This document shows positions 1 through 64,000 of a DNA stretch of 64,000 bases, piece by piece. The position numbers and the translations under genes are program-made. Each line of letters begins with the position of its first letter. The stretch's first letter is position 1. The notes below the pieces were generated by a model, which saw only the letters and a list, made by a program, of their open reading frames with translations, ran no database searches and was not told the DNA's origin. This DNA is from Andalucia godoyi And28 (lineage: Eukaryota; Protista; Jakobida): positions 29,383 through 93,382 of the forward strand of contig VRVR01000036.1 of assembly GCA_009859145.1 (NCBI GenBank), in the 5' to 3' direction.

Positions 1-3000
1 CGTGGGCTCTCTGAGAAATCGCTAAAAACAATTCTAGCATCTTCTAACCGCGAGCGAATAACACCAGCGACGATCTCCACGAACGGGTGCTTATTCATGG
101 AGATGTGGTCTCCCTCAACCTCGATGACCTCCAAGCCGTTCTCAAAATATGGTGTCCAGGCCTCGAATGGGCGCAGTGCATCCATTGAGCGACGCACTTT
201 CGCAAATATGAATGTTCCGCGCCCCCCATAGTTCTGCGGAATATACGAAAACATCGCATCCACGTTCGAAACGAAACAATCAATGTACTTTCCGAAGATT
301 TCCGAGGAAACGTTAAGAGGAAATTCTCCACGTGATTGCCCTGCTCGAAGGATTGCTGCTTTCCTTTCTTCCTTCGACATGCTTTGCAGTCTTTCTTCGC
401 CGATTCCAGTCGCCTCTCCCCACAGGTAACTCAACACTTCAACATCATTTGTAATGCGATCTGGCATCTGATGTCCGCCAGGCGTATCAATCATGATTAA
501 GGAGGAAACAGACTGTGCGCCAATCATGCAGGCCATTTCAAAACACAACATTCCTCCGAAGGACGAACCTGCAAGGTGATAAGGGCCCGAGTAGCCTGCG
601 TCTGATGCTTCCTTCAAATACCTTTCGCACATTCCCCTGACACAAACGTCAAATTTTGCAGAAGTGCCAGCGAGGCCAAAGGATTCGAAAGAAACGACTG
701 TCCGTTCGGGTCCAAGAGCGGATACAAGAGGAACGTAGAACGCAGTCGTTCCTCCAACGGGGTGGAGTAAGAAGAGTGGAGACAGTTCTTGATTTGTCCC
801 TAGTTGCATAACGATTAGTGACTTTGGCTCCAGAGTATGAACAGGGGAGACAAAGTACAATCCTGACAAGACCTTCACTGCGAGTTTTCTTGCTGTCGAG
901 TTTTGCACAATCGCACTGATTGGAAGGCGTACTCCATAGGATTGCCGAACTTCTTCGAGAATCTGTAACGCACGAAATGAATCCCCTCCAGATCTGAAAA
1001 AATCTGCAGAGTCATCCACTGCTGTAGTAGTGTATTTCTTGAATATCCCAAGGATACGACTCGTGATGCTGGAGAGGGAAATGTCGACGGACTCCCTTTC
1101 GGAAGCATTGGCAACAACCGTCGAGCATTTTGACTGGACATTGTTCCATGCCACGTTTTCTGATGCCAGCGAATCTTCTGGACGCATGTTCGCGGAAATG
1201 ATTACATGTCTCGGCACATCATTGTAGTGTACGATGACGTATGCCAGCGCATGCACAAACTCTGTTCCTCGCAGCATCTGGTGAGTACCATGCACGCTGC
1301 TGGTTCCACCATTAAGATCTCGGTCTGTTTCAACTCCTCCGATGAAGCAAACAACAGAATCACGACCGGTCACAGAACTAGCCACAGCTGCAGTCCCGAC
1401 GCTGTAAGGACAAAATCCAACTCCGCCTAGGACTGCAGACATCGAAGACGCCACGACGACTTTTTCGAACGCAAAATGGCGAACCAAAGACCCCAGACAA
1501 GGAACTCGAGACTGGATACTCTGCTGTGTATCGTCTATCGATACTTCACGGACAGGAATGCGCGAAACGAGGCCTGAAAAGTACAGCAGCGTGACTGGAC
1601 TCTGAGATGGCAACTGCGACAGAAGACCTCGAATTTCCTCCGCATTCTTCATGTCCAGAGTGACTACATTCACAATGAATCCTTTCGCGACAGTCTCACA
1701 CAAGACACGAAACAGCCGGCGGCGCCAAACCGGAAGCATGGTATCGGATGACAGACAGAGCCACTGCGATGCATGAGGAAAAGGTGAACGAGTCGTGATG
1801 AAGAGAGTCGACACGCATGTCGCCGCTGCAGTGCAAGCTTCAATGACAAAAGAACCGAGGCGGCCGGTGCATCCCACTAGCAGCCAATCTTCGTTGCTGC
1901 TCTGATTGTTGTTGGTGATGGAGCTGGCGGTATCCACAACAGGAAGTGTGACTTTTGGTGGAGACGCTGTGAGACGGAGTGATGATGCGGGAAGCTGAGA
2001 CAGTCGGGACAGTACACGGTACCTTAACGCTGAACCGGCGAATAGCATCTCCCGACACGCCTGCGGAGCAGCTTCGGAAAATAGCGCTTCCGGAAATGGA
2101 GGAAGTAGCAGGGACTGGGCAAACGACGCTTCCATGGAATGTACAACGCACCATGGATGGCCGAGCTCCTGGCAAGCACAACGGAAAAAACACGAGACAG
2201 CAAACTCCCTCCATCGAGAATCATCAGAGAACCCAGCATCGTGACTAAGGTGGCGGGAGTCTCCGAATACCCCACGCCCAAAACATGCATATATCGTAAC
2301 ATCCCATTTGCAACGCAAGAGAACATCCTTCAGCACATCACACACACAAGCCACGTCCTTGAAATCCGCTCTGGACTGATTCTCAAACGATAGACTGAAG
2401 ACAATTTCTACTTTTGATGAACACGCCGCGGTCGAAACGTAGGTCACCAGATTGGCACCCTTTTCAGGAGGTAATATCCATGGAGACGACAATGGGAATA
2501 TAGCTTCCTTGCATAGTCCGGTGGGAGAACAAACGACGACGCCTCCAGGCATATGTTGCTGTCCTGCTTGCTCCAGCCGTTCGGAAAGGCAATCCATGTC
2601 GGTGAATACAACAGTCAGTCGAAACATCGCACGACGACGACCATCACCAGTCACAGCGTGCTCTGGATAGTGTACACTATACAAGCACAGGGAGGGGTCG
2701 ACATCATCAGCACGTCGACTGCAGCCATGAAAGACCATCCGCCTGATCGGCATCTTAGTAGAAGTGGGTTTGAAAGCACCAAATCCCAAGTAATCATTCA
2801 GAAAATGGCTCCATTCCACTTGTGCTCCCCCTACCCATGCACTGCTCAGGAGACGAATAAAGGAATCAAGAGTGCACGGTTCGGAAGGCAGCTCCATGGC
2901 AGACGAAACAGTGCTCACATTCTGATGGTGCTGTTCCGACAACAACACAAGCTGCGCTGTCGTTCCGCATTTTTCTGCAGTGATTCTCCAATGCTGCATG

Positions 3001-6000
3001 ATACTAGGATCATCAAATACAAAAACAATGTTTCTCAAAAACCGTATCATAAGCCCGATCAATTTTGAAGAATCGTCAAGCAAGGCACCTTGATTTCGGA
3101 ATGATGTGACAGCAAATGTACAATGCTCTACGAAGACGTTCCATGCACTGCCACGAACAAAGAGTACAAAATGCACTGACGGAGGGGCACTGGTTTCGCG
3201 GCAAACAACTGGCTCACTGCACACTAACTCTCCTTCAGCTGTCACTCGAACAACCAAAGATCCGCGAATTGGAAGGCACGGATAGTGCATACTCGAGCAG
3301 CATACGCTTTTTAACCAGTCCCAGTCAATCGAAGAATGCTGCTTCCTTTCTTCGTACATATATGCTTGGACCTCTACCAAATACTCTCGAAGGCGCTGTA
3401 GATCCATATGGCTCACAAGAAGAGGGAAGACCCGGCTGTCTTGCACTTGGCAGCCAGCAGGGGAAACGGTCGGTGCACACACCTGACAATCCGATTCAAT
3501 GACAGCATTGTGTGTGGACTGTTTGATAACAACATGACAATTAGTGCCGCCCATGCCGAAAGAACTAACACCTGCAACTCGAGCACCGCTCTTCGGTGGG
3601 TGCCAGGATTGCATCGTACTGTGCATAGACAATACTGCCGCATAAGAAGGATTTCGAAACCCCTCGAAATGCACGCAAGACGGCAGTACTTGGTGTTGCA
3701 TGCACACCAACGTCGAGATTAACCCGCAAACTCCCGCGGCAGCATCCGTGTGCCCAATAAGAGACTTCACAGATCCCAACACGAGCTTGCGATTTCGAGC
3801 ACCAAATACTTCAGAAAGTGCTTTCAGTTCCATTTCATCACCGAGTGCAGTTCCGGTTCCATGACATTCAATGAAGGAAACATTGTCAAACAGCTCCGAA
3901 TCCACTGTGCCAATTTGGTACGCAGATCTCAATAAATCGATTTGTGACTTCACGGAAGGAGCTGCAAAACTCACTTTCTCTGCTCCGTCGTTGTTGACAA
4001 CAGAATTTAGAATCGTCGCTACCGCGCATGTGTTCAATGCTGAACACAAGTCCTCCCTCTGGAGTATCACAACGCCGCAGCCTTCTGACGGAACAGTACC
4101 ACAAGCTGTGTGAGAAAAAGGCCTACATGTTCCATCCGGAGAGAAAATGCTTCCTTCTCGATATCGATATCCTCCAGTGCGGCTCGGATTGTAGTACACA
4201 CCCCCTGCAACCGCAATGTCACAGTCGCCATTCAAGATGGATAACCTTGCATAATGAGTCGCGACTAACGAAGAAGAGCAAGCTGTTTGGATCGTCAATG
4301 CGGGACCATGGAAATCGAAAAAATGGGCAATTCTCGTAGCAAAGAATGTGGAACCGGAGCATGTGAAGCGATGGTATTCCTTCGTCACGTCGACATGCGC
4401 AAGATTTACACTGTCTGTTTCAGAGCTGCTTCCCGTCACCCCGATAAAAATACCGATCTTGAGATGCGATGCTTTAGAAACACGGAAGGGATCAATCGAG
4501 GCATTTTGCAGCGCCATCCACACAGAGTGTATCAGTATTTTCAGTTGTGGATCCAACAAGGAAACGTCGTCGGAAGATAATTGGAGGAACCCTCGATCAA
4601 ATGAGAACTCGAGATTTCCGCCACTGCAGACAAGTTCTCCATCCTGAGCTTTTCCTTGACAACGAGAAATACACGGATCGCAGGATCGGTACCGGTCGAT
4701 GAGATCGTCTGTGGTTCCACACCCAGGCAGTTCTCCCCAGAACCCAACAATAGCAATCGCACTCGCGTTTGCGTTCGTATTCAAAAACACTGGCTTTGCC
4801 TCGACTTGACGACAAGACAATAGTAGCTCGCGACCGTTGCTAGCACTGTCCGCGGGGGGGTATGCGGGGTGACAGCGAAGCCGATCGCATATCATGGCGT
4901 GCTGCGTCTCAATTGTCGGAAACTGCAACAAATCCGTTCTGCTGACCTTGGCTTCTGGAAAGCGATCCCTATAGAGGATGAGCAAGCGTGCCAATAATAT
5001 TGAGCTGCCACCTGCATCAAAAAATCCGACGGACGGTGCATGAACGTCCATAGGCAAAAGAGATCTCCAGCATTCGGTGATCACCTGAAGTATCGCCTGC
5101 AACCGCGACGTCGTGCTCAAGCCTGGAAAGCTTGGAATTTCGGGAAAACGACCAGCCTCCGGACTTACAGACACTCGTTGAAAACTGTGGTGAGAGTCAG
5201 ACGATGGATTCTTTTCAAAAAGACGACCCAGCTGCTTTCGATCAAGCTTTTTGTGTTCCGACACAGGAAAGCTGTCTACAACTCGTATCTGTGAAGGAAT
5301 CATGTAGTGAGGTACTCGCTTTCGAAGGCTGGTCCTAAATTCATGAACATCAAAGGAGTCCCTTGCATTATTTTGAAGGGATACCACAGCAAACAACATG
5401 GTGTTGTGGCCTCGTTGCTCGCAGAAAGCCGCTGCAAACTTGATGTGTTCATGCTTCATCAGCTCGTTTTCCACTTCCTCCAGCGACACACGGAATCCAG
5501 AAATTTTCACCAATCCATCCCGTCGCGAGATCCAATAATACTTTCCATACATAAAGCGACAAATATCGCCGGTTTTGTAAACGACACCTATTCCGGACAA
5601 TTGAACGAACTTGTCTGCAGTAAGAGCGGCATCCCTCCAGTAACCTGCCCCCACAAGAATGCCCGAAACACACAGCTCTCCTGGTATTCCATGAGGAAGA
5701 ATGTTACAACACCGCGAAGCACAGAACAGTAACGCGTTGTCAATGGGTGTGCCAATACCTAAGCACGACCTCAAACCGCTCGCTTCCAAAACATCCTCAT
5801 CCTGAAGAGGGCCTAGGCATGCTGAATAATCCGTCGCCTCCGTTGGCCCATAGACATTGAACACTTTCCCGAACGCATTGATCAGTCGAGAAGCGAGGTC
5901 GGTCTGTAACGCTTCCCCTCCCGCCACGACCGTGGCACTACTATCGCCCCGCCATTTTGCATCTAATATCACTCGAAGCAGCGTTGGGGTGGCTTGAATG

Positions 6001-9000
6001 AAATTTGCTTTCCAAGTCTGGAGCAAATCGACAACAACAAAAGGATCCTGGTTTTGGTGGGGAAGCGAAACAACCACAGTGCCTCCTGCGAATAGAGTGC
6101 CCCATATCTCGACGATGGACATGTCATGCGTAAACGGCGAAAGTGACAGGCATCTCGTGTTGCTGCTCATCTCAAATCTCTTCAAACAGAATTTCATCAA
6201 GTTCAATAGTCCTGCATGCAAAACGACTGGTCCCTTTGGTTGTCCTGTAGAACCGGATGTGAACAACACATATGCAATGTGGCTGTGGGCTCGACGAGGG
6301 TCAGTGAGAGCATTCAAAATCTCCGTGCTATCAATAAAGGATCCATTTTGCAAGTGTCCGTGTTGCAAAAACCTATCAAGAAGAATCAGCTTGCGGAGCT
6401 TCGAAAATGCGGCAGAATCGCGGCAACAGTCGACGGACACCAAGGATAGACACACTTGTGGTTGAAGAAGTTCCAGCAGGTTTTGCAGACGGGAAATTGG
6501 CATCCCTGAATCCAGTATGGAATAAGGAAATCCCGCTAGCCAGCATGCAAACATGCACACGACGCAAAAAGCACTTCGAGGAAGAAAGATGCAGATGGGC
6601 GTGTTTTGTGAGACGTCTAAAGTGGCAGACTCCGCGAGAATCAGATTCGCAACTTCCATCGCCAACGAAGCAAACTGAAAATACGATAGACAGAATGTGC
6701 CATCAGAATTACATACTGCAAATTTGCTTCGCCATTGGCACCCAGCACAGCTTAAATCCAGAATGTGTTTCACGATAGCAGGCGCTCCACGAAACTCTGT
6801 CTCACTCGATTTTTTTGACGCAAAATATTCATAGAAACGCACCTCGTCGTCAAGCAAAAAAGAAAACGGCACCGCTCTAGAGAATCCGAGGTTGACAACT
6901 CGAGAGAGAAAATGGCGAAAACGAACCGGAAGAGATCGTAGGAACTGCACCAGATCAGAATCATTCACGTCGTCCGGAATAAACTTCACCTCTAGGATTA
7001 CTTTTCCATGAGTATACGTGCAAACAAGCTGCATGGGCCACAGAGACGCCTGCACAGGATAAGACGGAACGTTTTCTGCTGACGGAATCCGATCGTCCTC
7101 CGTGATGTAGTTGGCAATAGAGACCGAACGATGAACGCCTGATGGTGCAGATGCTCTGCTCGTCACCAAGGCCGACCCTGCGGCGGCGGCACTGGCACGG
7201 CAGGCTGTAACAATGGTGCGCAGGCTCTCCGAGACATTCATGACAAACATCTTGTCGAAATCGACTGGCTTGCCGTCAACAACCATTGAAACCGTAAGAG
7301 GCATTAACTGAACACAAGTGCCTATCAATGAGGAACACGGTCTGTCTCTGGATCGGAAATCCACCGGCACAGAAAGGACTACTTCATCCAAAGAAAACAT
7401 CTCCCCAATCATGAATGCCCAGGCGGAAAACAGGAAAGTCGCAAAAGTGACACGGAGATCCGTAGAGAACTGTCGCAGAAGAACACTTTCGCTCGCATCA
7501 ACTGTGCATTGCGCAGACTCTCCAACATCATCCGAAAAGCGGCCACGAACAGTTGTGCATTTTGAAATACCTTCTGGAAGAATCGTGATTCCCTCTATCG
7601 CCCGCGCTGTGCGCGCCCACGCAAAATACGATGGTGGGTCAGCAGTTGACGGAGGCGATCCCGGATACCTTGAAATGTAATGGACCATCATTTGCACGAG
7701 GGAGGATAGCCCTCGTGCGTCGGCAATGAGATGATGGCAGCAGCAGACAAGCAACAGAGTCGTTTCGGCGCTGACATCCGAGACTGGAGGATGCAGTCGA
7801 AGAAGCGCAATCCGAATAAGCGGTCTTGATAGAGTTTCGAAAGGTTTCCGGACGAATGCTGATAAAATGTCGCTCTGGGACTGATCAGAAGAGGTAAACC
7901 TGACATACTCCATTACACACCTCTCCGCAAGAACAGCAAATCGTTCCTGGTCCAGAACGTGTGCAACAAACCGTTCTGCATCTTTTTCAAAGATGCAACG
8001 AACGGCATCAGCGCGACTGGAAACGTACAGCAGGGATTGCAGTACCAGCTCACGGCTGGTAGACGGCGCAACAGTGGCCATTTTGAAAAAATTGTACGCC
8101 GTGGAATACGGGAATTCTTCGCAATCCAAAAGGATAGGAAGCTGAAATGAAGAAGGTGGAAATGCGCACGCGGAGTTTTGTGCAGCATGCAACCGCATAC
8201 CATTTCCCGGGTCTATATTGAGCGACGACAGTGACACGTCCTTCTTCCTCGAATCCGAAAGTGATGCATCATAAAGCGCTGGGCGCATGGATAGGACCTG
8301 GTCCGAAAACAGAAACGTCATGGGATGGCAGAACCTAGTACGCACGCGACGGAGCACAGAACACAATTTCATAACGAATTCATTGGCGCTTCCAAATGCC
8401 CCAACAAATTCTGCAGAAGGCAGCCATTCTCGCGCAAATTTTGAGAGCGTGGAACTGCTACCGAGTTCAATGCAAAGCAGAGAATGAGGGACGAAGGAAA
8501 GTCTCTGCATGGCAGCATTAAAATCAACAATTTCTCGGAAATTGCGCCACAAGTATGCAGCTTCCAACGGCCCATGCAATAAATCGCCAGTTACCGAAGA
8601 TATCATCGTGCAGGTGCAAGATGCGGTGGGCCCAAACCGTGTTTCAGGAACGACAATCTCTTCGATGATGTGCTGAAAGTCTGCATGTGCGCTGTCCAAG
8701 AAGCGCGAGTGAAAGGCAGGAAGCTGCGGAAGGATACAGCAAGCAACACCGATCTCGCCAGTCAGAAACGTCAGGAGTGCTTGGACATCTTCCCGCGCAC
8801 CACACACCACAGTCTGACAAGGAGAGTTCTTGCCACAGATATCCACATGCTTCCGGAGAGGAGACGTTTCGCAGGCTTTCTCAAAAACATCTGCAGAACA
8901 AAAGCACGCCATCATCGATGTCTCAACATCTCGCAGACAATGCATGGCGAGCACGGATCGATGAAACACAATGCAAACTGCAGTGTCCAGGGACAGAAAA

Positions 9001-10910
9001 CCAGAAATCAATAATGAGCATATCTCTCCAAGACTGTGTCCAAGGGCGAATTTTGGAGAAACTCCGCAACATTTCAGCAAATGGCACAGAGAATACTGTG
9101 TCGCGAATATGCACAAAGGAACGAGGGATGGATGGTCCATGCTCGCGATCGAAAACTCCGCGTCATCGTTGAGGTAACCATTGAAATGCGCACAAGGTTT
9201 GGGTACACCTAACAGACGCCCAGCGATGCTGTCAACTTTGTCGAATGCATCCGCAAAGACTGGCGAGCAAGCATACAGGTTCTTCATATTGTCCTTTTGC
9301 AGAAATGACCCCTGTCCAGGGAATAAGAACACGACACTGACCGAAGAATCAGCGTTCTCACAATCTGCATCAGATTCGACTTGCAAGTTCGCCGCTATGC
9401 GCTTTCCGTCTCTCGAAAACACTGCAGGAATTAGGTTGTTGTTTGCATCAAACGCCCCGCGACCGCAGATTTGCAGCGGACATGCAAGATCGACGGCTGC
9501 GCAATGATCTACGGATCGCGAAACATCTTGCAACTGGATCTGTGAGGCACTCGTGTTGACGAAAACACTTTCGGTTTCTCGTGAAACATTCAGAATCATA
9601 TGGTCTGACCGCAACACGGCAGGATATCGCCAGGGTGCAGAATGTGCATCCTGAACACTGGATAACACAACATGCACAATTTCACCTGCAAAACCAGTTG
9701 CATGGACAGCAGCAAAGTATTGTGAACGTTGGGATGGCTCAAATCCTCGATCGCATAGCTGCAAGCAGGATTTCAGATTTGCATTCCGTAGCCTGTCGTC
9801 CAAGGTCGAGCAACCAGCATCAGGGGGAATAAAATTGCGCAAAACACACAAACACACTTTCAAAACGGACAGAAGTCCGGATGATGCTTCAGTATGCCCA
9901 AGAAGCGTCTTGCTTCGTCCAACCAGTAAAGGAGAATGATTGGAACGAGCGCCATATGTCGCACATAAAGCGGTCCACTCTGCCTCATCGCCGTCAGTGG
10001 ATCCAACTCCGTGAGACTCGATCAGGACGAAATCGTTGAAAGAACGCAAAAGAGGGTGGTTGCACGTTTTCTGGATCAAGCTTTTTTGTGAAGCGGCACT
10101 TGGAGACGCGAATGGTCTGCCAGGCCGTCCAGAATGCGCAGTTTTCCCTTCAACAAGATAACAGAGCGGAGGAAAAGAGCGCAGCGCTAGGTGCTGACCG
10201 GCCTGCAGATCCTGTGCGTTGGCAACAGATCCAATCAGCAAAGTTACAATCCCGTCGGATCGCACGTATCCGTTTCGCGATGCACAAAATGGGGCGCATT
10301 CACCGCTCGTGGAGAGCAGACCGCAGCTCGACAAAACCTCGCTCATTGCCTCTGATAGCAAATTGAATCCCGAAACAAACGCAAATCTGCAAATTCCGCG
10401 ACGAATGTCCTCCATGGCCTGGACGAGCGCAATAAGACCAGAAGCGCACGTAGCCTTAACAGTTAAACATGGGCCCTGGAAATCAAAAGTGCTTGAAATC
10501 CTCCCACCAAGACGAGAGTCGGTCGTCACACCCGCGACGTTACCCCCCGCACAATCCATACTTTGCACACTGCGAGGAGTAACGTCGTTGGATCTCTCGT
10601 CAAAAACCCCGACGTACACTCCAACATCCGCGGATCCCACTAGGTCACACAAAGACATGCCTGCATAATCTATCGCTTTCAAGACCGTGTCGAGCAAAGC
10701 TTTCTCTGCAAAAGGAACAGCGTCTCTTCCTTGTGAACAGCCAATCCCTGGAAACACCTTATCACACAAAAACTGAGAAGGAAAATCGATCAGCGGCGAG
10801 GTTGGTCTTTGTCTTGTGCCGGTGAGAAGCTGCCAAAACGAACTCTCATCGGCGACGGAACCTGGAAGCACCAAGCCAAAACCGAGGACGCCTATGGAAG
10901 TATTCTGCAT
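1..10910 (-). CDS. Hybrid type I PKS-NRPS megasynthase, KS-AT-C-A-PCP-KS-(degenerate AT)-KR-ACP-TE; >=3636 aa, intronless, 3' end beyond the left edge of the window
   Basis: Manual translation of the minus frame from ATG 10910 (first ATG after an upstream in-frame TGA) finds no stop down to position 1. KS1: MQNTSIGVLGFGLVLPG, GPCLTVKATCASG (Cys 10448), IESHGVGS, KTLLGHTEASSG. AT1: VFLFPGQGS, GHSLGE (9041), PAFHS. C: AYNFF, CHHLIADA (7736), LIGTCVQLMPL. A: LSYFQF, AYVLFTSGSTGQPKG, NVYGPTEAT, GELCVSG, YKTGD, VKISGFRV, PHYMIP. PCP: FFDAGGSS (Ser 5003). KS2: IAIVG, LDPQ, IQTACSSS (Cys 4280), ECHGTGT, GSVKSLIGH, SSFGMGGTN. KR: LLVGCTGRLG, SSMSAVLGGVGFCPY. ACP: FFRSGGDS (Ser 980). TE: PLFLLHPVGG, GPYHLAGSSFGG (Ser 563), IDTP, EGDH (His 107). 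Confidence 0.95.
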   Translation of the reverse strand, partial: MQNTSIGVLGFGLVLPGSVADESSFWQLLTGTRQRPTSPLIDFPSQFLCDKVFPGIGCSQGRDAVPFAEKALLDTVLKAIDYAGMSLCDLVGSADVGVYVGVFDERSNDVTPRSVQSMDCAGGNVAGVTTDSRLGGRISSTFDFQGPCLTVKATCASGLIALVQAMEDIRRGICRFAFVSGFNLLSEAMSEVLSSCGLLSTSGECAPFCASRNGYVRSDGIVTLLIGSVANAQDLQAGQHLALRSFPPLCYLVEGKTAHSGRPGRPFASPSAASQKSLIQKTCNHPLLRSFNDFVLIESHGVGSTDGDEAEWTALCATYGARSNHSPLLVGRSKTLLGHTEASSGLLSVLKVCLCVLRNFIPPDAGCSTLDDRLRNANLKSCLQLCDRGFEPSQRSQYFAAVHATGFAGEIVHVVLSSVQDAHSAPWRYPAVLRSDHMILNVSRETESVFVNTSASQIQLQDVSRSVDHCAAVDLACPLQICGRGAFDANNNLIPAVFSRDGKRIAANLQVESDADCENADSSVSVVFLFPGQGSFLQKDNMKNLYACSPVFADAFDKVDSIAGRLLGVPKPCAHFNGYLNDDAEFSIASMDHPSLVPLCIFATQYSLCHLLKCCGVSPKFALGHSLGEICSLLISGFLSLDTAVCIVFHRSVLAMHCLRDVETSMMACFCSADVFEKACETSPLRKHVDICGKNSPCQTVVCGAREDVQALLTFLTGEIGVACCILPQLPAFHSRFLDSAHADFQHIIEEIVVPETRFGPTASCTCTMISSVTGDLLHGPLEAAYLWRNFREIVDFNAAMQRLSFVPHSLLCIELGSSSTLSKFAREWLPSAEFVGAFGSANEFVMKLCSVLRRVRTRFCHPMTFLFSDQVLSMRPALYDASLSDSRKKDVSLSSLNIDPGNGMRLHAAQNSACAFPPSSFQLPILLDCEEFPYSTAYNFFKMATVAPSTSRELVLQSLLYVSSRADAVRCIFEKDAERFVAHVLDQERFAVLAERCVMEYVRFTSSDQSQSDILSAFVRKPFETLSRPLIRIALLRLHPPVSDVSAETTLLLVCCCHHLIADARGLSSLVQMMVHYISRYPGSPPSTADPPSYFAWARTARAIEGITILPEGISKCTTVRGRFSDDVGESAQCTVDASESVLLRQFSTDLRVTFATFLFSAWAFMIGEMFSLDEVVLSVPVDFRSRDRPCSSLIGTCVQLMPLTVSMVVDGKPVDFDKMFVMNVSESLRTIVTACRASAAAAGSALVTSRASAPSGVHRSVSIANYITEDDRIPSAENVPSYPVQASLWPMQLVCTYTHGKVILEVKFIPDDVNDSDLVQFLRSLPVRFRHFLSRVVNLGFSRAVPFSFLLDDEVRFYEYFASKKSSETEFRGAPAIVKHILDLSCAGCQWRSKFAVCNSDGTFCLSYFQFASLAMEVANLILAESATLDVSQNTPICIFLPRSAFCVVCMFACWLAGFPYSILDSGMPISRLQNLLELLQPQVCLSLVSVDCCRDSAAFSKLRKLILLDRFLQHGHLQNGSFIDSTEILNALTDPRRAHSHIAYVLFTSGSTGQPKGPVVLHAGLLNLMKFCLKRFEMSSNTRCLSLSPFTHDMSIVEIWGTLFAGGTVVVSLPHQNQDPFVVVDLLQTWKANFIQATPTLLRVILDAKWRGDSSATVVAGGEALQTDLASRLINAFGKVFNVYGPTEATDYSACLGPLQDEDVLEASGLRSCLGIGTPIDNALLFCASRCCNILPHGIPGELCVSGILVGAGYWRDAALTADKFVQLSGIGVVYKTGDICRFMYGKYYWISRRDGLVKISGFRVSLEEVENELMKHEHIKFAAAFCEQRGHNTMLFAVVSLQNNARDSFDVHEFRTSLRKRVPHYMIPSQIRVVDSFPVSEHKKLDRKQLGRLFEKNPSSDSHHSFQRVSVSPEAGRFPEIPSFPGLSTTSRLQAILQVITECWRSLLPMDVHAPSVGFFDAGGSSILLARLLILYRDRFPEAKVSRTDLLQFPTIETQHAMICDRLRCHPAYPPADSASNGRELLLSCRQVEAKPVFLNTNANASAIAIVGFWGELPGCGTTDDLIDRYRSCDPCISRCQGKAQDGELVCSGGNLEFSFDRGFLQLSSDDVSLLDPQLKILIHSVWMALQNASIDPFRVSKASHLKIGIFIGVTGSSSETDSVNLAHVDVTKEYHRFTCSGSTFFATRIAHFFDFHGPALTIQTACSSSLVATHYARLSILNGDCDIAVAGGVYYNPSRTGGYRYREGSIFSPDGTCRPFSHTACGTVPSEGCGVVILQREDLCSALNTCAVATILNSVVNNDGAEKVSFAAPSVKSQIDLLRSAYQIGTVDSELFDNVSFIECHGTGTALGDEMELKALSEVFGARNRKLVLGSVKSLIGHTDAAAGVCGLISTLVCMQHQVLPSCVHFEGFRNPSYAAVLSMHSTMQSWHPPKSGARVAGVSSFGMGGTNCHVVIKQSTHNAVIESDCQVCAPTVSPAGCQVQDSRVFPLLVSHMDLQRLREYLVEVQAYMYEERKQHSSIDWDWLKSVCCSSMHYPCLPIRGSLVVRVTAEGELVCSEPVVCRETSAPPSVHFVLFVRGSAWNVFVEHCTFAVTSFRNQGALLDDSSKLIGLMIRFLRNIVFVFDDPSIMQHWRITAEKCGTTAQLVLLSEQHHQNVSTVSSAMELPSEPCTLDSFIRLLSSAWVGGAQVEWSHFLNDYLGFGAFKPTSTKMPIRRMVFHGCSRRADDVDPSLCLYSVHYPEHAVTGDGRRRAMFRLTVVFTDMDCLSERLEQAGQQHMPGGVVVCSPTGLCKEAIFPLSSPWILPPEKGANLVTYVSTAACSSKVEIVFSLSFENQSRADFKDVACVCDVLKDVLLRCKWDVTIYACFGRGVFGDSRHLSHDAGFSDDSRWREFAVSCFFRCACQELGHPWCVVHSMEASFAQSLLLPPFPEALFSEAAPQACREMLFAGSALRYRVLSRLSQLPASSLRLTASPPKVTLPVVDTASSITNNNQSSNEDWLLVGCTGRLGSFVIEACTAAATCVSTLFITTRSPFPHASQWLCLSSDTMLPVWRRRLFRVLCETVAKGFIVNVVTLDMKNAEEIRGLLSQLPSQSPVTLLYFSGLVSRIPVREVSIDDTQQSIQSRVPCLGSLVRHFAFEKVVVASSMSAVLGGVGFCPYSVGTAAVASSVTGRDSVVCFIGGVETDRDLNGGTSSVHGTHQMLRGTEFVHALAYVIVHYNDVPRHVIISANMRPEDSLASENVAWNNVQSKCSTVVANASERESVDISLSSITSRILGIFKKYTTTAVDDSADFFRSGGDSFRALQILEEVRQSYGVRLPISAIVQNSTARKLAVKVLSGLYFVSPVHTLEPKSLIVMQLGTNQELSPLFLLHPVGGTTAFYVPLVSALGPERTVVSFESFGLAGTSAKFDVCVRGMCERYLKEASDAGYSGPYHLAGSSFGGMLCFEMACMIGAQSVSSLIMIDTPGGHQMPDRITNDVEVLSYLWGEATGIGEERLQSMSKEERKAAILRAGQSRGEFPLNVSSEIFGKYIDCFVSNVDAMFSYIPQNYGGRGTFIFAKVRRSMDALRPFEAWTPYFENGLEVIEVEGDHISMNKHPFVEIVAGVIRSRLEDARIVFSDFSESP

Positions 10911-11265
10911 GAAATCGTGGTGCCGAGCGAAAGCATACCGTGAAATTATGTTTTTAAAAAAAGTGCAAAAACAGTGGACTTGCGCTTCTCAAACTGAGCA
11001 CAAAAAAAAAAAAAACTGCGTTTCAACGAAGATGATGCAGCACCCCTACCACCATCCAAGTGCTTATTCCTTTTTTTTTTTTTTTTTGTTGAAACCAATG
11101 CTTGTCTAAACTCCAAAGAGACGTGCAAAGACAAAGTCGCCCGTATTATTTTGCTGATACAACGGGGGGGAAACGCCTGCTAATACACGATGAGAAATGA
11201 TCAAAGATGATTGTGGGTTTGTGGTTGCACGTCTTCATTATACACTGACCATGCATTTCTGGGAA

Positions 11266-11327
11266 GAGACATGCATATTCAGTCTTGCATCCCGTTGCCG
11301 GGAAGGGGATAGGCCCCAACACGTCTC
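11266..11327 (-). ncRNA. Candidate omega-RNA-like structured element directly 3' of the Fanzor relic
   Basis: GAGACGTG (11327-11320) pairs with CATGTCTC (11273-11266), 8 bp with one G-U. This stem encloses GGGG-CCTAT-CCCC and a TCCCG-GCAA-CGGGA GNRA hairpin, and starts about 10 nt after the NGARNII stop. Expression is not shown. Confidence 0.4.
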
Positions 11328-11337
11328 ACGGCGTTCT

Positions 11338-11530
11338 TCAGATAATGTTCCGCGCTCCGTTCTCAATCTCGATCAATCTGTGAGCCACTTTCTCGGCGTG
11401 ACACGTTGTTCCTGAGAAGGGTGCATTTTTTGATTCTGACGGCCCTAGCAGCAGGCGCTTTCGTGTCCTCAGTTGCAGCGATTGATGCAACTGGAGATGC
11501 GAGAGGAAGAGGCGGTAGGCGTAGTGACAC
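11338..11530 (-). pseudogene. Fanzor/TnpB-family relic (3' part, frameshifted)
   Basis: Minus strand reads HYAYRLFLSH ... SESK; then RRESGSQIDRD (each Cys of CxxCG is one substitution away) and, after a 1-nt frameshift, NGARNII*. This matches the HYxFRxxL...SKTC...CxxCGxxxDRDxNGARNI layout of the Fanzor RuvC/zinc-finger C-terminus. Confidence 0.7.
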
Positions 11531-12169
11531 GTGGTCTCTTAGGAGGTCTGCGGGACCTAGGAGGCCCTGTATCGAGCGGCGTAGGCGTAGGCGTAGGCGA
11601 ATGCGTCATCCCAGCGCACTCACGCCCATATTTGAATTAAAAAGTGAAACCAACGAATGATAGAATAGATGGCTACGGATGCTGCGTTAAAGAGTGTCGA
11701 AAAACTGCGGAGCCTGTGTCACCAGCTGAATTCTGGCCGAGCGTGCGTAAGCACGAATTCCCTGTGAAGCAAACGTGCTCGTGTCGGCCGGTATCGACCG
11801 TGTCTGTTCATGGATACTTCCGAATGCATGACAATTTCGTGTCATTATTCGACGGCCGGCTCGGAAGGAGGAAAAGAAAAAAGGAAGGGAAGGTCTTTTT
11901 CCAGTTTTCTTGCCTCCGCTGGTCTACATCATTCCCATTCTGCTTTTCTTGGATGACAATTTCTTTCCGCCTCCACGGCCCTTGAAAAAAGTCGAGATCA
12001 CAAGACTTCCTCCCCCACAACACAACACAACACACACACGCACACACACCCTCTCTTCCCACGCATCTCTTACTCAAAAAACAATACTTGTTTCTGCCTC
12101 GGCTGTGATGATCACTTGGGGAAAAGACTCATCGAGAAGAGAAACTGTTCTTTTGTTTTCAAATACGAA

Positions 12170-13276
12170 ATGCATTCCTCCGCAGAAAACGGATTGGCGG
12201 GCATGCATTCTCCAAACCATTCTCTGTCATGGATATTTGCGTCCATTATTTCGTGTGTGCTATTCGGTGGTGGATCCGTTATCCTAGCGTTTGCGAGTTC
12301 TTCAACCACCACATTCATGTCTGCTCTGTCTGCAGCTATGGTTCTCTTCTTTACGTACCTCATTTGTGGAATATTTGGTGTTCTTTTGCATGCGGTGCTT
12401 GGCTTTCCTTCCACATCATCCACCGGGCATTCAAAATTCGATCGTCTCTTTTGGAATAGACTGCACTTATCCGAGAGAACTGCATTCAAAGTACTTGTAT
12501 GCTGCCTGTCTGCTGTCTGCAATGCAGGAGCAATCGTCTGTATAAATTCGGCGTTCTTCATTGATATTACGTGGGCAGGTGTGGTCGTGTCGCTTTCTGC
12601 ACTCTCGTCCGTGTTTGTAGCCGTCGTCTCGTATTGTTTGTTTCGTGAAAAGATGCCCGTGTTTGCAGTTTCTGCGGTGGTTTTGTTGGTTGTCGGCGTC
12701 ATATTAATTGGACTTTCCAGTGGCTCCAGTTCGTCGTCGTCCGCAGTGGCTCTTGGGTTTTCTGCAGCATTGCTGTTCGGGGTTGCTCAGTTGTGCCAGA
12801 AGGCATGCTCTGCATTTTGGAGCATGCCACCTATCCCGGTGACTCTTCTGTTTTTGGTGTGCAATGTGCTGCCGTTCGCTGCCCTCCTGATTTTTGAGCT
12901 GTCTCTTCGGAATTTTATGGAAGGAATAGACTGGTTCAACGGACTGTTGGTTGCATCCGCCGGTGTGATCAATTGTGTTGGCTTTGTCCTGATGATTTTC
13001 GCTGTCACTGTGGGCCAAGCAGGCGTTGCTGTTTCTATTCCGAATTGCCAAGGGGGACTTGTTCTTGCGTTTTTTGCAGCTTACAGCGGAACCGTCCCTC
13101 CCACAATGGCCATCGCAGGTAGTTGTGTTCTGGTGTTTGCCGTATGTTTTTTGATAGTGATGCAGCACTGGACTTCCAGAAAAAACTTAACCACAACCCC
13201 GCTCGCTGCAGACGACACACATGATAGTCGATCCGTGAACACAGCGTCATTGATTCTCGTAAAGTCAGCGACGTGA
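12170..13276 (+). CDS. EamA/DMT-superfamily transporter (~368 aa)
   Basis: About 10 hydrophobic helices in two repeats, with the DMT-type motif SYCLFREKMPVFAVSAVVLLVVGVILI. ATG 12170 preferred over the TTG start in the track. Confidence 0.8.
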   Translation: MHSSAENGLAGMHSPNHSLSWIFASIISCVLFGGGSVILAFASSSTTTFMSALSAAMVLFFTYLICGIFGVLLHAVLGFPSTSSTGHSKFDRLFWNRLHLSERTAFKVLVCCLSAVCNAGAIVCINSAFFIDITWAGVVVSLSALSSVFVAVVSYCLFREKMPVFAVSAVVLLVVGVILIGLSSGSSSSSSAVALGFSAALLFGVAQLCQKACSAFWSMPPIPVTLLFLVCNVLPFAALLIFELSLRNFMEGIDWFNGLLVASAGVINCVGFVLMIFAVTVGQAGVAVSIPNCQGGLVLAFFAAYSGTVPPTMAIAGSCVLVFAVCFLIVMQHWTSRKNLTTTPLAADDTHDSRSVNTASLILVKSAT

Positions 13277-13504
13277 TTAGTCAGCTTCGAAAATACTTTA
13301 CCAGTATACACAATACCAATAGAACGTGTGTGTTCATCACCATGAGTAAATTGATGGATCGTCCAAGTATGGTACTGGGAAAAAAGCGAGCATACGATGT
13401 ATCAACAATTCAGATTGCGTTCCAGCGTTGGATACGGCGGTACAAAGCTACACAGAGATAGCGCCCGCCCCCTCCCTCTCCGAAAAATTACTAAAATGCA
13501 CAGA

Positions 13505-14758
13505 TTAAATCAACAATTCCGTCAGCAACCGGGCAATGATGAGTGTCAACAAGCTGTATGACAGTTTCAGCATCATCCCTCGTTCGACATCAAGATTCAG
13601 CAACGTGAAACCCGGATGCGGAATCAAGCTCAGGTGTGCAACGAATGACGCAACCCGTTCGGGGGAAACGTCCTTTCTGTACCTGCGTTCCTGCAACATA
13701 CTGAGAAACGTGACAAGTCGAAAGTACTCCATACGAATCACAGAGGCGTGCCACAAAGCGAACCCCACAGAAAGCACATCCGCGCATGCAATCAGCACTG
13801 GCCAGTACACGGAGTTTTCATTGAAGGAGACAACGATGAAGAATGACAAGACGATCCCAGGAGCCGACAGCAGCAGCATGGAAATCCAATATGGAGTGAA
13901 TCTCCTGGACACAGCCGCCGTCTCCTCCACAATGGCCATGACTTCGTCAAGGATCTTGTCCAGATCTGGCCTTTCCATGGAAACAACATTTCGCAACGTG
14001 ACGTGACGCAACGCCAGCACACGAGAAACGAAAGCACAGACTGTCGCAGAGAACGTCATGTACGCCACGTTGTACAGGATGATGAAGGCACTGCAAAACA
14101 TGAACAAGACAGCATATGTGCGAGATTCATATCCGATCCAAGGAGTCTCAGAAACAAACACGCTGACGCAAATAAGGATCCACGATCCTAAAAAGAAAGT
14201 GCAAAGTTGATTTGCAAGTTGTCGAGCTTCCGAGCGAGAGCCAAGAGACAGAGAGAGCACACGTTCAATGCTCCCTGTGGAGAAGTACCAGTTAAGATAG
14301 ATGGCGGAGACCACAGGTCGTAAATTGAAGAACATGACCAGAAGCCGGGTCCTCCAGTCATAGTCATGAGGGCTCTCATGAGAGCCCAGCACTATCTTGG
14401 CATCTCCAATCTCCACAAACACCGTAACAATGTCAAGAATTAGCGTGATGGAGACGAACAGCAGCGCAAGCACTGCAATGCAAATCTTGCAAACAGTGCG
14501 ACGTCCAACGCACAGTCCCATGGCTTTTGCAACAAGTCGAATTGGCCGCCACATCTGTTCAGTTTGTTGAAACGCAACTCGATTGCTGCCGTCCGCTCCA
14601 CGAGAGGAGGATGCAAAGTTGACCAGTGGAAGCGCTTCCTCTCGTGAAAGAAGATTCGTCCACAACGTACTGGCGCTTTCATCATACGGCGAGGGTGACG
14701 GAGATCGGAACGCAGAATCTGCCTCCCTGTTTTGATCATTCCGATCTCGCACGTTCAT
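13505..14758 (-). CDS. 7TM gustatory-receptor-like (GRL/7TMIC, DUF3537-like) membrane protein, 417 aa
   Basis: Seven hydrophobic segments, a long helical TM4-TM5 loop, and C-terminal PGFTLLNLDVERGMMLKLSYSLLTLIIARL resembling the split TM7a/7b of insect GR and plant DUF3537 proteins. Confidence 0.62.
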   Translation of the reverse strand: MNVRDRNDQNREADSAFRSPSPSPYDESASTLWTNLLSREEALPLVNFASSSRGADGSNRVAFQQTEQMWRPIRLVAKAMGLCVGRRTVCKICIAVLALLFVSITLILDIVTVFVEIGDAKIVLGSHESPHDYDWRTRLLVMFFNLRPVVSAIYLNWYFSTGSIERVLSLSLGSRSEARQLANQLCTFFLGSWILICVSVFVSETPWIGYESRTYAVLFMFCSAFIILYNVAYMTFSATVCAFVSRVLALRHVTLRNVVSMERPDLDKILDEVMAIVEETAAVSRRFTPYWISMLLLSAPGIVLSFFIVVSFNENSVYWPVLIACADVLSVGFALWHASVIRMEYFRLVTFLSMLQERRYRKDVSPERVASFVAHLSLIPHPGFTLLNLDVERGMMLKLSYSLLTLIIARLLTELLI

Positions 14759-15049
14759 TTTCTAATTCTTTTTTATCAACGAAAACAAATTATTAAAAAA
14801 ATTATGTTTCACGACAAGCATCGAAAAGAAGCTTTTTCAACTGGTCTTTGCATCGTTTTTTGGCAAAATGCTTGAAACCTCTAACGTAGGTGGGGCGGGG
14901 GCGGGGGGTTCAATCCGGCTAGAACTAAATAAAAACATCTTTCCCCTCTTCCGTGATTTTACGTTTTATTTGTTCCTATTTCGTTTTGATTTGGCTGTTG
15001 TCGTCGTCCATAACTCGGATTTTTTTGTTGCGAGTCGGTCACTCTTGGA

Positions 15050-15520
15050 AGCACGTTCGAAAACTGCACGAACAATCTGAAAGAAGTACGGTGTTTCAAG
15101 CCAGGTGCTTTGGAAACGGGTTGCATGCGGAAAGTTACAGTGTATCCGTACTTTCTTCTTTTCGAGCGACTCTACAAATAGCGCCCCAACTTTGGCGAGC
15201 TTTCTGCGCGAACTATGATGCCGCATATTGCTGCAAAGGCTTGAAACGTCCAACATGCTGTGCCGTGGCCAACGTCGCATTCGATGCAAGACTGCACGTC
15301 ATACGCCAGACGCCGACCCGGGGGCCCACTTCCAATTCCGCCCAGATATTTGCTGCACAATGGAAGCGAGTATGGAACTGCTGTTGTCATTGTGACAGAG
15401 GAATACACATCAAAGACATGCCGGGTGCGTGGGAACATTCATCAGAAATTGGGAGGGTGCAAGATGCTTGCGATGTCCAGCATGCCCAGCGGTGATGGAT
15501 CGAACATCATGTTTCGTGTT
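15050..15520 (+). pseudogene. Fanzor/TnpB-family relic (RuvC-II and zinc-finger region, multiple frameshifts)
   Basis: Joined across frames: LASFL/ANYDA/ILLQRLETSNMLCRGQRRIRCKTARH...HFQFR/YLLHNGSEYGTAVVIVTEEYTSKTCRVRGNIHQKLGGCK/LRCPACPAVMDR/NIMFR. The DxNGAR segment is deleted. A second RSKTAR motif lies at about 15056-15073. Confidence 0.85.
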
Positions 15521-15896
15521 TCCTCCCTTTTTTATATTTCTTCTTCCTTTTATTTATCTGAGTCTGCGGGAGTTGGTCGTGCTGCGCTCGTATGGAGCGA
15601 AACTAAACAGCTCGCCGCAGACCATCTACGACAAAAGGTTTGACGTCCCATCGACAGAAGGAGCTCGCGACAGGTACAATCGTTTGCTTGCATCGGAACC
15701 AGCTGAACACGTCAAATTTAAGATCGCGGACAAAAAAGCAGGAGAGCCTCATGGCCCGCTCCTCCTTCTCCCGCACACAGCAAAAACGGGAGTGAGATAC
15801 ATGCCCGCGAAAAGTTGCGGAGTTGCTTCATGAATATCAGAGCACTCCAGCCTCGTCGTTGTGAAATATTGGGTTACCAAACAGTTCTGTGCAAGC

Positions 15897-17763
15897 ATGG
15901 TGCATTTTCCATCTGCTGGAAAAGATAAAGCAACTGGGTTAGGGGAGAGCCGCCTCACGACTCTCGCGTTCGTCATGCTGGAGCTCTGCGATCAGATGGT
16001 CGCGGAATTCGTGTTCACCATCGGTGCCTATATGGTTATGGATTTGGGCAAAGTACCCCGAAACGAGGTTGGGTTGTTCGCTGGAGTGCTTTCCGGCGTT
16101 TACGGAACCACTCAGGCCATTTTCAGGTATGATTGTTCTACTCGGAAACCGCAGTTCGATTGCTGCATTCTTTCGTCCGAAGCGGGGAGTGGTTTATATA
16201 TTGACTTGCTTTCATGATGGATTCTGCATAGTCCGGTTTGGGGGAAAGTTTCGGATAACTTTGGACGACGAGTCTTCCTTTTGGCAGGCATTCTGCTCTC
16301 TGCATTTGCAATGATTGGGCTGGGATGCTGTCAATCTCTTGGTGCGGCGATTGCCGTGCGTGCTTTACAAGGCGCCGTATCAGGTATGCTTCTGCTGCGT
16401 GCCGGTTTTTTCTTTTTCTTTTTTCTTGCTCTGGAAGCGGTGTCTCGTGTGTAATAACTGTTCTTTTAGGAAATGCTTCGATTTTGAAGGCATCTGTTGC
16501 CGATGTCACGTTGACACTTCCAAGCCAAAAGGTTGCAGGTCTTTGGAGCAGCTGGGGCCTCGCGTGGAGCCTTGGGCGGATAGGTATGTAATCCACAACT
16601 TCCCCCCCCCCCCCCCATCCTTTCTTCATTTTTTTATTTTATTCTATTTTATTTTTTTGTTGAAGTTGAAAAGGTTGCTGATATCCTCCTTGAATTTTCT
16701 GTTTGCGCGTATAGGAGGCGCCGTAATTGCAGGCTTTTTGTGCAGACCTGCCAAGTCCTATCCTACAGCGTTCTCGGAAGATTCCGTTTGGGGCAATTTT
16801 CCATACTTACTTCCGTGCATGGTGGCGGGTACCGTCATGTTAGTAACCTTTGCTATGTCTTGGTTTTGGTATCCGGAAACTCTATTAAGGGCCCTCGAAC
16901 CGAAGGATGGAGTGACAAGCATGTCGTCGCAGATGGATCATGGTTCCTGCATTGCCTCAACACAGACAAAAGGGGAGGAACTGACTAGTCTTGCAAACCT
17001 TGGTGCGGGGTGCGGGGGAGATATTGCTTCGTCTGACGAGAGAACGACTTTGTTGTCCGCTTCAGAGAAGACGAAGGACAAGAAGAAGCAGAAACGCCCA
17101 GGAAAGTCTATCTTTCTGAAGCTCCTCAAAATTCCTACTGTTTTGCTGTTTTCATTTATCACTCAAATAATGTGGTTCACGTACATTATGTTTGATGAAG
17201 CCTTTGGCATCTGGGCTATATCAGATGGCGGTTTTCGGTTCACTCCGGCTGATCTTGGATATTTTTTTGCTGCCAACGGAGCGATCATTCTTCTCGTCCA
17301 GTTCTTCTTGTATAAGCACATTGCTGCCAACATTTCACTGATCTCGCAGTTTTCGTTTGGTGCTCTATTGAACGCCGTGTTCTACTCGCTGTACCCCTTG
17401 TACGCTATGGCGTTGTCCCATTCTGTTGCGCTTGGTTGGTTTTCGTTGATTGCGGGGACGGCCTGTCTTATCGTGTCGGCCAACTCTGCACTGCTGTCAT
17501 TCAACACCATTGTGAATGCATCGACATCAGATGCTACTTCCTTTGGAGCGTTGAATGGTCTGCTTCAAGTATACATCGGTATTGCCAAAAGCGCAGGAGC
17601 CTTTGTTGGTGGCGTGATTGTCGCTTGGGAACTAAACAACGGTCTCGGATTTCCCTTTAATTCGTGGTTTATCTTTTTGCTGCTTGCTGTCCTACAGATT
17701 TTCGTTGCTGCACCAGGGTTTATTTTCAAAAAAGTCCTGCTTCGGCCTCTTGATGTCGCATAG
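15897..17763 (+). CDS. MFS transporter (ZIFL/YCR023C-like), 4 exons: 15897-16126, 16232-16383, 16470-16583, 16715-17763 (514 aa)
   Basis: Removing three GT-AG introns (16127-16231, 16384-16469, 16584-16714; all with GTATG donors) gives a 1545-nt open frame. It contains MFS motif A (WGKVSDNFGRR), RALQG, and GFLCRPAKSYP. Confidence 0.85.
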
Positions 17764-17985
17764 CTCGGACACTTGTCACAACACAAAGTACTCCATCTGA
17801 GACAGCTCGGGTGAATGGCTGCGAGCGTTCGCTGCAGCGTACGGTCCTTGGTTCCACGAATCTCAGGGAGACATTTCGCAGATGGGTTATTCGTCATCTG
17901 TTGTCGTTGCTCAGCGTCCTTCGGCTCGAATAGCATGGCATAAAACTAATTCTGTGGATGGACTTTTCAACGGATGAGTATTAAT

Positions 17986-17987
<2 letters not shown>

Positions 17988-18063
<76 letters not shown>
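17988..18063. repeat. (CT)n microsatellite
   Basis: Uninterrupted TC dinucleotide run between two convergent genes. Confidence 0.95.
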
Positions 18064-18068
<5 letters not shown>

Positions 18069-18243
18069 TCTTTTTGTTTTGTTTCAGTTTTGTGTTTCCT
18101 TACGTTTTTTGAGGGATTGACTGTATTGGAATAGCGATCTTGTTCAGCAGCGACATTCTGGGGGCGGGTAATAATTAAAAAAGAGAAAGAAAGAAAGAAA
18201 GAAAAGTAACAAAGGTAAGCGGTGTACCCTTGCCTTCTTAAAA

Positions 18244-19500
18244 TCAGCACTGGTGGTCGACTGCATCTGCCGATGGCTGTGCAGAAGCATCGATGGCTTG
18301 CGAAACGTCAACATTCGGATCTTCAACCATCGGATGATCGTTCGTCTCCACAGGAACATCACCGTCGGGATGGCCCTCTGGTAACGGCTCTCCACTATCG
18401 TCTGTTTTGGAGCGCCCCACCCGTTGCTGGGGCGGGCGGTCGGGAAACTCCCCAGTTTCTCTCACATGCTTCAGTGCCTCTTCAGACAAGCGAAGAGCCT
18501 CGGGGCATCTTTCATCGTTCGATTTCTCCAGATTACGCCACTTGTCCTTGAGATCCACGGTGGATCTGTCAAGAAATTCATAGGTGTCGAGAATGGCACG
18601 CCAATTTCCCTTGCCAAACCGAGCCACGCCATCAAGAAGATTTGCAATTTCCTGCTCCGTGAATTTGCGACGTCTCTTTAACACGCGCTGGAGCGAATCG
18701 TCATCTCCAGATATGTGTCCGCCATTCTCCAGCCCGGTCAGACGCGCACGCTTTACTTCTCCTAGGCCGAGCCCGTGTTCATCCACCACTTCCTCGTCGA
18801 CTTGCGGAACATCCTCAAAATCTTCTTCTCCTAGCCCACCCTCTGGGGAGGGTCGCTTTCTGCTCTTGTTCTTTCGTTTCGTGGTAGATCCCGGAACCGC
18901 CGATGCATCGGAGTCCCCCTTCATCAGTCCTTCCTCGTGCTTGCCGACTGCGCACGACACGTCGGATCTCAACTTTTCTGCGATACCCCGCTGGTTGCCA
19001 TTCTGCAAGAGACTCCAAGACCCTTGGGGTGCTTGGACTTGCGCTGCTGCTGGCGGTGCAAGGATGTTTGGGCTCGCATTGCGCAACATCCGCTCAAGCA
19101 AAGATGGTCGGAACTGCTCAATAATCGGTTCCAGAAAGTTGCGCATTTCCGCACGAACAATCTGACGAGCACTTTCAGTGTATCCCTGTGTGGAAAACGT
19201 CGACAATTTGCGAAGCAGCGTGTTCAGCGCTACTGACGTGGATCCCGGAAACGCGTGGAGCAAAGCCTCGTGAGCAGAGGCAAAGTTTGGTGGCTCTTCC
19301 TCAAGCGAGGCCAGCGCCGACACCATAAACATGGAGGATTGCAAATGTGGCATAACAGGGGAATCGAGCAACTGGTGACCCTCAGACATTGCCGCTTGCA
19401 TAGCAACTGACGCAAGCTGTGGATATCCATGTAAGATTGCGTACTCGACAATAATGCCGAGAGGATGCATCGAGGAGACAGATTGTCCAACGGCAGCCAT
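18244..19500 (-). CDS. TRF-like telobox Myb telomere-repeat-binding protein, 418 aa
   Basis: Single Myb/SANT domain RRRKFTEQEIANLLDGVARFGKGNWRAIL...RSTVDLKDKWRNL (about 18525-18680) carrying the telobox signature LKDKWRNL. Confidence 0.8.
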   Translation of the reverse strand: MAAVGQSVSSMHPLGIIVEYAILHGYPQLASVAMQAAMSEGHQLLDSPVMPHLQSSMFMVSALASLEEEPPNFASAHEALLHAFPGSTSVALNTLLRKLSTFSTQGYTESARQIVRAEMRNFLEPIIEQFRPSLLERMLRNASPNILAPPAAAQVQAPQGSWSLLQNGNQRGIAEKLRSDVSCAVGKHEEGLMKGDSDASAVPGSTTKRKNKSRKRPSPEGGLGEEDFEDVPQVDEEVVDEHGLGLGEVKRARLTGLENGGHISGDDDSLQRVLKRRRKFTEQEIANLLDGVARFGKGNWRAILDTYEFLDRSTVDLKDKWRNLEKSNDERCPEALRLSEEALKHVRETGEFPDRPPQQRVGRSKTDDSGEPLPEGHPDGDVPVETNDHPMVEDPNVDVSQAIDASAQPSADAVDHQC

Positions 19501-20015
19501 CGTGAGTATAAGTGTGAGTGTGAGTGTGGAAGATGGTGCGTGTGTGTGTGTGTGGGGTTTCTCCTCGACGTCGTATTTGTACCTGAATTTTTCTGCTTGG
19601 GTTCGTGCGTCGTGTTTCGGGGGCGTGGGAATTGTGGAGAAGACACAAGATAAACGAGAAAGAAGGAAACCCTGACGAGAATAGGAGAGGGCAAAGACGA
19701 AACCCTGTTCGAGGGTAACAGGGTTGATCGGTCCTCAAGTGTGCAACGATTAGGCCCATGAAAAATCGCGCGCCAATTCAAACGGCCTTGAATCCCACGT
19801 TCCGATTTAAAGTTCTCGCCGTCCGATTTTCAAAAAACGGGCCCGGTTAAAATGCCCATTGCATTTCCTTTACAGCTCCCCGATTTATTTTCCTTTTGCA
19901 TACAGCATTCTTCAAATCCTCAAGCATGCAAAGCCTGCTTGAGCCCTCTTTGTTAAACTATGGCTTTTCCTCCTTTCTCTCTGTGTGTTTCTTTCTTTTG
20001 TGAGTGAGTGAGCGA

Positions 20016-20049
<34 letters not shown>

Positions 20050-20078
20050 ATCATCGATTCACAGAACATACAATCTCC

Positions 20079-20300
20079 ATGAATTTGCTGTCGGTCGACG
20101 GAGTCTTCTGTGCTCTGCTGTTGTTCATATGCATGTCAACCTACCTGTCTCGCTATCCATTTTTCAGAAGCAAGCTGCATGCTGATCGCCAAGGACCCAT
20201 GAGCTTTTTCTACAAGACTGCGGTCATCGGACGGCGGCTTTCAATCCCAGTCTCTATCCTCTGCTTGCTCTCGTCGCTGTACGTCATTTTCCTCCGGTGA
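20079..20300 (+). CDS. TMEM167: Protein kish (TMEM167B-like), 73 aa
   Basis: MNLLSVDGVFCALLLFICMSTYL...GPMSFFYKTAVIGRRLSIPVSILCLLSSLYVIF matches the kish-B pattern (SLDG..LLFxCTCAY...FYKAAVIGxRL). Confidence 0.85.
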   Translation: MNLLSVDGVFCALLLFICMSTYLSRYPFFRSKLHADRQGPMSFFYKTAVIGRRLSIPVSILCLLSSLYVIFLR

Positions 20301-20513
20301 TATGCGACAACTGACCATGCCGACATATCCGCCCATCCACACTTTTTTTTCTCCTCCGACGAACTCGCATACCCAAGATGGTGGTGGTCCACATGGATAT
20401 TTCTTCTTGATTCACAAATCATCAATTGTATTATAAAAGTCTAATGTCTTATTATGGCTGGGATACAACTCCGGCTACGGATGCTGGTACTCTCGCAGTA
20501 ATACCAGAACTGA

Positions 20514-23500
20514 TTACTCGCGGGAGCGGACGCGCTTTGCTTTCCGTTGCACATCCTTCTTCCGATTCTTCTTCATCTTGGAAGCGGTGTGACGAGCAGG
20601 ATCCGCCACTGCCATTTCGGCCAACTCGCGTTTTCTTGACATCCGCTTTTCCGTGACCTCGGTTCGCGCAGTTTTGTACCAGTCCCACCACGTTTTGTCG
20701 TCGAGCTTCGTGGAAATCACCGACTTGGCCATTTCAATGAATTCGGAAAGAGACTCCTTGGCTGCAGTACTGATCTCTGTGTCGTCCTTGTCCGACACAA
20801 TGACAACAGACGGCAGCATGGTACGAACCCAAGTCATGTCGCTTGCGACATGCAGGAGAGCTGCCAACACTCGGCACCCATACAAAATATGTTCGCTGCG
20901 CACAAATGGCTGTCTCCAGATATGGGATAGCGTGGAGAAACACGTGGTCCACTCCGCACTGTCCTGCTCCACAAGCTGCAGGAGCCCGATCACATTGCGA
21001 ATGGACTGTGGGGAACCATGAGCACTGTCATCTGCCTTTTCAAACAAGAACGCAGCGGCTTCTCGAGACACCACAGGAGAAAACACTGCAGAGTACTTTT
21101 TGGAAAGGATAAACCCGATCACCCGGTGTGTCTGATCCGCGACATCGGGGTGCTCGTGCATCAGCGAGCTGCACAGGAATCGAGAGAGCGCTGGAGTCTT
21201 GGCAATTTGCGACATTGTAGAGGCGGAAGCCGACGTGAAAACCTTCTCCAGCGCCCACAGACAAGAAACAACCACCGGAGTTGAATCTGAAAGAAACGCG
21301 GAATTCAGAGAGGCGATCACCTGCTTGAGAATTGCGTAATTGGCGCTGACTGTCGACGCCCAAACCAACGTGGCAGGCCACGACGTCGATGAATGATCGA
21401 GCAAGGAAGCCAAATCTTTCTCAATCAGAAGTTTGGGTGCTTTTTCTGCAATCAGACGCCCAACAGAAGCATAGCTGTTTTCCCGAAATGACGACGTTTC
21501 CTCGACTTTCACAGACGTCCATTTGACATAGCCAGCAAGGACAGAGTGCCAAGGGATGTCTTCGACAGAAGACGCCTTCTCAATCACAAGTGCAAGGAGA
21601 GAAGGGACTTCGGGCGTCCGATCGTCCAGGCCACCCAGAACGAGCGTTTCCAAAGCAGCCTTCAGCTTTCCTTTCGGGAGCGGGAGTTCGATGAGAGCAT
21701 GGTAAGCGGCTCTTGAGCATTCACGACCGACTTCTTTGGGAGTCGACGGGTTCACGAGGCGCTCGATCAGATCTTCGAGGATCCTCAAAACTCCAGAATG
21801 AGCGACTTTCAACGAAATCAAAGCACGATACAAACTCAGAGACTCCGTTGAGGGCAGATTAATGCGGACTAGCCCGATGAGTCTCTCGTCCAACTCAACG
21901 TGCTCAGAACACTTGCGAATCAACATGGCGAGAGACCCCATCGCCTCGTGTTTGACAAACAACCTTTGGAGCTTGTTCACTTGCGAAGATGACAATGGAA
22001 TGTTCTTGTCAACAAGATGAGACAAACAACGAAGGGACTCGGGAGATTGCACGGACAGGTTCAGCAAGAGCGGGAGGAACCCATACACCAAGGCGGCATC
22101 CAGCGGACAAGAGTGCAACAGCCCGTCCAGGAGCGAGACACCAAACTCCAACACAATTCCCTGCATGTTCGAGTTCGTTGTCATGGAAGACACGGCACCC
22201 TTCTGGAAAAGAGCACCGGGATCCATTTCCACCAGCCACACGTTTTGTTTTTCCAGCTTGGAGCGCAGATCTCCATGCGGCAGCGTTTGCATACCATTCT
22301 GCAAAATGACCCCATACACCCACGTGACTGCTCCTTTTCTTTCCGCGATGTCGGACGTCTTGCGAACGATTTCCACAATTCGCGATTGAACAGCCTGCAG
22401 ACCGTCACGTAAACGGTTTTCCATGGATGACACAAATGAAACTGCCAGCATCCGCTCAAAGACCATTCTCGATTGCTCTGTGGTCAATACGCAATTCTGC
22501 AGAAACTTCTGAAAACAAACTTTTGGTGCATCCATTGCGGCCTCATGAACGTCAACAAGCTTTCTCTGCTCTTCGAGCATGCGTTTGTTTGCATAATCGT
22601 CAATGCATATGTCCAGCAGCGTCTCTGAAAACTGAACGCAGCCCTTTTCAATCGCTTGCAGCAACGAAAAGGATCGGCAATGTGCGATGTACCCCATGGA
22701 CGGCAGCTTTTGCAGGCCACGCAGAAACGAAACATCCGATCCGCACAATGACACACATGACACGATCTTTGCATACAGTGCGTCACGGGCAGACTGGGAA
22801 CGGTTTCGCAATGCTCCTGTGAGTGTCGTAAAAAACCAATCAAACTCGGAACCGTCCTTTTGCAGGTAATTCAACAAATGACACAGAGGAAGACACAGTA
22901 CTGCAGCATACTTGCCAAACAGCGTCCGAATCCGTGGCCATGATTTTTCGGCAAGAGCTCGGATGGAGGGATCAGCGTGCTGGGGAAAACAGGAAACCAG
23001 AGCAGACAGCACATGCTCTTGCCCTTCAAAGGTACTGTCTTCTGCTTCGGAAATCTTTTCCAGCTTGGACAACGACGAAAACAAAGATTTCGAGATCACT
23101 TTGGAGCGTACATTTAGAAACACCGCAGAGGCAGTGGCGGACACTTTGGAAATCCAGTGGGTCTTCTTGGCACCCGCGCAATCCAAAAGCAGCCGCACGG
23201 ATAATGGAAAGATGACTTTTTGGATAACATCCTCCGGGAACTCCTTCAAGGACAGATCCAAAAACGCTTCAACGCGAGATGCCAACGATGCAGTATTAAT
23301 TGCATGAAACCACCGAATTCCGGTAAGAGCGTGAGAGACTCTCAGTGCATATCTGGATCCACTGTCGTCAAATATCAATCGTCCGCACATCGACATCAAT
23401 GTCTCGCGAGAATAGCTTCTTCCCTTCACGGATCGAAGCATGGAATCTGAAAGCAGCGAACGGGCATCCACAAGCGGATATGTCTCAAAATCCTTGGACT

Positions 23501-26500
23501 TCTCGATACAGGATGAAAATGTGAATTCCGCGTGGGCCAGCCAACACGGTGACAGGCACAAGCATGCATCGACTTTGTCGGTGTTCTGAAAGAAAGCTTG
23601 AAGGGGATCCATTCGCACATCATGAAGAGACAGGAGAATCGAGAATTCCGGTATTTGGAGGGAAAACGTCTGAATGCAGCGACGACGGATGTCAATGTCA
23701 AGCATGGTACGCAAGACTTTAGCAATTGAACATTCGTATTTTTCAAAAATTGCAGATGGAAATCGCTCAGAAAGATCCAAAAAACAGGAGAGAGAACCAG
23801 CGAATCGCAAGAAAGAGTTAAGAGACTGGCAAAGCCCGAGGACGTGATCCAACCTCAGGTCAGCATGCTTCGATATGTGGGAGATCAAGTCGAGGAACAG
23901 AGAGCGATCCGTCAGACTTACGAGAAGACGATTCACAATCAGATCCACATATTCAGAAGTAAGACTCAGTTTGGAAATGTAGTCTGACATGAGCTCAGCC
24001 AAAGCACGATAGTCCGAGAAATGAAGGTGGACAATCGGAATCATGTCAATAAGAAGTCGCAGAATGCGCTCCTCGCTGCAAAACACAGAAGGAAATTCTG
24101 ACAACACACTGAACACTTCAGGAGATTGGTCCTTGCTTCCGTCATGGGCAGAGTATGTCTCAGAAAATCGGGGAAGTCCCACCATATGTTGCAAAACGCG
24201 ATCCCTCAGAAGAGCAATCACATCGATCTTGGACAGCAATGAGGGGGTCTTGTTATTCACCAAGGCAACAGCCCGCAGACACCCTTTCATGTCCAGCTGC
24301 AACGAAAGCAATAGAAGCTTCTCCCAGTCATCCTCCAACAAGTGCACAGACTCCTCCTTGGAGATGTCAACAAGATGATTGACAAAGCCAACTTTTTGCC
24401 TGTCTCGTTCAATGTGCAACATCTTTGCAACGAGAATAGAAGACAGCGAAGTTGGAGAAAACTTGGCGTATGTTCGAATGACAGACAGCTTCAATTTAGA
24501 ATTGGACGGATGGGAGAATTTGTTCCACAACAAGGAGCCACACACGCGCAAGATGACATCATCCGACTCAATAGCGTGGACGGGTAACAATAAAAGTTCC
24601 TCGCGGCCGTCTTCCAGAGTGCCAAAGAACAAGTCGCGATATGGCTTCAGTTTCTTCGCATAAGCAACAAACAGGCACTCTAGGGCTTCCTTTGCGAGAG
24701 ACTGATTCTCCAAAGCTGCAAAAAAGAAGGGATGCCCTTCTAAATGCTTCATATGGGTCAGAAGTGACAGTAAATCGCGCTGAACAACGGTCGGTATTCC
24801 GGTATCGCTCTCAGTCAAAAAGTGAATAATCTGCCGTTTGTGCACAAACGATTGATCGATGCAATCCTGATGAGACATCGCCATCAACAACACTTTCGAC
24901 AAATGCTTGGTCACTTCTACAACCGAAAAAGCAAACTTTTCAGCAAAGAATGACCAAGACGACTCCCAAAACGCATCCGTCTTTCCTGCTATCGCAGCAA
25001 TGCAGACAGACAGTGGAACGGCCATGGTGGACAGCGGGACAAGACTCGCACCCAAAAATGCCCGGAGTACGCACTCAGAGTGTCTGCCGTCTGATGAAAT
25101 CAGCGAGGGAACGAATGGTGTCCATTTTTGAATAACCAGCGGTCGCTGTCTCGAGGCGACAAACGCTTGTGATGAGTCGAAAACAGAGGTTACTTCAGAG
25201 AGATCCGTCCAAAACGAGGTGTTCCGGTCGTCACAGGCAGAGATGAGTTCGCAAGACAACGATCGAACATCTGCGTCTACAGAACAAAGATTCTCACAAA
25301 TAGCAGAATAGAGATCGGACGCGATTGCGGTGAAAGAGAGCGTAGAATTCTGGATCACAGTGGCCACGCCTCGCAACAGCGCGGCAGAGCTCGGATACTT
25401 GCAGATGTACGTCAAAACATGGGACGGTGACAAATCAAACAGCAAAGAATGAGAGTCCAAGTTGACGACCGCAGAGATTGCATTCCCAAGTTGGTCTTCA
25501 CTGAGATCTCGTCGGAGTAGTTCCTGAACAAGTTTTGAAAATGGCTTGTGTTCCCTGAGGGACAATCGAGGAAGAAGACCAAGAAATGGAATCAAGTCAT
25601 CAGCAGTTGCCACAGAGAGTTTGATGGGCAGTCCGACGACAGTGCCTTCAAATGCTGACCAGTGCTCCAGAAACACTGACTGATGATGAGCATAAAGTTC
25701 CAGGGCGAAATCCCGAGACGAACGAAGTTTCTCTGGAACAAATCCCAAATACGCAGCAATCCTGGATGCCACGGGCAATGGCAATGTATCTGCAACGACC
25801 TCGAAGAACTCTGGACAGACTGTGCGTTCGTCCACAGAGGCACTCCATTCGTGGACGATCCGCTCATCCCAGGCTTTTCTGAAAATGGAGCGTTTCAAAA
25901 GAACCGCCAACAACTTGAACATTGATTGGATCACCAATTGCTGAAGCAGAGGCATTACGCCCTCTTCCTCATGGCTAATCTCCTCCATCAAAACCACACA
26001 AACCTTCTCAGCTTCGGGAAACGGCATGTCCATCCAGATTGAAAACAGCGTTCGAAATTTGCTGTGTACTCTCCCTTGCACCCCGATCATCCCGTACGCA
26101 ACCATCAGCGGAAATGCTTCTCCGAGGCCCAACTCCCTGACCAGCGACAATTTCGATGGTTCCAGTTGCACAAAGAACGAGCGAAAAGCCTTTGCTGCAA
26201 GAACCTGTAATCGCTCCACAGCATCCGACGCCCAATACTTGAGCAGTTTGGACAGCAAGCTCTTCAGCGTATCCACTGTCATTTTTTTTCGAATGCACAC
26301 GCTTAGGAGAACCTGCGATGTCTGCAAAACAGCTTCGCACAAGTCCAGAAAATCAGTAAGGCCCGAAAAATCAATTGTGGAATATCGAGTGACGAGCGAT
26401 GACCACGGATCCAACTCCATCTCATTTTCCATCTCAAAGATAAATACTCTAAACGCGCTCAGTATGCTGTTTAGCGACGTGTGCTTCTCCACAACCGCCT

Positions 26501-26789
26501 TTTCGACAAATGACAAGAAATGATCGATCAGTTTTGGCAACACGAACTTCATCGCATCTTTGTCGCGCGACACAAACCGAACTGGACGCGCAAACGACAC
26601 GTACAGCGGAGCCAAGTCCAGGTCCTCCAGCCGTTCTAACTCATCAAACAAGCTCTGCGATGCAACCGTGATTTTGCGCGACAATGCCGGATTCGTCGCT
26701 TTTGTCGCCTCCGACAACGTCCTATGCACATACCGATTTGCTTCTCGAGAAGACGCAAACTCGGGATTGAACTGCGTAAGCGGATCCAT
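20514..26789 (-). CDS. UTP20: U3 snoRNA-associated protein 20 (HEAT-repeat), ~2091 aa, intronless
   Basis: Large helical-repeat protein with MGYIAHCRSFSLL (DRIM region) and the basic C-terminus KRMSRKRELAEMAVADPARHTASKMKKNRKK typical of UTP20. Confidence 0.78.
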   Translation of the reverse strand: MDPLTQFNPEFASSREANRYVHRTLSEATKATNPALSRKITVASQSLFDELERLEDLDLAPLYVSFARPVRFVSRDKDAMKFVLPKLIDHFLSFVEKAVVEKHTSLNSILSAFRVFIFEMENEMELDPWSSLVTRYSTIDFSGLTDFLDLCEAVLQTSQVLLSVCIRKKMTVDTLKSLLSKLLKYWASDAVERLQVLAAKAFRSFFVQLEPSKLSLVRELGLGEAFPLMVAYGMIGVQGRVHSKFRTLFSIWMDMPFPEAEKVCVVLMEEISHEEEGVMPLLQQLVIQSMFKLLAVLLKRSIFRKAWDERIVHEWSASVDERTVCPEFFEVVADTLPLPVASRIAAYLGFVPEKLRSSRDFALELYAHHQSVFLEHWSAFEGTVVGLPIKLSVATADDLIPFLGLLPRLSLREHKPFSKLVQELLRRDLSEDQLGNAISAVVNLDSHSLLFDLSPSHVLTYICKYPSSAALLRGVATVIQNSTLSFTAIASDLYSAICENLCSVDADVRSLSCELISACDDRNTSFWTDLSEVTSVFDSSQAFVASRQRPLVIQKWTPFVPSLISSDGRHSECVLRAFLGASLVPLSTMAVPLSVCIAAIAGKTDAFWESSWSFFAEKFAFSVVEVTKHLSKVLLMAMSHQDCIDQSFVHKRQIIHFLTESDTGIPTVVQRDLLSLLTHMKHLEGHPFFFAALENQSLAKEALECLFVAYAKKLKPYRDLFFGTLEDGREELLLLPVHAIESDDVILRVCGSLLWNKFSHPSNSKLKLSVIRTYAKFSPTSLSSILVAKMLHIERDRQKVGFVNHLVDISKEESVHLLEDDWEKLLLLSLQLDMKGCLRAVALVNNKTPSLLSKIDVIALLRDRVLQHMVGLPRFSETYSAHDGSKDQSPEVFSVLSEFPSVFCSEERILRLLIDMIPIVHLHFSDYRALAELMSDYISKLSLTSEYVDLIVNRLLVSLTDRSLFLDLISHISKHADLRLDHVLGLCQSLNSFLRFAGSLSCFLDLSERFPSAIFEKYECSIAKVLRTMLDIDIRRRCIQTFSLQIPEFSILLSLHDVRMDPLQAFFQNTDKVDACLCLSPCWLAHAEFTFSSCIEKSKDFETYPLVDARSLLSDSMLRSVKGRSYSRETLMSMCGRLIFDDSGSRYALRVSHALTGIRWFHAINTASLASRVEAFLDLSLKEFPEDVIQKVIFPLSVRLLLDCAGAKKTHWISKVSATASAVFLNVRSKVISKSLFSSLSKLEKISEAEDSTFEGQEHVLSALVSCFPQHADPSIRALAEKSWPRIRTLFGKYAAVLCLPLCHLLNYLQKDGSEFDWFFTTLTGALRNRSQSARDALYAKIVSCVSLCGSDVSFLRGLQKLPSMGYIAHCRSFSLLQAIEKGCVQFSETLLDICIDDYANKRMLEEQRKLVDVHEAAMDAPKVCFQKFLQNCVLTTEQSRMVFERMLAVSFVSSMENRLRDGLQAVQSRIVEIVRKTSDIAERKGAVTWVYGVILQNGMQTLPHGDLRSKLEKQNVWLVEMDPGALFQKGAVSSMTTNSNMQGIVLEFGVSLLDGLLHSCPLDAALVYGFLPLLLNLSVQSPESLRCLSHLVDKNIPLSSSQVNKLQRLFVKHEAMGSLAMLIRKCSEHVELDERLIGLVRINLPSTESLSLYRALISLKVAHSGVLRILEDLIERLVNPSTPKEVGRECSRAAYHALIELPLPKGKLKAALETLVLGGLDDRTPEVPSLLALVIEKASSVEDIPWHSVLAGYVKWTSVKVEETSSFRENSYASVGRLIAEKAPKLLIEKDLASLLDHSSTSWPATLVWASTVSANYAILKQVIASLNSAFLSDSTPVVVSCLWALEKVFTSASASTMSQIAKTPALSRFLCSSLMHEHPDVADQTHRVIGFILSKKYSAVFSPVVSREAAAFLFEKADDSAHGSPQSIRNVIGLLQLVEQDSAEWTTCFSTLSHIWRQPFVRSEHILYGCRVLAALLHVASDMTWVRTMLPSVVIVSDKDDTEISTAAKESLSEFIEMAKSVISTKLDDKTWWDWYKTARTEVTEKRMSRKRELAEMAVADPARHTASKMKKNRKKDVQRKAKRVRSRE

Positions 26790-27160
26790 GCTGCCTCCCA
26801 AACGTACAACCAATCAAAAAAAGACTATACATCTAATTGAAGAAAAAGAATGATAATAATATTTTTTTTAAAACCAAAAACCATCCTGCTTGTTCGTGCT
26901 TGTCTGTTTGCTGCTCTTCCTTATTGTGCCGTCGATTCCTGTAGTTTGTAAAAAACCTCCTCCGTTCAAGAGCGAAACAGAATGGAAAGCACGGCAAGCG
27001 TCAATCGATGCAACCCCGAGTCTCCGGTCCCGCCCACCCACACACCTCTCACGCCTTGCGCCGACGTCCAAAATAACAACAACGCCGCTGTACGAGTGTG
27101 TTTCTCTTTTTGTGTTTGTTTGCTAAGTGTACTGTTTATTGTTTGATTGTTTGTTTGGTT

Positions 27161-27219
<59 letters not shown>

Positions 27220-27220
27220 G
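27161..27220. repeat. (GTT)n microsatellite immediately 5' of the ATG at 27226
   Basis: About 20 GTT units. Confidence 0.95.
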
Positions 27221-27225
27221 AAAAG

Positions 27226-29289
27226 ATGGCTGCTGTTCAGGATTCGTCGTTTCAGAATGATGATGATCGACGGGCGTCGTCGATCTTTGGGGCGTCGATG
27301 GCGTCGCCTGCAGCGGGGCGTGCGTTTTCAGTGCGTGAGCAGGAAGAGGAAGTTGAGAAGATGCGCAAGACGAACTTTGAGCTGAAGCTCCAGATTTACC
27401 ACTTGCAGAATGAGATTCAGGAGAGAGATGCGGTGCTTGTGAAGGCTCGTGCAGCAATCTCGAAACTGTCTGGTGCACAAGCGATGACAGACTCATCGGC
27501 GGCGGCGGCGCAGTCGGCGGCGATTGAGGAAGGGCTGAAACACCGCATTGAGGAGCTTGAGCGGCGGTTGGTGGATGCTGACGAGCGGTACAGAGGCCGC
27601 ACGGAAGAGTTGGTGGGGTCTCGCGAAACCATCCAGCGGCTGGAGCAGGCCATCGAGCGTCTGCGAGCGTCTGTGCATCAGACGGACGAGATTTCATCCG
27701 TGTCTGCGCGGCTTAGGGCGTGCGAAGACGAGTTGCGGAGGCGTGAGGAGATGATGCTCCAGAAGGACAGGTTCATTGCAGAGTGCCAGCGCAGGACATC
27801 CGAGCTGGAGCGTGCGTTGGAGGCTGTTCGTGGGGAGAAGAAGGCGCTGGAGAATGCAGAGGAGGCGCGAAGGACAGTTACAGAGCGGTCGGCTGGCGAA
27901 TGGAAGGACAAGCTTATGCTCGTCGAACAAGAGTACAATCAGCGACTGAGCTCTTTGCAACAAGAACTCGTTGGTCGGTTTGAAGACAAGGTGAAGTCAC
28001 AGCGTACCGAGTACGAAGCCAAACTGCTGGTGATGGAAAGCCGATTGCGCGAGCAAGAGAGGCTCCACGATACCGCCTTGAATTCTGTGAAACAGGCGAC
28101 TGCGTTTGAGATGAACCGGCTTCGTGAAGAGCACAACCGCGTTCTGCAGCAGTTGCATTCGGAGACGGCTCAGAAGCTTTCATGGACTCGCTCGGAAATC
28201 GAAAAGATGCGGACTGTTGCTTCCGAATTTGAGAGGACTCGTGGAGAGTTTGATAGTATGAAGGCAGAGGAAGACCGACTGCGTTCGGAGCTCGAGATTT
28301 CTCGATCCGTCGAGCGGGATCTTCGACTTGACTTGGACCGATTCAAGTCTGAGAATGATCGTTTGATGAGCCACGAGCGTGAATTCCGAACAGAAATTGA
28401 GCGATGCCGCTCAGAAATCGATCGGCTCCGTGCGATGGAACGAGAATTGCAAGACCGGCTTCGCGAAGAAGCAAGCAGCGTCGAAAAGCTCCAAAAGCGC
28501 GTAGACGAAGCGGAGGCGCGAGCGGTGAGATACTCCGAGTCGAATCGTCTGCTGATTATGGAGGTTGAAGAGAAACGGTCGTTGGCAGACAAGGTGAATT
28601 CCAAGTTTAATACTCTCCGAGGAGAGAACAGTCAGCTGAAGGAAGAGAACCGCCGATTGTCTGCACTCGCATCCCGGGCCGGCGACAGGACGGACGAGAT
28701 TCGCCTTCTTTCAAGCACCTTGCATCAGATGCAGGAAAGTCAGCAAACAGTCATGCACGAACTGCATTCCAAAGTTTCTTCGTTGCATTCACAAGCTGTC
28801 CGGCTTACGGACTGGGCGCTGCGCTTGAACAGCAGCAACACAGCCTCTGCAAACTCGCAGCTTGATGCTCTTGAAGCACAGTGTCGATCTCTATACCGCT
28901 CGTCTTCCGAGCTGGCGTCTTCTCTGGCAGTGACAGATCGTGCACGGCATGAGGAGTTTGTTCAGGTTCGGGAATTGTTGCGATCACTGCTTGCGAATAC
29001 AGCGTCCCCGATGCGGTCACACGCCACAGACTCTCTCTTCGTGGAACCATCGCCGCTGGCCTCGGGCGCTCCGAAGGACTTTTTGTTGGATGATCCGCTT
29101 GCTTCATCGGCAGGGCGCGACAACGTGACGCGGCGGTTGCAAGATAGCTTTGGAACTCCGGTGAGCGCAAGCATGGATGGTGTCTCTCATCCGTCCTATG
29201 ATATGAACACCAAGATTGACGAAGAACTCCGTCTGCTCAAGGACCGTCTGCACCATCTCTCTAACTCGCCTGCGCTGAAGGATTCTTGA
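27226..29289 (+). CDS. Centrosomin/CDK5RAP2/Mto1-like CM1-motif coiled-coil protein (~687 aa)
   Basis: N-terminal CM1 motif FSVREQEEEVEKMRKTNFELKLQIYHLQ followed by a long heptad coiled coil. Confidence 0.78.
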   Translation: MAAVQDSSFQNDDDRRASSIFGASMASPAAGRAFSVREQEEEVEKMRKTNFELKLQIYHLQNEIQERDAVLVKARAAISKLSGAQAMTDSSAAAAQSAAIEEGLKHRIEELERRLVDADERYRGRTEELVGSRETIQRLEQAIERLRASVHQTDEISSVSARLRACEDELRRREEMMLQKDRFIAECQRRTSELERALEAVRGEKKALENAEEARRTVTERSAGEWKDKLMLVEQEYNQRLSSLQQELVGRFEDKVKSQRTEYEAKLLVMESRLREQERLHDTALNSVKQATAFEMNRLREEHNRVLQQLHSETAQKLSWTRSEIEKMRTVASEFERTRGEFDSMKAEEDRLRSELEISRSVERDLRLDLDRFKSENDRLMSHEREFRTEIERCRSEIDRLRAMERELQDRLREEASSVEKLQKRVDEAEARAVRYSESNRLLIMEVEEKRSLADKVNSKFNTLRGENSQLKEENRRLSALASRAGDRTDEIRLLSSTLHQMQESQQTVMHELHSKVSSLHSQAVRLTDWALRLNSSNTASANSQLDALEAQCRSLYRSSSELASSLAVTDRARHEEFVQVRELLRSLLANTASPMRSHATDSLFVEPSPLASGAPKDFLLDDPLASSAGRDNVTRRLQDSFGTPVSASMDGVSHPSYDMNTKIDEELRLLKDRLHHLSNSPALKDS

Positions 29290-29412
29290 TTTTCATGTGT
29301 AAATCAATCGTTATGTAACAATGCAAGATTTGGTATTTTTGCAACAATGAAACATTCGCGTGGTACGAGCAATTTTCGTTTTCTTTTTCATCATTACAAC
29401 TAACCTAGTAGA

Positions 29413-29415
<3 letters not shown>

Positions 29416-29481
<66 letters not shown>
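29416..29481. repeat. (AG)n microsatellite
   Basis: Pure AG run between convergent genes. Confidence 0.95.
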
Positions 29482-29484
<3 letters not shown>

Positions 29485-29599
29485 GGGACGGGATAGAAAA
29501 ACAAACAAGAGGTGCGAAAAATCGTGGATACGGTATTTTTGAGACAGCCAAGAACAGAACAGCAACAACAACCCCGGGAACATCCGCTCGGCAGAGACA

Positions 29600-31477
29600 T
29601 TACGAGTCATCTTTTGAAGCCGTGCGGCGCTTTCGAGATGGGGGAACAGGCTTCCCCTTCAAGCCAAACTGTTTGGGAACTTTGCCGCGCTGCAGCCAGT
29701 CGATGCCACGCATCAATCCACTCATGTTTTCCTCGTCAAGTTCCTGCGCGGCGGAAACGGCAGTCGGAGAGGCAGCAGAGGGGGTAACGGGTGACGGACT
29801 TCCAGTATCAAACGCCAGTCCACCTTGAGGACTCGCTCCAACAGGAGACCTGTTCAGCACGCAGCCGCCGCCGCCTGGAGCGATGACTGGGGTTGGGCTC
29901 CCCGCGATCGAGCCACCTGGAGGAAACATCGACTGAGTGCCGAACCCAGAAGAAGCCGCTGATCCATACACGTAGTGGGAAGGAGATGCGATCTGGCCAG
30001 CAGAGCCCGTAGGAGACGGTCCGCCCACGGGCGAACTTTGCGCGCCTTGCGACGGTGACAATGCATATGTACCACCCCAATACGCCGGGCCAGCAGGAGC
30101 ATTTTGACCATATGTGCCGGGATGCGATGGAGAAACATGATGCATGTTCGTGTGTGCGTACGGGTACGGATGTGCGTGCGAGTGCGCGTGCGCGTGCGGG
30201 TTTGAGTGAGAAGAATACATCGATGCGGGATAGGAAGACATTTGCGACACTTGAGAATGTGGAAAGTGCGAAGAAGGAGGGTGTAGACCTGCATGGGAAT
30301 GCGCAGTCGGATACGCATGAAGGGTCCACGGATACGCTCCTGCATTCGGCGAAACCTGCGGATGCTGATGCTGATGCTGATGATGCTGATGCATGGAGGA
30401 CACCCCTGCGCCTCCTCGGAAAGGAGCAGCAGAAGGGGGGAGCGACACGCCTCTTCGTGCTCTCGTAGCGTTCGCATTGGATGCGAACGCGGAGTCACCA
30501 CCCGCAATGACTACATGGTCAGAGAACGACACCTGCACTCCCTGTCTCGGCGGTGCGCTCGGTGCCGCTGCAGGACCGTGTACACTGTAGCTGGGTCCGG
30601 TCGCTCCAGCATTGTACAGACCCGTCGATGATGCAGACGACGTCGACGTGGATGTGGACGTGGAGGGGGTGGATGCATCGGGGCTTGAGGAGCCGACAAC
30701 ACTCAGCGCTTGCATAGACGGCACAAGCGGTGAAGCAGAACGGAGGCCTGCGGATTGATTTCCGTACGCTGAGCCACTCTCTGCAGCGTGCTGACCCCCT
30801 GGTGGTGACGATGACGACGACAAGAACAGGTGGGACTGCGGCTTCGAAGTATTGCTATTCATCGACGACGCTGTAGTAATTGTTGCGGTAGATGCCCCAG
30901 AAGCCAAGATGGTGGCGACTTGATTTGCATTGGTGAGAATAGCCTGTTGGGAAAGCGTCAGTGACTGCGGACGCGAGCCATGATACGTGTTTCTCCGAGG
31001 ACGGCCTTGAGAATCGGGCGCAGCCGATGCCGACGACAGAAACAGTGACTCGGCACCATCGGCCATAGAAGACACGGAAGTCGGAGAAGAACAGGAAGCA
31101 GAAGACAGCTGCGGACCATCCACAATGTCCTGGATCGTCGGCATCCGAAGCGACGACTGCGACGAAATCGACGACGCACGAGACCTTCCTTCATTATCAC
31201 GGTACGCCTTTTGCGGCCGGTCGCTCTCCTCGGGTCCAAACTCATCAGACAGCGCAAGCGAGTTTGTAGACGAAGCATACGGAAGAAACGAAGACGATGC
31301 AGCTGTCACCCCTCCAGTCCCTCCTGGAATCTTCGAAACGCACGATGAAGACGCGGAGTGCATCGAGTCGGCCGTTGCACACAACGGTAGAAACGACGCC
31401 GTGTCTTTTGGTCCGTTTGAAAACGACCGACGACGAGTCTGCCGCTCAAGCTCCTCGAGCGAATTCGTAACATTCAT
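29600..31477 (-). CDS. Ser/Pro/His-rich low-complexity hypothetical protein (~625 aa)
   Basis: Long GC-rich ORF flanked by AT-rich spacers; no domain recognised. Confidence 0.7.
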   Translation of the reverse strand: MNVTNSLEELERQTRRRSFSNGPKDTASFLPLCATADSMHSASSSCVSKIPGGTGGVTAASSSFLPYASSTNSLALSDEFGPEESDRPQKAYRDNEGRSRASSISSQSSLRMPTIQDIVDGPQLSSASCSSPTSVSSMADGAESLFLSSASAAPDSQGRPRRNTYHGSRPQSLTLSQQAILTNANQVATILASGASTATITTASSMNSNTSKPQSHLFLSSSSSPPGGQHAAESGSAYGNQSAGLRSASPLVPSMQALSVVGSSSPDASTPSTSTSTSTSSASSTGLYNAGATGPSYSVHGPAAAPSAPPRQGVQVSFSDHVVIAGGDSAFASNANATRARRGVSLPPSAAPFRGGAGVSSMHQHHQHQHQHPQVSPNAGAYPWTLHAYPTAHSHAGLHPPSSHFPHSQVSQMSSYPASMYSSHSNPHAHAHSHAHPYPYAHTNMHHVSPSHPGTYGQNAPAGPAYWGGTYALSPSQGAQSSPVGGPSPTGSAGQIASPSHYVYGSAASSGFGTQSMFPPGGSIAGSPTPVIAPGGGGCVLNRSPVGASPQGGLAFDTGSPSPVTPSAASPTAVSAAQELDEENMSGLMRGIDWLQRGKVPKQFGLKGKPVPPSRKRRTASKDDS

Positions 31478-32720
31478 GACTCCAAACAATGGCAATTATA
31501 ATAACAACAAACGATTATAAGACAATAACTATAATAACAATAATAATAACAATAATAATAATAATAATAATCAGCAGACAGAAAGAGGTAGCAAGGAACC
31601 CTTGGTTGTCTCAGAATGATAGTTTTGTTTTTTGTTTTCGCTGCTTCAGATGCGTATGTACAACAACCAAGAATTCATTCGACGTAAATGGTGAAACAAG
31701 CAATTGAATAACAAGAAAAGAATGAAAGAACTGATAATAGTAATGGAGCAATGCAAAACCCAAAACAAGATGTATTTGGAATCGAAGAAAGAAGCGGTCT
31801 GCGGAGGAGACACCGATATATCGTGTTGTGGAGGAAAGGCGGAAAAGGGAAACTCAAAAGGGTAAAATGGACGATGGGTGATGGGTTTTCAAACGCGTCA
31901 TCGGACAAAAAACAAACCAATGAAACAATGAAAAATTAAAATAAAGGTATACAGTGAAGCTTTCTGCTCGCGCAAAAGGGTCGTGGACTGGGTGAGGTGC
32001 AGAGCATGTCCATCATCTGCACTAGGAGGGGGTGCATGTATTCCGACATCACATCCATCAAATTTGCCAAGTGGGTTACAATGTTGGTCGCATCAGAAGG
32101 GGGTCGAAATGGACTCGAAAGAACAGGAGAGGAATGAAAAAGGGAAAGGGGGGAAAGGGGGGAAGGGGGAGGGAAGAGCACAAGACTGCTCGAGGGACTC
32201 GTTTGACATTTGGCGTCTCAGCACCCAGCAGCCGACAACTTCGGAGCTGAGCGGGGGGAGTCGCAGAGTAGGCACACCTGACAAACGCCATGCAGGGCCC
32301 TATAACGCAGTCGAGTTCGGGGTTTATCGCGTGCACTCTTCTTGTTACGAAACGAAAAGACGAAGAAATTACTCCGAGGCTTGTGACTAGCAACTTGCGA
32401 GTCATCCAATGGGAACGTGCGGGTAGCTGGGAGACGTGGGACCACAACAGTTGGATGTGTTTGTTGTTGTTGTTGTTGTTTTTCTTTTCTTTTCTTTTCT
32501 TTTCCTCTTTAAAGAAGGGAAGAAACTGAAATGGCAATGATGAGGATAACAATAACGAAATCCATCCCCACCCCACCCCACCCCCCGAGAGATGAAGAAC
32601 TCCATGACAAAATGCAAGACATTGCAATTAAGGCTGTTTTTAAAATATACATATATAAACGTAACAATAAGTCAAATACTTGCATTTTCGAATAAATAAG
32701 AACGACGGGGAAGGAGAACC

Positions 32721-34109
32721 CTATTGCACTGGGTCTTGAAAGGCATAGAAGCTGAGAGTAGAGAGCGCGAGGGACAGGGAATAGAATGCGACTCGTGTGG
32801 CCATGTTCATTGCCTTGACGCGCACCGAAGCAGGGCGACGGTTTCTGCCGATGGCACCGTCCTCTGCACCACTGCCACCGCCACCGCCACCGCCACCGCC
32901 ACTGCCGCCACCTTGCTGACCAAACGCATCAAGATCGAATCGGGTCTTGGACGGTCCAAGCATGTCAAAGTCTTGTCGTGTAAAGTACAGTTCCGAAAAG
33001 CTCGAGCGCTCCATTCCACACGCAGAAACCAGTGCCGCTGGGGTCAGTGTCCGGATGAACACCTTCGCTCTACCCATTGACGAAATGAGTCGCTCCGGAA
33101 ACGTACCATAGGTCGGAATGTGCTGAATATATTTGTGCACTTCTGCGCTGAACACTCCAAACGGCGAGTCATCGTCGGTCATCGGAGGACCCACCGCATT
33201 GCTGGTTGCGTCGTTTCCGGCACTGGTGACGGAGGAGCAAACGTCTTCGGAGCCTGCCATCGCATCTCTGTCGTCGCTGTCATCAAGATTCGGAGGCATC
33301 TTGGAAATCCGGATGATCTCATCTGAATAGTCGCCAATCAAAAAGGCAGACACATACAAGACGAACATGGGGTGCTCGTCGAATATCTCATCAAAGACTG
33401 CCAGCACACAGTACAGATCCTCGCAGTCATGAGAAAACCAGGTGAGAACCCACGGAACAAGGAAGAATGGAGGCATTTCGGTGGACTCGAAGAATGCAGC
33501 AATTCGGTGTTCGTCCAAGAACCGAAGCAGCGGATAAAACAGCGAGAGCTCCTCCAGCAATTGCGTCAAATCCTTCTGCATGTGAAGCTTGAGCAGCGAA
33601 TCGGTCAGTCGCTGCAGAATCGCCAACGTCAGTCCATCTGACTCGGACGAAACCAACAGAATCGAAACAACATCATGCAATCCTTGGAAATAGTATCGGT
33701 CCGCCTGCCGCTGCTCCATAAACGTGTGAATGATCGCTGCCAATCGCGTACGGTACAACTGACGAACTTCCTCAGACGGCATAAACGACGCGTACATGCA
33801 ATTCACAAACGATCGGTTGATATCCTTTTCCACTTGGTCATAATCACGATGTGAGTGCGGCCGCGGACACCGGATAAAATCAGCCACAATTCCATTAGCT
33901 TCCTCGATTTCCGCGTGCGATATACGCAATGAATGCGCCCACTTTTCAGCACGGGAGCCCAATAAGGACCCGACGGTCGACGATGAGCTCACCGTTGCAT
34001 GGTGTCGCTTATGTCGAGATCGCAACGAAGGCGAAAGGTTCACCGTTTCAAACTCGGATTCCACTCGGGAATGATTCCGTCGTCGATGCCGGACCGGTTT
34101 TGAACTCAT
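32721..34109 (-). CDS. TBC-domain Rab GAP (TBC1D20/Gyp8-like), ~462 aa
   Basis: QVEKDINRSF (IxxDxxR arginine finger), YFQGLHDVVSILL (YxQG glutamine finger), FFLVPWVLTWFSHD, and a C-terminal hydrophobic anchor. Confidence 0.85.
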   Translation of the reverse strand: MSSKPVRHRRRNHSRVESEFETVNLSPSLRSRHKRHHATVSSSSTVGSLLGSRAEKWAHSLRISHAEIEEANGIVADFIRCPRPHSHRDYDQVEKDINRSFVNCMYASFMPSEEVRQLYRTRLAAIIHTFMEQRQADRYYFQGLHDVVSILLVSSESDGLTLAILQRLTDSLLKLHMQKDLTQLLEELSLFYPLLRFLDEHRIAAFFESTEMPPFFLVPWVLTWFSHDCEDLYCVLAVFDEIFDEHPMFVLYVSAFLIGDYSDEIIRISKMPPNLDDSDDRDAMAGSEDVCSSVTSAGNDATSNAVGPPMTDDDSPFGVFSAEVHKYIQHIPTYGTFPERLISSMGRAKVFIRTLTPAALVSACGMERSSFSELYFTRQDFDMLGPSKTRFDLDAFGQQGGGSGGGGGGGGGSGAEDGAIGRNRRPASVRVKAMNMATRVAFYSLSLALSTLSFYAFQDPVQ

Positions 34110-35397
34110 TGCGAATTCATCCAACAACAAAGAAAGTATTCAAATACAATATATATAATGGAGGACGCGGAAGAATATTCGCAGCGTTTCCGTCCTCTGT
34201 GTCCGTGGGTGAAGAAGAAGGGAGTTTAAATAAATTTAAAAAATACGAAAATTCACAACATATAATAATAATAATAATAATAAAGCCAGTAATAAAGACA
34301 AAAGATGAAAGAAGGACGGCTAATGAAACGGATCAATACGGCCAGTGCAGTCGACTGATGGAGAATCAATCAAAAATAGGGCAAGTTGTGTACAGCCGGC
34401 AAGCGGAGAGAAAAAGCAACAAAAACTACCGAGCGTGTTTTTCCCCCGCAAAAAAAGCGACTGAAAAAGGGTGTGGGCGTGATGCAGCATTTTATCGAAA
34501 GACCCAAAAATACTGTCTCTGGTGATGTGCGGGGCCTACCGCCTCGGGCGGCGGTGGAATGTTTGATCCATTCTCAGCTGCCATGCGCATCGCTGCAACC
34601 ACTATTGCAGGGTTTTTTACCTATTTTTATTATTTATTCATTTTTTGTTAGAGGAACAGTCTAAAATTTGCAAAAATATCCGCGGCGCCAGCTACTGTAG
34701 TTCGGAACAGAGTCAGAGCAGACGGGAGAATCTTGTCAACGAAGCCTGTGAAAGGTGAGACTCGAGAGGAATCTGGTAGAATCCAATCGAGATCTGTCGA
34801 CTTCTCGCGACAGCCAGAGGCATCCAAGTTGGAATCCCCACGATTCTGCTTGCCTCTCCACACCATAAATGGAAACTGATGATGGAAATGCGACCAAATG
34901 CGACTTCTCGATGCCATAAAAGGCAGTTTGCCGCTGATTTTTTCCCAAAACGGATTTCGCGGGTCGTCGGAAACCTCATCAATTCGCTCCGAGGACAAAC
35001 TCCGCTTCAACTTCCTCTCGTCTCTTTTTTGGTTTATCTTTCTTCGTCCCTCTCCGTATTGTTTTACTTTCTCGCTCTGCGTCTAAACACACCTTTAATA
35101 ATTATTTTATTATCTTTTTTTTTTGCGTCTAATCCTCAGCATCGTGTAGTACGAATCGTATTGAGAACTCGTTGTTTTCTCATTCTCTTTTTCTGTTTTT
35201 CTGTTTGTTTGTTTGTTTTTTTTGGATTTTTTTGTGCAAAAAAGAAGAGAAGAGAAGAGACATTTGAAACCCTGAATCGTCGTTTAATGATTTGTCGGTA
35301 GCAGGAGTCCTTCATTGCAAAGTATTTTCACACATCTACATTCTCAAGATTCCAGTTTGAAGACAGAAGAAGAAGCAAAAGCAGCGCTAAAACAAAC

Positions 35398-36840
35398 ATG
35401 CTGACTGCATCGTCCTTTGAACCCGTTGAGTCCTCATCTTCCAATAAGCGTGTGAAGCGCAAGGCTTCGGTGAAGTGGACTTCCGATGAAGACGAGCGGC
35501 TGCGTGCTGCGGTTGCAGTCTATGGAGGCAAGGAGTGGTCGCAGATTGCAGCCTTTGTTGCGACGAAGGACAAGGTTGCGTGCTATCAGCACTGGTTCCG
35601 CGTTCTCCATCCGCAGATATCAAAGGCAAAATTCACAGACTCCGATTACTGTGCCCTTGCATGGAGAGTGAAGGTTTATGGGACGTCGGCGTGGTGCAAA
35701 ATCGCCGAGGGTATGCCGGGTCGCACCGATACACAATGCCGCGCAAGATGGCTCGATATTGTGAAGGGCACGACGGCCGTGTGGAGAAGACTTCGTGTGT
35801 GCGTTCTTGGAGAGGTGGCAGATCAGATTGATGCTTCATATGGCGGCGCCTCGTTGCCTCCCCACTTGGTTCATCTTCCGAACGCGGTCATGACTGCCGA
35901 TGAAATGAAGGATATTCTGAGCAAGGAATTTGGGTTTTCAGCTCCTGATCCGGTGGCTCCTGCGCTTCCAATGGTTTCCGTCCCATCTCATCACACCTCA
36001 TTGCCGATGTTGGACTGTGGTGGCGGGCTTTCATCATCTTCTGCGTCTTCGTTCGCATCCGCGTCGGCCACTGCATCACCCGTGTCCACTTGCTCTTGCT
36101 GCACGCATCTGGAGCGAGAGTCGTCGTTTGGTGCGGATGCAATGCGCGTGCGATATGCTGCAGATGGCACCACACCGCCTCCAGTGAATCTCTGTCTGCG
36201 TTCTTCGTGGCGGAAGTGTGTCGAGACGAAAGGAATAGGCATTCCAACCGCGAATGTTGCGTCTCCAGCACAGTCGTTCCACTCCTCGAACGCGTCTTCC
36301 AACTGCTCGACTGCCCCTTCAACGCCCACCGCGACTGCGCTCGCATTTTCATTTGCAAATGTCCGAGTTCATTCGTTTGGAAATTCCGCAGCGTCGGTGG
36401 ATGCTGTTTGCTCGAGCGGCTCGGCACCCATGAACATCGCCTCTTCCTCTTCCTCTTCCTCTTCCTCTTCTCCGCCAACAACAACACCGATGCCGGAGGA
36501 CATGGGTGCTTGTTTTATGTGCACATCAAAGGTTTCAGCCCCGCAATTTGAGTCATTCATGACCCGAAAGAGACCAGTGTCTGAGCAGATCATCTCGGTC
36601 GCGGTGCAGAAGCACGACGAGAAAAAACCGAAGCTGGCGACAGACCTATGGGAAAATGAAGATGCAGTCATGCAATGGGGACTGTTTGCCTTTGAGGAAC
36701 CTGCGCCAGAAGTCCCGTCTTACAGCGAAAGTGATTCGCAGCGTGGTCGTCTCCAGGATTCTCCGAGTCGCATCTTCATTCAAGACACGATGGTCGGGAG
36801 CTTGTCTGCTGCAGAATTCGACTGGATGGATGATTTGTAG
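35398..36840 (+). CDS. Two-repeat Myb protein, subfamily A (copy 1), 480 aa
   Basis: KWTSDEDERL...W..IA...KDKVACYQHWFRVLHP...AWCKIAEGMPGRTDTQCRARW. Confidence 0.92.
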   Translation: MLTASSFEPVESSSSNKRVKRKASVKWTSDEDERLRAAVAVYGGKEWSQIAAFVATKDKVACYQHWFRVLHPQISKAKFTDSDYCALAWRVKVYGTSAWCKIAEGMPGRTDTQCRARWLDIVKGTTAVWRRLRVCVLGEVADQIDASYGGASLPPHLVHLPNAVMTADEMKDILSKEFGFSAPDPVAPALPMVSVPSHHTSLPMLDCGGGLSSSSASSFASASATASPVSTCSCCTHLERESSFGADAMRVRYAADGTTPPPVNLCLRSSWRKCVETKGIGIPTANVASPAQSFHSSNASSNCSTAPSTPTATALAFSFANVRVHSFGNSAASVDAVCSSGSAPMNIASSSSSSSSSSPPTTTPMPEDMGACFMCTSKVSAPQFESFMTRKRPVSEQIISVAVQKHDEKKPKLATDLWENEDAVMQWGLFAFEEPAPEVPSYSESDSQRGRLQDSPSRIFIQDTMVGSLSAAEFDWMDDL

Positions 36841-37067
36841 GCACGCATGCCCAATTCATTCCTCTTCTTCTTCTCCGTGATTATTTTCGTTTTTATTTTA
36901 ATTCGGTATTCCGTCTCTCCTCTATGATTTCGGTGCTGGCTACATTGCCTTCCTGGTTTTCCTTGTAATAAATATCAATATTTCGTTATTTGTATACATG
37001 GTAAGTGTACGCAGCTGTACACATTTTCCAACTCGTGTCTCCATTTTATTGTATTATTATTATTATT

Positions 37068-37103
<36 letters not shown>

Positions 37104-37734
37104 ACTGTTGTTTGAATTAAATATTTTCTTCCTCAAAAAAAGCAACCGTAATGAGTGGACTGTAGTGGGGAAAATCAAATAATCGATGAGCGGCGAAACC
37201 TTAAAAAAAGCAGGAGACACCCCAGAAGAAACTCCGTTGAGAAAAAAGAATGGGAAAAGAAAAAGCATCTCTTCAAAAAGGAGGGTGAATTCAATCGGGG
37301 GAGGGTTCGAATCGCCCATTTTTGCCGGGCCATTTTCCCTGCATAATGGGGTTTCGGCATTTCCCTTTTGCCCGTTTTTTCTAATTTTCTCGTGTCTCCT
37401 CCATTTTTGCTTCCGTTTTCTCTCTTCTTTTCGTTCGTTTATTCTAGATTTCTTTTTTTTTTTTTTTTGTTATACATCGGCTAAAACCTCAAAGTAAACT
37501 TATTCTTTTTTCTCTTTTCGTTCAACGAGGGGCTTCAGCAGTGTAGTCCCTCGCTGTACGGACAATATCCTCTTCTATCCCCGTCCGCGCTGGATCATTT
37601 ATAATCGAGACGCGAACTTCGGATTACAGGAAAAATTCTCTTCTTCTTCTTATTATCATTCTTCTTATTCTCTAACATCACTGTCTTGGCACCTTAGCGC
37701 GGATTTCTGCAGAGTTTTTCGAGTGTATTTTGCT

Positions 37735-39774
37735 ATGACTTCTGTTTCGAATGCATACAGCTTCACTCCAACGTCGCTCTCGCCGACTTCGCCTCCGTTG
37801 GTCCCGGCGTTTATGCACGCATCAGGAACGCCTGCACCCACGCTTGTGGGCCCGTGTGCGACTCAATCCATTCTAATGACGGCGGCACCTATCACAGCCG
37901 CAGCGCCGACGACGTCCACTGCGACGGGCATTTTGTATCACTCGCAGCGTGCGCCGCAGTCTGGGATTCCGCAGTCGACATCGACAACCTCGATTCCAAA
38001 CTCGTCGTCCACAAACTCGCTCTCCGGAGACGGGAAGCTGCAGCGGAAGCCGTCGCAGAAGTGGTCAGCCGACGAAGACGCGCGGCTTGTGGAGGCCGTC
38101 CAAATGTACAACGGGCGGCGCTGGGCAAAGATTGCGGAGATTGTCGGGTCGAAGGACAAGATTGCGTGCTACCAGCACTGGTTCCGCGTGCTCAACCCGC
38201 AGATCTCAAAGACAAAGTTCTCGGATGCAGAGTACTGCCGCCTGGGGTACCGCATCAAGCTGTATGGGACGTCAGCGTGGTGCAAGGTTGCGGAGGGGAT
38301 GTACGGACGGACGGACACGCAGTGCCGGGCGCGGTGGCTGGACATCCAGAAGGGGTCGACCCCGCTGTGGAAGACGCTGAAGAGGCTGATTCTGGGGGAG
38401 GAGTGCGAGGACTACGAGACGGTGGACAAATCGGCTGTTGTGAGTGCGGATGAGATGAAGGCGTATCTCGAGAGGGAGTTTGGAGTGCAGATCGTTGCGT
38501 CGTCAGCCGAGTTGGATGGCGGTGGCTGTGGTGGTGCCGGTGGCGGGCTGTCGGATGCAGTGATGCAGGGTGCTTCGGAAGAGCTGGCGTCGTTTGAGGC
38601 GCAGGAGAATGGGAAGATCGCAGAAGAAGTGAATGCGTGTCTCCGATCGTCGTGGAAGAGGACTCTAAAGTCTAAAGACCACGGTGGTAATGCGGGGTCC
38701 GTTTCAAATGGTGCAGCGGGAGCTGGCGGTGCTAGTATGCCTTCCGTCCCTGGGAAGCGCATGTCGGGTCCTGCTGGTGGAGTGGCTCCAGTTATTGGGA
38801 GTGGCAAGAAACTGCATGTTGGGCCATCTTTAAATTCTCGTTCGCGTCCCGGAGCGTCTTCCAGGGCGGTGCAGCCGAAAATGGACCTCTTGTCTGCGAG
38901 TGTTTCGCTTCCGTCTCTCGTTTCGGTACTTTCCAGTAGCCCAATGATGGATCCTGCAATGTTTGGGCTCATGGATAGTAGCGATGCTCCGTATCCGTTG
39001 GCGCCAAGCAATTCTTCCGCTTCGTCGGACCCGAAACAAGGTCAGGCACAGCGGCCAGCATTTGGGTCCACATTGTCGGATTCCGTGTCAAGTGGACATG
39101 TGAATTCGCAGATGTTGCAAAATCACCTTTTTCAGCATCAACAACAACAACAGCACCAGCACCAGCACCACCATTCCCACCAACAACAGCAGCAGCAGCG
39201 GCAGTATCCGACCCATGTGTCTTTCCAGTACTCCTCATCGTCTGGATCGTACATTGCTCCTTCCGTTTCGGTTCCGAATACGCTGTCAAATGTTGGAATG
39301 GTGAACGGACAGTTTGTGTCGTCCTCGTCATCATCGCTTTCCATGGGGCTTTCGTCTCTTTCTCTTGGAATGTCTTCGGAAGCAATCGAGCTGAATTCTC
39401 GTCCTGGGTATGGTAGAAATCGGCAGACTGGTAGTTCCGCACACTCCCGATCGTCGTCCATGATGGAAGAGGAAGACGAAGATCTTCTGCAGGATGCGTT
39501 GCTCCTTTCTGGCATTCCCATGGTTGCGGAGCCGTCGAACGTAATGGATGATTTCGATCCTTTGATTACCCCCGGAGGCATGCTTGAACTGATTGTTTCG
39601 TCTCCCATGGGAACTTCTGCTTTCCAATCCCCTCCGTCCCATCTCTTGTCGTCGTCGTCGTCTCGAGACATGCATCATAGTGCAGTGGGTGGAAGCACCG
39701 TTTTTGTCAACCCTCCGACTCCACTAACTGTTGGGGTTGGATCCGACTTTGACGAGTGGATGCGAGAAGATTAG
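37735..39774 (+). CDS. Two-repeat Myb protein, subfamily A (copy 2), ~679 aa
   Basis: KWSADEDARL...KDKIACYQHWFRVLNP...GRTDTQCRARW, followed by a Gln/Ser-rich C-terminal region. Confidence 0.92.
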   Translation: MTSVSNAYSFTPTSLSPTSPPLVPAFMHASGTPAPTLVGPCATQSILMTAAPITAAAPTTSTATGILYHSQRAPQSGIPQSTSTTSIPNSSSTNSLSGDGKLQRKPSQKWSADEDARLVEAVQMYNGRRWAKIAEIVGSKDKIACYQHWFRVLNPQISKTKFSDAEYCRLGYRIKLYGTSAWCKVAEGMYGRTDTQCRARWLDIQKGSTPLWKTLKRLILGEECEDYETVDKSAVVSADEMKAYLEREFGVQIVASSAELDGGGCGGAGGGLSDAVMQGASEELASFEAQENGKIAEEVNACLRSSWKRTLKSKDHGGNAGSVSNGAAGAGGASMPSVPGKRMSGPAGGVAPVIGSGKKLHVGPSLNSRSRPGASSRAVQPKMDLLSASVSLPSLVSVLSSSPMMDPAMFGLMDSSDAPYPLAPSNSSASSDPKQGQAQRPAFGSTLSDSVSSGHVNSQMLQNHLFQHQQQQQHQHQHHHSHQQQQQQRQYPTHVSFQYSSSSGSYIAPSVSVPNTLSNVGMVNGQFVSSSSSSLSMGLSSLSLGMSSEAIELNSRPGYGRNRQTGSSAHSRSSSMMEEEDEDLLQDALLLSGIPMVAEPSNVMDDFDPLITPGGMLELIVSSPMGTSAFQSPPSHLLSSSSSRDMHHSAVGGSTVFVNPPTPLTVGVGSDFDEWMRED

Positions 39775-40627
39775 TTGCGCCCCACCTGCCATTCCAATTT
39801 TCGTGGACGGGCAGTGTTTGCCTACCTACCTGCCTGCCTGTCTGTCTGTCTGTCTGTCTTGTTTGTTTTTTGCAGCAAGTGCTACCCTCCATAGCCAAAC
39901 CTCGCCAGATCCATGTCGCTCGCCCAACAAAGCTGTAGCCATGGGAAGTTTGGGGGGTGGAGAAGAGTAGTATCTCTGTTTTTGTCCGTGTTTGAACGAC
40001 TTGAAGTACGAAGCAGTAGTTTAATAATAGAATACCGCTGCCACTTATTGCGATATGATGAAGCAATCTAAAGCGCACGTAAAAACAAAAAAACAAAACA
40101 AAAAAAAACACTGCCACGCGCCATGCGCATGCGTTTGCTATCTTGACAAAAACTCCGTCACACGATGCCCCGATTCGTTTCGCCTCCCATTTTGATCGTG
40201 AAGTCCCTGTATAAATACGCCACCGCGTTGCATTATGCATGTTGTTGGGTTGCAACATTGATTATGGGTGATCAGCGATGATTATCCATGATTAGCGTAC
40301 AATGTAAGCGTACAAATCATGAATCACCTATGCACACGTACTTGGAGCCCCGCCCATTCCAGCCGCACGCATCAAAAGGCATCGCATCTCCTGTAGTCGA
40401 GTTCTTTTTCAGTTTTCCTTTGAAACATTTCGATTTTTGGAGCGAATGTTTTTTCATTTAATGTTGCATATGTATATATATATATATATAAACTCTTCGT
40501 CTCTTTAACACTTTCCTTTTTTTAATTTTAATTTTTAATCTTCTTTTTTTTATAATTAAAGATTGTTTTTATTTCAAAATATTGATATTCGTGAATTTTG
40601 CAGTAACTGGATTACTTGTTGTGTGCA

Positions 40628-42592
40628 ATGTCGAAAACGAAGTCGCTTGCTCCAAAGAAGCGTGACCAAAAGATTGTGTTAGAGGAAGCTGATGCTGGCG
40701 ACCATGCGCTAGACCATCTTGGCGTCGCTGCGATGTCTTCCAAAACGAGCATTAAAGATCTGAGGAAAAAGTCTGTGCCATCCAGCAAGAAGCGCCCTGC
40801 ACCTGAGCCTGAAGCCGAGTTGGATGATGAAGAATTGTCGTACTCGGATGATGATCATGATCATGATCATGACAGAGAAGAAGAAGATGGTGATGATGAT
40901 GATGAAGAAGAAGAAGAAGAAGAAGAAGAGAGGCTGAAAAGCAAGGCGATTGTGAAAAAGAATGGAAAAGCAGAGAGCGGTGAGGGAAAATCAAAGCCCA
41001 AGTCAAAGGCAACAGATGGGGAGCAGAAGCCTGATAGGAAAACGGTTGCTCGAGCGGGGAAGAAGCATGCTTCGTTGATGGATCAGTGCCGACGAATCTG
41101 GGAATCGGCGAGACCCGAGTCCGTGGATGCAGAGACGCGCGCAGCGTACGTGGAGCAGCTGTTTTCTCTTGTGGATGGCGTTGTTGTTGAGATTTTGCTG
41201 AAGCACGATGGCGCACGGATGTTGCAGTTTTTGCTCAAGCACGGCACTGCAGAGATGCGGTCGTCGATTGTGAAGGTTCTTGATGAGCAAACACTTGTAT
41301 TGGCTGCCAAGTCGAACTATGGGCGTTTCTTTGTCAAGAAGGCCTTCAAGTATGCAGACAAGCAAGGGAAAGCTATGCTGATGGAGCGAATTCAGTCGCA
41401 TATCGCGGATCTCGCGAGACATGCACACGGAATTCAGGTCATTGAATATCTGTGGAACTTCATTATGACTCCTGCACAAAAAAAGAAGGAAAGCTGCTTG
41501 AAGTCGTTCTTTGGATCGAATCTCGAGATGGTGTCAGAAGGAACCCAGTATAAGAACTTGAGCGAGGTGGTTCGACAGTTGGTGGACAAGGAACTCATCG
41601 ATCTCATGCTGGTCCAGCACTTGCTGCGACTGGTCTTTGAATCCGCCCAGGTCCCCGAGTCGACCAAGAAGGATTTCGCTACGACATTATCCGAAGCCCT
41701 GGTTCATATTGTTCATACTCTCGATGGAATGGTGGTTGCGCTCCATGTCATCTCGTATCTGCAAGCCAAGGAACGAAAGGCTGTGCTCAAGTCGCTCAAG
41801 GACCATATCGCAGCAGTTGCAAAGGACGAGTTCGGGTATCTTGTGCTTGTCTATTGCATGCATGCCGTCGACGATACGGTGCTGGTGGCAAAGAACATTC
41901 TTGCACCATATGCCGAAAAGCTCGAGGAGCTTGCAACCCACAAATCGGCTCGACGTGTGCTTCTTGCGGCTCTCTCGGAAGAACAGCACATTACTCGACA
42001 CATTCCCAAGGTCCACTGGGATTTCGTGAATGCGTGCTACCGACCGGACACCTCCAAGAAGGACCGGCCTGTCCGAAAGGCTGAAATCCAGCGCGCAGCG
42101 ATTCTTGAGTGCAAAGACCGCATCACCTCGGAGATTGCCGATTCCTGGGTCGCCAATGTTCCTGCGTTGGTTTCGGAGTGGGCATTTGGCTGCACGGTTG
42201 CTGCGAGAAAAGATGAAGCAAAGGACGAGCAAGCAAAGGGGGCTTTCCTGTCATCATTGGAAGCACTTGCGGAAGCGCTTGTCAAGCGAATGGCCCCCGC
42301 AACCGACGAATCCGGTGCGGTGGTTGCCATGTCCCCGGATGTATCGCGAACTGCAAGAAATGCCTGCAAATGCTCTGCAGACTTTGCCAGAACACTGCTC
42401 GCCGCAATCCGCACGTCCGCAGCTGGTGTCACTCTCACCGATCTTGCAACCCGCGACAAGTCGTCTGCCTACGTTGTTGTTGGACTTGTGCAACGTGAAG
42501 AACTCCGTGCGGCCGTGGTGAAGGAACTCGCCAAGGTCAAGCGCAACAAGATTCCAAACGACATTCTGCAACAAGAGCTTGCAGAAAAGTAG
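40628..42592 (+). CDS. PUF6: Pumilio-family nucleolar protein Puf6/PUM3, ~654 aa
   Basis: Acidic/basic N-terminus, KHDGARMLQFLLKHG, LVHIVHTLDG, DEFGYLVL...DDTVLV, C-terminal CPL-like region (DTSKKD). Confidence 0.85.
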   Translation: MSKTKSLAPKKRDQKIVLEEADAGDHALDHLGVAAMSSKTSIKDLRKKSVPSSKKRPAPEPEAELDDEELSYSDDDHDHDHDREEEDGDDDDEEEEEEEEERLKSKAIVKKNGKAESGEGKSKPKSKATDGEQKPDRKTVARAGKKHASLMDQCRRIWESARPESVDAETRAAYVEQLFSLVDGVVVEILLKHDGARMLQFLLKHGTAEMRSSIVKVLDEQTLVLAAKSNYGRFFVKKAFKYADKQGKAMLMERIQSHIADLARHAHGIQVIEYLWNFIMTPAQKKKESCLKSFFGSNLEMVSEGTQYKNLSEVVRQLVDKELIDLMLVQHLLRLVFESAQVPESTKKDFATTLSEALVHIVHTLDGMVVALHVISYLQAKERKAVLKSLKDHIAAVAKDEFGYLVLVYCMHAVDDTVLVAKNILAPYAEKLEELATHKSARRVLLAALSEEQHITRHIPKVHWDFVNACYRPDTSKKDRPVRKAEIQRAAILECKDRITSEIADSWVANVPALVSEWAFGCTVAARKDEAKDEQAKGAFLSSLEALAEALVKRMAPATDESGAVVAMSPDVSRTARNACKCSADFARTLLAAIRTSAAGVTLTDLATRDKSSAYVVVGLVQREELRAAVVKELAKVKRNKIPNDILQQELAEK

Positions 42593-42791
42593 GAATTAAA
42601 AAAAATAATAAAATCACTCTCTTTATCTTCGATTCTCGTTGTGTTTCTCTTGAATTTTTTATTAATTTATTTAAACTGCAATATTGCGTGTTGTTATTTT
42701 CCGCCATGGTCAGTGTCACCCTTATTATAATTCTTTTTCTGTTTTTGTTTTTGTACACTCAAAAAATGCATGGTAATCGCTGCTTTGCCGA

Positions 42792-43475
42792 TTAGTAACG
42801 GCCGCGTCTCCTTTTGTACAGCGGCGATGAGATCTGCGCGCCTCTTACTCCGACTTCATAGCGTATCGACGCTGCCCCAAAACCGTCGTCTGAGCTGTAC
42901 GACGAGCTGATGGGTCTTGTTTCGTCTTGCTCCTCTTCCTGCTCTGAATCGACGCTGTACTCGGTCTGTCGGTCCGAAATGTACAGTGCCCCTGCGCTCC
43001 CAGACACGCTGAGTCTCTGAATCTTGCTCATGATGAGGTCGGCAGCCGGCAGGCCAACCGCAGCACACGACGGCAACAGCCCGTTTCCACTGTACACCCT
43101 ATGCACCGACGGAAACTCCAAGCCAGTCCTCATTTCGCTTCGCTTGTCATTGCCGGTTTCACTGTCATTCTCATTGTCGCTGTTGCCATCACTTCGACCG
43201 CTGCTGGTGTCCACGCTCGGACGAGCATACTGACCAGACCTCCTCGTTGGCCGAACAGTCCCTCGCTCAAAACTGCTGTTGTTGCTACTGTTGCTACTGT
43301 TGCTGTTAATATTAGTGGAAGCAGCGAAATCAGCGAGTGTGCTGTCGTCAGTGGAGCGTGTTCGTTTGCGCTTGAGCAAGTGAACTGCAGGCGGCATTAC
43401 AAACGCCGGTCGGGCAGCCACAAGCGGAATGTAGCGTACTGGCCGCCTACCCCGGTACTCGTTATTGTCCATCAT
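42792..43475 (-). CDS. Hypothetical Ser/Arg-rich protein (~227 aa)
   Basis: GC-rich ORF between AT-rich spacers, with basic NLS-like clusters (LKRKRTR, LYKRRRGRY); no domain recognised. Confidence 0.55.
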   Translation of the reverse strand: MMDNNEYRGRRPVRYIPLVAARPAFVMPPAVHLLKRKRTRSTDDSTLADFAASTNINSNSSNSSNNSSFERGTVRPTRRSGQYARPSVDTSSGRSDGNSDNENDSETGNDKRSEMRTGLEFPSVHRVYSGNGLLPSCAAVGLPAADLIMSKIQRLSVSGSAGALYISDRQTEYSVDSEQEEEQDETRPISSSYSSDDGFGAASIRYEVGVRGAQISSPLYKRRRGRY

Positions 43476-44473
43476 TGCTTCTCTGTTACTTGTCACGTTG
43501 GGAATTTTTTTTTTCTGTACGAAAACAGAACACAAAGAGGAATAAGGAGAAGAAGAGAGAGAAATAAGGTGGAGAGTGAAAGAATGAAAAAATTTAAATT
43601 AATACTCTATATATATATACATGTTATTTTAAACAGAGATTTTTTTATTTTTAAATAAACGTTGCAAAGATAGAATAACATCGAGTATTATGTAATTTTA
43701 ATACTCATTTGTGTGTGCGTTTTTGCACCCGGAATAGACAGACTTCTACAAATAGAAATTTGTTTATTTTAGAAAAATGGATTTCATTTTCTATTTTTGA
43801 TAGCGGGAAGCGGGCAGTAATTGCTGGTTGACGCTGCATGAAGTGAGAAATTCCCGCTGCAGCCCAAGCAAGAAAAGCTTCCTTCTGCAGGCACAAATCA
43901 GTGAAGAAGAGACGCTGAAGAAGCGTGACAGCAGCAATTTCCCCCCCGCTATTTTATTATTTATTTTATTATTATTATTCTTGGCAGAAGGCCATCTGTC
44001 ATTAGTTCCCAAGTGTCCCAGACAACACACGGGGTTCTTCCAAATGCAGATATCGTCGGGAAATTTGGCAGGCATCGGACACCTCAAACTCCCGAAACAA
44101 GCAGAAGCCCCGCGACATCCCATGAGGCTGCCATTTCCCGAACATGTTCGCCGATTTACGTCGGGAATCGGCAGTAGCAATCTTCCTTGTATGGACTGTC
44201 TCGTACGTTTCGTACGGCGCCTTATTTGCATACGACCACACCGACTTGCTGCTTGGGAATTACTTGGTCTGCTCCCGCGCTTCCTCTCTCCTCCTTCCCA
44301 CTCCTTCCTGTGATTCCTTTCCCTCCCTGGTACGCAAACGAAAAATCATTTGTCGTCATGGAAAGCTGGCAGCGTAAGGGAACTCAGTCGCCATCCTTGT
44401 CCCTGCCACTGTCCTCGTCATCAGCGGCGTTTTTTTTTTGGGTCTAACACTAGTACAGGCTTTTCCGTTTGCG

Positions 44474-45312
44474 ATGCATCATCAAAAAGGCAGCAGTACC
44501 GCTGTGCATGGGCGATCGTCTGTGCGCTGGACTCCAGAAGACGATGCGAGGCTGCGGGAAGCGATCGCCACGTACGGGGCTCAGGGAAACTGGCCTCAAA
44601 AGGCGAGGTATGTGGGCAAGAACCTTTCTGCGGATCAGGTGTACCAACATTGGCATCGCGTGCTGTGCTGCACTTCGGAGCCAATGTCGGATGCCCAGTC
44701 GGCGGCGGTGTTGGTGATGCTTGTCCATCTGAAAAGGCTGTGGTTCTGGGCTGATATTGGACGGGTCTTGGGAACGATGTTTGGAAACAGACGGTCCGGA
44801 ACGCAGATCCGATCTCGCTTCGTCTCGCTCGCCAGCAAATTCCCCACCACCGCCACCTCTGCCTCTGCCTCTGCCTCCGTCTCCAGCGCAAATTCCAACT
44901 CGCATTCAGGCACTGGTTCTGATTCCGCGTGTCGCCAGGATGCATGCGGGACTGCTGGAGTGGGGGGAAGCGAGGCAGATGTGCTATGTGAATGGGAAGC
45001 TGAGTTCGACAAGCGAAGAGGGACGGTAGAAACGAACAGAGAGAACACAGGAGCGATGAACTCGATCGCACGTCGCATTCGGAGATTGGCAGAGACTACC
45101 AATCATGATGAGAATGCAAAGGTCAAGGATACGGCGACGGAGAAGGAGAAGGAGAGGAAAGGGAAGAGGAGGAGCGAACTTGAATGGCATGTGATGCGGG
45201 CTGCTGTGGAAAGGAAGGCTGTGGAACGGTGGCTGAGTTCCGAGATGGTGCAAAGGCTTGCTGCCGAGGCACGATCAGTCCAATTTGCCCGAAGCAAGAA
45301 GGCCGTTTCCAT

Positions 45313-45345
<33 letters not shown>

Positions 45346-45682
45346 GACCGAGCCCCTGCCGTATGCAGACAGCTGGGAAACGGACAACAAAGCAGGGGGC
45401 TTGCTAGGAGAGGCGAGCCAGCGGAAGTGCGGCTGCTGCTATCCCGAGATTCTCAGCCCACCAATGACAGAGCACAATCCGAACGGCGCCCACTCAGCAC
45501 TGCATTGGAAGCGAGAGCGGCTTGAAGATGCGGTGGATTGGACGTGCCCGCACGTTGAGATCGTTCCGACAGTGCTGAAAAACGTCGTGCTGTTGCTACG
45601 CAGTCCGGCCCCGCAGCAAGACCAAGTACACGAGGACGCCCTGCGATGCAATGCAGAGTGTACGGATAGCCTGTCTTTCTAG
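44474..45682 (+). CDS. Two-repeat Myb protein, subfamily B (copy 1), ~402 aa
   Basis: RWTPEDDARLREAI...NWPQKA...SADQVYQHWHRVLCC...WADIGRVL...RSGTQIRSRF. Confidence 0.85.
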
Positions 45683-46149
45683 CAGAGTGCTGCTGTCTTT
45701 TTCTTCCTCTTTTAAAAAGTAATATGATTATCGCCTTTTTTTATATCAATACTGTTGAGAACTTCTCTCTCTCTCTCTCTCTCTCTCCAGTCGTGTACGG
45801 ACGTGCAGGATTTTCAAGCGCTTTTTTTTTTTGATGGTGCCATCTTCATGATTCGACGTTGAGATCAAGAAGGATGCTCTGTTCTTGACTAAAACTTTAA
45901 TTGTTACTTCTGGGCGAGTGCAAATGCTTCAAAGAGAAAGGGAAAGGGCAAGAGAGAGCAGGACAGGATGCAGAACAAGGAAGATTCTCCGTCGGTGCAG
46001 GAAAAGTGGAAATGCAAGAAGACACCCAAGCGAGCACAGAGCAACTCCCGGAGTCTGCTGATCAGAAACCGCTACGTAGCCGCGCAGTCACCCTGCTTGG
46101 ACCGGTTCCATCTGACGCCCCCGTTTGGCGTGTTTCAACCCGCCCCGAA

Positions 46150-46320
46150 CTCGCTCTTCTGCTGAGGCTTTGCCACTGTGCCCACATGCTCTGGATGTTT
46201 CATTCCACAGTCGACTTACATGCAACCTGCAGCAGTTGGAAGGGCGCGAGGAGACAAGGGCGCCCGAGCAGCGCACGTCAGCTGGGGCGCGAATTGGAAC
46301 GGAGCGGCTCCCGGACCGTG
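46150..46320 (+). pseudogene. Heavily degraded Fanzor/TnpB relic (C-terminal part)
   Basis: LLRLCH...VDLHATCSSW...RPSSARQLGR, then frameshift to WNGA. The spacing matches CxxCGxxxDRDWNGA, and GAACGGAGCG is identical to the 11.3-kb relic. Confidence 0.5.
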
Positions 46321-47444
46321 CAAGCACGGCTGCAGTACGCCGTTGAGTAAAGCAGCTCCTGCGAGCACCCTCCAGCCGCTACTGGCCAATTGGAGGTGGG
46401 GCAGCATCCACTTTCCGCGAGTCAGACTGACATTCCGCACCATCCTCGGCGTCTTTTCTCCAAAATCAAATTCGGGATGGGGACGGTTCTGCCTGGACCG
46501 GCAACTTGACGACAAGCCGCTGATGCGTCCAAAAGGAGTGTTGTCTCAGCATTTCCGGTGTTTGGCCGAAAACCACCGCCGCTCTGGAAGCCCACCCCCT
46601 CGTGATCATCCGGGTCTGCTCATACGGAGCCTAGTCGGCTCGAACACAAGTTGAACCGTCTCGCGCATCAAACAAAAAGAAAAAGAAATTCTCCATAGCA
46701 GCAGCATCGCACCAAACGAGCAGGATCCATTCTGTGCAGCTGGGGGAGGGTCAATCGAGCGACGGAGGACGAGGAGGAATCCAAAAACAAGAATTCAAAA
46801 ATAAAAAACAGGCTGGGTCGCAGGCACACAAAAGCAGCCAACAAGTCAACAAACAACTTCTACACCTTGTACTGGATTGTGGATTGTGCGCGTTCTGCGT
46901 AGTGGGTACCGAGTTGTGGAACCCCATCTCCGAAGTTCTCCGGGGGGTGAACCGGGGGAGGAGACTGTAACTCTTGTGTGACTTTTTTCTCTCCACCGTG
47001 CCCCCGTCCACTTCTCTTCCCTGCTCTCTTCGCCCCCTTCCTCTTCCGAATCCGTTCCTCCCTCCAGCTGCAGTCACCACCACCCACCACCACCAAACTG
47101 GTTACTGGATTGAGGATTCTCTTTGCAAGACACGGGGGAAGCGCCGTCGGATGTTGACTACGGACTGCTTTTGCTTCCCCCCCGCTGCATGATGAATTAA
47201 ATTCATATATATATATATATGTATATGTATAATATGTTGGCAAGTATGACGAGAGGGGAGGAAAAACAGCAGAGTCAAATAAATAATAAATAGATGAATA
47301 TGAATATATCTGTACATGCACACACATACACATTTGTAAATGGTTGCAATAATGTAAAGAAGCTGTATCTTACAATAAGAAAAACCGTGAAAAACGCAGA
47401 TCACGCCATCCCACCATAATACACAGTTGGCCGCCCCTGAATAC

Positions 47445-50400
47445 TTACTTTGCGGCCATGAAATAACGATCCTTGGCAAACTGATAGACGGGCGTTTCGC
47501 GGATGGATGCGATCCAGTCTCGGATATTTTCAAGGCCACGGAGCTTCTGCTCGGCCACCTGTCTCTGCAACATTGCTTCTTCCGCAGCATAGTCATCACC
47601 GCCGCCGTGTGCATGGCTGTGGGCATTCACCGGATTGTGCGTCTGTGCAAGCGCCCCGCCGGCAGCATATGCAGCGTGCTGCTGCTGTTGCTGATGGCGC
47701 GGCTGTGCAGAGTGCACGATTGGAATCGAAGGATGCAAAGGAGGCTGCGGAGAAAACGAATGCACCATGGGCATTTGCTGCGAAACGTGCTGCATGCTGA
47801 TTGGGACAGCGACCATTTGCTGCTGCTGGTAATGCTGTGGCTGTGGCTGCGGCATGAAATACGGAGGCCACTTATCGCTTGGAGTGACCACGGCTTGCGG
47901 GGACATGAGAATGCGAGTCACGTCGCCGGACGATCCGTTGCAGCCGTTGTTGTTGTATCCACATGACGGAGTCGGCGTTGGCGTCGGCGGAATCGACATC
48001 GAAAGCGCCATTGCCGGAATCGAATACGAGTATTGCGACGCGTTGAGTGCACCACCTGAAATCTGCGAAACGGAGCTCGCTGCAGACATCAAAGACGACG
48101 AAACCGGACGCAGCAAGTGGTGCTGCGGCAAATGCAGCTGCTGATGTGGTTGCACATGTTGGACCTGTGATTGAAATTGCGACTGATGCATCTGCAGGAG
48201 AGACGATGACGGCGACGGAGATGGAATCTGTTGCATCTGCAACTGTTGCTGGATCTGCTGTTGCTGCACGAAAAGCAAATACATCGCGACCGCAGCAGGA
48301 TCAACGGCTGGTGATGGAACGTTAGGCATGCTCGTCGAAACTGTAGGCATCGGCACGCCCCCAACACCAACAGGAGCACTATCACCAACGTCAGGACGAT
48401 CAGCGGGACTGCCACACGAATGCGACGTGGTTTCATCTGGTCGTCGGGAAGCATGAACCACGTCCAAATGCGCAGTCGGACTCTCGGGTTTACAAGCGCT
48501 ATTCACACTTCCGCTGGTAACACTTCCGCAACTGCGACCTTCTCGATTTGCATGTTTTTGGTCAAGGACTTCTTCGCCGCGAATATCATCGAGAAGGTTG
48601 TGGTGCTCCTGTGCAACGTCATCCACGATTCCCACAGAAGAAGAAGAAGAAGAAGAAGATACCGGGGAAAGTGGCATCGCGTTCGGATCCACCGCGACAT
48701 CCAACCTCATGCCACCCGCATCCGCATCCGCATCCGCATCCGCATCCGAATGAACACGATCCATCTTCGAGGACTCCCCCTCTGCACACCGACTCTCAAC
48801 AACGCCCATTGCACCAGCACGCTCATCAAGTCCCGACTCCAACTCGACCGCATCGCCATTATCATCACGGCCAAGGTGGGCAGGCCGAGCATCCTCTGGA
48901 ATGCTCTTGCTAACGCCAAAATCACACGGCGTATCGCCAGTCTCCTTCACAGCAAGAGAGGATGGTGCAGAAACAGAAAGGGAGACAGACGGAAACATGC
49001 TCACGTCTTCGCGATCAGCATGAGACACCTTGGGCCTATCCAAGTCCTGCAATCCTTGATCCCTCGTGTCAACCGGCTCTTCTTCGATTTCGGTCGCTTT
49101 GGACGGCCCGGTGCTGGCAGGCTCGAACCCAAATCGATTCCACAAAACGGACAGCAACCTTGTTTCGGAATTTCCGGCATCGAGCAATGCAATCATGAAA
49201 GCCTTGTCAAGTGCCCTCTTCTTGCTCAATCCGCACTCGCACCCGTGCAGCGCAGACAATTCATCGTCTCGGTCCTTTGCAGCCGCGTGCACTGCATTGG
49301 ACTTTTGCTGCTTTTGAACGACGTTTCCAGATCCAGTCTGGAACGAGGGAACCTTCAATGAAGCTGACGGTTGCGACGCTCCCGCCACGACGGCCGGCGG
49401 ACACAAATTAAACATTCCGTCAGTCATCTGCATTTGCGACTGCGGGTTTGGCATTGGTGAAAATGATTCTTCGACGGACGACGCACATTCCGTTGAGGAA
49501 ACAAACATGAACAAGTCGGAAGGGGATGGGGGGTGTGTGATCGCGGAAGAATGCGACATTGCACACGACGACTCGGTCGACAAAGGATTATTCGCATGCA
49601 GTGCGTCCCAGTCCATTACGGTATCCAAAAACTGGCCATGAGTCTGGATCACTGTCGATGCATTTGCGGTATACCCGTCTGTGCCTCCATTGGCAATCGC
49701 ATTCGTTGCCGAATTCCAAACAGCATTGACGCCGGGAGCAGTCGAATTCGGAGCGCCGGGAGCATTCGCAGGTGTTGCTGAATGTCCAAATGGCGAAAAC
49801 GATGCTGGGGAAGCTCCCGATCCGGCGAGTCGCGGCAACTTTCGCACAGGCGACGTGGGCCTCTGTGTGTCTTCCTCGCCTTGCCCGCTTCCGTGTCCTT
49901 GTCCGTCGCGATCCCCGGCAGTCGACACACCTACGCCTAAGCCGACATTCGGTGGATTCAAATGGCGTCTCGCTTGCACGGCCTGGTAATACGCAGAATG
50001 TACAATCCCGTCTCTATTGCTGGAGGAAGTGCTGGCAGTGGAGGTGTTTGTCGTTGTGGCGGTCGAGGACGACCCCGACAAAGCAGACGAAGAGGATGAC
50101 GAAGAGGATGACGAAAAGGAGGAGGAAGATGAGGAGGAAGTGCGGGCATTGCATACTGGGCACTTGGCGGTTGGCGCACAAAGCATCACAAGTCGAGCAT
50201 AGCATTCAATTGGCCTTGTTTTGACACCAGCAAGCACCGCAAGTCCCTCCGCGACTCTTTTCCATGCGTCAAGTGCTTCTCCGTGCACACTCCCAACACT
50301 CCATGAACGACTGTTCTCGAAACTGTTCTTCGACGTCACAGAACAAGAAAAAGAAGAAGAAGAAGATGATGATGATGAAGAAGAAGAAGAAGAAGGATGT

Positions 50401-51158
50401 GGTGATGGTGGGACAAGGAGATTGTTACGAATGGAGAGCAAAAGAAGCGAGGCGAGCGCATCGATTCCTGTAATGCGGTCCACAGCCGCGCCGATCACCC
50501 TGTGTGCAACACGAGTCTGCCAGATTCGATAGCACGTTGGTGCGTCCCACTTGACATGAACTCCCGCCGCATGCCATCTTGCTGCAACGTCTCCAGACGA
50601 GTGCGACGTGCTCAGCACTGCTGCTATCCGCGGCCAGTGTGTCCCATGTCGCTCCACTGCAGCCACCATCACCTGCTCAAACTCGCTACCGGACGACGAC
50701 GACGAAAACAATGATGACGGTTGGGGTTGTGGATGGGGTTGCGATGAGGATGATGATGGTGACGACGGCATCTTCTTTGGAATCGCCATAGTCATTTGCG
50801 CGTTTCGTCCAGGAGCACCCATCACTGGGCCAGCCGTTGCTGACGACGAAGCGAGAGACGAGGGCTGATGAATGGCCGTTAGTGTCGATGAACACGTGCT
50901 GCTCACAATCGACGAACTGCCATTATTCCCTTTACTCGTGCTGCTGCTGCTGCTGCTGCTGTTGATCAGTGTCTTGTACCCCAATCCGGATCCGGATCTT
51001 GTCAATATATCAGGTGTCGCTGTCGAAGACGACGATGCAGGTGGCGGTGGCACAGAAGCGGCAGCTGTGCATATTGGGATTGTCAAAGGAACAGACGGCG
51101 GAGGAGAAGGCGATGGAGAAGGCGACGAGACAAACAACATCGAGTCATACTCGCTCAT
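47445..51158 (-). CDS. Large low-complexity protein with degenerate Myb-like repeats (~1237 aa)
   Basis: FEQVMVAAVERHGTHWPRIAAVL...CYRIW and DAWKRVAEGL...TRPIECYARL, interrupted by insertions; the remainder is Ser/Gln-rich. Confidence 0.7.
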   Translation of the reverse strand: MSEYDSMLFVSSPSPSPSPPPSVPLTIPICTAAASVPPPPASSSSTATPDILTRSGSGLGYKTLINSSSSSSSTSKGNNGSSSIVSSTCSSTLTAIHQPSSLASSSATAGPVMGAPGRNAQMTMAIPKKMPSSPSSSSSQPHPQPQPSSLFSSSSSGSEFEQVMVAAVERHGTHWPRIAAVLSTSHSSGDVAARWHAAGVHVKWDAPTCYRIWQTRVAHRVIGAAVDRITGIDALASLLLLSIRNNLLVPPSPHPSSSSSSSSSSSSSSFSCSVTSKNSFENSRSWSVGSVHGEALDAWKRVAEGLAVLAGVKTRPIECYARLVMLCAPTAKCPVCNARTSSSSSSSFSSSSSSSSSSALSGSSSTATTTNTSTASTSSSNRDGIVHSAYYQAVQARRHLNPPNVGLGVGVSTAGDRDGQGHGSGQGEEDTQRPTSPVRKLPRLAGSGASPASFSPFGHSATPANAPGAPNSTAPGVNAVWNSATNAIANGGTDGYTANASTVIQTHGQFLDTVMDWDALHANNPLSTESSCAMSHSSAITHPPSPSDLFMFVSSTECASSVEESFSPMPNPQSQMQMTDGMFNLCPPAVVAGASQPSASLKVPSFQTGSGNVVQKQQKSNAVHAAAKDRDDELSALHGCECGLSKKRALDKAFMIALLDAGNSETRLLSVLWNRFGFEPASTGPSKATEIEEEPVDTRDQGLQDLDRPKVSHADREDVSMFPSVSLSVSAPSSLAVKETGDTPCDFGVSKSIPEDARPAHLGRDDNGDAVELESGLDERAGAMGVVESRCAEGESSKMDRVHSDADADADADAGGMRLDVAVDPNAMPLSPVSSSSSSSSVGIVDDVAQEHHNLLDDIRGEEVLDQKHANREGRSCGSVTSGSVNSACKPESPTAHLDVVHASRRPDETTSHSCGSPADRPDVGDSAPVGVGGVPMPTVSTSMPNVPSPAVDPAAVAMYLLFVQQQQIQQQLQMQQIPSPSPSSSLLQMHQSQFQSQVQHVQPHQQLHLPQHHLLRPVSSSLMSAASSVSQISGGALNASQYSYSIPAMALSMSIPPTPTPTPSCGYNNNGCNGSSGDVTRILMSPQAVVTPSDKWPPYFMPQPQPQHYQQQQMVAVPISMQHVSQQMPMVHSFSPQPPLHPSIPIVHSAQPRHQQQQQHAAYAAGGALAQTHNPVNAHSHAHGGGDDYAAEEAMLQRQVAEQKLRGLENIRDWIASIRETPVYQFAKDRYFMAAK

Positions 51159-51353
51159 TGACCTCAAAATTCGCGGGAACAGCGCAGCAGACCCGAATGT
51201 ACCAAAAGTAGAGGCAAAAAACAAAAAAACAACACACGATTCGATGCTACTCCCTCCACCTTTTCTTTCTCGGTCCTCAAAAAAAGACGGATGCGCAAGA
51301 ACGAGTTTGAAAAATAATAATCAGACACTCTTCTTTGTTACCGAATGAACGAC

Positions 51354-51389
51354 AAAGGGTGTATGCCAGAGAAAGGGTGTATGCCAGAG
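51354..51389. repeat. 18-bp tandem duplication AAAGGGTGTATGCCAGAG x2
   Basis: Exact direct repeat in a divergent promoter region. Confidence 0.85.
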
Positions 51390-52897
51390 AAAGAGTGTCT
51401 GTGTGTGCGTGCGTGCGTGTGTGCGTGCGTGTGAATCAGAGAATGAGCGAAGGAGCGAAGAGGTGAAAAGGAAGGAGGAGAGAGAAGAGAGAAGAGAGAA
51501 GAGAGAAAAGAAGATGTCGAAGAGGAGACGAGAGAGAGAAAAAGAGGAGAGAGAAAAAAATGAAGAAGGACGGAGTGCGAGGAGATGAGAGAGAATCTGA
51601 TGATTTTTTCAACTTGTGGAGACACACGTATGACATGGAAATTGCTTGGGTGAGCGTACGGGCAGATGTTGAGGCGGTCGGATGGAGGGTCAAGGATCGA
51701 AAATCCGTTCTGGGGGAAGGATGGTTGATTTGCCCGGTCGGAGAGCTGAAAGGTTCGTGTGTGACAGCGCAACCCATCATGCAACGTCAACCTTGGGTCA
51801 AGTTTCCAGCCGGCGTGCACCGCACAGCCCCGACGTCCGGGCTGGCTGGAATTTCGGAGAATAAAGCACGAATGGAAAGGCGGAATACTTTCGCGGTTCC
51901 AGATCCACTTTTGTGACTTGTCGCAGTTGAACCCGCTTCCATTTCGGAAAATAGTTTAGCCCCGGTTTTAGACTTTTTTGTGTGCTTTTCCCCGTCGTTT
52001 TCCAGAACCCACTTCCCCCCCCCGGTCTCCGCGCCCAAATCGTTCCATAAAAAACAAAGGGCTCTACAAGAGTTGGCTGTGCACAAAAAATCGGACGGAC
52101 CAAGACTCACTACAACCGCGTGTTGTTTATTTCAGTGGTACAAGCCACCCCCGGGCTGCACGGCCCGCAGGCAAGAGTGCGTGTGTGGCTAATGCGAGTG
52201 CTTATGGTACACGTTCGCAAGCGAGCCTTGCACTCCATGGCTTTCGTTCGCCTGTGCCTGCTGGAACTCGGCGGCTTTCGAGTCAGGCACCTTCTCGTGG
52301 TGCTGCTGCGGATTCGCAAACTCGGTCGGCCGCGCAACTGCGTCGTCATGCATGTAGATCGGGTGATGTTTCTTTCCCATTGTCGCTTGTTCGCCGTCCC
52401 AACTTTCTCTCTCGAGCGCGCGTGTGTTTCCTTTTAACAGGCTGCTTTTTTGCTTTGCTACCTTTTTTTTTTCCTTCGAAAGCAAAACACAAAAAGGAAG
52501 GACGCGTTGTGCCGTATGCAGCAGATGTCCTTTACATCTGTATGCGCTTGGGAAGACAGCCGCAAGGGAAAGGATCACAACTTTTTGTGTGCATGGATCG
52601 AAGTTCAAAATCCGATGTTCGAACTGCAAACGGAGACGTATTCAGGGAGGACAGGGTTGAAATGGAGATGCTAAATGCTTGCGTAGTCCCGCTTGTGCGT
52701 CTGCTCCGACGTCTGCTGGATTTAGCTAGCATGCTCCTGTGCATAAACCGCGTACCAACTGGACGGATGCTCGCTTTCGAGTGCAGTTTAAAGGTCTTTT
52801 TTCACGTTTTTCCTTTCGAACCTCCCCCTCTGCCGTTGTTCGCTGAGGGGTGCATAGGAACAAGAAGAATATTGGACGGGCGGGGGAGATCAAAAAG

Positions 52898-53812
52898 ATG
52901 GATGGCGGGTTGGAGAATGATGATGCGGGGAGGAGCCAGATGGTGCAGGGGGCTCGTAGGGCACGCCGGCCTTCTCAGAAGTGGACGCCTGACGAAGACC
53001 AGCGGCTGATCATTGGAGTACATCTGCATCAGGGTCGGCGGTGGTCCGAGATTTCGCGGCATGTCGGCACGAAAGACAAGGTCGCGTGTTATCAGCACTG
53101 GTTCCGCGTTCTTCATCCGCAGATTTCGAAGACGCGGTTCACGGATGTCGAGTATGCGCGGCTCGCAGTGCGTGTAAAAGCATGTGGCGTGAGTGCGTGG
53201 GTCAAGGTTGCTGAGGGAATGCCGGGTCGCACAGACACTCAGTGCCGGGCTCGATGGCTCGACATCCAAAGAGGCACTCTGGAGTTCTGGAGAACAATCA
53301 GGAGACTCTATGCCGAAAATCACAATCCACACGATCTCGCCTTTGCCATCCAACGCACCACCGGCATCTATTGTGACAATAGAGAGGGCAATGGCAATGG
53401 CAGTGGCAGTAGCGACTTGACCCTCATGAACACGAACAGCAATGATACCACGACTTACAGCATTGCGAGTAGCGAGAGTGGTGGCGGCAATTACTACGAT
53501 TCATCGAATCCGTGCTTGCGGTCTACGTGGAAGCATCGAATGCTGCAGGCTGCAATCTTCTCACAATTCCAACAACACCAGCAGCACCAGCAACTGCAGC
53601 CGCCCATCGCACAATGTCCATTCCCGTACCCGTTTGCATATCCGTATGCGTGTGGGAATTCATACCAGGGAGCGGTGATGGCAATGACCGCTGTGGCCAA
53701 TGCAACCACGATCATGAGTGAGGACGATGCGCAGCCGCGCTTGCCCTTGATGCCCGTTTCGTTTGATTCGATTGTGCGCGAACTGAACATGCAAAGCCAA
53801 CAACATTTGTAG
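52898..53812 (+). CDS. Two-repeat Myb protein, subfamily A (copy 3), ~304 aa (alternative ATG at 52850)
   Basis: KWTPDEDQRL...KDKVACYQHWFRVLHP...GRTDTQCRARW. Confidence 0.92.
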   Translation: MDGGLENDDAGRSQMVQGARRARRPSQKWTPDEDQRLIIGVHLHQGRRWSEISRHVGTKDKVACYQHWFRVLHPQISKTRFTDVEYARLAVRVKACGVSAWVKVAEGMPGRTDTQCRARWLDIQRGTLEFWRTIRRLYAENHNPHDLAFAIQRTTGIYCDNREGNGNGSGSSDLTLMNTNSNDTTTYSIASSESGGGNYYDSSNPCLRSTWKHRMLQAAIFSQFQQHQQHQQLQPPIAQCPFPYPFAYPYACGNSYQGAVMAMTAVANATTIMSEDDAQPRLPLMPVSFDSIVRELNMQSQQHL

Positions 53813-54006
53813 ATTTCCTGTCGTTAAAACAAGATCTATTTCCCCTCTTCCCGTCTGCCACCGGGGCCAAAAAAGAAAAACGAGCATCGTCTATTCGCTA
53901 TGCATCAATATCCACAGAATGGCAAAGTGAATTTGATCGTGTCATGCTAACAAATATCGCCGGTGTTTTATTTATTATTTTTTGCATGTGCCGGATTGTT
54001 CCATGT

Positions 54007-54190
54007 CTTGCCACGTGGGATCCTGCGGTACGCAACACCGAGCGAGACATTGGAGGTGGGGATGGTTTTGAACAAGCAAGCAGCGGATCCCGACGCAAGA
54101 AACCGTCCGCCAGATGTCGGATGGATCGCGCGATTGCAGCGGTGGTGCGCGTAGCATTGATCTTACGAATGCCGAAGTGGGCGCCTTATC
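54007..54190 (+). pseudogene. Possible Fanzor relic (RuvC-I and bridge-helix region)
   Basis: LATWDPAVRNT-ERDIGGGD...RCRMDRAIAAV...EC/KWA resembles ALDPGVRTF...IGxGD...RxRMRRA...ECHxKLA. Confidence 0.4.
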
Positions 54191-55065
54191 CGCTTCCCGG
54201 TACTGCAACGCACTCCAGGTTGCAACAAATGATTGATGATGGATAGTCAGCGACGAGTTGCGTACGAACAGTGTCCAGCGCGGGGGGCGCAGCAGACTCA
54301 AAAAAGAAAAAAGTCACAAAAAAACACAAAAAAGGCTCGGCGATCAGCGCGGATGCTGAGCAGAGGGAAGGTTCCACAGGTACCCATGTCAGCTACACTT
54401 TATGCCAAATTCGCCTAAAATGGTAGCGACGGCTCGCCGATATGGTCGCATGCTTTGGATCCGTTCGACCACATTAGTAGGATGATGGACAGATATGGGA
54501 TCCCGACCTAGGTGGCATGGGCTATCTTTAGCCCCGAACTGTCTGGCAATACCGCTTTCCTTTTACGGACCAAGAGCGTTTCTGCGGACGGACAATCGCG
54601 ACGATCCCCGACTCCATATCTGGCACCGTATACGATCAAAACCCTCCGAAAACAGTTGCACACAGGAACACCGTCGTTCAGCAAACCACCAATACACAAA
54701 AACGAACACATGTGGAACACAAAACGCGCAAAAACACACACACACGCAAAAATAAAATATAAAATAATGCTGATCACTCATCATTCGCGTTTTTACTTTC
54801 CCCCTCTTCGTTCTTTCATTCTTTTCTTTTCTTTTGTTTTTGGTGCGTAATATTTTTTATTTAAATAAGAATCTTTTTTTTAATTTAAATTTCTATTGCT
54901 TCCTGTTTTTGTCGGTTTTTTTTCCCATTTCTTTTTTCGATTTGATCTTGAAAAGGGGAGAACAGCAACGGTGGGCAGTCATACTCTCTCAACTACAACT
55001 CAACATTTCAACATTCGACATTCAAGCAGTTGTGTAATTCCTGAGAGATCTCTGTTAGACGAAGA

Positions 55066-56283
55066 ATGTGGCAAAGACGATCGCGGGACTCGCAAGGCGG
55101 GGCTTTGGTGGACGGAAATGGAAAGAGGCGGCATCGGGCGCATGCAGTGCGATGGACGAGCGGGGATGATGAGCTATTACGGCAAGCCATTGTAAAGTAC
55201 GGAATGGACGGCAACTGGTCGGAAAAGGCAGAGATGGTTGGAAAAGGCAAAACTGCCGACCAGGTGTACCAACACTGGCACCGTGTGCTGTGCTGCACAC
55301 GCACTCCGCTTACGGCTGCTGAAAAGGCGGGAATCCTCCTCATGATCCAGATTTGGAGGGATGCCAAACACTGGACTGACATGGGCCGCATCCTTGGAAA
55401 GGTCACTGGGACTCCCCGGACAGGCATTCAAGTCCGTTCCAAATGGTTCGATCTCGTCTCCAAGTTTCCCTCTTCTTCTTCCGCTTCCCCATCGTCCTCC
55501 TTGTCCTCCAATTCGTCGTCGTCGCCGGCCAATCGCGAATGCGACGAAATTCTATCCAAGCTGTGCAAGCAAGTTGCCCGGAATCTAAAGGCATCCGATA
55601 CATCCTCCTCATCTTCTGCAATGTCATTGCAGAGTCAACAGGAAGAGCTGGAGCACGTGAAGTGCGTGTGTCGTGTCTTTCTGACTGCGGCCGAGGTTGA
55701 CGCAATCGAAACCGAAGTCAACCGTCTCATTCGCCGTGACCAGGTTCAGCAGCATCATCAGCGGCAGCCGTCCTCCACCACAGTGTCGTCGTCGTCGTCG
55801 TTGTTGATGTCATCCACTGGTACCATCGCTGACGCTTTGTCACTTCCGTTGTCATTGTCAGTATCCGTGTTGCCGTGGGGTGGATCCGATGGGGATCCAT
55901 ACAGCGCGAGCCCTGTCTATCGACCAACGCCGCCACCGACAACAGGAACAACGGCCATGGGCTACGAGACTGCGCGCTGCTCAGTTGCCTCCGTGTCTAC
56001 TCTCTGTGACGAGTTACCCCGCACCAGCAGCAGCATGACGATGCTTCCCTACTCGATGCTCAATCTCCTCATGGACGATCACTACATGCACATGCTTTTC
56101 CCATCTTCGACTCGCTCTCAATCTCAGCTCCCTTCCGTATCCGAGATGCAATCACCTATGGAAAACGCAGGACTGCAAATTGATTGGCAGTGCACGGATT
56201 CATCGTCGTTTGTGCTGCAACAGACAATGCTCGACAATGTAGTCCTGCGCATGACCTGCGACCACCAAGTATCCTTCAGTTAG
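55066..56283 (+). CDS. Two-repeat Myb protein, subfamily B (copy 2), 405 aa
   Basis: RWTSGDDELLRQAI...NWSEKA...TADQVYQHWHRVLCC...WTDMGRIL...RTGIQVRSKW. Confidence 0.88.
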   Translation: MWQRRSRDSQGGALVDGNGKRRHRAHAVRWTSGDDELLRQAIVKYGMDGNWSEKAEMVGKGKTADQVYQHWHRVLCCTRTPLTAAEKAGILLMIQIWRDAKHWTDMGRILGKVTGTPRTGIQVRSKWFDLVSKFPSSSSASPSSSLSSNSSSSPANRECDEILSKLCKQVARNLKASDTSSSSSAMSLQSQQEELEHVKCVCRVFLTAAEVDAIETEVNRLIRRDQVQQHHQRQPSSTTVSSSSSLLMSSTGTIADALSLPLSLSVSVLPWGGSDGDPYSASPVYRPTPPPTTGTTAMGYETARCSVASVSTLCDELPRTSSSMTMLPYSMLNLLMDDHYMHMLFPSSTRSQSQLPSVSEMQSPMENAGLQIDWQCTDSSSFVLQQTMLDNVVLRMTCDHQVSFS

Positions 56284-56852
56284 AGTCTAGAGTCTCTCCG
56301 CCGCTGTTTTCTGTACGTATCCCCCTCCGCTCCCTATTTATGCTGCTACTCTTTTATTGTTATTATTCTTAGTTTTTTGTTGTTTCTCCCAATATTCAAT
56401 ACGTACTCGTGCGCGCGCGCGTGTGTGTGTTTGTCATTATCATTATGTCGTCGACGTCGTCTTCTTTTGTTGTTTGTTTTCACATTCATGTCATTGTAGT
56501 TGTATCCAGTATAGATTAAAATTGAGTTACAAGTACTCCTTCAATTCATTCTATTCTTTCTCTTTCTCTTTTTCACTCATTCTTTCATACGTTATCCGAT
56601 GCAGTGAGTAGGCACTCGGCACTGTGATGCGTGTGAAAGTGTGAACGCGACAAGAGACGAGCAAAATAATAATAATAATAATAATAACAGCAAAAGAAAA
56701 AGAAAATCGTGAGGATCTACAGGATCTTTTTGCTCGCCCAAACTGCAACTCTTTACGAGCCCTTTTCCTCTGTTCTTTTCCTTTTGTTTTTCTCTCTCTT
56801 TTTTCGTTTCTTCTTCGTTTCTTGCCTCTTTTTTTTTTCTTCTTCTTCTTCA

Positions 56853-56883
<31 letters not shown>

Positions 56884-57343
56884 AATTACTTTCTTTTCTT
56901 TCGTCTGCTTGCTGCCAGTCTCGGTCTCTCAACACCCCTCTATTCTCTCATTTTCATATCTCTGTTCGAGGCTTTTTGAGGGGTCCTTTCTTTTCTTCAC
57001 GTTTCCTTTCTTCTCGTTTCGTATCGTATACTGCCTGTCGGAAGTCGGAGTTTTCACTCGCGTCAACTGGATCCGTTTCCGGCGATTTCCATAGACCAAA
57101 AACACTGATCCGTGGCTCTGTTGTTTTGCAATTTCTCGTGTCTCGGACCACACGTGACACACACACACACACACACACATTTGCACATATATATATTCAG
57201 TCTATCCTCATTCCACTCCGTCTTTCATTTGTTTTATTTGTTTCTAGTGCTTCTAGTGTTTTCTTCTCTCACCCTAATTAGTTAATTAGTTATCTGCGCG
57301 ATTTATCCTCTCTTTCAGTCTTTTTTTCCGGGCTCCGCAGTAC

Positions 57344-59296
57344 ATGTCTCAGTTTCCCGGCCAAGCACCTCTTTACAATCTACTGTACCAATATAACTCG
57401 CCTGCTCAGTCGTCTGCTTCTCCTGCGATCTCCACAACCACGTCGTCGTCGTCCTCCTCGGCGGCCTCGATGTCGGTGTCGATGCAGCAGGCACAACAGG
57501 CTCCACAGAGAGTGGTTGTACAACTTCCGCGGGGCCATTCGCCGAGCGAAATGCAGCAGGCGCGGCGGTCGTCGTCGAAATGGACGCCCGAACAGGACGC
57601 GCGGCTGCTGTCGGCTGTGCAGATGCTGGGTGAGCACTCGGATTGGCAAATCAAGGCCGCGTATGTCGCGGATGGCAAGTCGGCTGCGGCGTGCTACCAG
57701 CGCTACCACCGCGTTCTGAATCCATCGGTCTCGCGAACACGCTTTTCACAGGCAGAAGCACTGGCGCTGGCACTGTGTGTGAAGATTCTCGGCACGCGAT
57801 GGGCAGCAATCGTCCGCATTCTCGGATCGCTCTTCCCAGAGACCGTGCGCTCGGACATCCAATGCAGGGTTCGCTGGATCGAAATGACGAGAGGAAAGTC
57901 GCCGGAGAATACGTTTCTCAGAGAACGGGTGCTTGTAGAGGCTCTTGGATGTGACGATGCGCGCGCAGCGGTCATCCAGGCTGGACTCGAACCCCAAAAG
58001 GTCGACGCTCTCGTTGACCTCGCTGCAAAAACTCCCGCTGCAGGCGCCATCAGTTCAGGTGGCTCCGGTGGCTCTGGTGGTTCAAACGTCACGAACAACG
58101 GTGTCGCAGCGAGTCTTGCGGCGCTATCCCCGTCGAGTGCTGCTGCGGTCCCTTCTTCTCCCTCGTCGTCTACTGTGGAAAAGAGAAGAGGAAGAAGGGC
58201 ACACTCCTCTCCAAATATCCAAATTCGACCAGGCGATGAGCATGTGAAAAGTGAAAATAGCACAGAAACAGAAATGGAGAATTGCCGAGAAAGAGATAGA
58301 GATAGAGATAGGGACAGGGAAAAGGAGAGAGAAAAGGAAAAGAGAATGGCAGTTGCAAGACAAGGTAGAAGAAAGTCGAATGAGCCGTATACGAGAAACC
58401 GGTCACGGTCGTTTGACTCGACATTATCTGGATCGTCGTTCGTTTCGATGGAAGATGCGCTGTGGAGGTCAACCGGCTCTTCAATGGGGTCTTCCTCTGC
58501 ATCACCCATCTCACAGTATGCACCGCTCCATACTGCCGGCAGCAACATGGATGCTTACTCTACATTCTCGCCGTCTGCTTCGTCGTCGTCCGTTATCAGT
58601 CTGGGCTCTCCTCGAATGGCGCCTATCGCTGCTTCGGCACCAGCTGCTGCGTCTTGCGCTGTGGCTTCGCATCAGCACCACCATCAACAACAACAACAGC
58701 AGCAGCAGTCATCGGCACCTCCTCCAGTTTTTGATCCATGGGCAATGACGTCGTTTCAGTGGCCAGGAAGCCAGCCGTTGCAGATGCCGCTTTCGCAAAC
58801 CCATTCATACTCCAACGCGCATTCACACTGCGATTCGCAGCTGCAAAATCAGCAGAGCGGCACAAGTTCGTCGTCGGCAATGGTACTGAACAGCATGACA
58901 ATGGGACTGCAAGCACCAAATGGGCTCTTCTTTTCACCACCGTTCATGCAACAGAGTCTGCCGTTCCAAAGAAATGCTGCAATGCCACCCATGCAACCTC
59001 TGCTGCAACAACAGCAACTGCTGCAGCAGCAACAACAACAACAACAGCTGTTGCTGTTCCAACAACAGCAGCAGCAGCTTGAACGGCAGTTCCAACAGCA
59101 TGCATTGAGCAGTCCACAACATTCGGCCGTCGGAGACCCATTATTTGTACAGCCTCAGTTACCGAATGTGTCGCACAACGTAGAGGTGGACTGGACGACA
59201 AAACCCGACTTTGTGGCGGACACCATGCTGCCCAATTTGGTTCTCTCGCTTATGCAGGACGATGACCAAGACCCGGACCAGTTGATGGACTTGTAG
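57344..59296 (+). CDS. Two-repeat Myb protein intermediate between subfamilies A and B, 650 aa
   Basis: KWTPEQDARL...DWQIKA...KSAAACYQRYHRVLNP...RWAAIVRIL...RSDIQCRVRW; Gln-rich C-terminus. Confidence 0.9.
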   Translation: MSQFPGQAPLYNLLYQYNSPAQSSASPAISTTTSSSSSSAASMSVSMQQAQQAPQRVVVQLPRGHSPSEMQQARRSSSKWTPEQDARLLSAVQMLGEHSDWQIKAAYVADGKSAAACYQRYHRVLNPSVSRTRFSQAEALALALCVKILGTRWAAIVRILGSLFPETVRSDIQCRVRWIEMTRGKSPENTFLRERVLVEALGCDDARAAVIQAGLEPQKVDALVDLAAKTPAAGAISSGGSGGSGGSNVTNNGVAASLAALSPSSAAAVPSSPSSSTVEKRRGRRAHSSPNIQIRPGDEHVKSENSTETEMENCRERDRDRDRDREKEREKEKRMAVARQGRRKSNEPYTRNRSRSFDSTLSGSSFVSMEDALWRSTGSSMGSSSASPISQYAPLHTAGSNMDAYSTFSPSASSSSVISLGSPRMAPIAASAPAAASCAVASHQHHHQQQQQQQQSSAPPPVFDPWAMTSFQWPGSQPLQMPLSQTHSYSNAHSHCDSQLQNQQSGTSSSSAMVLNSMTMGLQAPNGLFFSPPFMQQSLPFQRNAAMPPMQPLLQQQQLLQQQQQQQQLLLFQQQQQQLERQFQQHALSSPQHSAVGDPLFVQPQLPNVSHNVEVDWTTKPDFVADTMLPNLVLSLMQDDDQDPDQLMDL

Positions 59297-59688
59297 TCGC
59301 ATTGTCGGCCTGCTGCTTTCTTCTCTTTCATTTCCCATTGTATTTTTATTTTTCCATCTCGCTCGTCGTCGTCGTCATCATCATCATCGTGATGGTGATT
59401 GTTTTTGTCTTCGGAGCTACCATTTGCGCTGGATGTCGTTTTCGTGAAGAGGTTCTTTTGATCCTCGTTTCTTGTAACTTAGTGTGATGTCCGAATTTAT
59501 GATTATTTAATGTTACCATTTGCTTTGCTCTGTGTTCTGTTTGTTTTTGTTGTTTTTTGTTGTTTTTTTGGTGTGTCGCACTTTGAGTTGTAAGATTTAT
59601 GCGTGACTTGAGAACGTAGTAAATGCTTCTTCCTTGTATTTTACTTGCGGTATTGTTTGGGCGTCGCGCGGACGGGAATGTAATTGTC

Positions 59689-64000: not shown

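Follow-up and report, generated by a model that had tools for sequence, protein, structure and literature searches.

In bacteria and fungi, hybrid polyketide-peptide synthases have been studied in depth; characterised examples from protists or animals are, to our knowledge, very rare. In the bacterial hybrid NRPS-PKS enzymes, domains follow the order C-A-PCP-KS-AT-(KR)-ACP-(TE). Examples are P0002 (a 'polyketide synthase' from Burkholderia glumae), P0003 (Chloroflexi), P0016 (an NRPS/type I PKS from Streptomyces clavuligerus) and P0140 (Streptomyces griseoincarnatus). AT-less modules of the trans-AT type are arranged as KS-KR-ACP. The fungal PKS-NRPS enzymes (PsoA, LovB-like) have the architecture KS-AT-DH-MT-KR-ACP-C-A-T-R. 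For the nemamide synthases PKS-1 and NRPS-1 of Caenorhabditis elegans, divergent domains, stretches free of homology and 'out of order' domains have been described, and the substrate of their A domains is not predictable (PMC8363725).

At one edge of the window, which is the whole 64-kb stretch of DNA that was analysed, lies a gene for a megasynthase related to these enzymes. With a confidence slightly better than even, we interpret it as a eukaryotic gene that is intact and maintained by selection and that encodes a single thiotemplate enzyme of 3,647 aa with mixed polyketide/NRP chemistry, in which the acyltransferase AT1 would serve the carrier T2. Judged from its sequence, the megasynthase is real and probably functional.

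Open reading frame and domain architecture

The megasynthase ORF occupies complement(3..10910) and comprises 3,636 codons in the window with zero in-frame stops. The ATG at 10910 is the first one of a frame that opens at 10988, after TAA/TAG. The copy in the source proteome (P0122) is 100% identical to the window translation and ends 11 codons past base 1, which gives the total of 3,647 aa. The other five frames of 1..10910 contain 84–130 stops each, and their longest open stretch has 183 codons; at this empirical stop rate, the chance of finding no stop in the megasynthase frame is about 10^-51. Exact translation thus bore out the claim of a sequence-only reading that a single intronless ORF of at least 3,636 codons is present, and the search for in-frame stops by the same means found none. 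The gene's reported absence from the ORF track turned out to be an artefact: the ORF touches the window edge, and edge ORFs were omitted from that list. The source proteome already holds the gene, unnamed, as a model of 3,563 aa. The annotated start of this model at Met85 is wrong; it lies 84 codons late and cuts into the first ketosynthase. As a practical correction, the existing gene model needs a start 84 codons earlier.

Profile searches yielded the domain order KS-AT-C-A-T-KS-[518–519 aa without recognisable domain]-KR-T-TE. For the whole protein, the Pfam E-values were 2.6e-74 for KS (two copies), 5.7e-50 for Ketoacyl-synt_C, 9.7e-54 for AMP-binding, 1.9e-5 for AMP-binding_C, 4.8e-18 for Acyl_transf_1, 2.5e-17 for PP-binding (two copies), 3.2e-11 for Condensation, 6.4e-10 for Thioesterase and 3.5e-6 for KR; all these matches exceed the Pfam curated cut-offs. 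The order KS-AT-C-A-PCP-KS-AT(remnant)-KR-ACP-TE that had been proposed from the letters was therefore confirmed with respect to its succession and to KS, AT1, C, A, the carriers, KR and TE, all of which have Pfam support, but not with respect to the second AT, for which no HMM support was found. The core catalytic residues claimed in the same reading are likewise present: Cys/His/His in both KS domains, the AT Ser, HHxxxD, the motifs A3/A5/A7, both Ppant Ser residues, and Ser/Asp/His of the TE.

The fraction of kept columns (among those conserved to at least 90% in homologues) is far above the overall identity: 0.78 vs 0.38 for KS2, 0.86 vs 0.32 for A, 0.77 vs 0.30 for AT1 and 0.77 vs 0.31 for TE. 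This difference indicates purifying selection on catalysis.

The N-terminal KS1 (aa 5–432; complement(9615..10898)) is a divergent ketosynthase; when excised, it gave Pfam E-values of 2e-28 and 1e-16. Its active site residues Cys155, His300 and His339 occupy invariant columns in an alignment of 273 KS domains. The N-terminal EA..DPQ.R motif is deleted and GEIVH stands in place of GTNAH. Identity to bacterial KS domains is 27–30%, and with 0.60 of the conserved columns kept, KS1 is the most eroded catalytic domain apart from C. It is followed by AT1 (aa 516–856; complement(8343..9365)), the sole acyltransferase. Besides the Pfam match, the alignment to 60 AT domains identified GHSLGE at 624–629 (with Ser626), the conserved Arg in FHRS, and PAFHS with a downstream His. 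By established AT specificity rules, the set GHSLGE, Arg and PAFHS is of the malonyl type. KS1-AT1 is collinear with the KS-AT didomains of DEBS and CurL in the PDB, like a normal condensing didomain.

Between AT1 and the condensation domain there is a linker of about 75 aa (complement(8118..8342)). No carrier domain was found in it, neither by Pfam at E ≤ 10 nor by carrier profiles run over the whole protein; similarly, two profiles and a motif scan detected no third carrier anywhere in the megasynthase. None of 239 relatives has a direct AT-to-C junction, and none has a KS-AT fused upstream of C without a carrier (0/239 in both cases). The architecture strings KS-AT-C-A-T and KS-AT-C-A-PCP were not found in a text search of the literature. 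The carrier-less KS1-AT1 that directly abuts C is the oddest feature of the megasynthase, one that the sequence-only reading had not pointed out, and departs from the usual rule of one carrier per condensing domain.

The condensation domain (aa 932–1390; complement(6741..8117)) is very divergent. It was recognised by Pfam with 1.6e-13 on the excised piece and contains the HHxxxD motif as HHLIAD at 1059–1064. Its identity to bacterial C domains is about 20%, and it retains 16 of the 37 columns that are conserved in a comparison with 8 homologues only. The adenylation domain (aa 1391–1895; complement(5226..6740)), which additionally matches TIGR01733 with 8.5e-79, is better preserved: the core motifs A3, A4, A5, A7, A8 and A10 are intact, including the Lys of A10, and 57 of 66 conserved columns are kept. 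Anchoring on these motifs suggests D-M-V-T-V-A-V-D-Y-K as its putative specificity residues. We know of no specificity that this code matches. The carrier T1 (PCP; aa 1941–2017; complement(4860..5090)) contains FFDAGGSSI with the attachment Ser (GGSS at 1967).

Directly downstream of this A-PCP unit, KS2 (aa 2050–2480; complement(3471..4763)) begins at about residue 2050, T1 ending at about 2017. KS2 gave the KS match of 2.6e-74 and is of the carrier-fed hybrid type. It displays QTACSSS at 2208 (Cys2211), GYRYREGSIFSPDG, NNDGAEKVSFAAPS, His2350 and His2387, and its catalytic Cys/His/His are invariant columns of the 273 aligned KS domains. Its signature states are found in the majority of 22 PCP-fed KS domains and are rare in 180 PKS KS domains. 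For example, Q precedes TACS in 63% of the 22 hybrid KS compared to 5% of the 180 PKS KS; the same contrast is seen for NNDG followed by an extra residue and Lys, and for APS. In a neighbour-joining tree, which is distance-based only and built on a bacterial sample, the nearest clade of KS2 consisted mostly of hybrid KS in 46 of 60 bootstraps. The identity to bacterial hybrids is 37–40%. The earlier assignment of KS2 to the PCP-fed type thus agrees with our results, both in the three quoted signature strings, which are present verbatim, and in the placement of KS2 with hybrid KS in the tree.

KS2 and KR are separated by 518–519 aa without a recognisable domain (aa 2481–2998; complement(1917..3470)). 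No AT was detected in aa 2475–3005 by Pfam (E ≤ 10) or NCBIfam (E ≤ 1), nor did a custom profile of 80 AT domains match this stretch at E ≤ 100. In a forced MAFFT alignment, the position of GHS reads SEQ, i.e., there is no AT active site; the stretch starts like a linker domain and bears a faint trace, FVLFVRGSAW, at 2581–2590. Its last 290 aa or so may represent the structural KR subdomain. The motif LSSAWVGGAQVEWSHF (within aa 2682–2706; complement(2793..2867)), which resembles a post-AT linker, was picked up with three independent profiles (AT domains, by hhalign, as well as AT-to-KR gaps and KS-to-KR gaps), in each case weakly, with E-values of 0.004–0.02 for a single query sequence. The 'AT(remnant)' that had been placed after KS2 therefore has no backing from Pfam, NCBIfam or the custom AT profile, and what the comparisons recover is this short motif alone. 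With respect to spacing, 518–519 aa lie inside the range of 287–920 aa (median 408) of AT-less modules; in cis-AT modules, AT and KR are about 316 aa apart, and the AT itself comes on top of that. An AlphaFold2 model of aa 2475–3270 calculated without an alignment reached a pLDDT of 36 and was discarded. With no AT detected between KS2 and KR, module 2 does not fit the canonical cis-AT type KS-AT-KR-ACP. In effect it is AT-less, and no more than a vestige of some 90 aa plus the post-AT-linker motif is left.

The KR (aa 2999–3186; complement(1353..1916)) was identified by Pfam with 9.9e-8 on the excised piece and by a custom KR profile with 1.4e-13. The Rossmann/NADPH motif GCTGRLG and the Ser and Tyr residues are present. 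In an alignment that rests on a 37-bit profile match, Arg3135 occupies the position of the catalytic Lys and Thr3173 that of the Asn; reduction may therefore not occur. The carrier T2 (aa 3278–3345; complement(876..1079)) contains FFRSGGDSF with the attachment Ser (GGDS at 3308). The PCP-type profile scores higher than the ACP-type profile, with 40.4 vs 28.8 bits, and with 31.7 vs 20.6 bits in a scan of the whole protein. The thioesterase (aa 3360–3636 and onward; complement(3..833); Pfam 3.2e-12 on the excised piece) contains GSSFGG at 3448 with the Ser, and the Asp and His residues belong to MIDTPG and GDHISM, respectively. Its closest counterparts are C-terminal NRPS thioesterases; the terminal TE of P0162 is 29% identical to it over 263 aa.

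Proposed reaction sequence and alternatives

The core of the proposed mechanism would be an NRPS-to-PKS hand-over of the bacterial kind. The A domain would activate an amino acid and load it onto T1, and the C domain would acylate the amino group of the T1-bound amino acid, using a donor not encoded in cis. KS2 would then take the (acyl)aminoacyl chain from T1 and condense it with malonate on the C-terminal T2. The new beta-keto group would possibly be reduced by the KR, and the TE would free the product by hydrolysis or ring closure. AT1, having malonyl-type motifs, would most likely load T2, as module 2 is without an AT of its own. KS1, which has a full active site and no carrier, would most likely catalyse a second elongation, or else priming, on a carrier that is shared or free-standing. 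As product we expect a small gamma-amino-beta-hydroxy/keto acid, N-acylated or free, or a lactam thereof. The order of reactions, the assignment of AT1 to T2, the part played by KS1 and the type of product are inferred. The proposed division of labour is a conjecture, because no precedent for a carrier-less KS-AT abutting C was found among the 239 relatives or in the literature text search. Given the unusual domain order and the lack of a close database relative, the megasynthase probably makes an undescribed small molecule.

A more far-reaching version of this interpretation is doubtful. It holds that the megasynthase is a lineage-restricted, working one-protein line, in which a carrier-less KS-AT is fused to C and the only AT acts on a carrier some 2,400 residues distant, within an otherwise AT-less NRPS-to-PKS module; a deeply branching protist with almost no introns would thereby make a hybrid metabolite. 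If active, the enzyme would be a compact natural case of an AT acting across modules in one polypeptide, and its product would be a new metabolite of a eukaryotic lineage about which little is known.

It seems unlikely that the domains act in their written order, PKS to NRPS to PKS. KS1-AT1 would then be an iterative mini-PKS that works on a trans carrier, either a free ACP of the cell or, in a dimer, the T2 of the other subunit; C would link the resulting chain to the T1-bound amino acid, after which KS2, KR and TE would finish a longer-chain lipo- or polyketide-amino-acid hybrid. The retained Cys/His/His of KS1, the intact AT1 and the alignment of both with DEBS and CurL as a normal condensing didomain are compatible with such a sequence of events, which would also provide C with the acyl donor that it needs and that is missing in cis. 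However, there is no carrier between AT1 and C, and KS1 is not accompanied by reductive domains; moreover, it is eroded (0.60 of conserved columns) and its N-terminal motif is deleted. Finally, neither a discrete ACP gene nor a PPTase gene was found in the 64 kb.

That the gene is the decaying relic of an old transfer is improbable. The frame would be open and AT2, KR, C and KS1 dead, so that no hybrid metabolite is formed, or a subset such as A-T would be kept for another role. The loss of AT2, the replacements of Lys by Arg and of Asn by Thr in the KR, the divergence of C and KS1, a codon bias below that of the neighbouring genes and the lack of any detected orthologue are what such a decay would leave behind. 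In contrast, an open frame of 10.9 kb is unexpected without selection at the local stop rate. All nucleophiles and general bases that were checked in KS1, AT1, C, A, T1, KS2, T2 and TE are present, and conserved columns are kept two to three times more often than average positions.

Genomic setting and origin

The GC content is 0.49–0.50 both in the megasynthase gene and in the next 50 kb, and it is uniform across all domains. The codon usage follows that of the neighbours with an RSCU correlation of 0.73, compared to 0.90 for the control; the neighbours are more strongly biased in their codons, with a GC3 of 0.54–0.63 against 0.48 in the megasynthase gene. The genes on the flank are eukaryotic and code for UTP20, RabGAP-TBC, a CM1 protein, PUF and Myb. 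In homology searches, the RabGAP neighbour matched itself alone, and the UTP20 neighbour found two metagenomic relatives only, with 29–30% identity. All 17 neighbouring genes are single ORFs and the genome is compact and intron-poor; the intronless state of the megasynthase gene is therefore uninformative on its origin. The earlier reading of a hybrid PKS-NRPS gene that is giant, consists of a single exon and belongs to a eukaryotic, protist-like genome holds.

Upstream of the megasynthase lies a spacer of 1.26 kb (10911..12169), which it has in common with a divergently oriented neighbour and which, from its position between the two genes, is the presumed promoter region. Matches to promoters or terminators of bacterial type are not in excess in this spacer. 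The divergent neighbour (12170..13276, forward strand) codes for a 368-aa membrane protein with a weak match to EamA/DMT transporters (Pfam EamA, E = 3.2e-4), whose 21.4 bits are under the cut-off of 28.2. It may be an exporter, and we do not include it in the system. This sub-threshold EamA-like transporter is the only sign of a biosynthetic cluster around the megasynthase in the 64-kb window. An Rfam scan of the stretch gave no match, and no tRNAs were found in it. The stretch does not agree with Mastigamoeba balamuthi (60.7% GC, 3.4 introns per gene) or with the BaSk metamonads (30–40% GC) as host; we also reasoned that Giardia, trichomonads, kinetoplastids, coccidia and Blastocystis do not match it with respect to composition, strand organisation, introns or the lack of close relatives. 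Corallochytrium limacisporum, a unicellular relative of animals with 24.1 Mb, 7,535 genes and 0.0 introns per CDS kb (PMC5560861), is similar in gene and intron density and would be a speculative candidate. If such a host were confirmed, the gene would bear on the frequency with which genes of this kind enter and persist around the animals, where hybrid polyketide-peptides are known from nematodes only. A literature search yielded no report of a polyketide synthase belonging to Corallochytrium or Mastigamoeba.

No orthologue of the megasynthase was found among about 5.8 billion public proteins. In this search, a 1,090-aa query covering A-T-KS was compared with proteins of up to 1,908 aa; a 2,480-aa query also recovered P0122. 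Among the best 240 database matches, 239 are prokaryotic or metagenomic and one, at 26% identity, is from a fungus; nematode proteins are not among them. The best matches are bacterial with identities of 27–40%, and no donor lineage stands out. Bacterial ancestry, i.e., horizontal acquisition of the gene, is plausible from these similarities and from the position of KS2 inside a bacterial hybrid-KS group. No described counterpart of the megasynthase was found, in line with the earlier suggestion that the pathway may be undescribed.

It is highly improbable that the ORF stems from bacterial contamination or from a chimeric assembly with eukaryotic DNA: the closest homologues are all bacterial and the gene lies at the window edge with one flank visible, but GC content and codon preferences conform to those of the neighbourhood, the spacer has no excess of bacterial signals, the flank carries eukaryotic genes, no bacterial protein exceeds 40% identity, unlike what is expected of a contaminant from a sampled phylum, and the source's own annotation includes the gene.

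Comparison with known systems

In searches against the PDB, bacterial modular PKS enzymes scored above animal FAS and fungal PKS. KS2 reached 304 bits with a bacterial modular PKS compared to 172 bits with PsoA, and KS1-AT1 reached 190 bits with DEBS compared to 149 bits with LovB. Like the fungal PKS-NRPS enzymes, the megasynthase is one eukaryotic polypeptide with an N-terminal KS-AT and a later C-A-T. In contrast to them, it is devoid of DH, MT or ACP before C, and its NRPS module is followed by a second KS and KR-T-TE rather than by a reductase/Dieckmann end. Membership in the fungal family is ruled out by the lack of DH, MT and ACP between AT1 and C and by the KR-T-TE C-terminus.

PKS-1 and NRPS-1 of C. 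elegans are eukaryotic hybrid megasynthases as well, and they are likened to the megasynthase by the description of their oddities. They differ from it in being two much larger proteins that depend on at least five trans enzymes.

With the AT-less modules of the trans-AT type, module 2 shares the KS-to-KR spacing and a W..G..V.W motif after the KS flanking region. In the megasynthase, however, this motif is about 80 aa farther from the KS, KS2 is PCP-fed, and the AT is not a separate protein but lies some 1,700 residues upstream in the same polypeptide.

The bacterial hybrid NRPS-PKS enzymes have an AT of their own in the PKS module, which module 2 of the megasynthase lacks; they contain no carrier-less KS-AT upstream of C, their identity to the megasynthase is 27–40%, and its host is a eukaryote. 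On the other hand, A-T-KS is collinear with these enzymes over 94–99% of 1,090 aa, the QTACS, Y.Y.EG, NNDG..K and APS states of PCP-fed KS domains are common to them and KS2, and in the megasynthase, too, the final domain is an NRPS-type TE.

Reading frame and catalytic domains

The megasynthase, a hybrid PKS-NRPS, is encoded on the minus strand (3..10910). The sequence-only reading had proposed a single uninterrupted ORF of at least 3636 codons, and exact translation indeed yielded 3,636 codons without any stop. The remaining five frames of these 10.9 kb contain 84-130 stops apiece, and their longest open run comprises 183 codons; at the local stop rate, the computed probability of an accidental open frame of this length is p ~10^-51. 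The reported absence of the gene from the ORF track is explained by the window edge: the ORF runs off it, and such ORFs are omitted from the listing. The gene is already annotated in the protein database as P0122 (3,563 aa; sole source 'eukprot'), which is 100% identical to the window's own product and places the C-terminus 11 residues past the window edge (…SESPRAITGNPLCDL). The P0122 model begins at Met85 of the ORF and drops 84 residues (window 10659-10910, minus strand). The N-terminal part of the KS profile already matches residues 5-84, which makes the ATG at 10910 preferable to Met85 as start and results in a full protein of 3,647 aa. That ATG is the earliest of the frame; the 26 codons upstream contain no Met, and a stop at 10988-10990 precedes them.

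Every domain claimed scores above the curated Pfam cut-offs: KS1 (residues 5-432), AT1 (516-856), C (932 to ~1390), A (1391-1895), the PCP carrier T1 (1941-2017), KS2 (2050-2480), KR (2999-3186), the C-terminal carrier T2 (3278-3345), and TE (3360 to end). The proposed order KS-AT-C-A-PCP-KS-AT(remnant)-KR-ACP-TE therefore holds with the exception of the second AT, which lacks any profile match. For an inspection of active sites, each domain was aligned with its counterparts from 239 database matches. Present are Cys155, His300, and His339 in KS1; GHSLGE, the Arg, and PAFHS in AT1; HHLIAD in the C domain; motifs A3, A4, A5, A7, A8, and A10 in the A domain; GGSS in T1 and GGDS in T2; Cys2211 and both His in KS2; and the catalytic Ser, Asp, and His in TE. 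The nucleophiles and general bases of these domains are thus readable, as had been stated.

Of the columns conserved to at least 90% in the homologues, KS2 has kept 78%, the A domain 86%, and AT1 and TE 77% each, compared to an overall consensus identity of only 30-38%. This is the pattern expected from purifying selection on catalysis. KS1 and C are more eroded, keeping 60% and 43% of the conserved columns (C judged from 8 homologues only), and KS1 is devoid of the conserved N-terminal EA..DPQ.R motif. The specificity residues of the A domain, read by motif anchoring, are D-M-V-T-V-A-V-D-Y-K. TE is closest to terminal NRPS thioesterases, and T2 scores higher with a PCP-type than with an ACP-type profile. 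The megasynthase is real and, judged from its sequence, very probably functional.

The second module and a plausible reaction sequence

All three strings previously quoted as signatures of a PCP-fed ketosynthase, i.e. one located just downstream of an A-PCP unit, are present in KS2. The Q preceding TACS in KS2 occurs in 63% of 22 such hybrid KS domains compared to 5% of 180 ordinary PKS KS domains; the same contrast between the two sets is seen for Y.Y.EG, NNDG-plus-one-residue-plus-Lys, and APS. In a neighbour-joining tree of 89 KS domains, KS2 falls within the hybrid group, and 46 of 60 bootstraps give it a nearest clade made up mostly of hybrid KS. KS1 branches elsewhere in this tree, on a long branch; the two domains are therefore not recent duplicates.

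The postulated AT remnant found no profile support. Residues 2481-2998 gave no match to Pfam at E<=10, to NCBIfam at E<=1, or to a purpose-built profile of 80 AT domains at E<=100. Forced alignment of this stretch revealed a faint FVLFVRGSAW trace of an AT start, and SEQ where GHS is expected. Three independent profiles detected the short motif LSSAWVGGAQVEWSHF at 2688-2705, which corresponds to the post-AT linker or, in AT-less modules, to the segment after the KS flanking region. The KS2-to-KR spacing of 519 aa lies inside the AT-less range (287-920, median 408 in the sample) and well below that of cis-AT modules, which possess their own AT between KS and KR; the megasynthase does not have the make-up of a canonical cis-AT module. 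A single-sequence AlphaFold2 model of the KS2-KR stretch was unusable (pLDDT 36). Module 2 (KS2-KR-T2) is therefore AT-less, containing at most an AT vestige of ~90 aa plus the linker motif. The activity of KR is uncertain: its NADPH motif, Ser, and Tyr are present, and the catalytic Lys and Asn align with Arg3135 and Thr3173, respectively.

T1 and T2 are the only carriers, and none belongs to KS1-AT1; AT1 is followed, after ~75 aa, directly by the C domain. No direct AT-to-C junction was found among 239 relatives annotated with purpose-built profiles, nor was the corresponding architecture string found in a literature text search.

By established thiotemplate logic, the order C-A-T-KS-KR-T-TE corresponds to an NRPS-to-PKS termination unit well known from bacteria. 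Collinearity of its A-T-KS stretch with hybrid NRPS-PKS proteins, such as those from Burkholderia glumae (P0002), Chloroflexi (P0003), and Streptomyces clavuligerus (P0016), supports the same reading. From the domains present, we infer all reaction steps as follows. The A domain would charge T1 with an amino acid, which would be acylated by the C domain. KS2 would then join the T1-borne chain to malonyl-T2, KR may reduce the condensation product, and TE would free the product by hydrolysis or by lactam/lactone formation. As AT1 is the sole acyltransferase and contains malonyl-type motifs, it is simplest to assume that it loads T2. KS1 may carry out a second elongation on T2; in a rival model, it may instead use a free carrier to build the acyl donor that the C domain needs.

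Genomic surroundings

Elsewhere in the window are another ~17 long ORFs, distributed over the two strands (~1 per 3.5 kb) and all apparently single-exon; they include genes for a UTP20 homologue, a RabGAP-TBC protein, a centrosomin-motif-1 protein, a PUF protein, and seven Myb-domain proteins. GC is ~0.50 across the window and the same in every megasynthase domain. The codon preferences of the megasynthase track those of its neighbours (r=0.73, vs 0.90 when one half of the neighbours is compared with the other), and bacterial promoter or terminator matches are not overrepresented in its upstream spacer. As composition, codon usage, upstream spacer, and neighbours are all host-type, the gene is a resident of a eukaryotic chromosome; a contaminant origin was rejected on the same grounds. 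GC3 is 0.48 in the megasynthase (3-10910) vs 0.54-0.63 in the neighbours (12170-63645), codon bias is weaker, and the rare codons ATA, CTA, TTA, GTA, and AAA are 2-3x commoner than in the neighbours. Low expression, relaxed codon selection, or an old transfer with adaptation still incomplete would each be compatible with this.

The UTP20 homologue (20514-26789, minus strand; 2,091 aa; Pfam UTP20_C 5.5e-11) has diverged strongly, and among 1.8 billion representatives its last 1,198 aa match two metagenomic fragments only (29-30% identity). From this, the host lineage seems to be either very fast-evolving or very isolated. The RabGAP neighbour has no relative but itself in the protein database, where EukProt is the only source of the window proteins checked. 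As hosts, Mastigamoeba and the BaSk metamonads were rejected for their GC and intron content. Corallochytrium limacisporum, as published (24.1 Mb, 7,535 genes, 0.0 introns per CDS kb; PMC5560861), agrees in gene and intron density and is a candidate host about as likely as not.

The megasynthase gene shares a 1.26-kb spacer with a divergently transcribed gene for a membrane protein (12170-13276, plus strand). The EamA/DMT transporter match of this protein is weak and sub-threshold (21 bits, cut-off 28); it could act as exporter of the megasynthase product. The Myb-domain genes lie within 41 kb (18244-19500 on the minus strand; 35398-36840, 37735-39774, 44474-45682, 52898-53812, 55066-56283, and 57344-59296 on the plus strand). 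A near-identical R2R3-like block (KWT.DED.RL…ACYQHWFRVL.PQISK…GRTDTQCRARWLDI) is common to three of them and, more loosely, to a fourth; two share a second block (NW..KA..VGK..ADQVYQHWHRVLCCT), and one ends in a C-terminal telobox-like repeat. The set gives the impression of a transcription-factor family that has expanded locally. Two long plus-strand ORFs in different frames (51978-53009 and 52850-53812) overlap by ~160 bases immediately before one of the Myb genes and extend into it; a rare intron, a frameshift, or a spurious ORF upstream may account for the overlap. An ORF of 119 aa (15284-15643, plus strand) has a sub-threshold match to the Cas12f1-like/OrfB zinc-ribbon (PF07282, E=2.8e-4, 21 bits), and the 3 kb around it (14,900-17,800) contain short or unassignable ORFs only; it is possibly a chance match or a decayed TnpB/Fanzor-like element. 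Perfect or near-perfect microsatellites, namely (TC)37, (TTG)20, (AG)33, (CT)16(CA)23, and (TAT)21, occur in many spacers from 18 kb onward (intergenic; 17989-18063, 27161-27220, 29416-29481, 61683-61759, 63813-63877, and others). Tandem Repeats Finder reported none over 1-17,988, a stretch that takes in the complete megasynthase gene.

Ancestry and comparison with known systems

No orthologue of the megasynthase was found in a collection of 5.8 billion proteins. After self, the top-ranking matches come from bacteria or metagenomes (27-40% local identity), and one fungal protein is among the matches listed (26% identity). Compared with solved structures, KS2 reached 304 bits for a bacterial modular PKS, ~180 for animal FAS, and 172 for fungal PsoA; KS1-AT1 reached 190 for DEBS, 162 for a Dictyostelium PKS, 149 for LovB, and 123 for animal FAS. 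Since both closest matches and bit scores lean bacterial, the comparison favours a bacterial ancestry for both halves. The suggested horizontal acquisition gains from the same data, but matches across many phyla, deep divergence, and a fully host-like composition speak against a clear transfer. We consider an acquisition somewhat more likely than not; if it occurred, it was ancient. The intronless gene says nothing on origin, as its neighbours are also without introns.

The megasynthase displays the features by which thiotemplate hybrids and PCP-fed ketosynthases are defined, and is predicted to work like a bacterial hybrid NRPS-PKS. It represents a variant of hybrid PKS-NRPS in an orphan eukaryotic lineage, with its gene already in a public proteome. 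Its architecture differs from that of fungal PKS-NRPS. By description, it can be likened to the nematode nemamide synthases (PMC8363725), with which it has in common divergent domains, homology-free stretches, domains in an unusual order, and an A domain whose substrate is not predictable.
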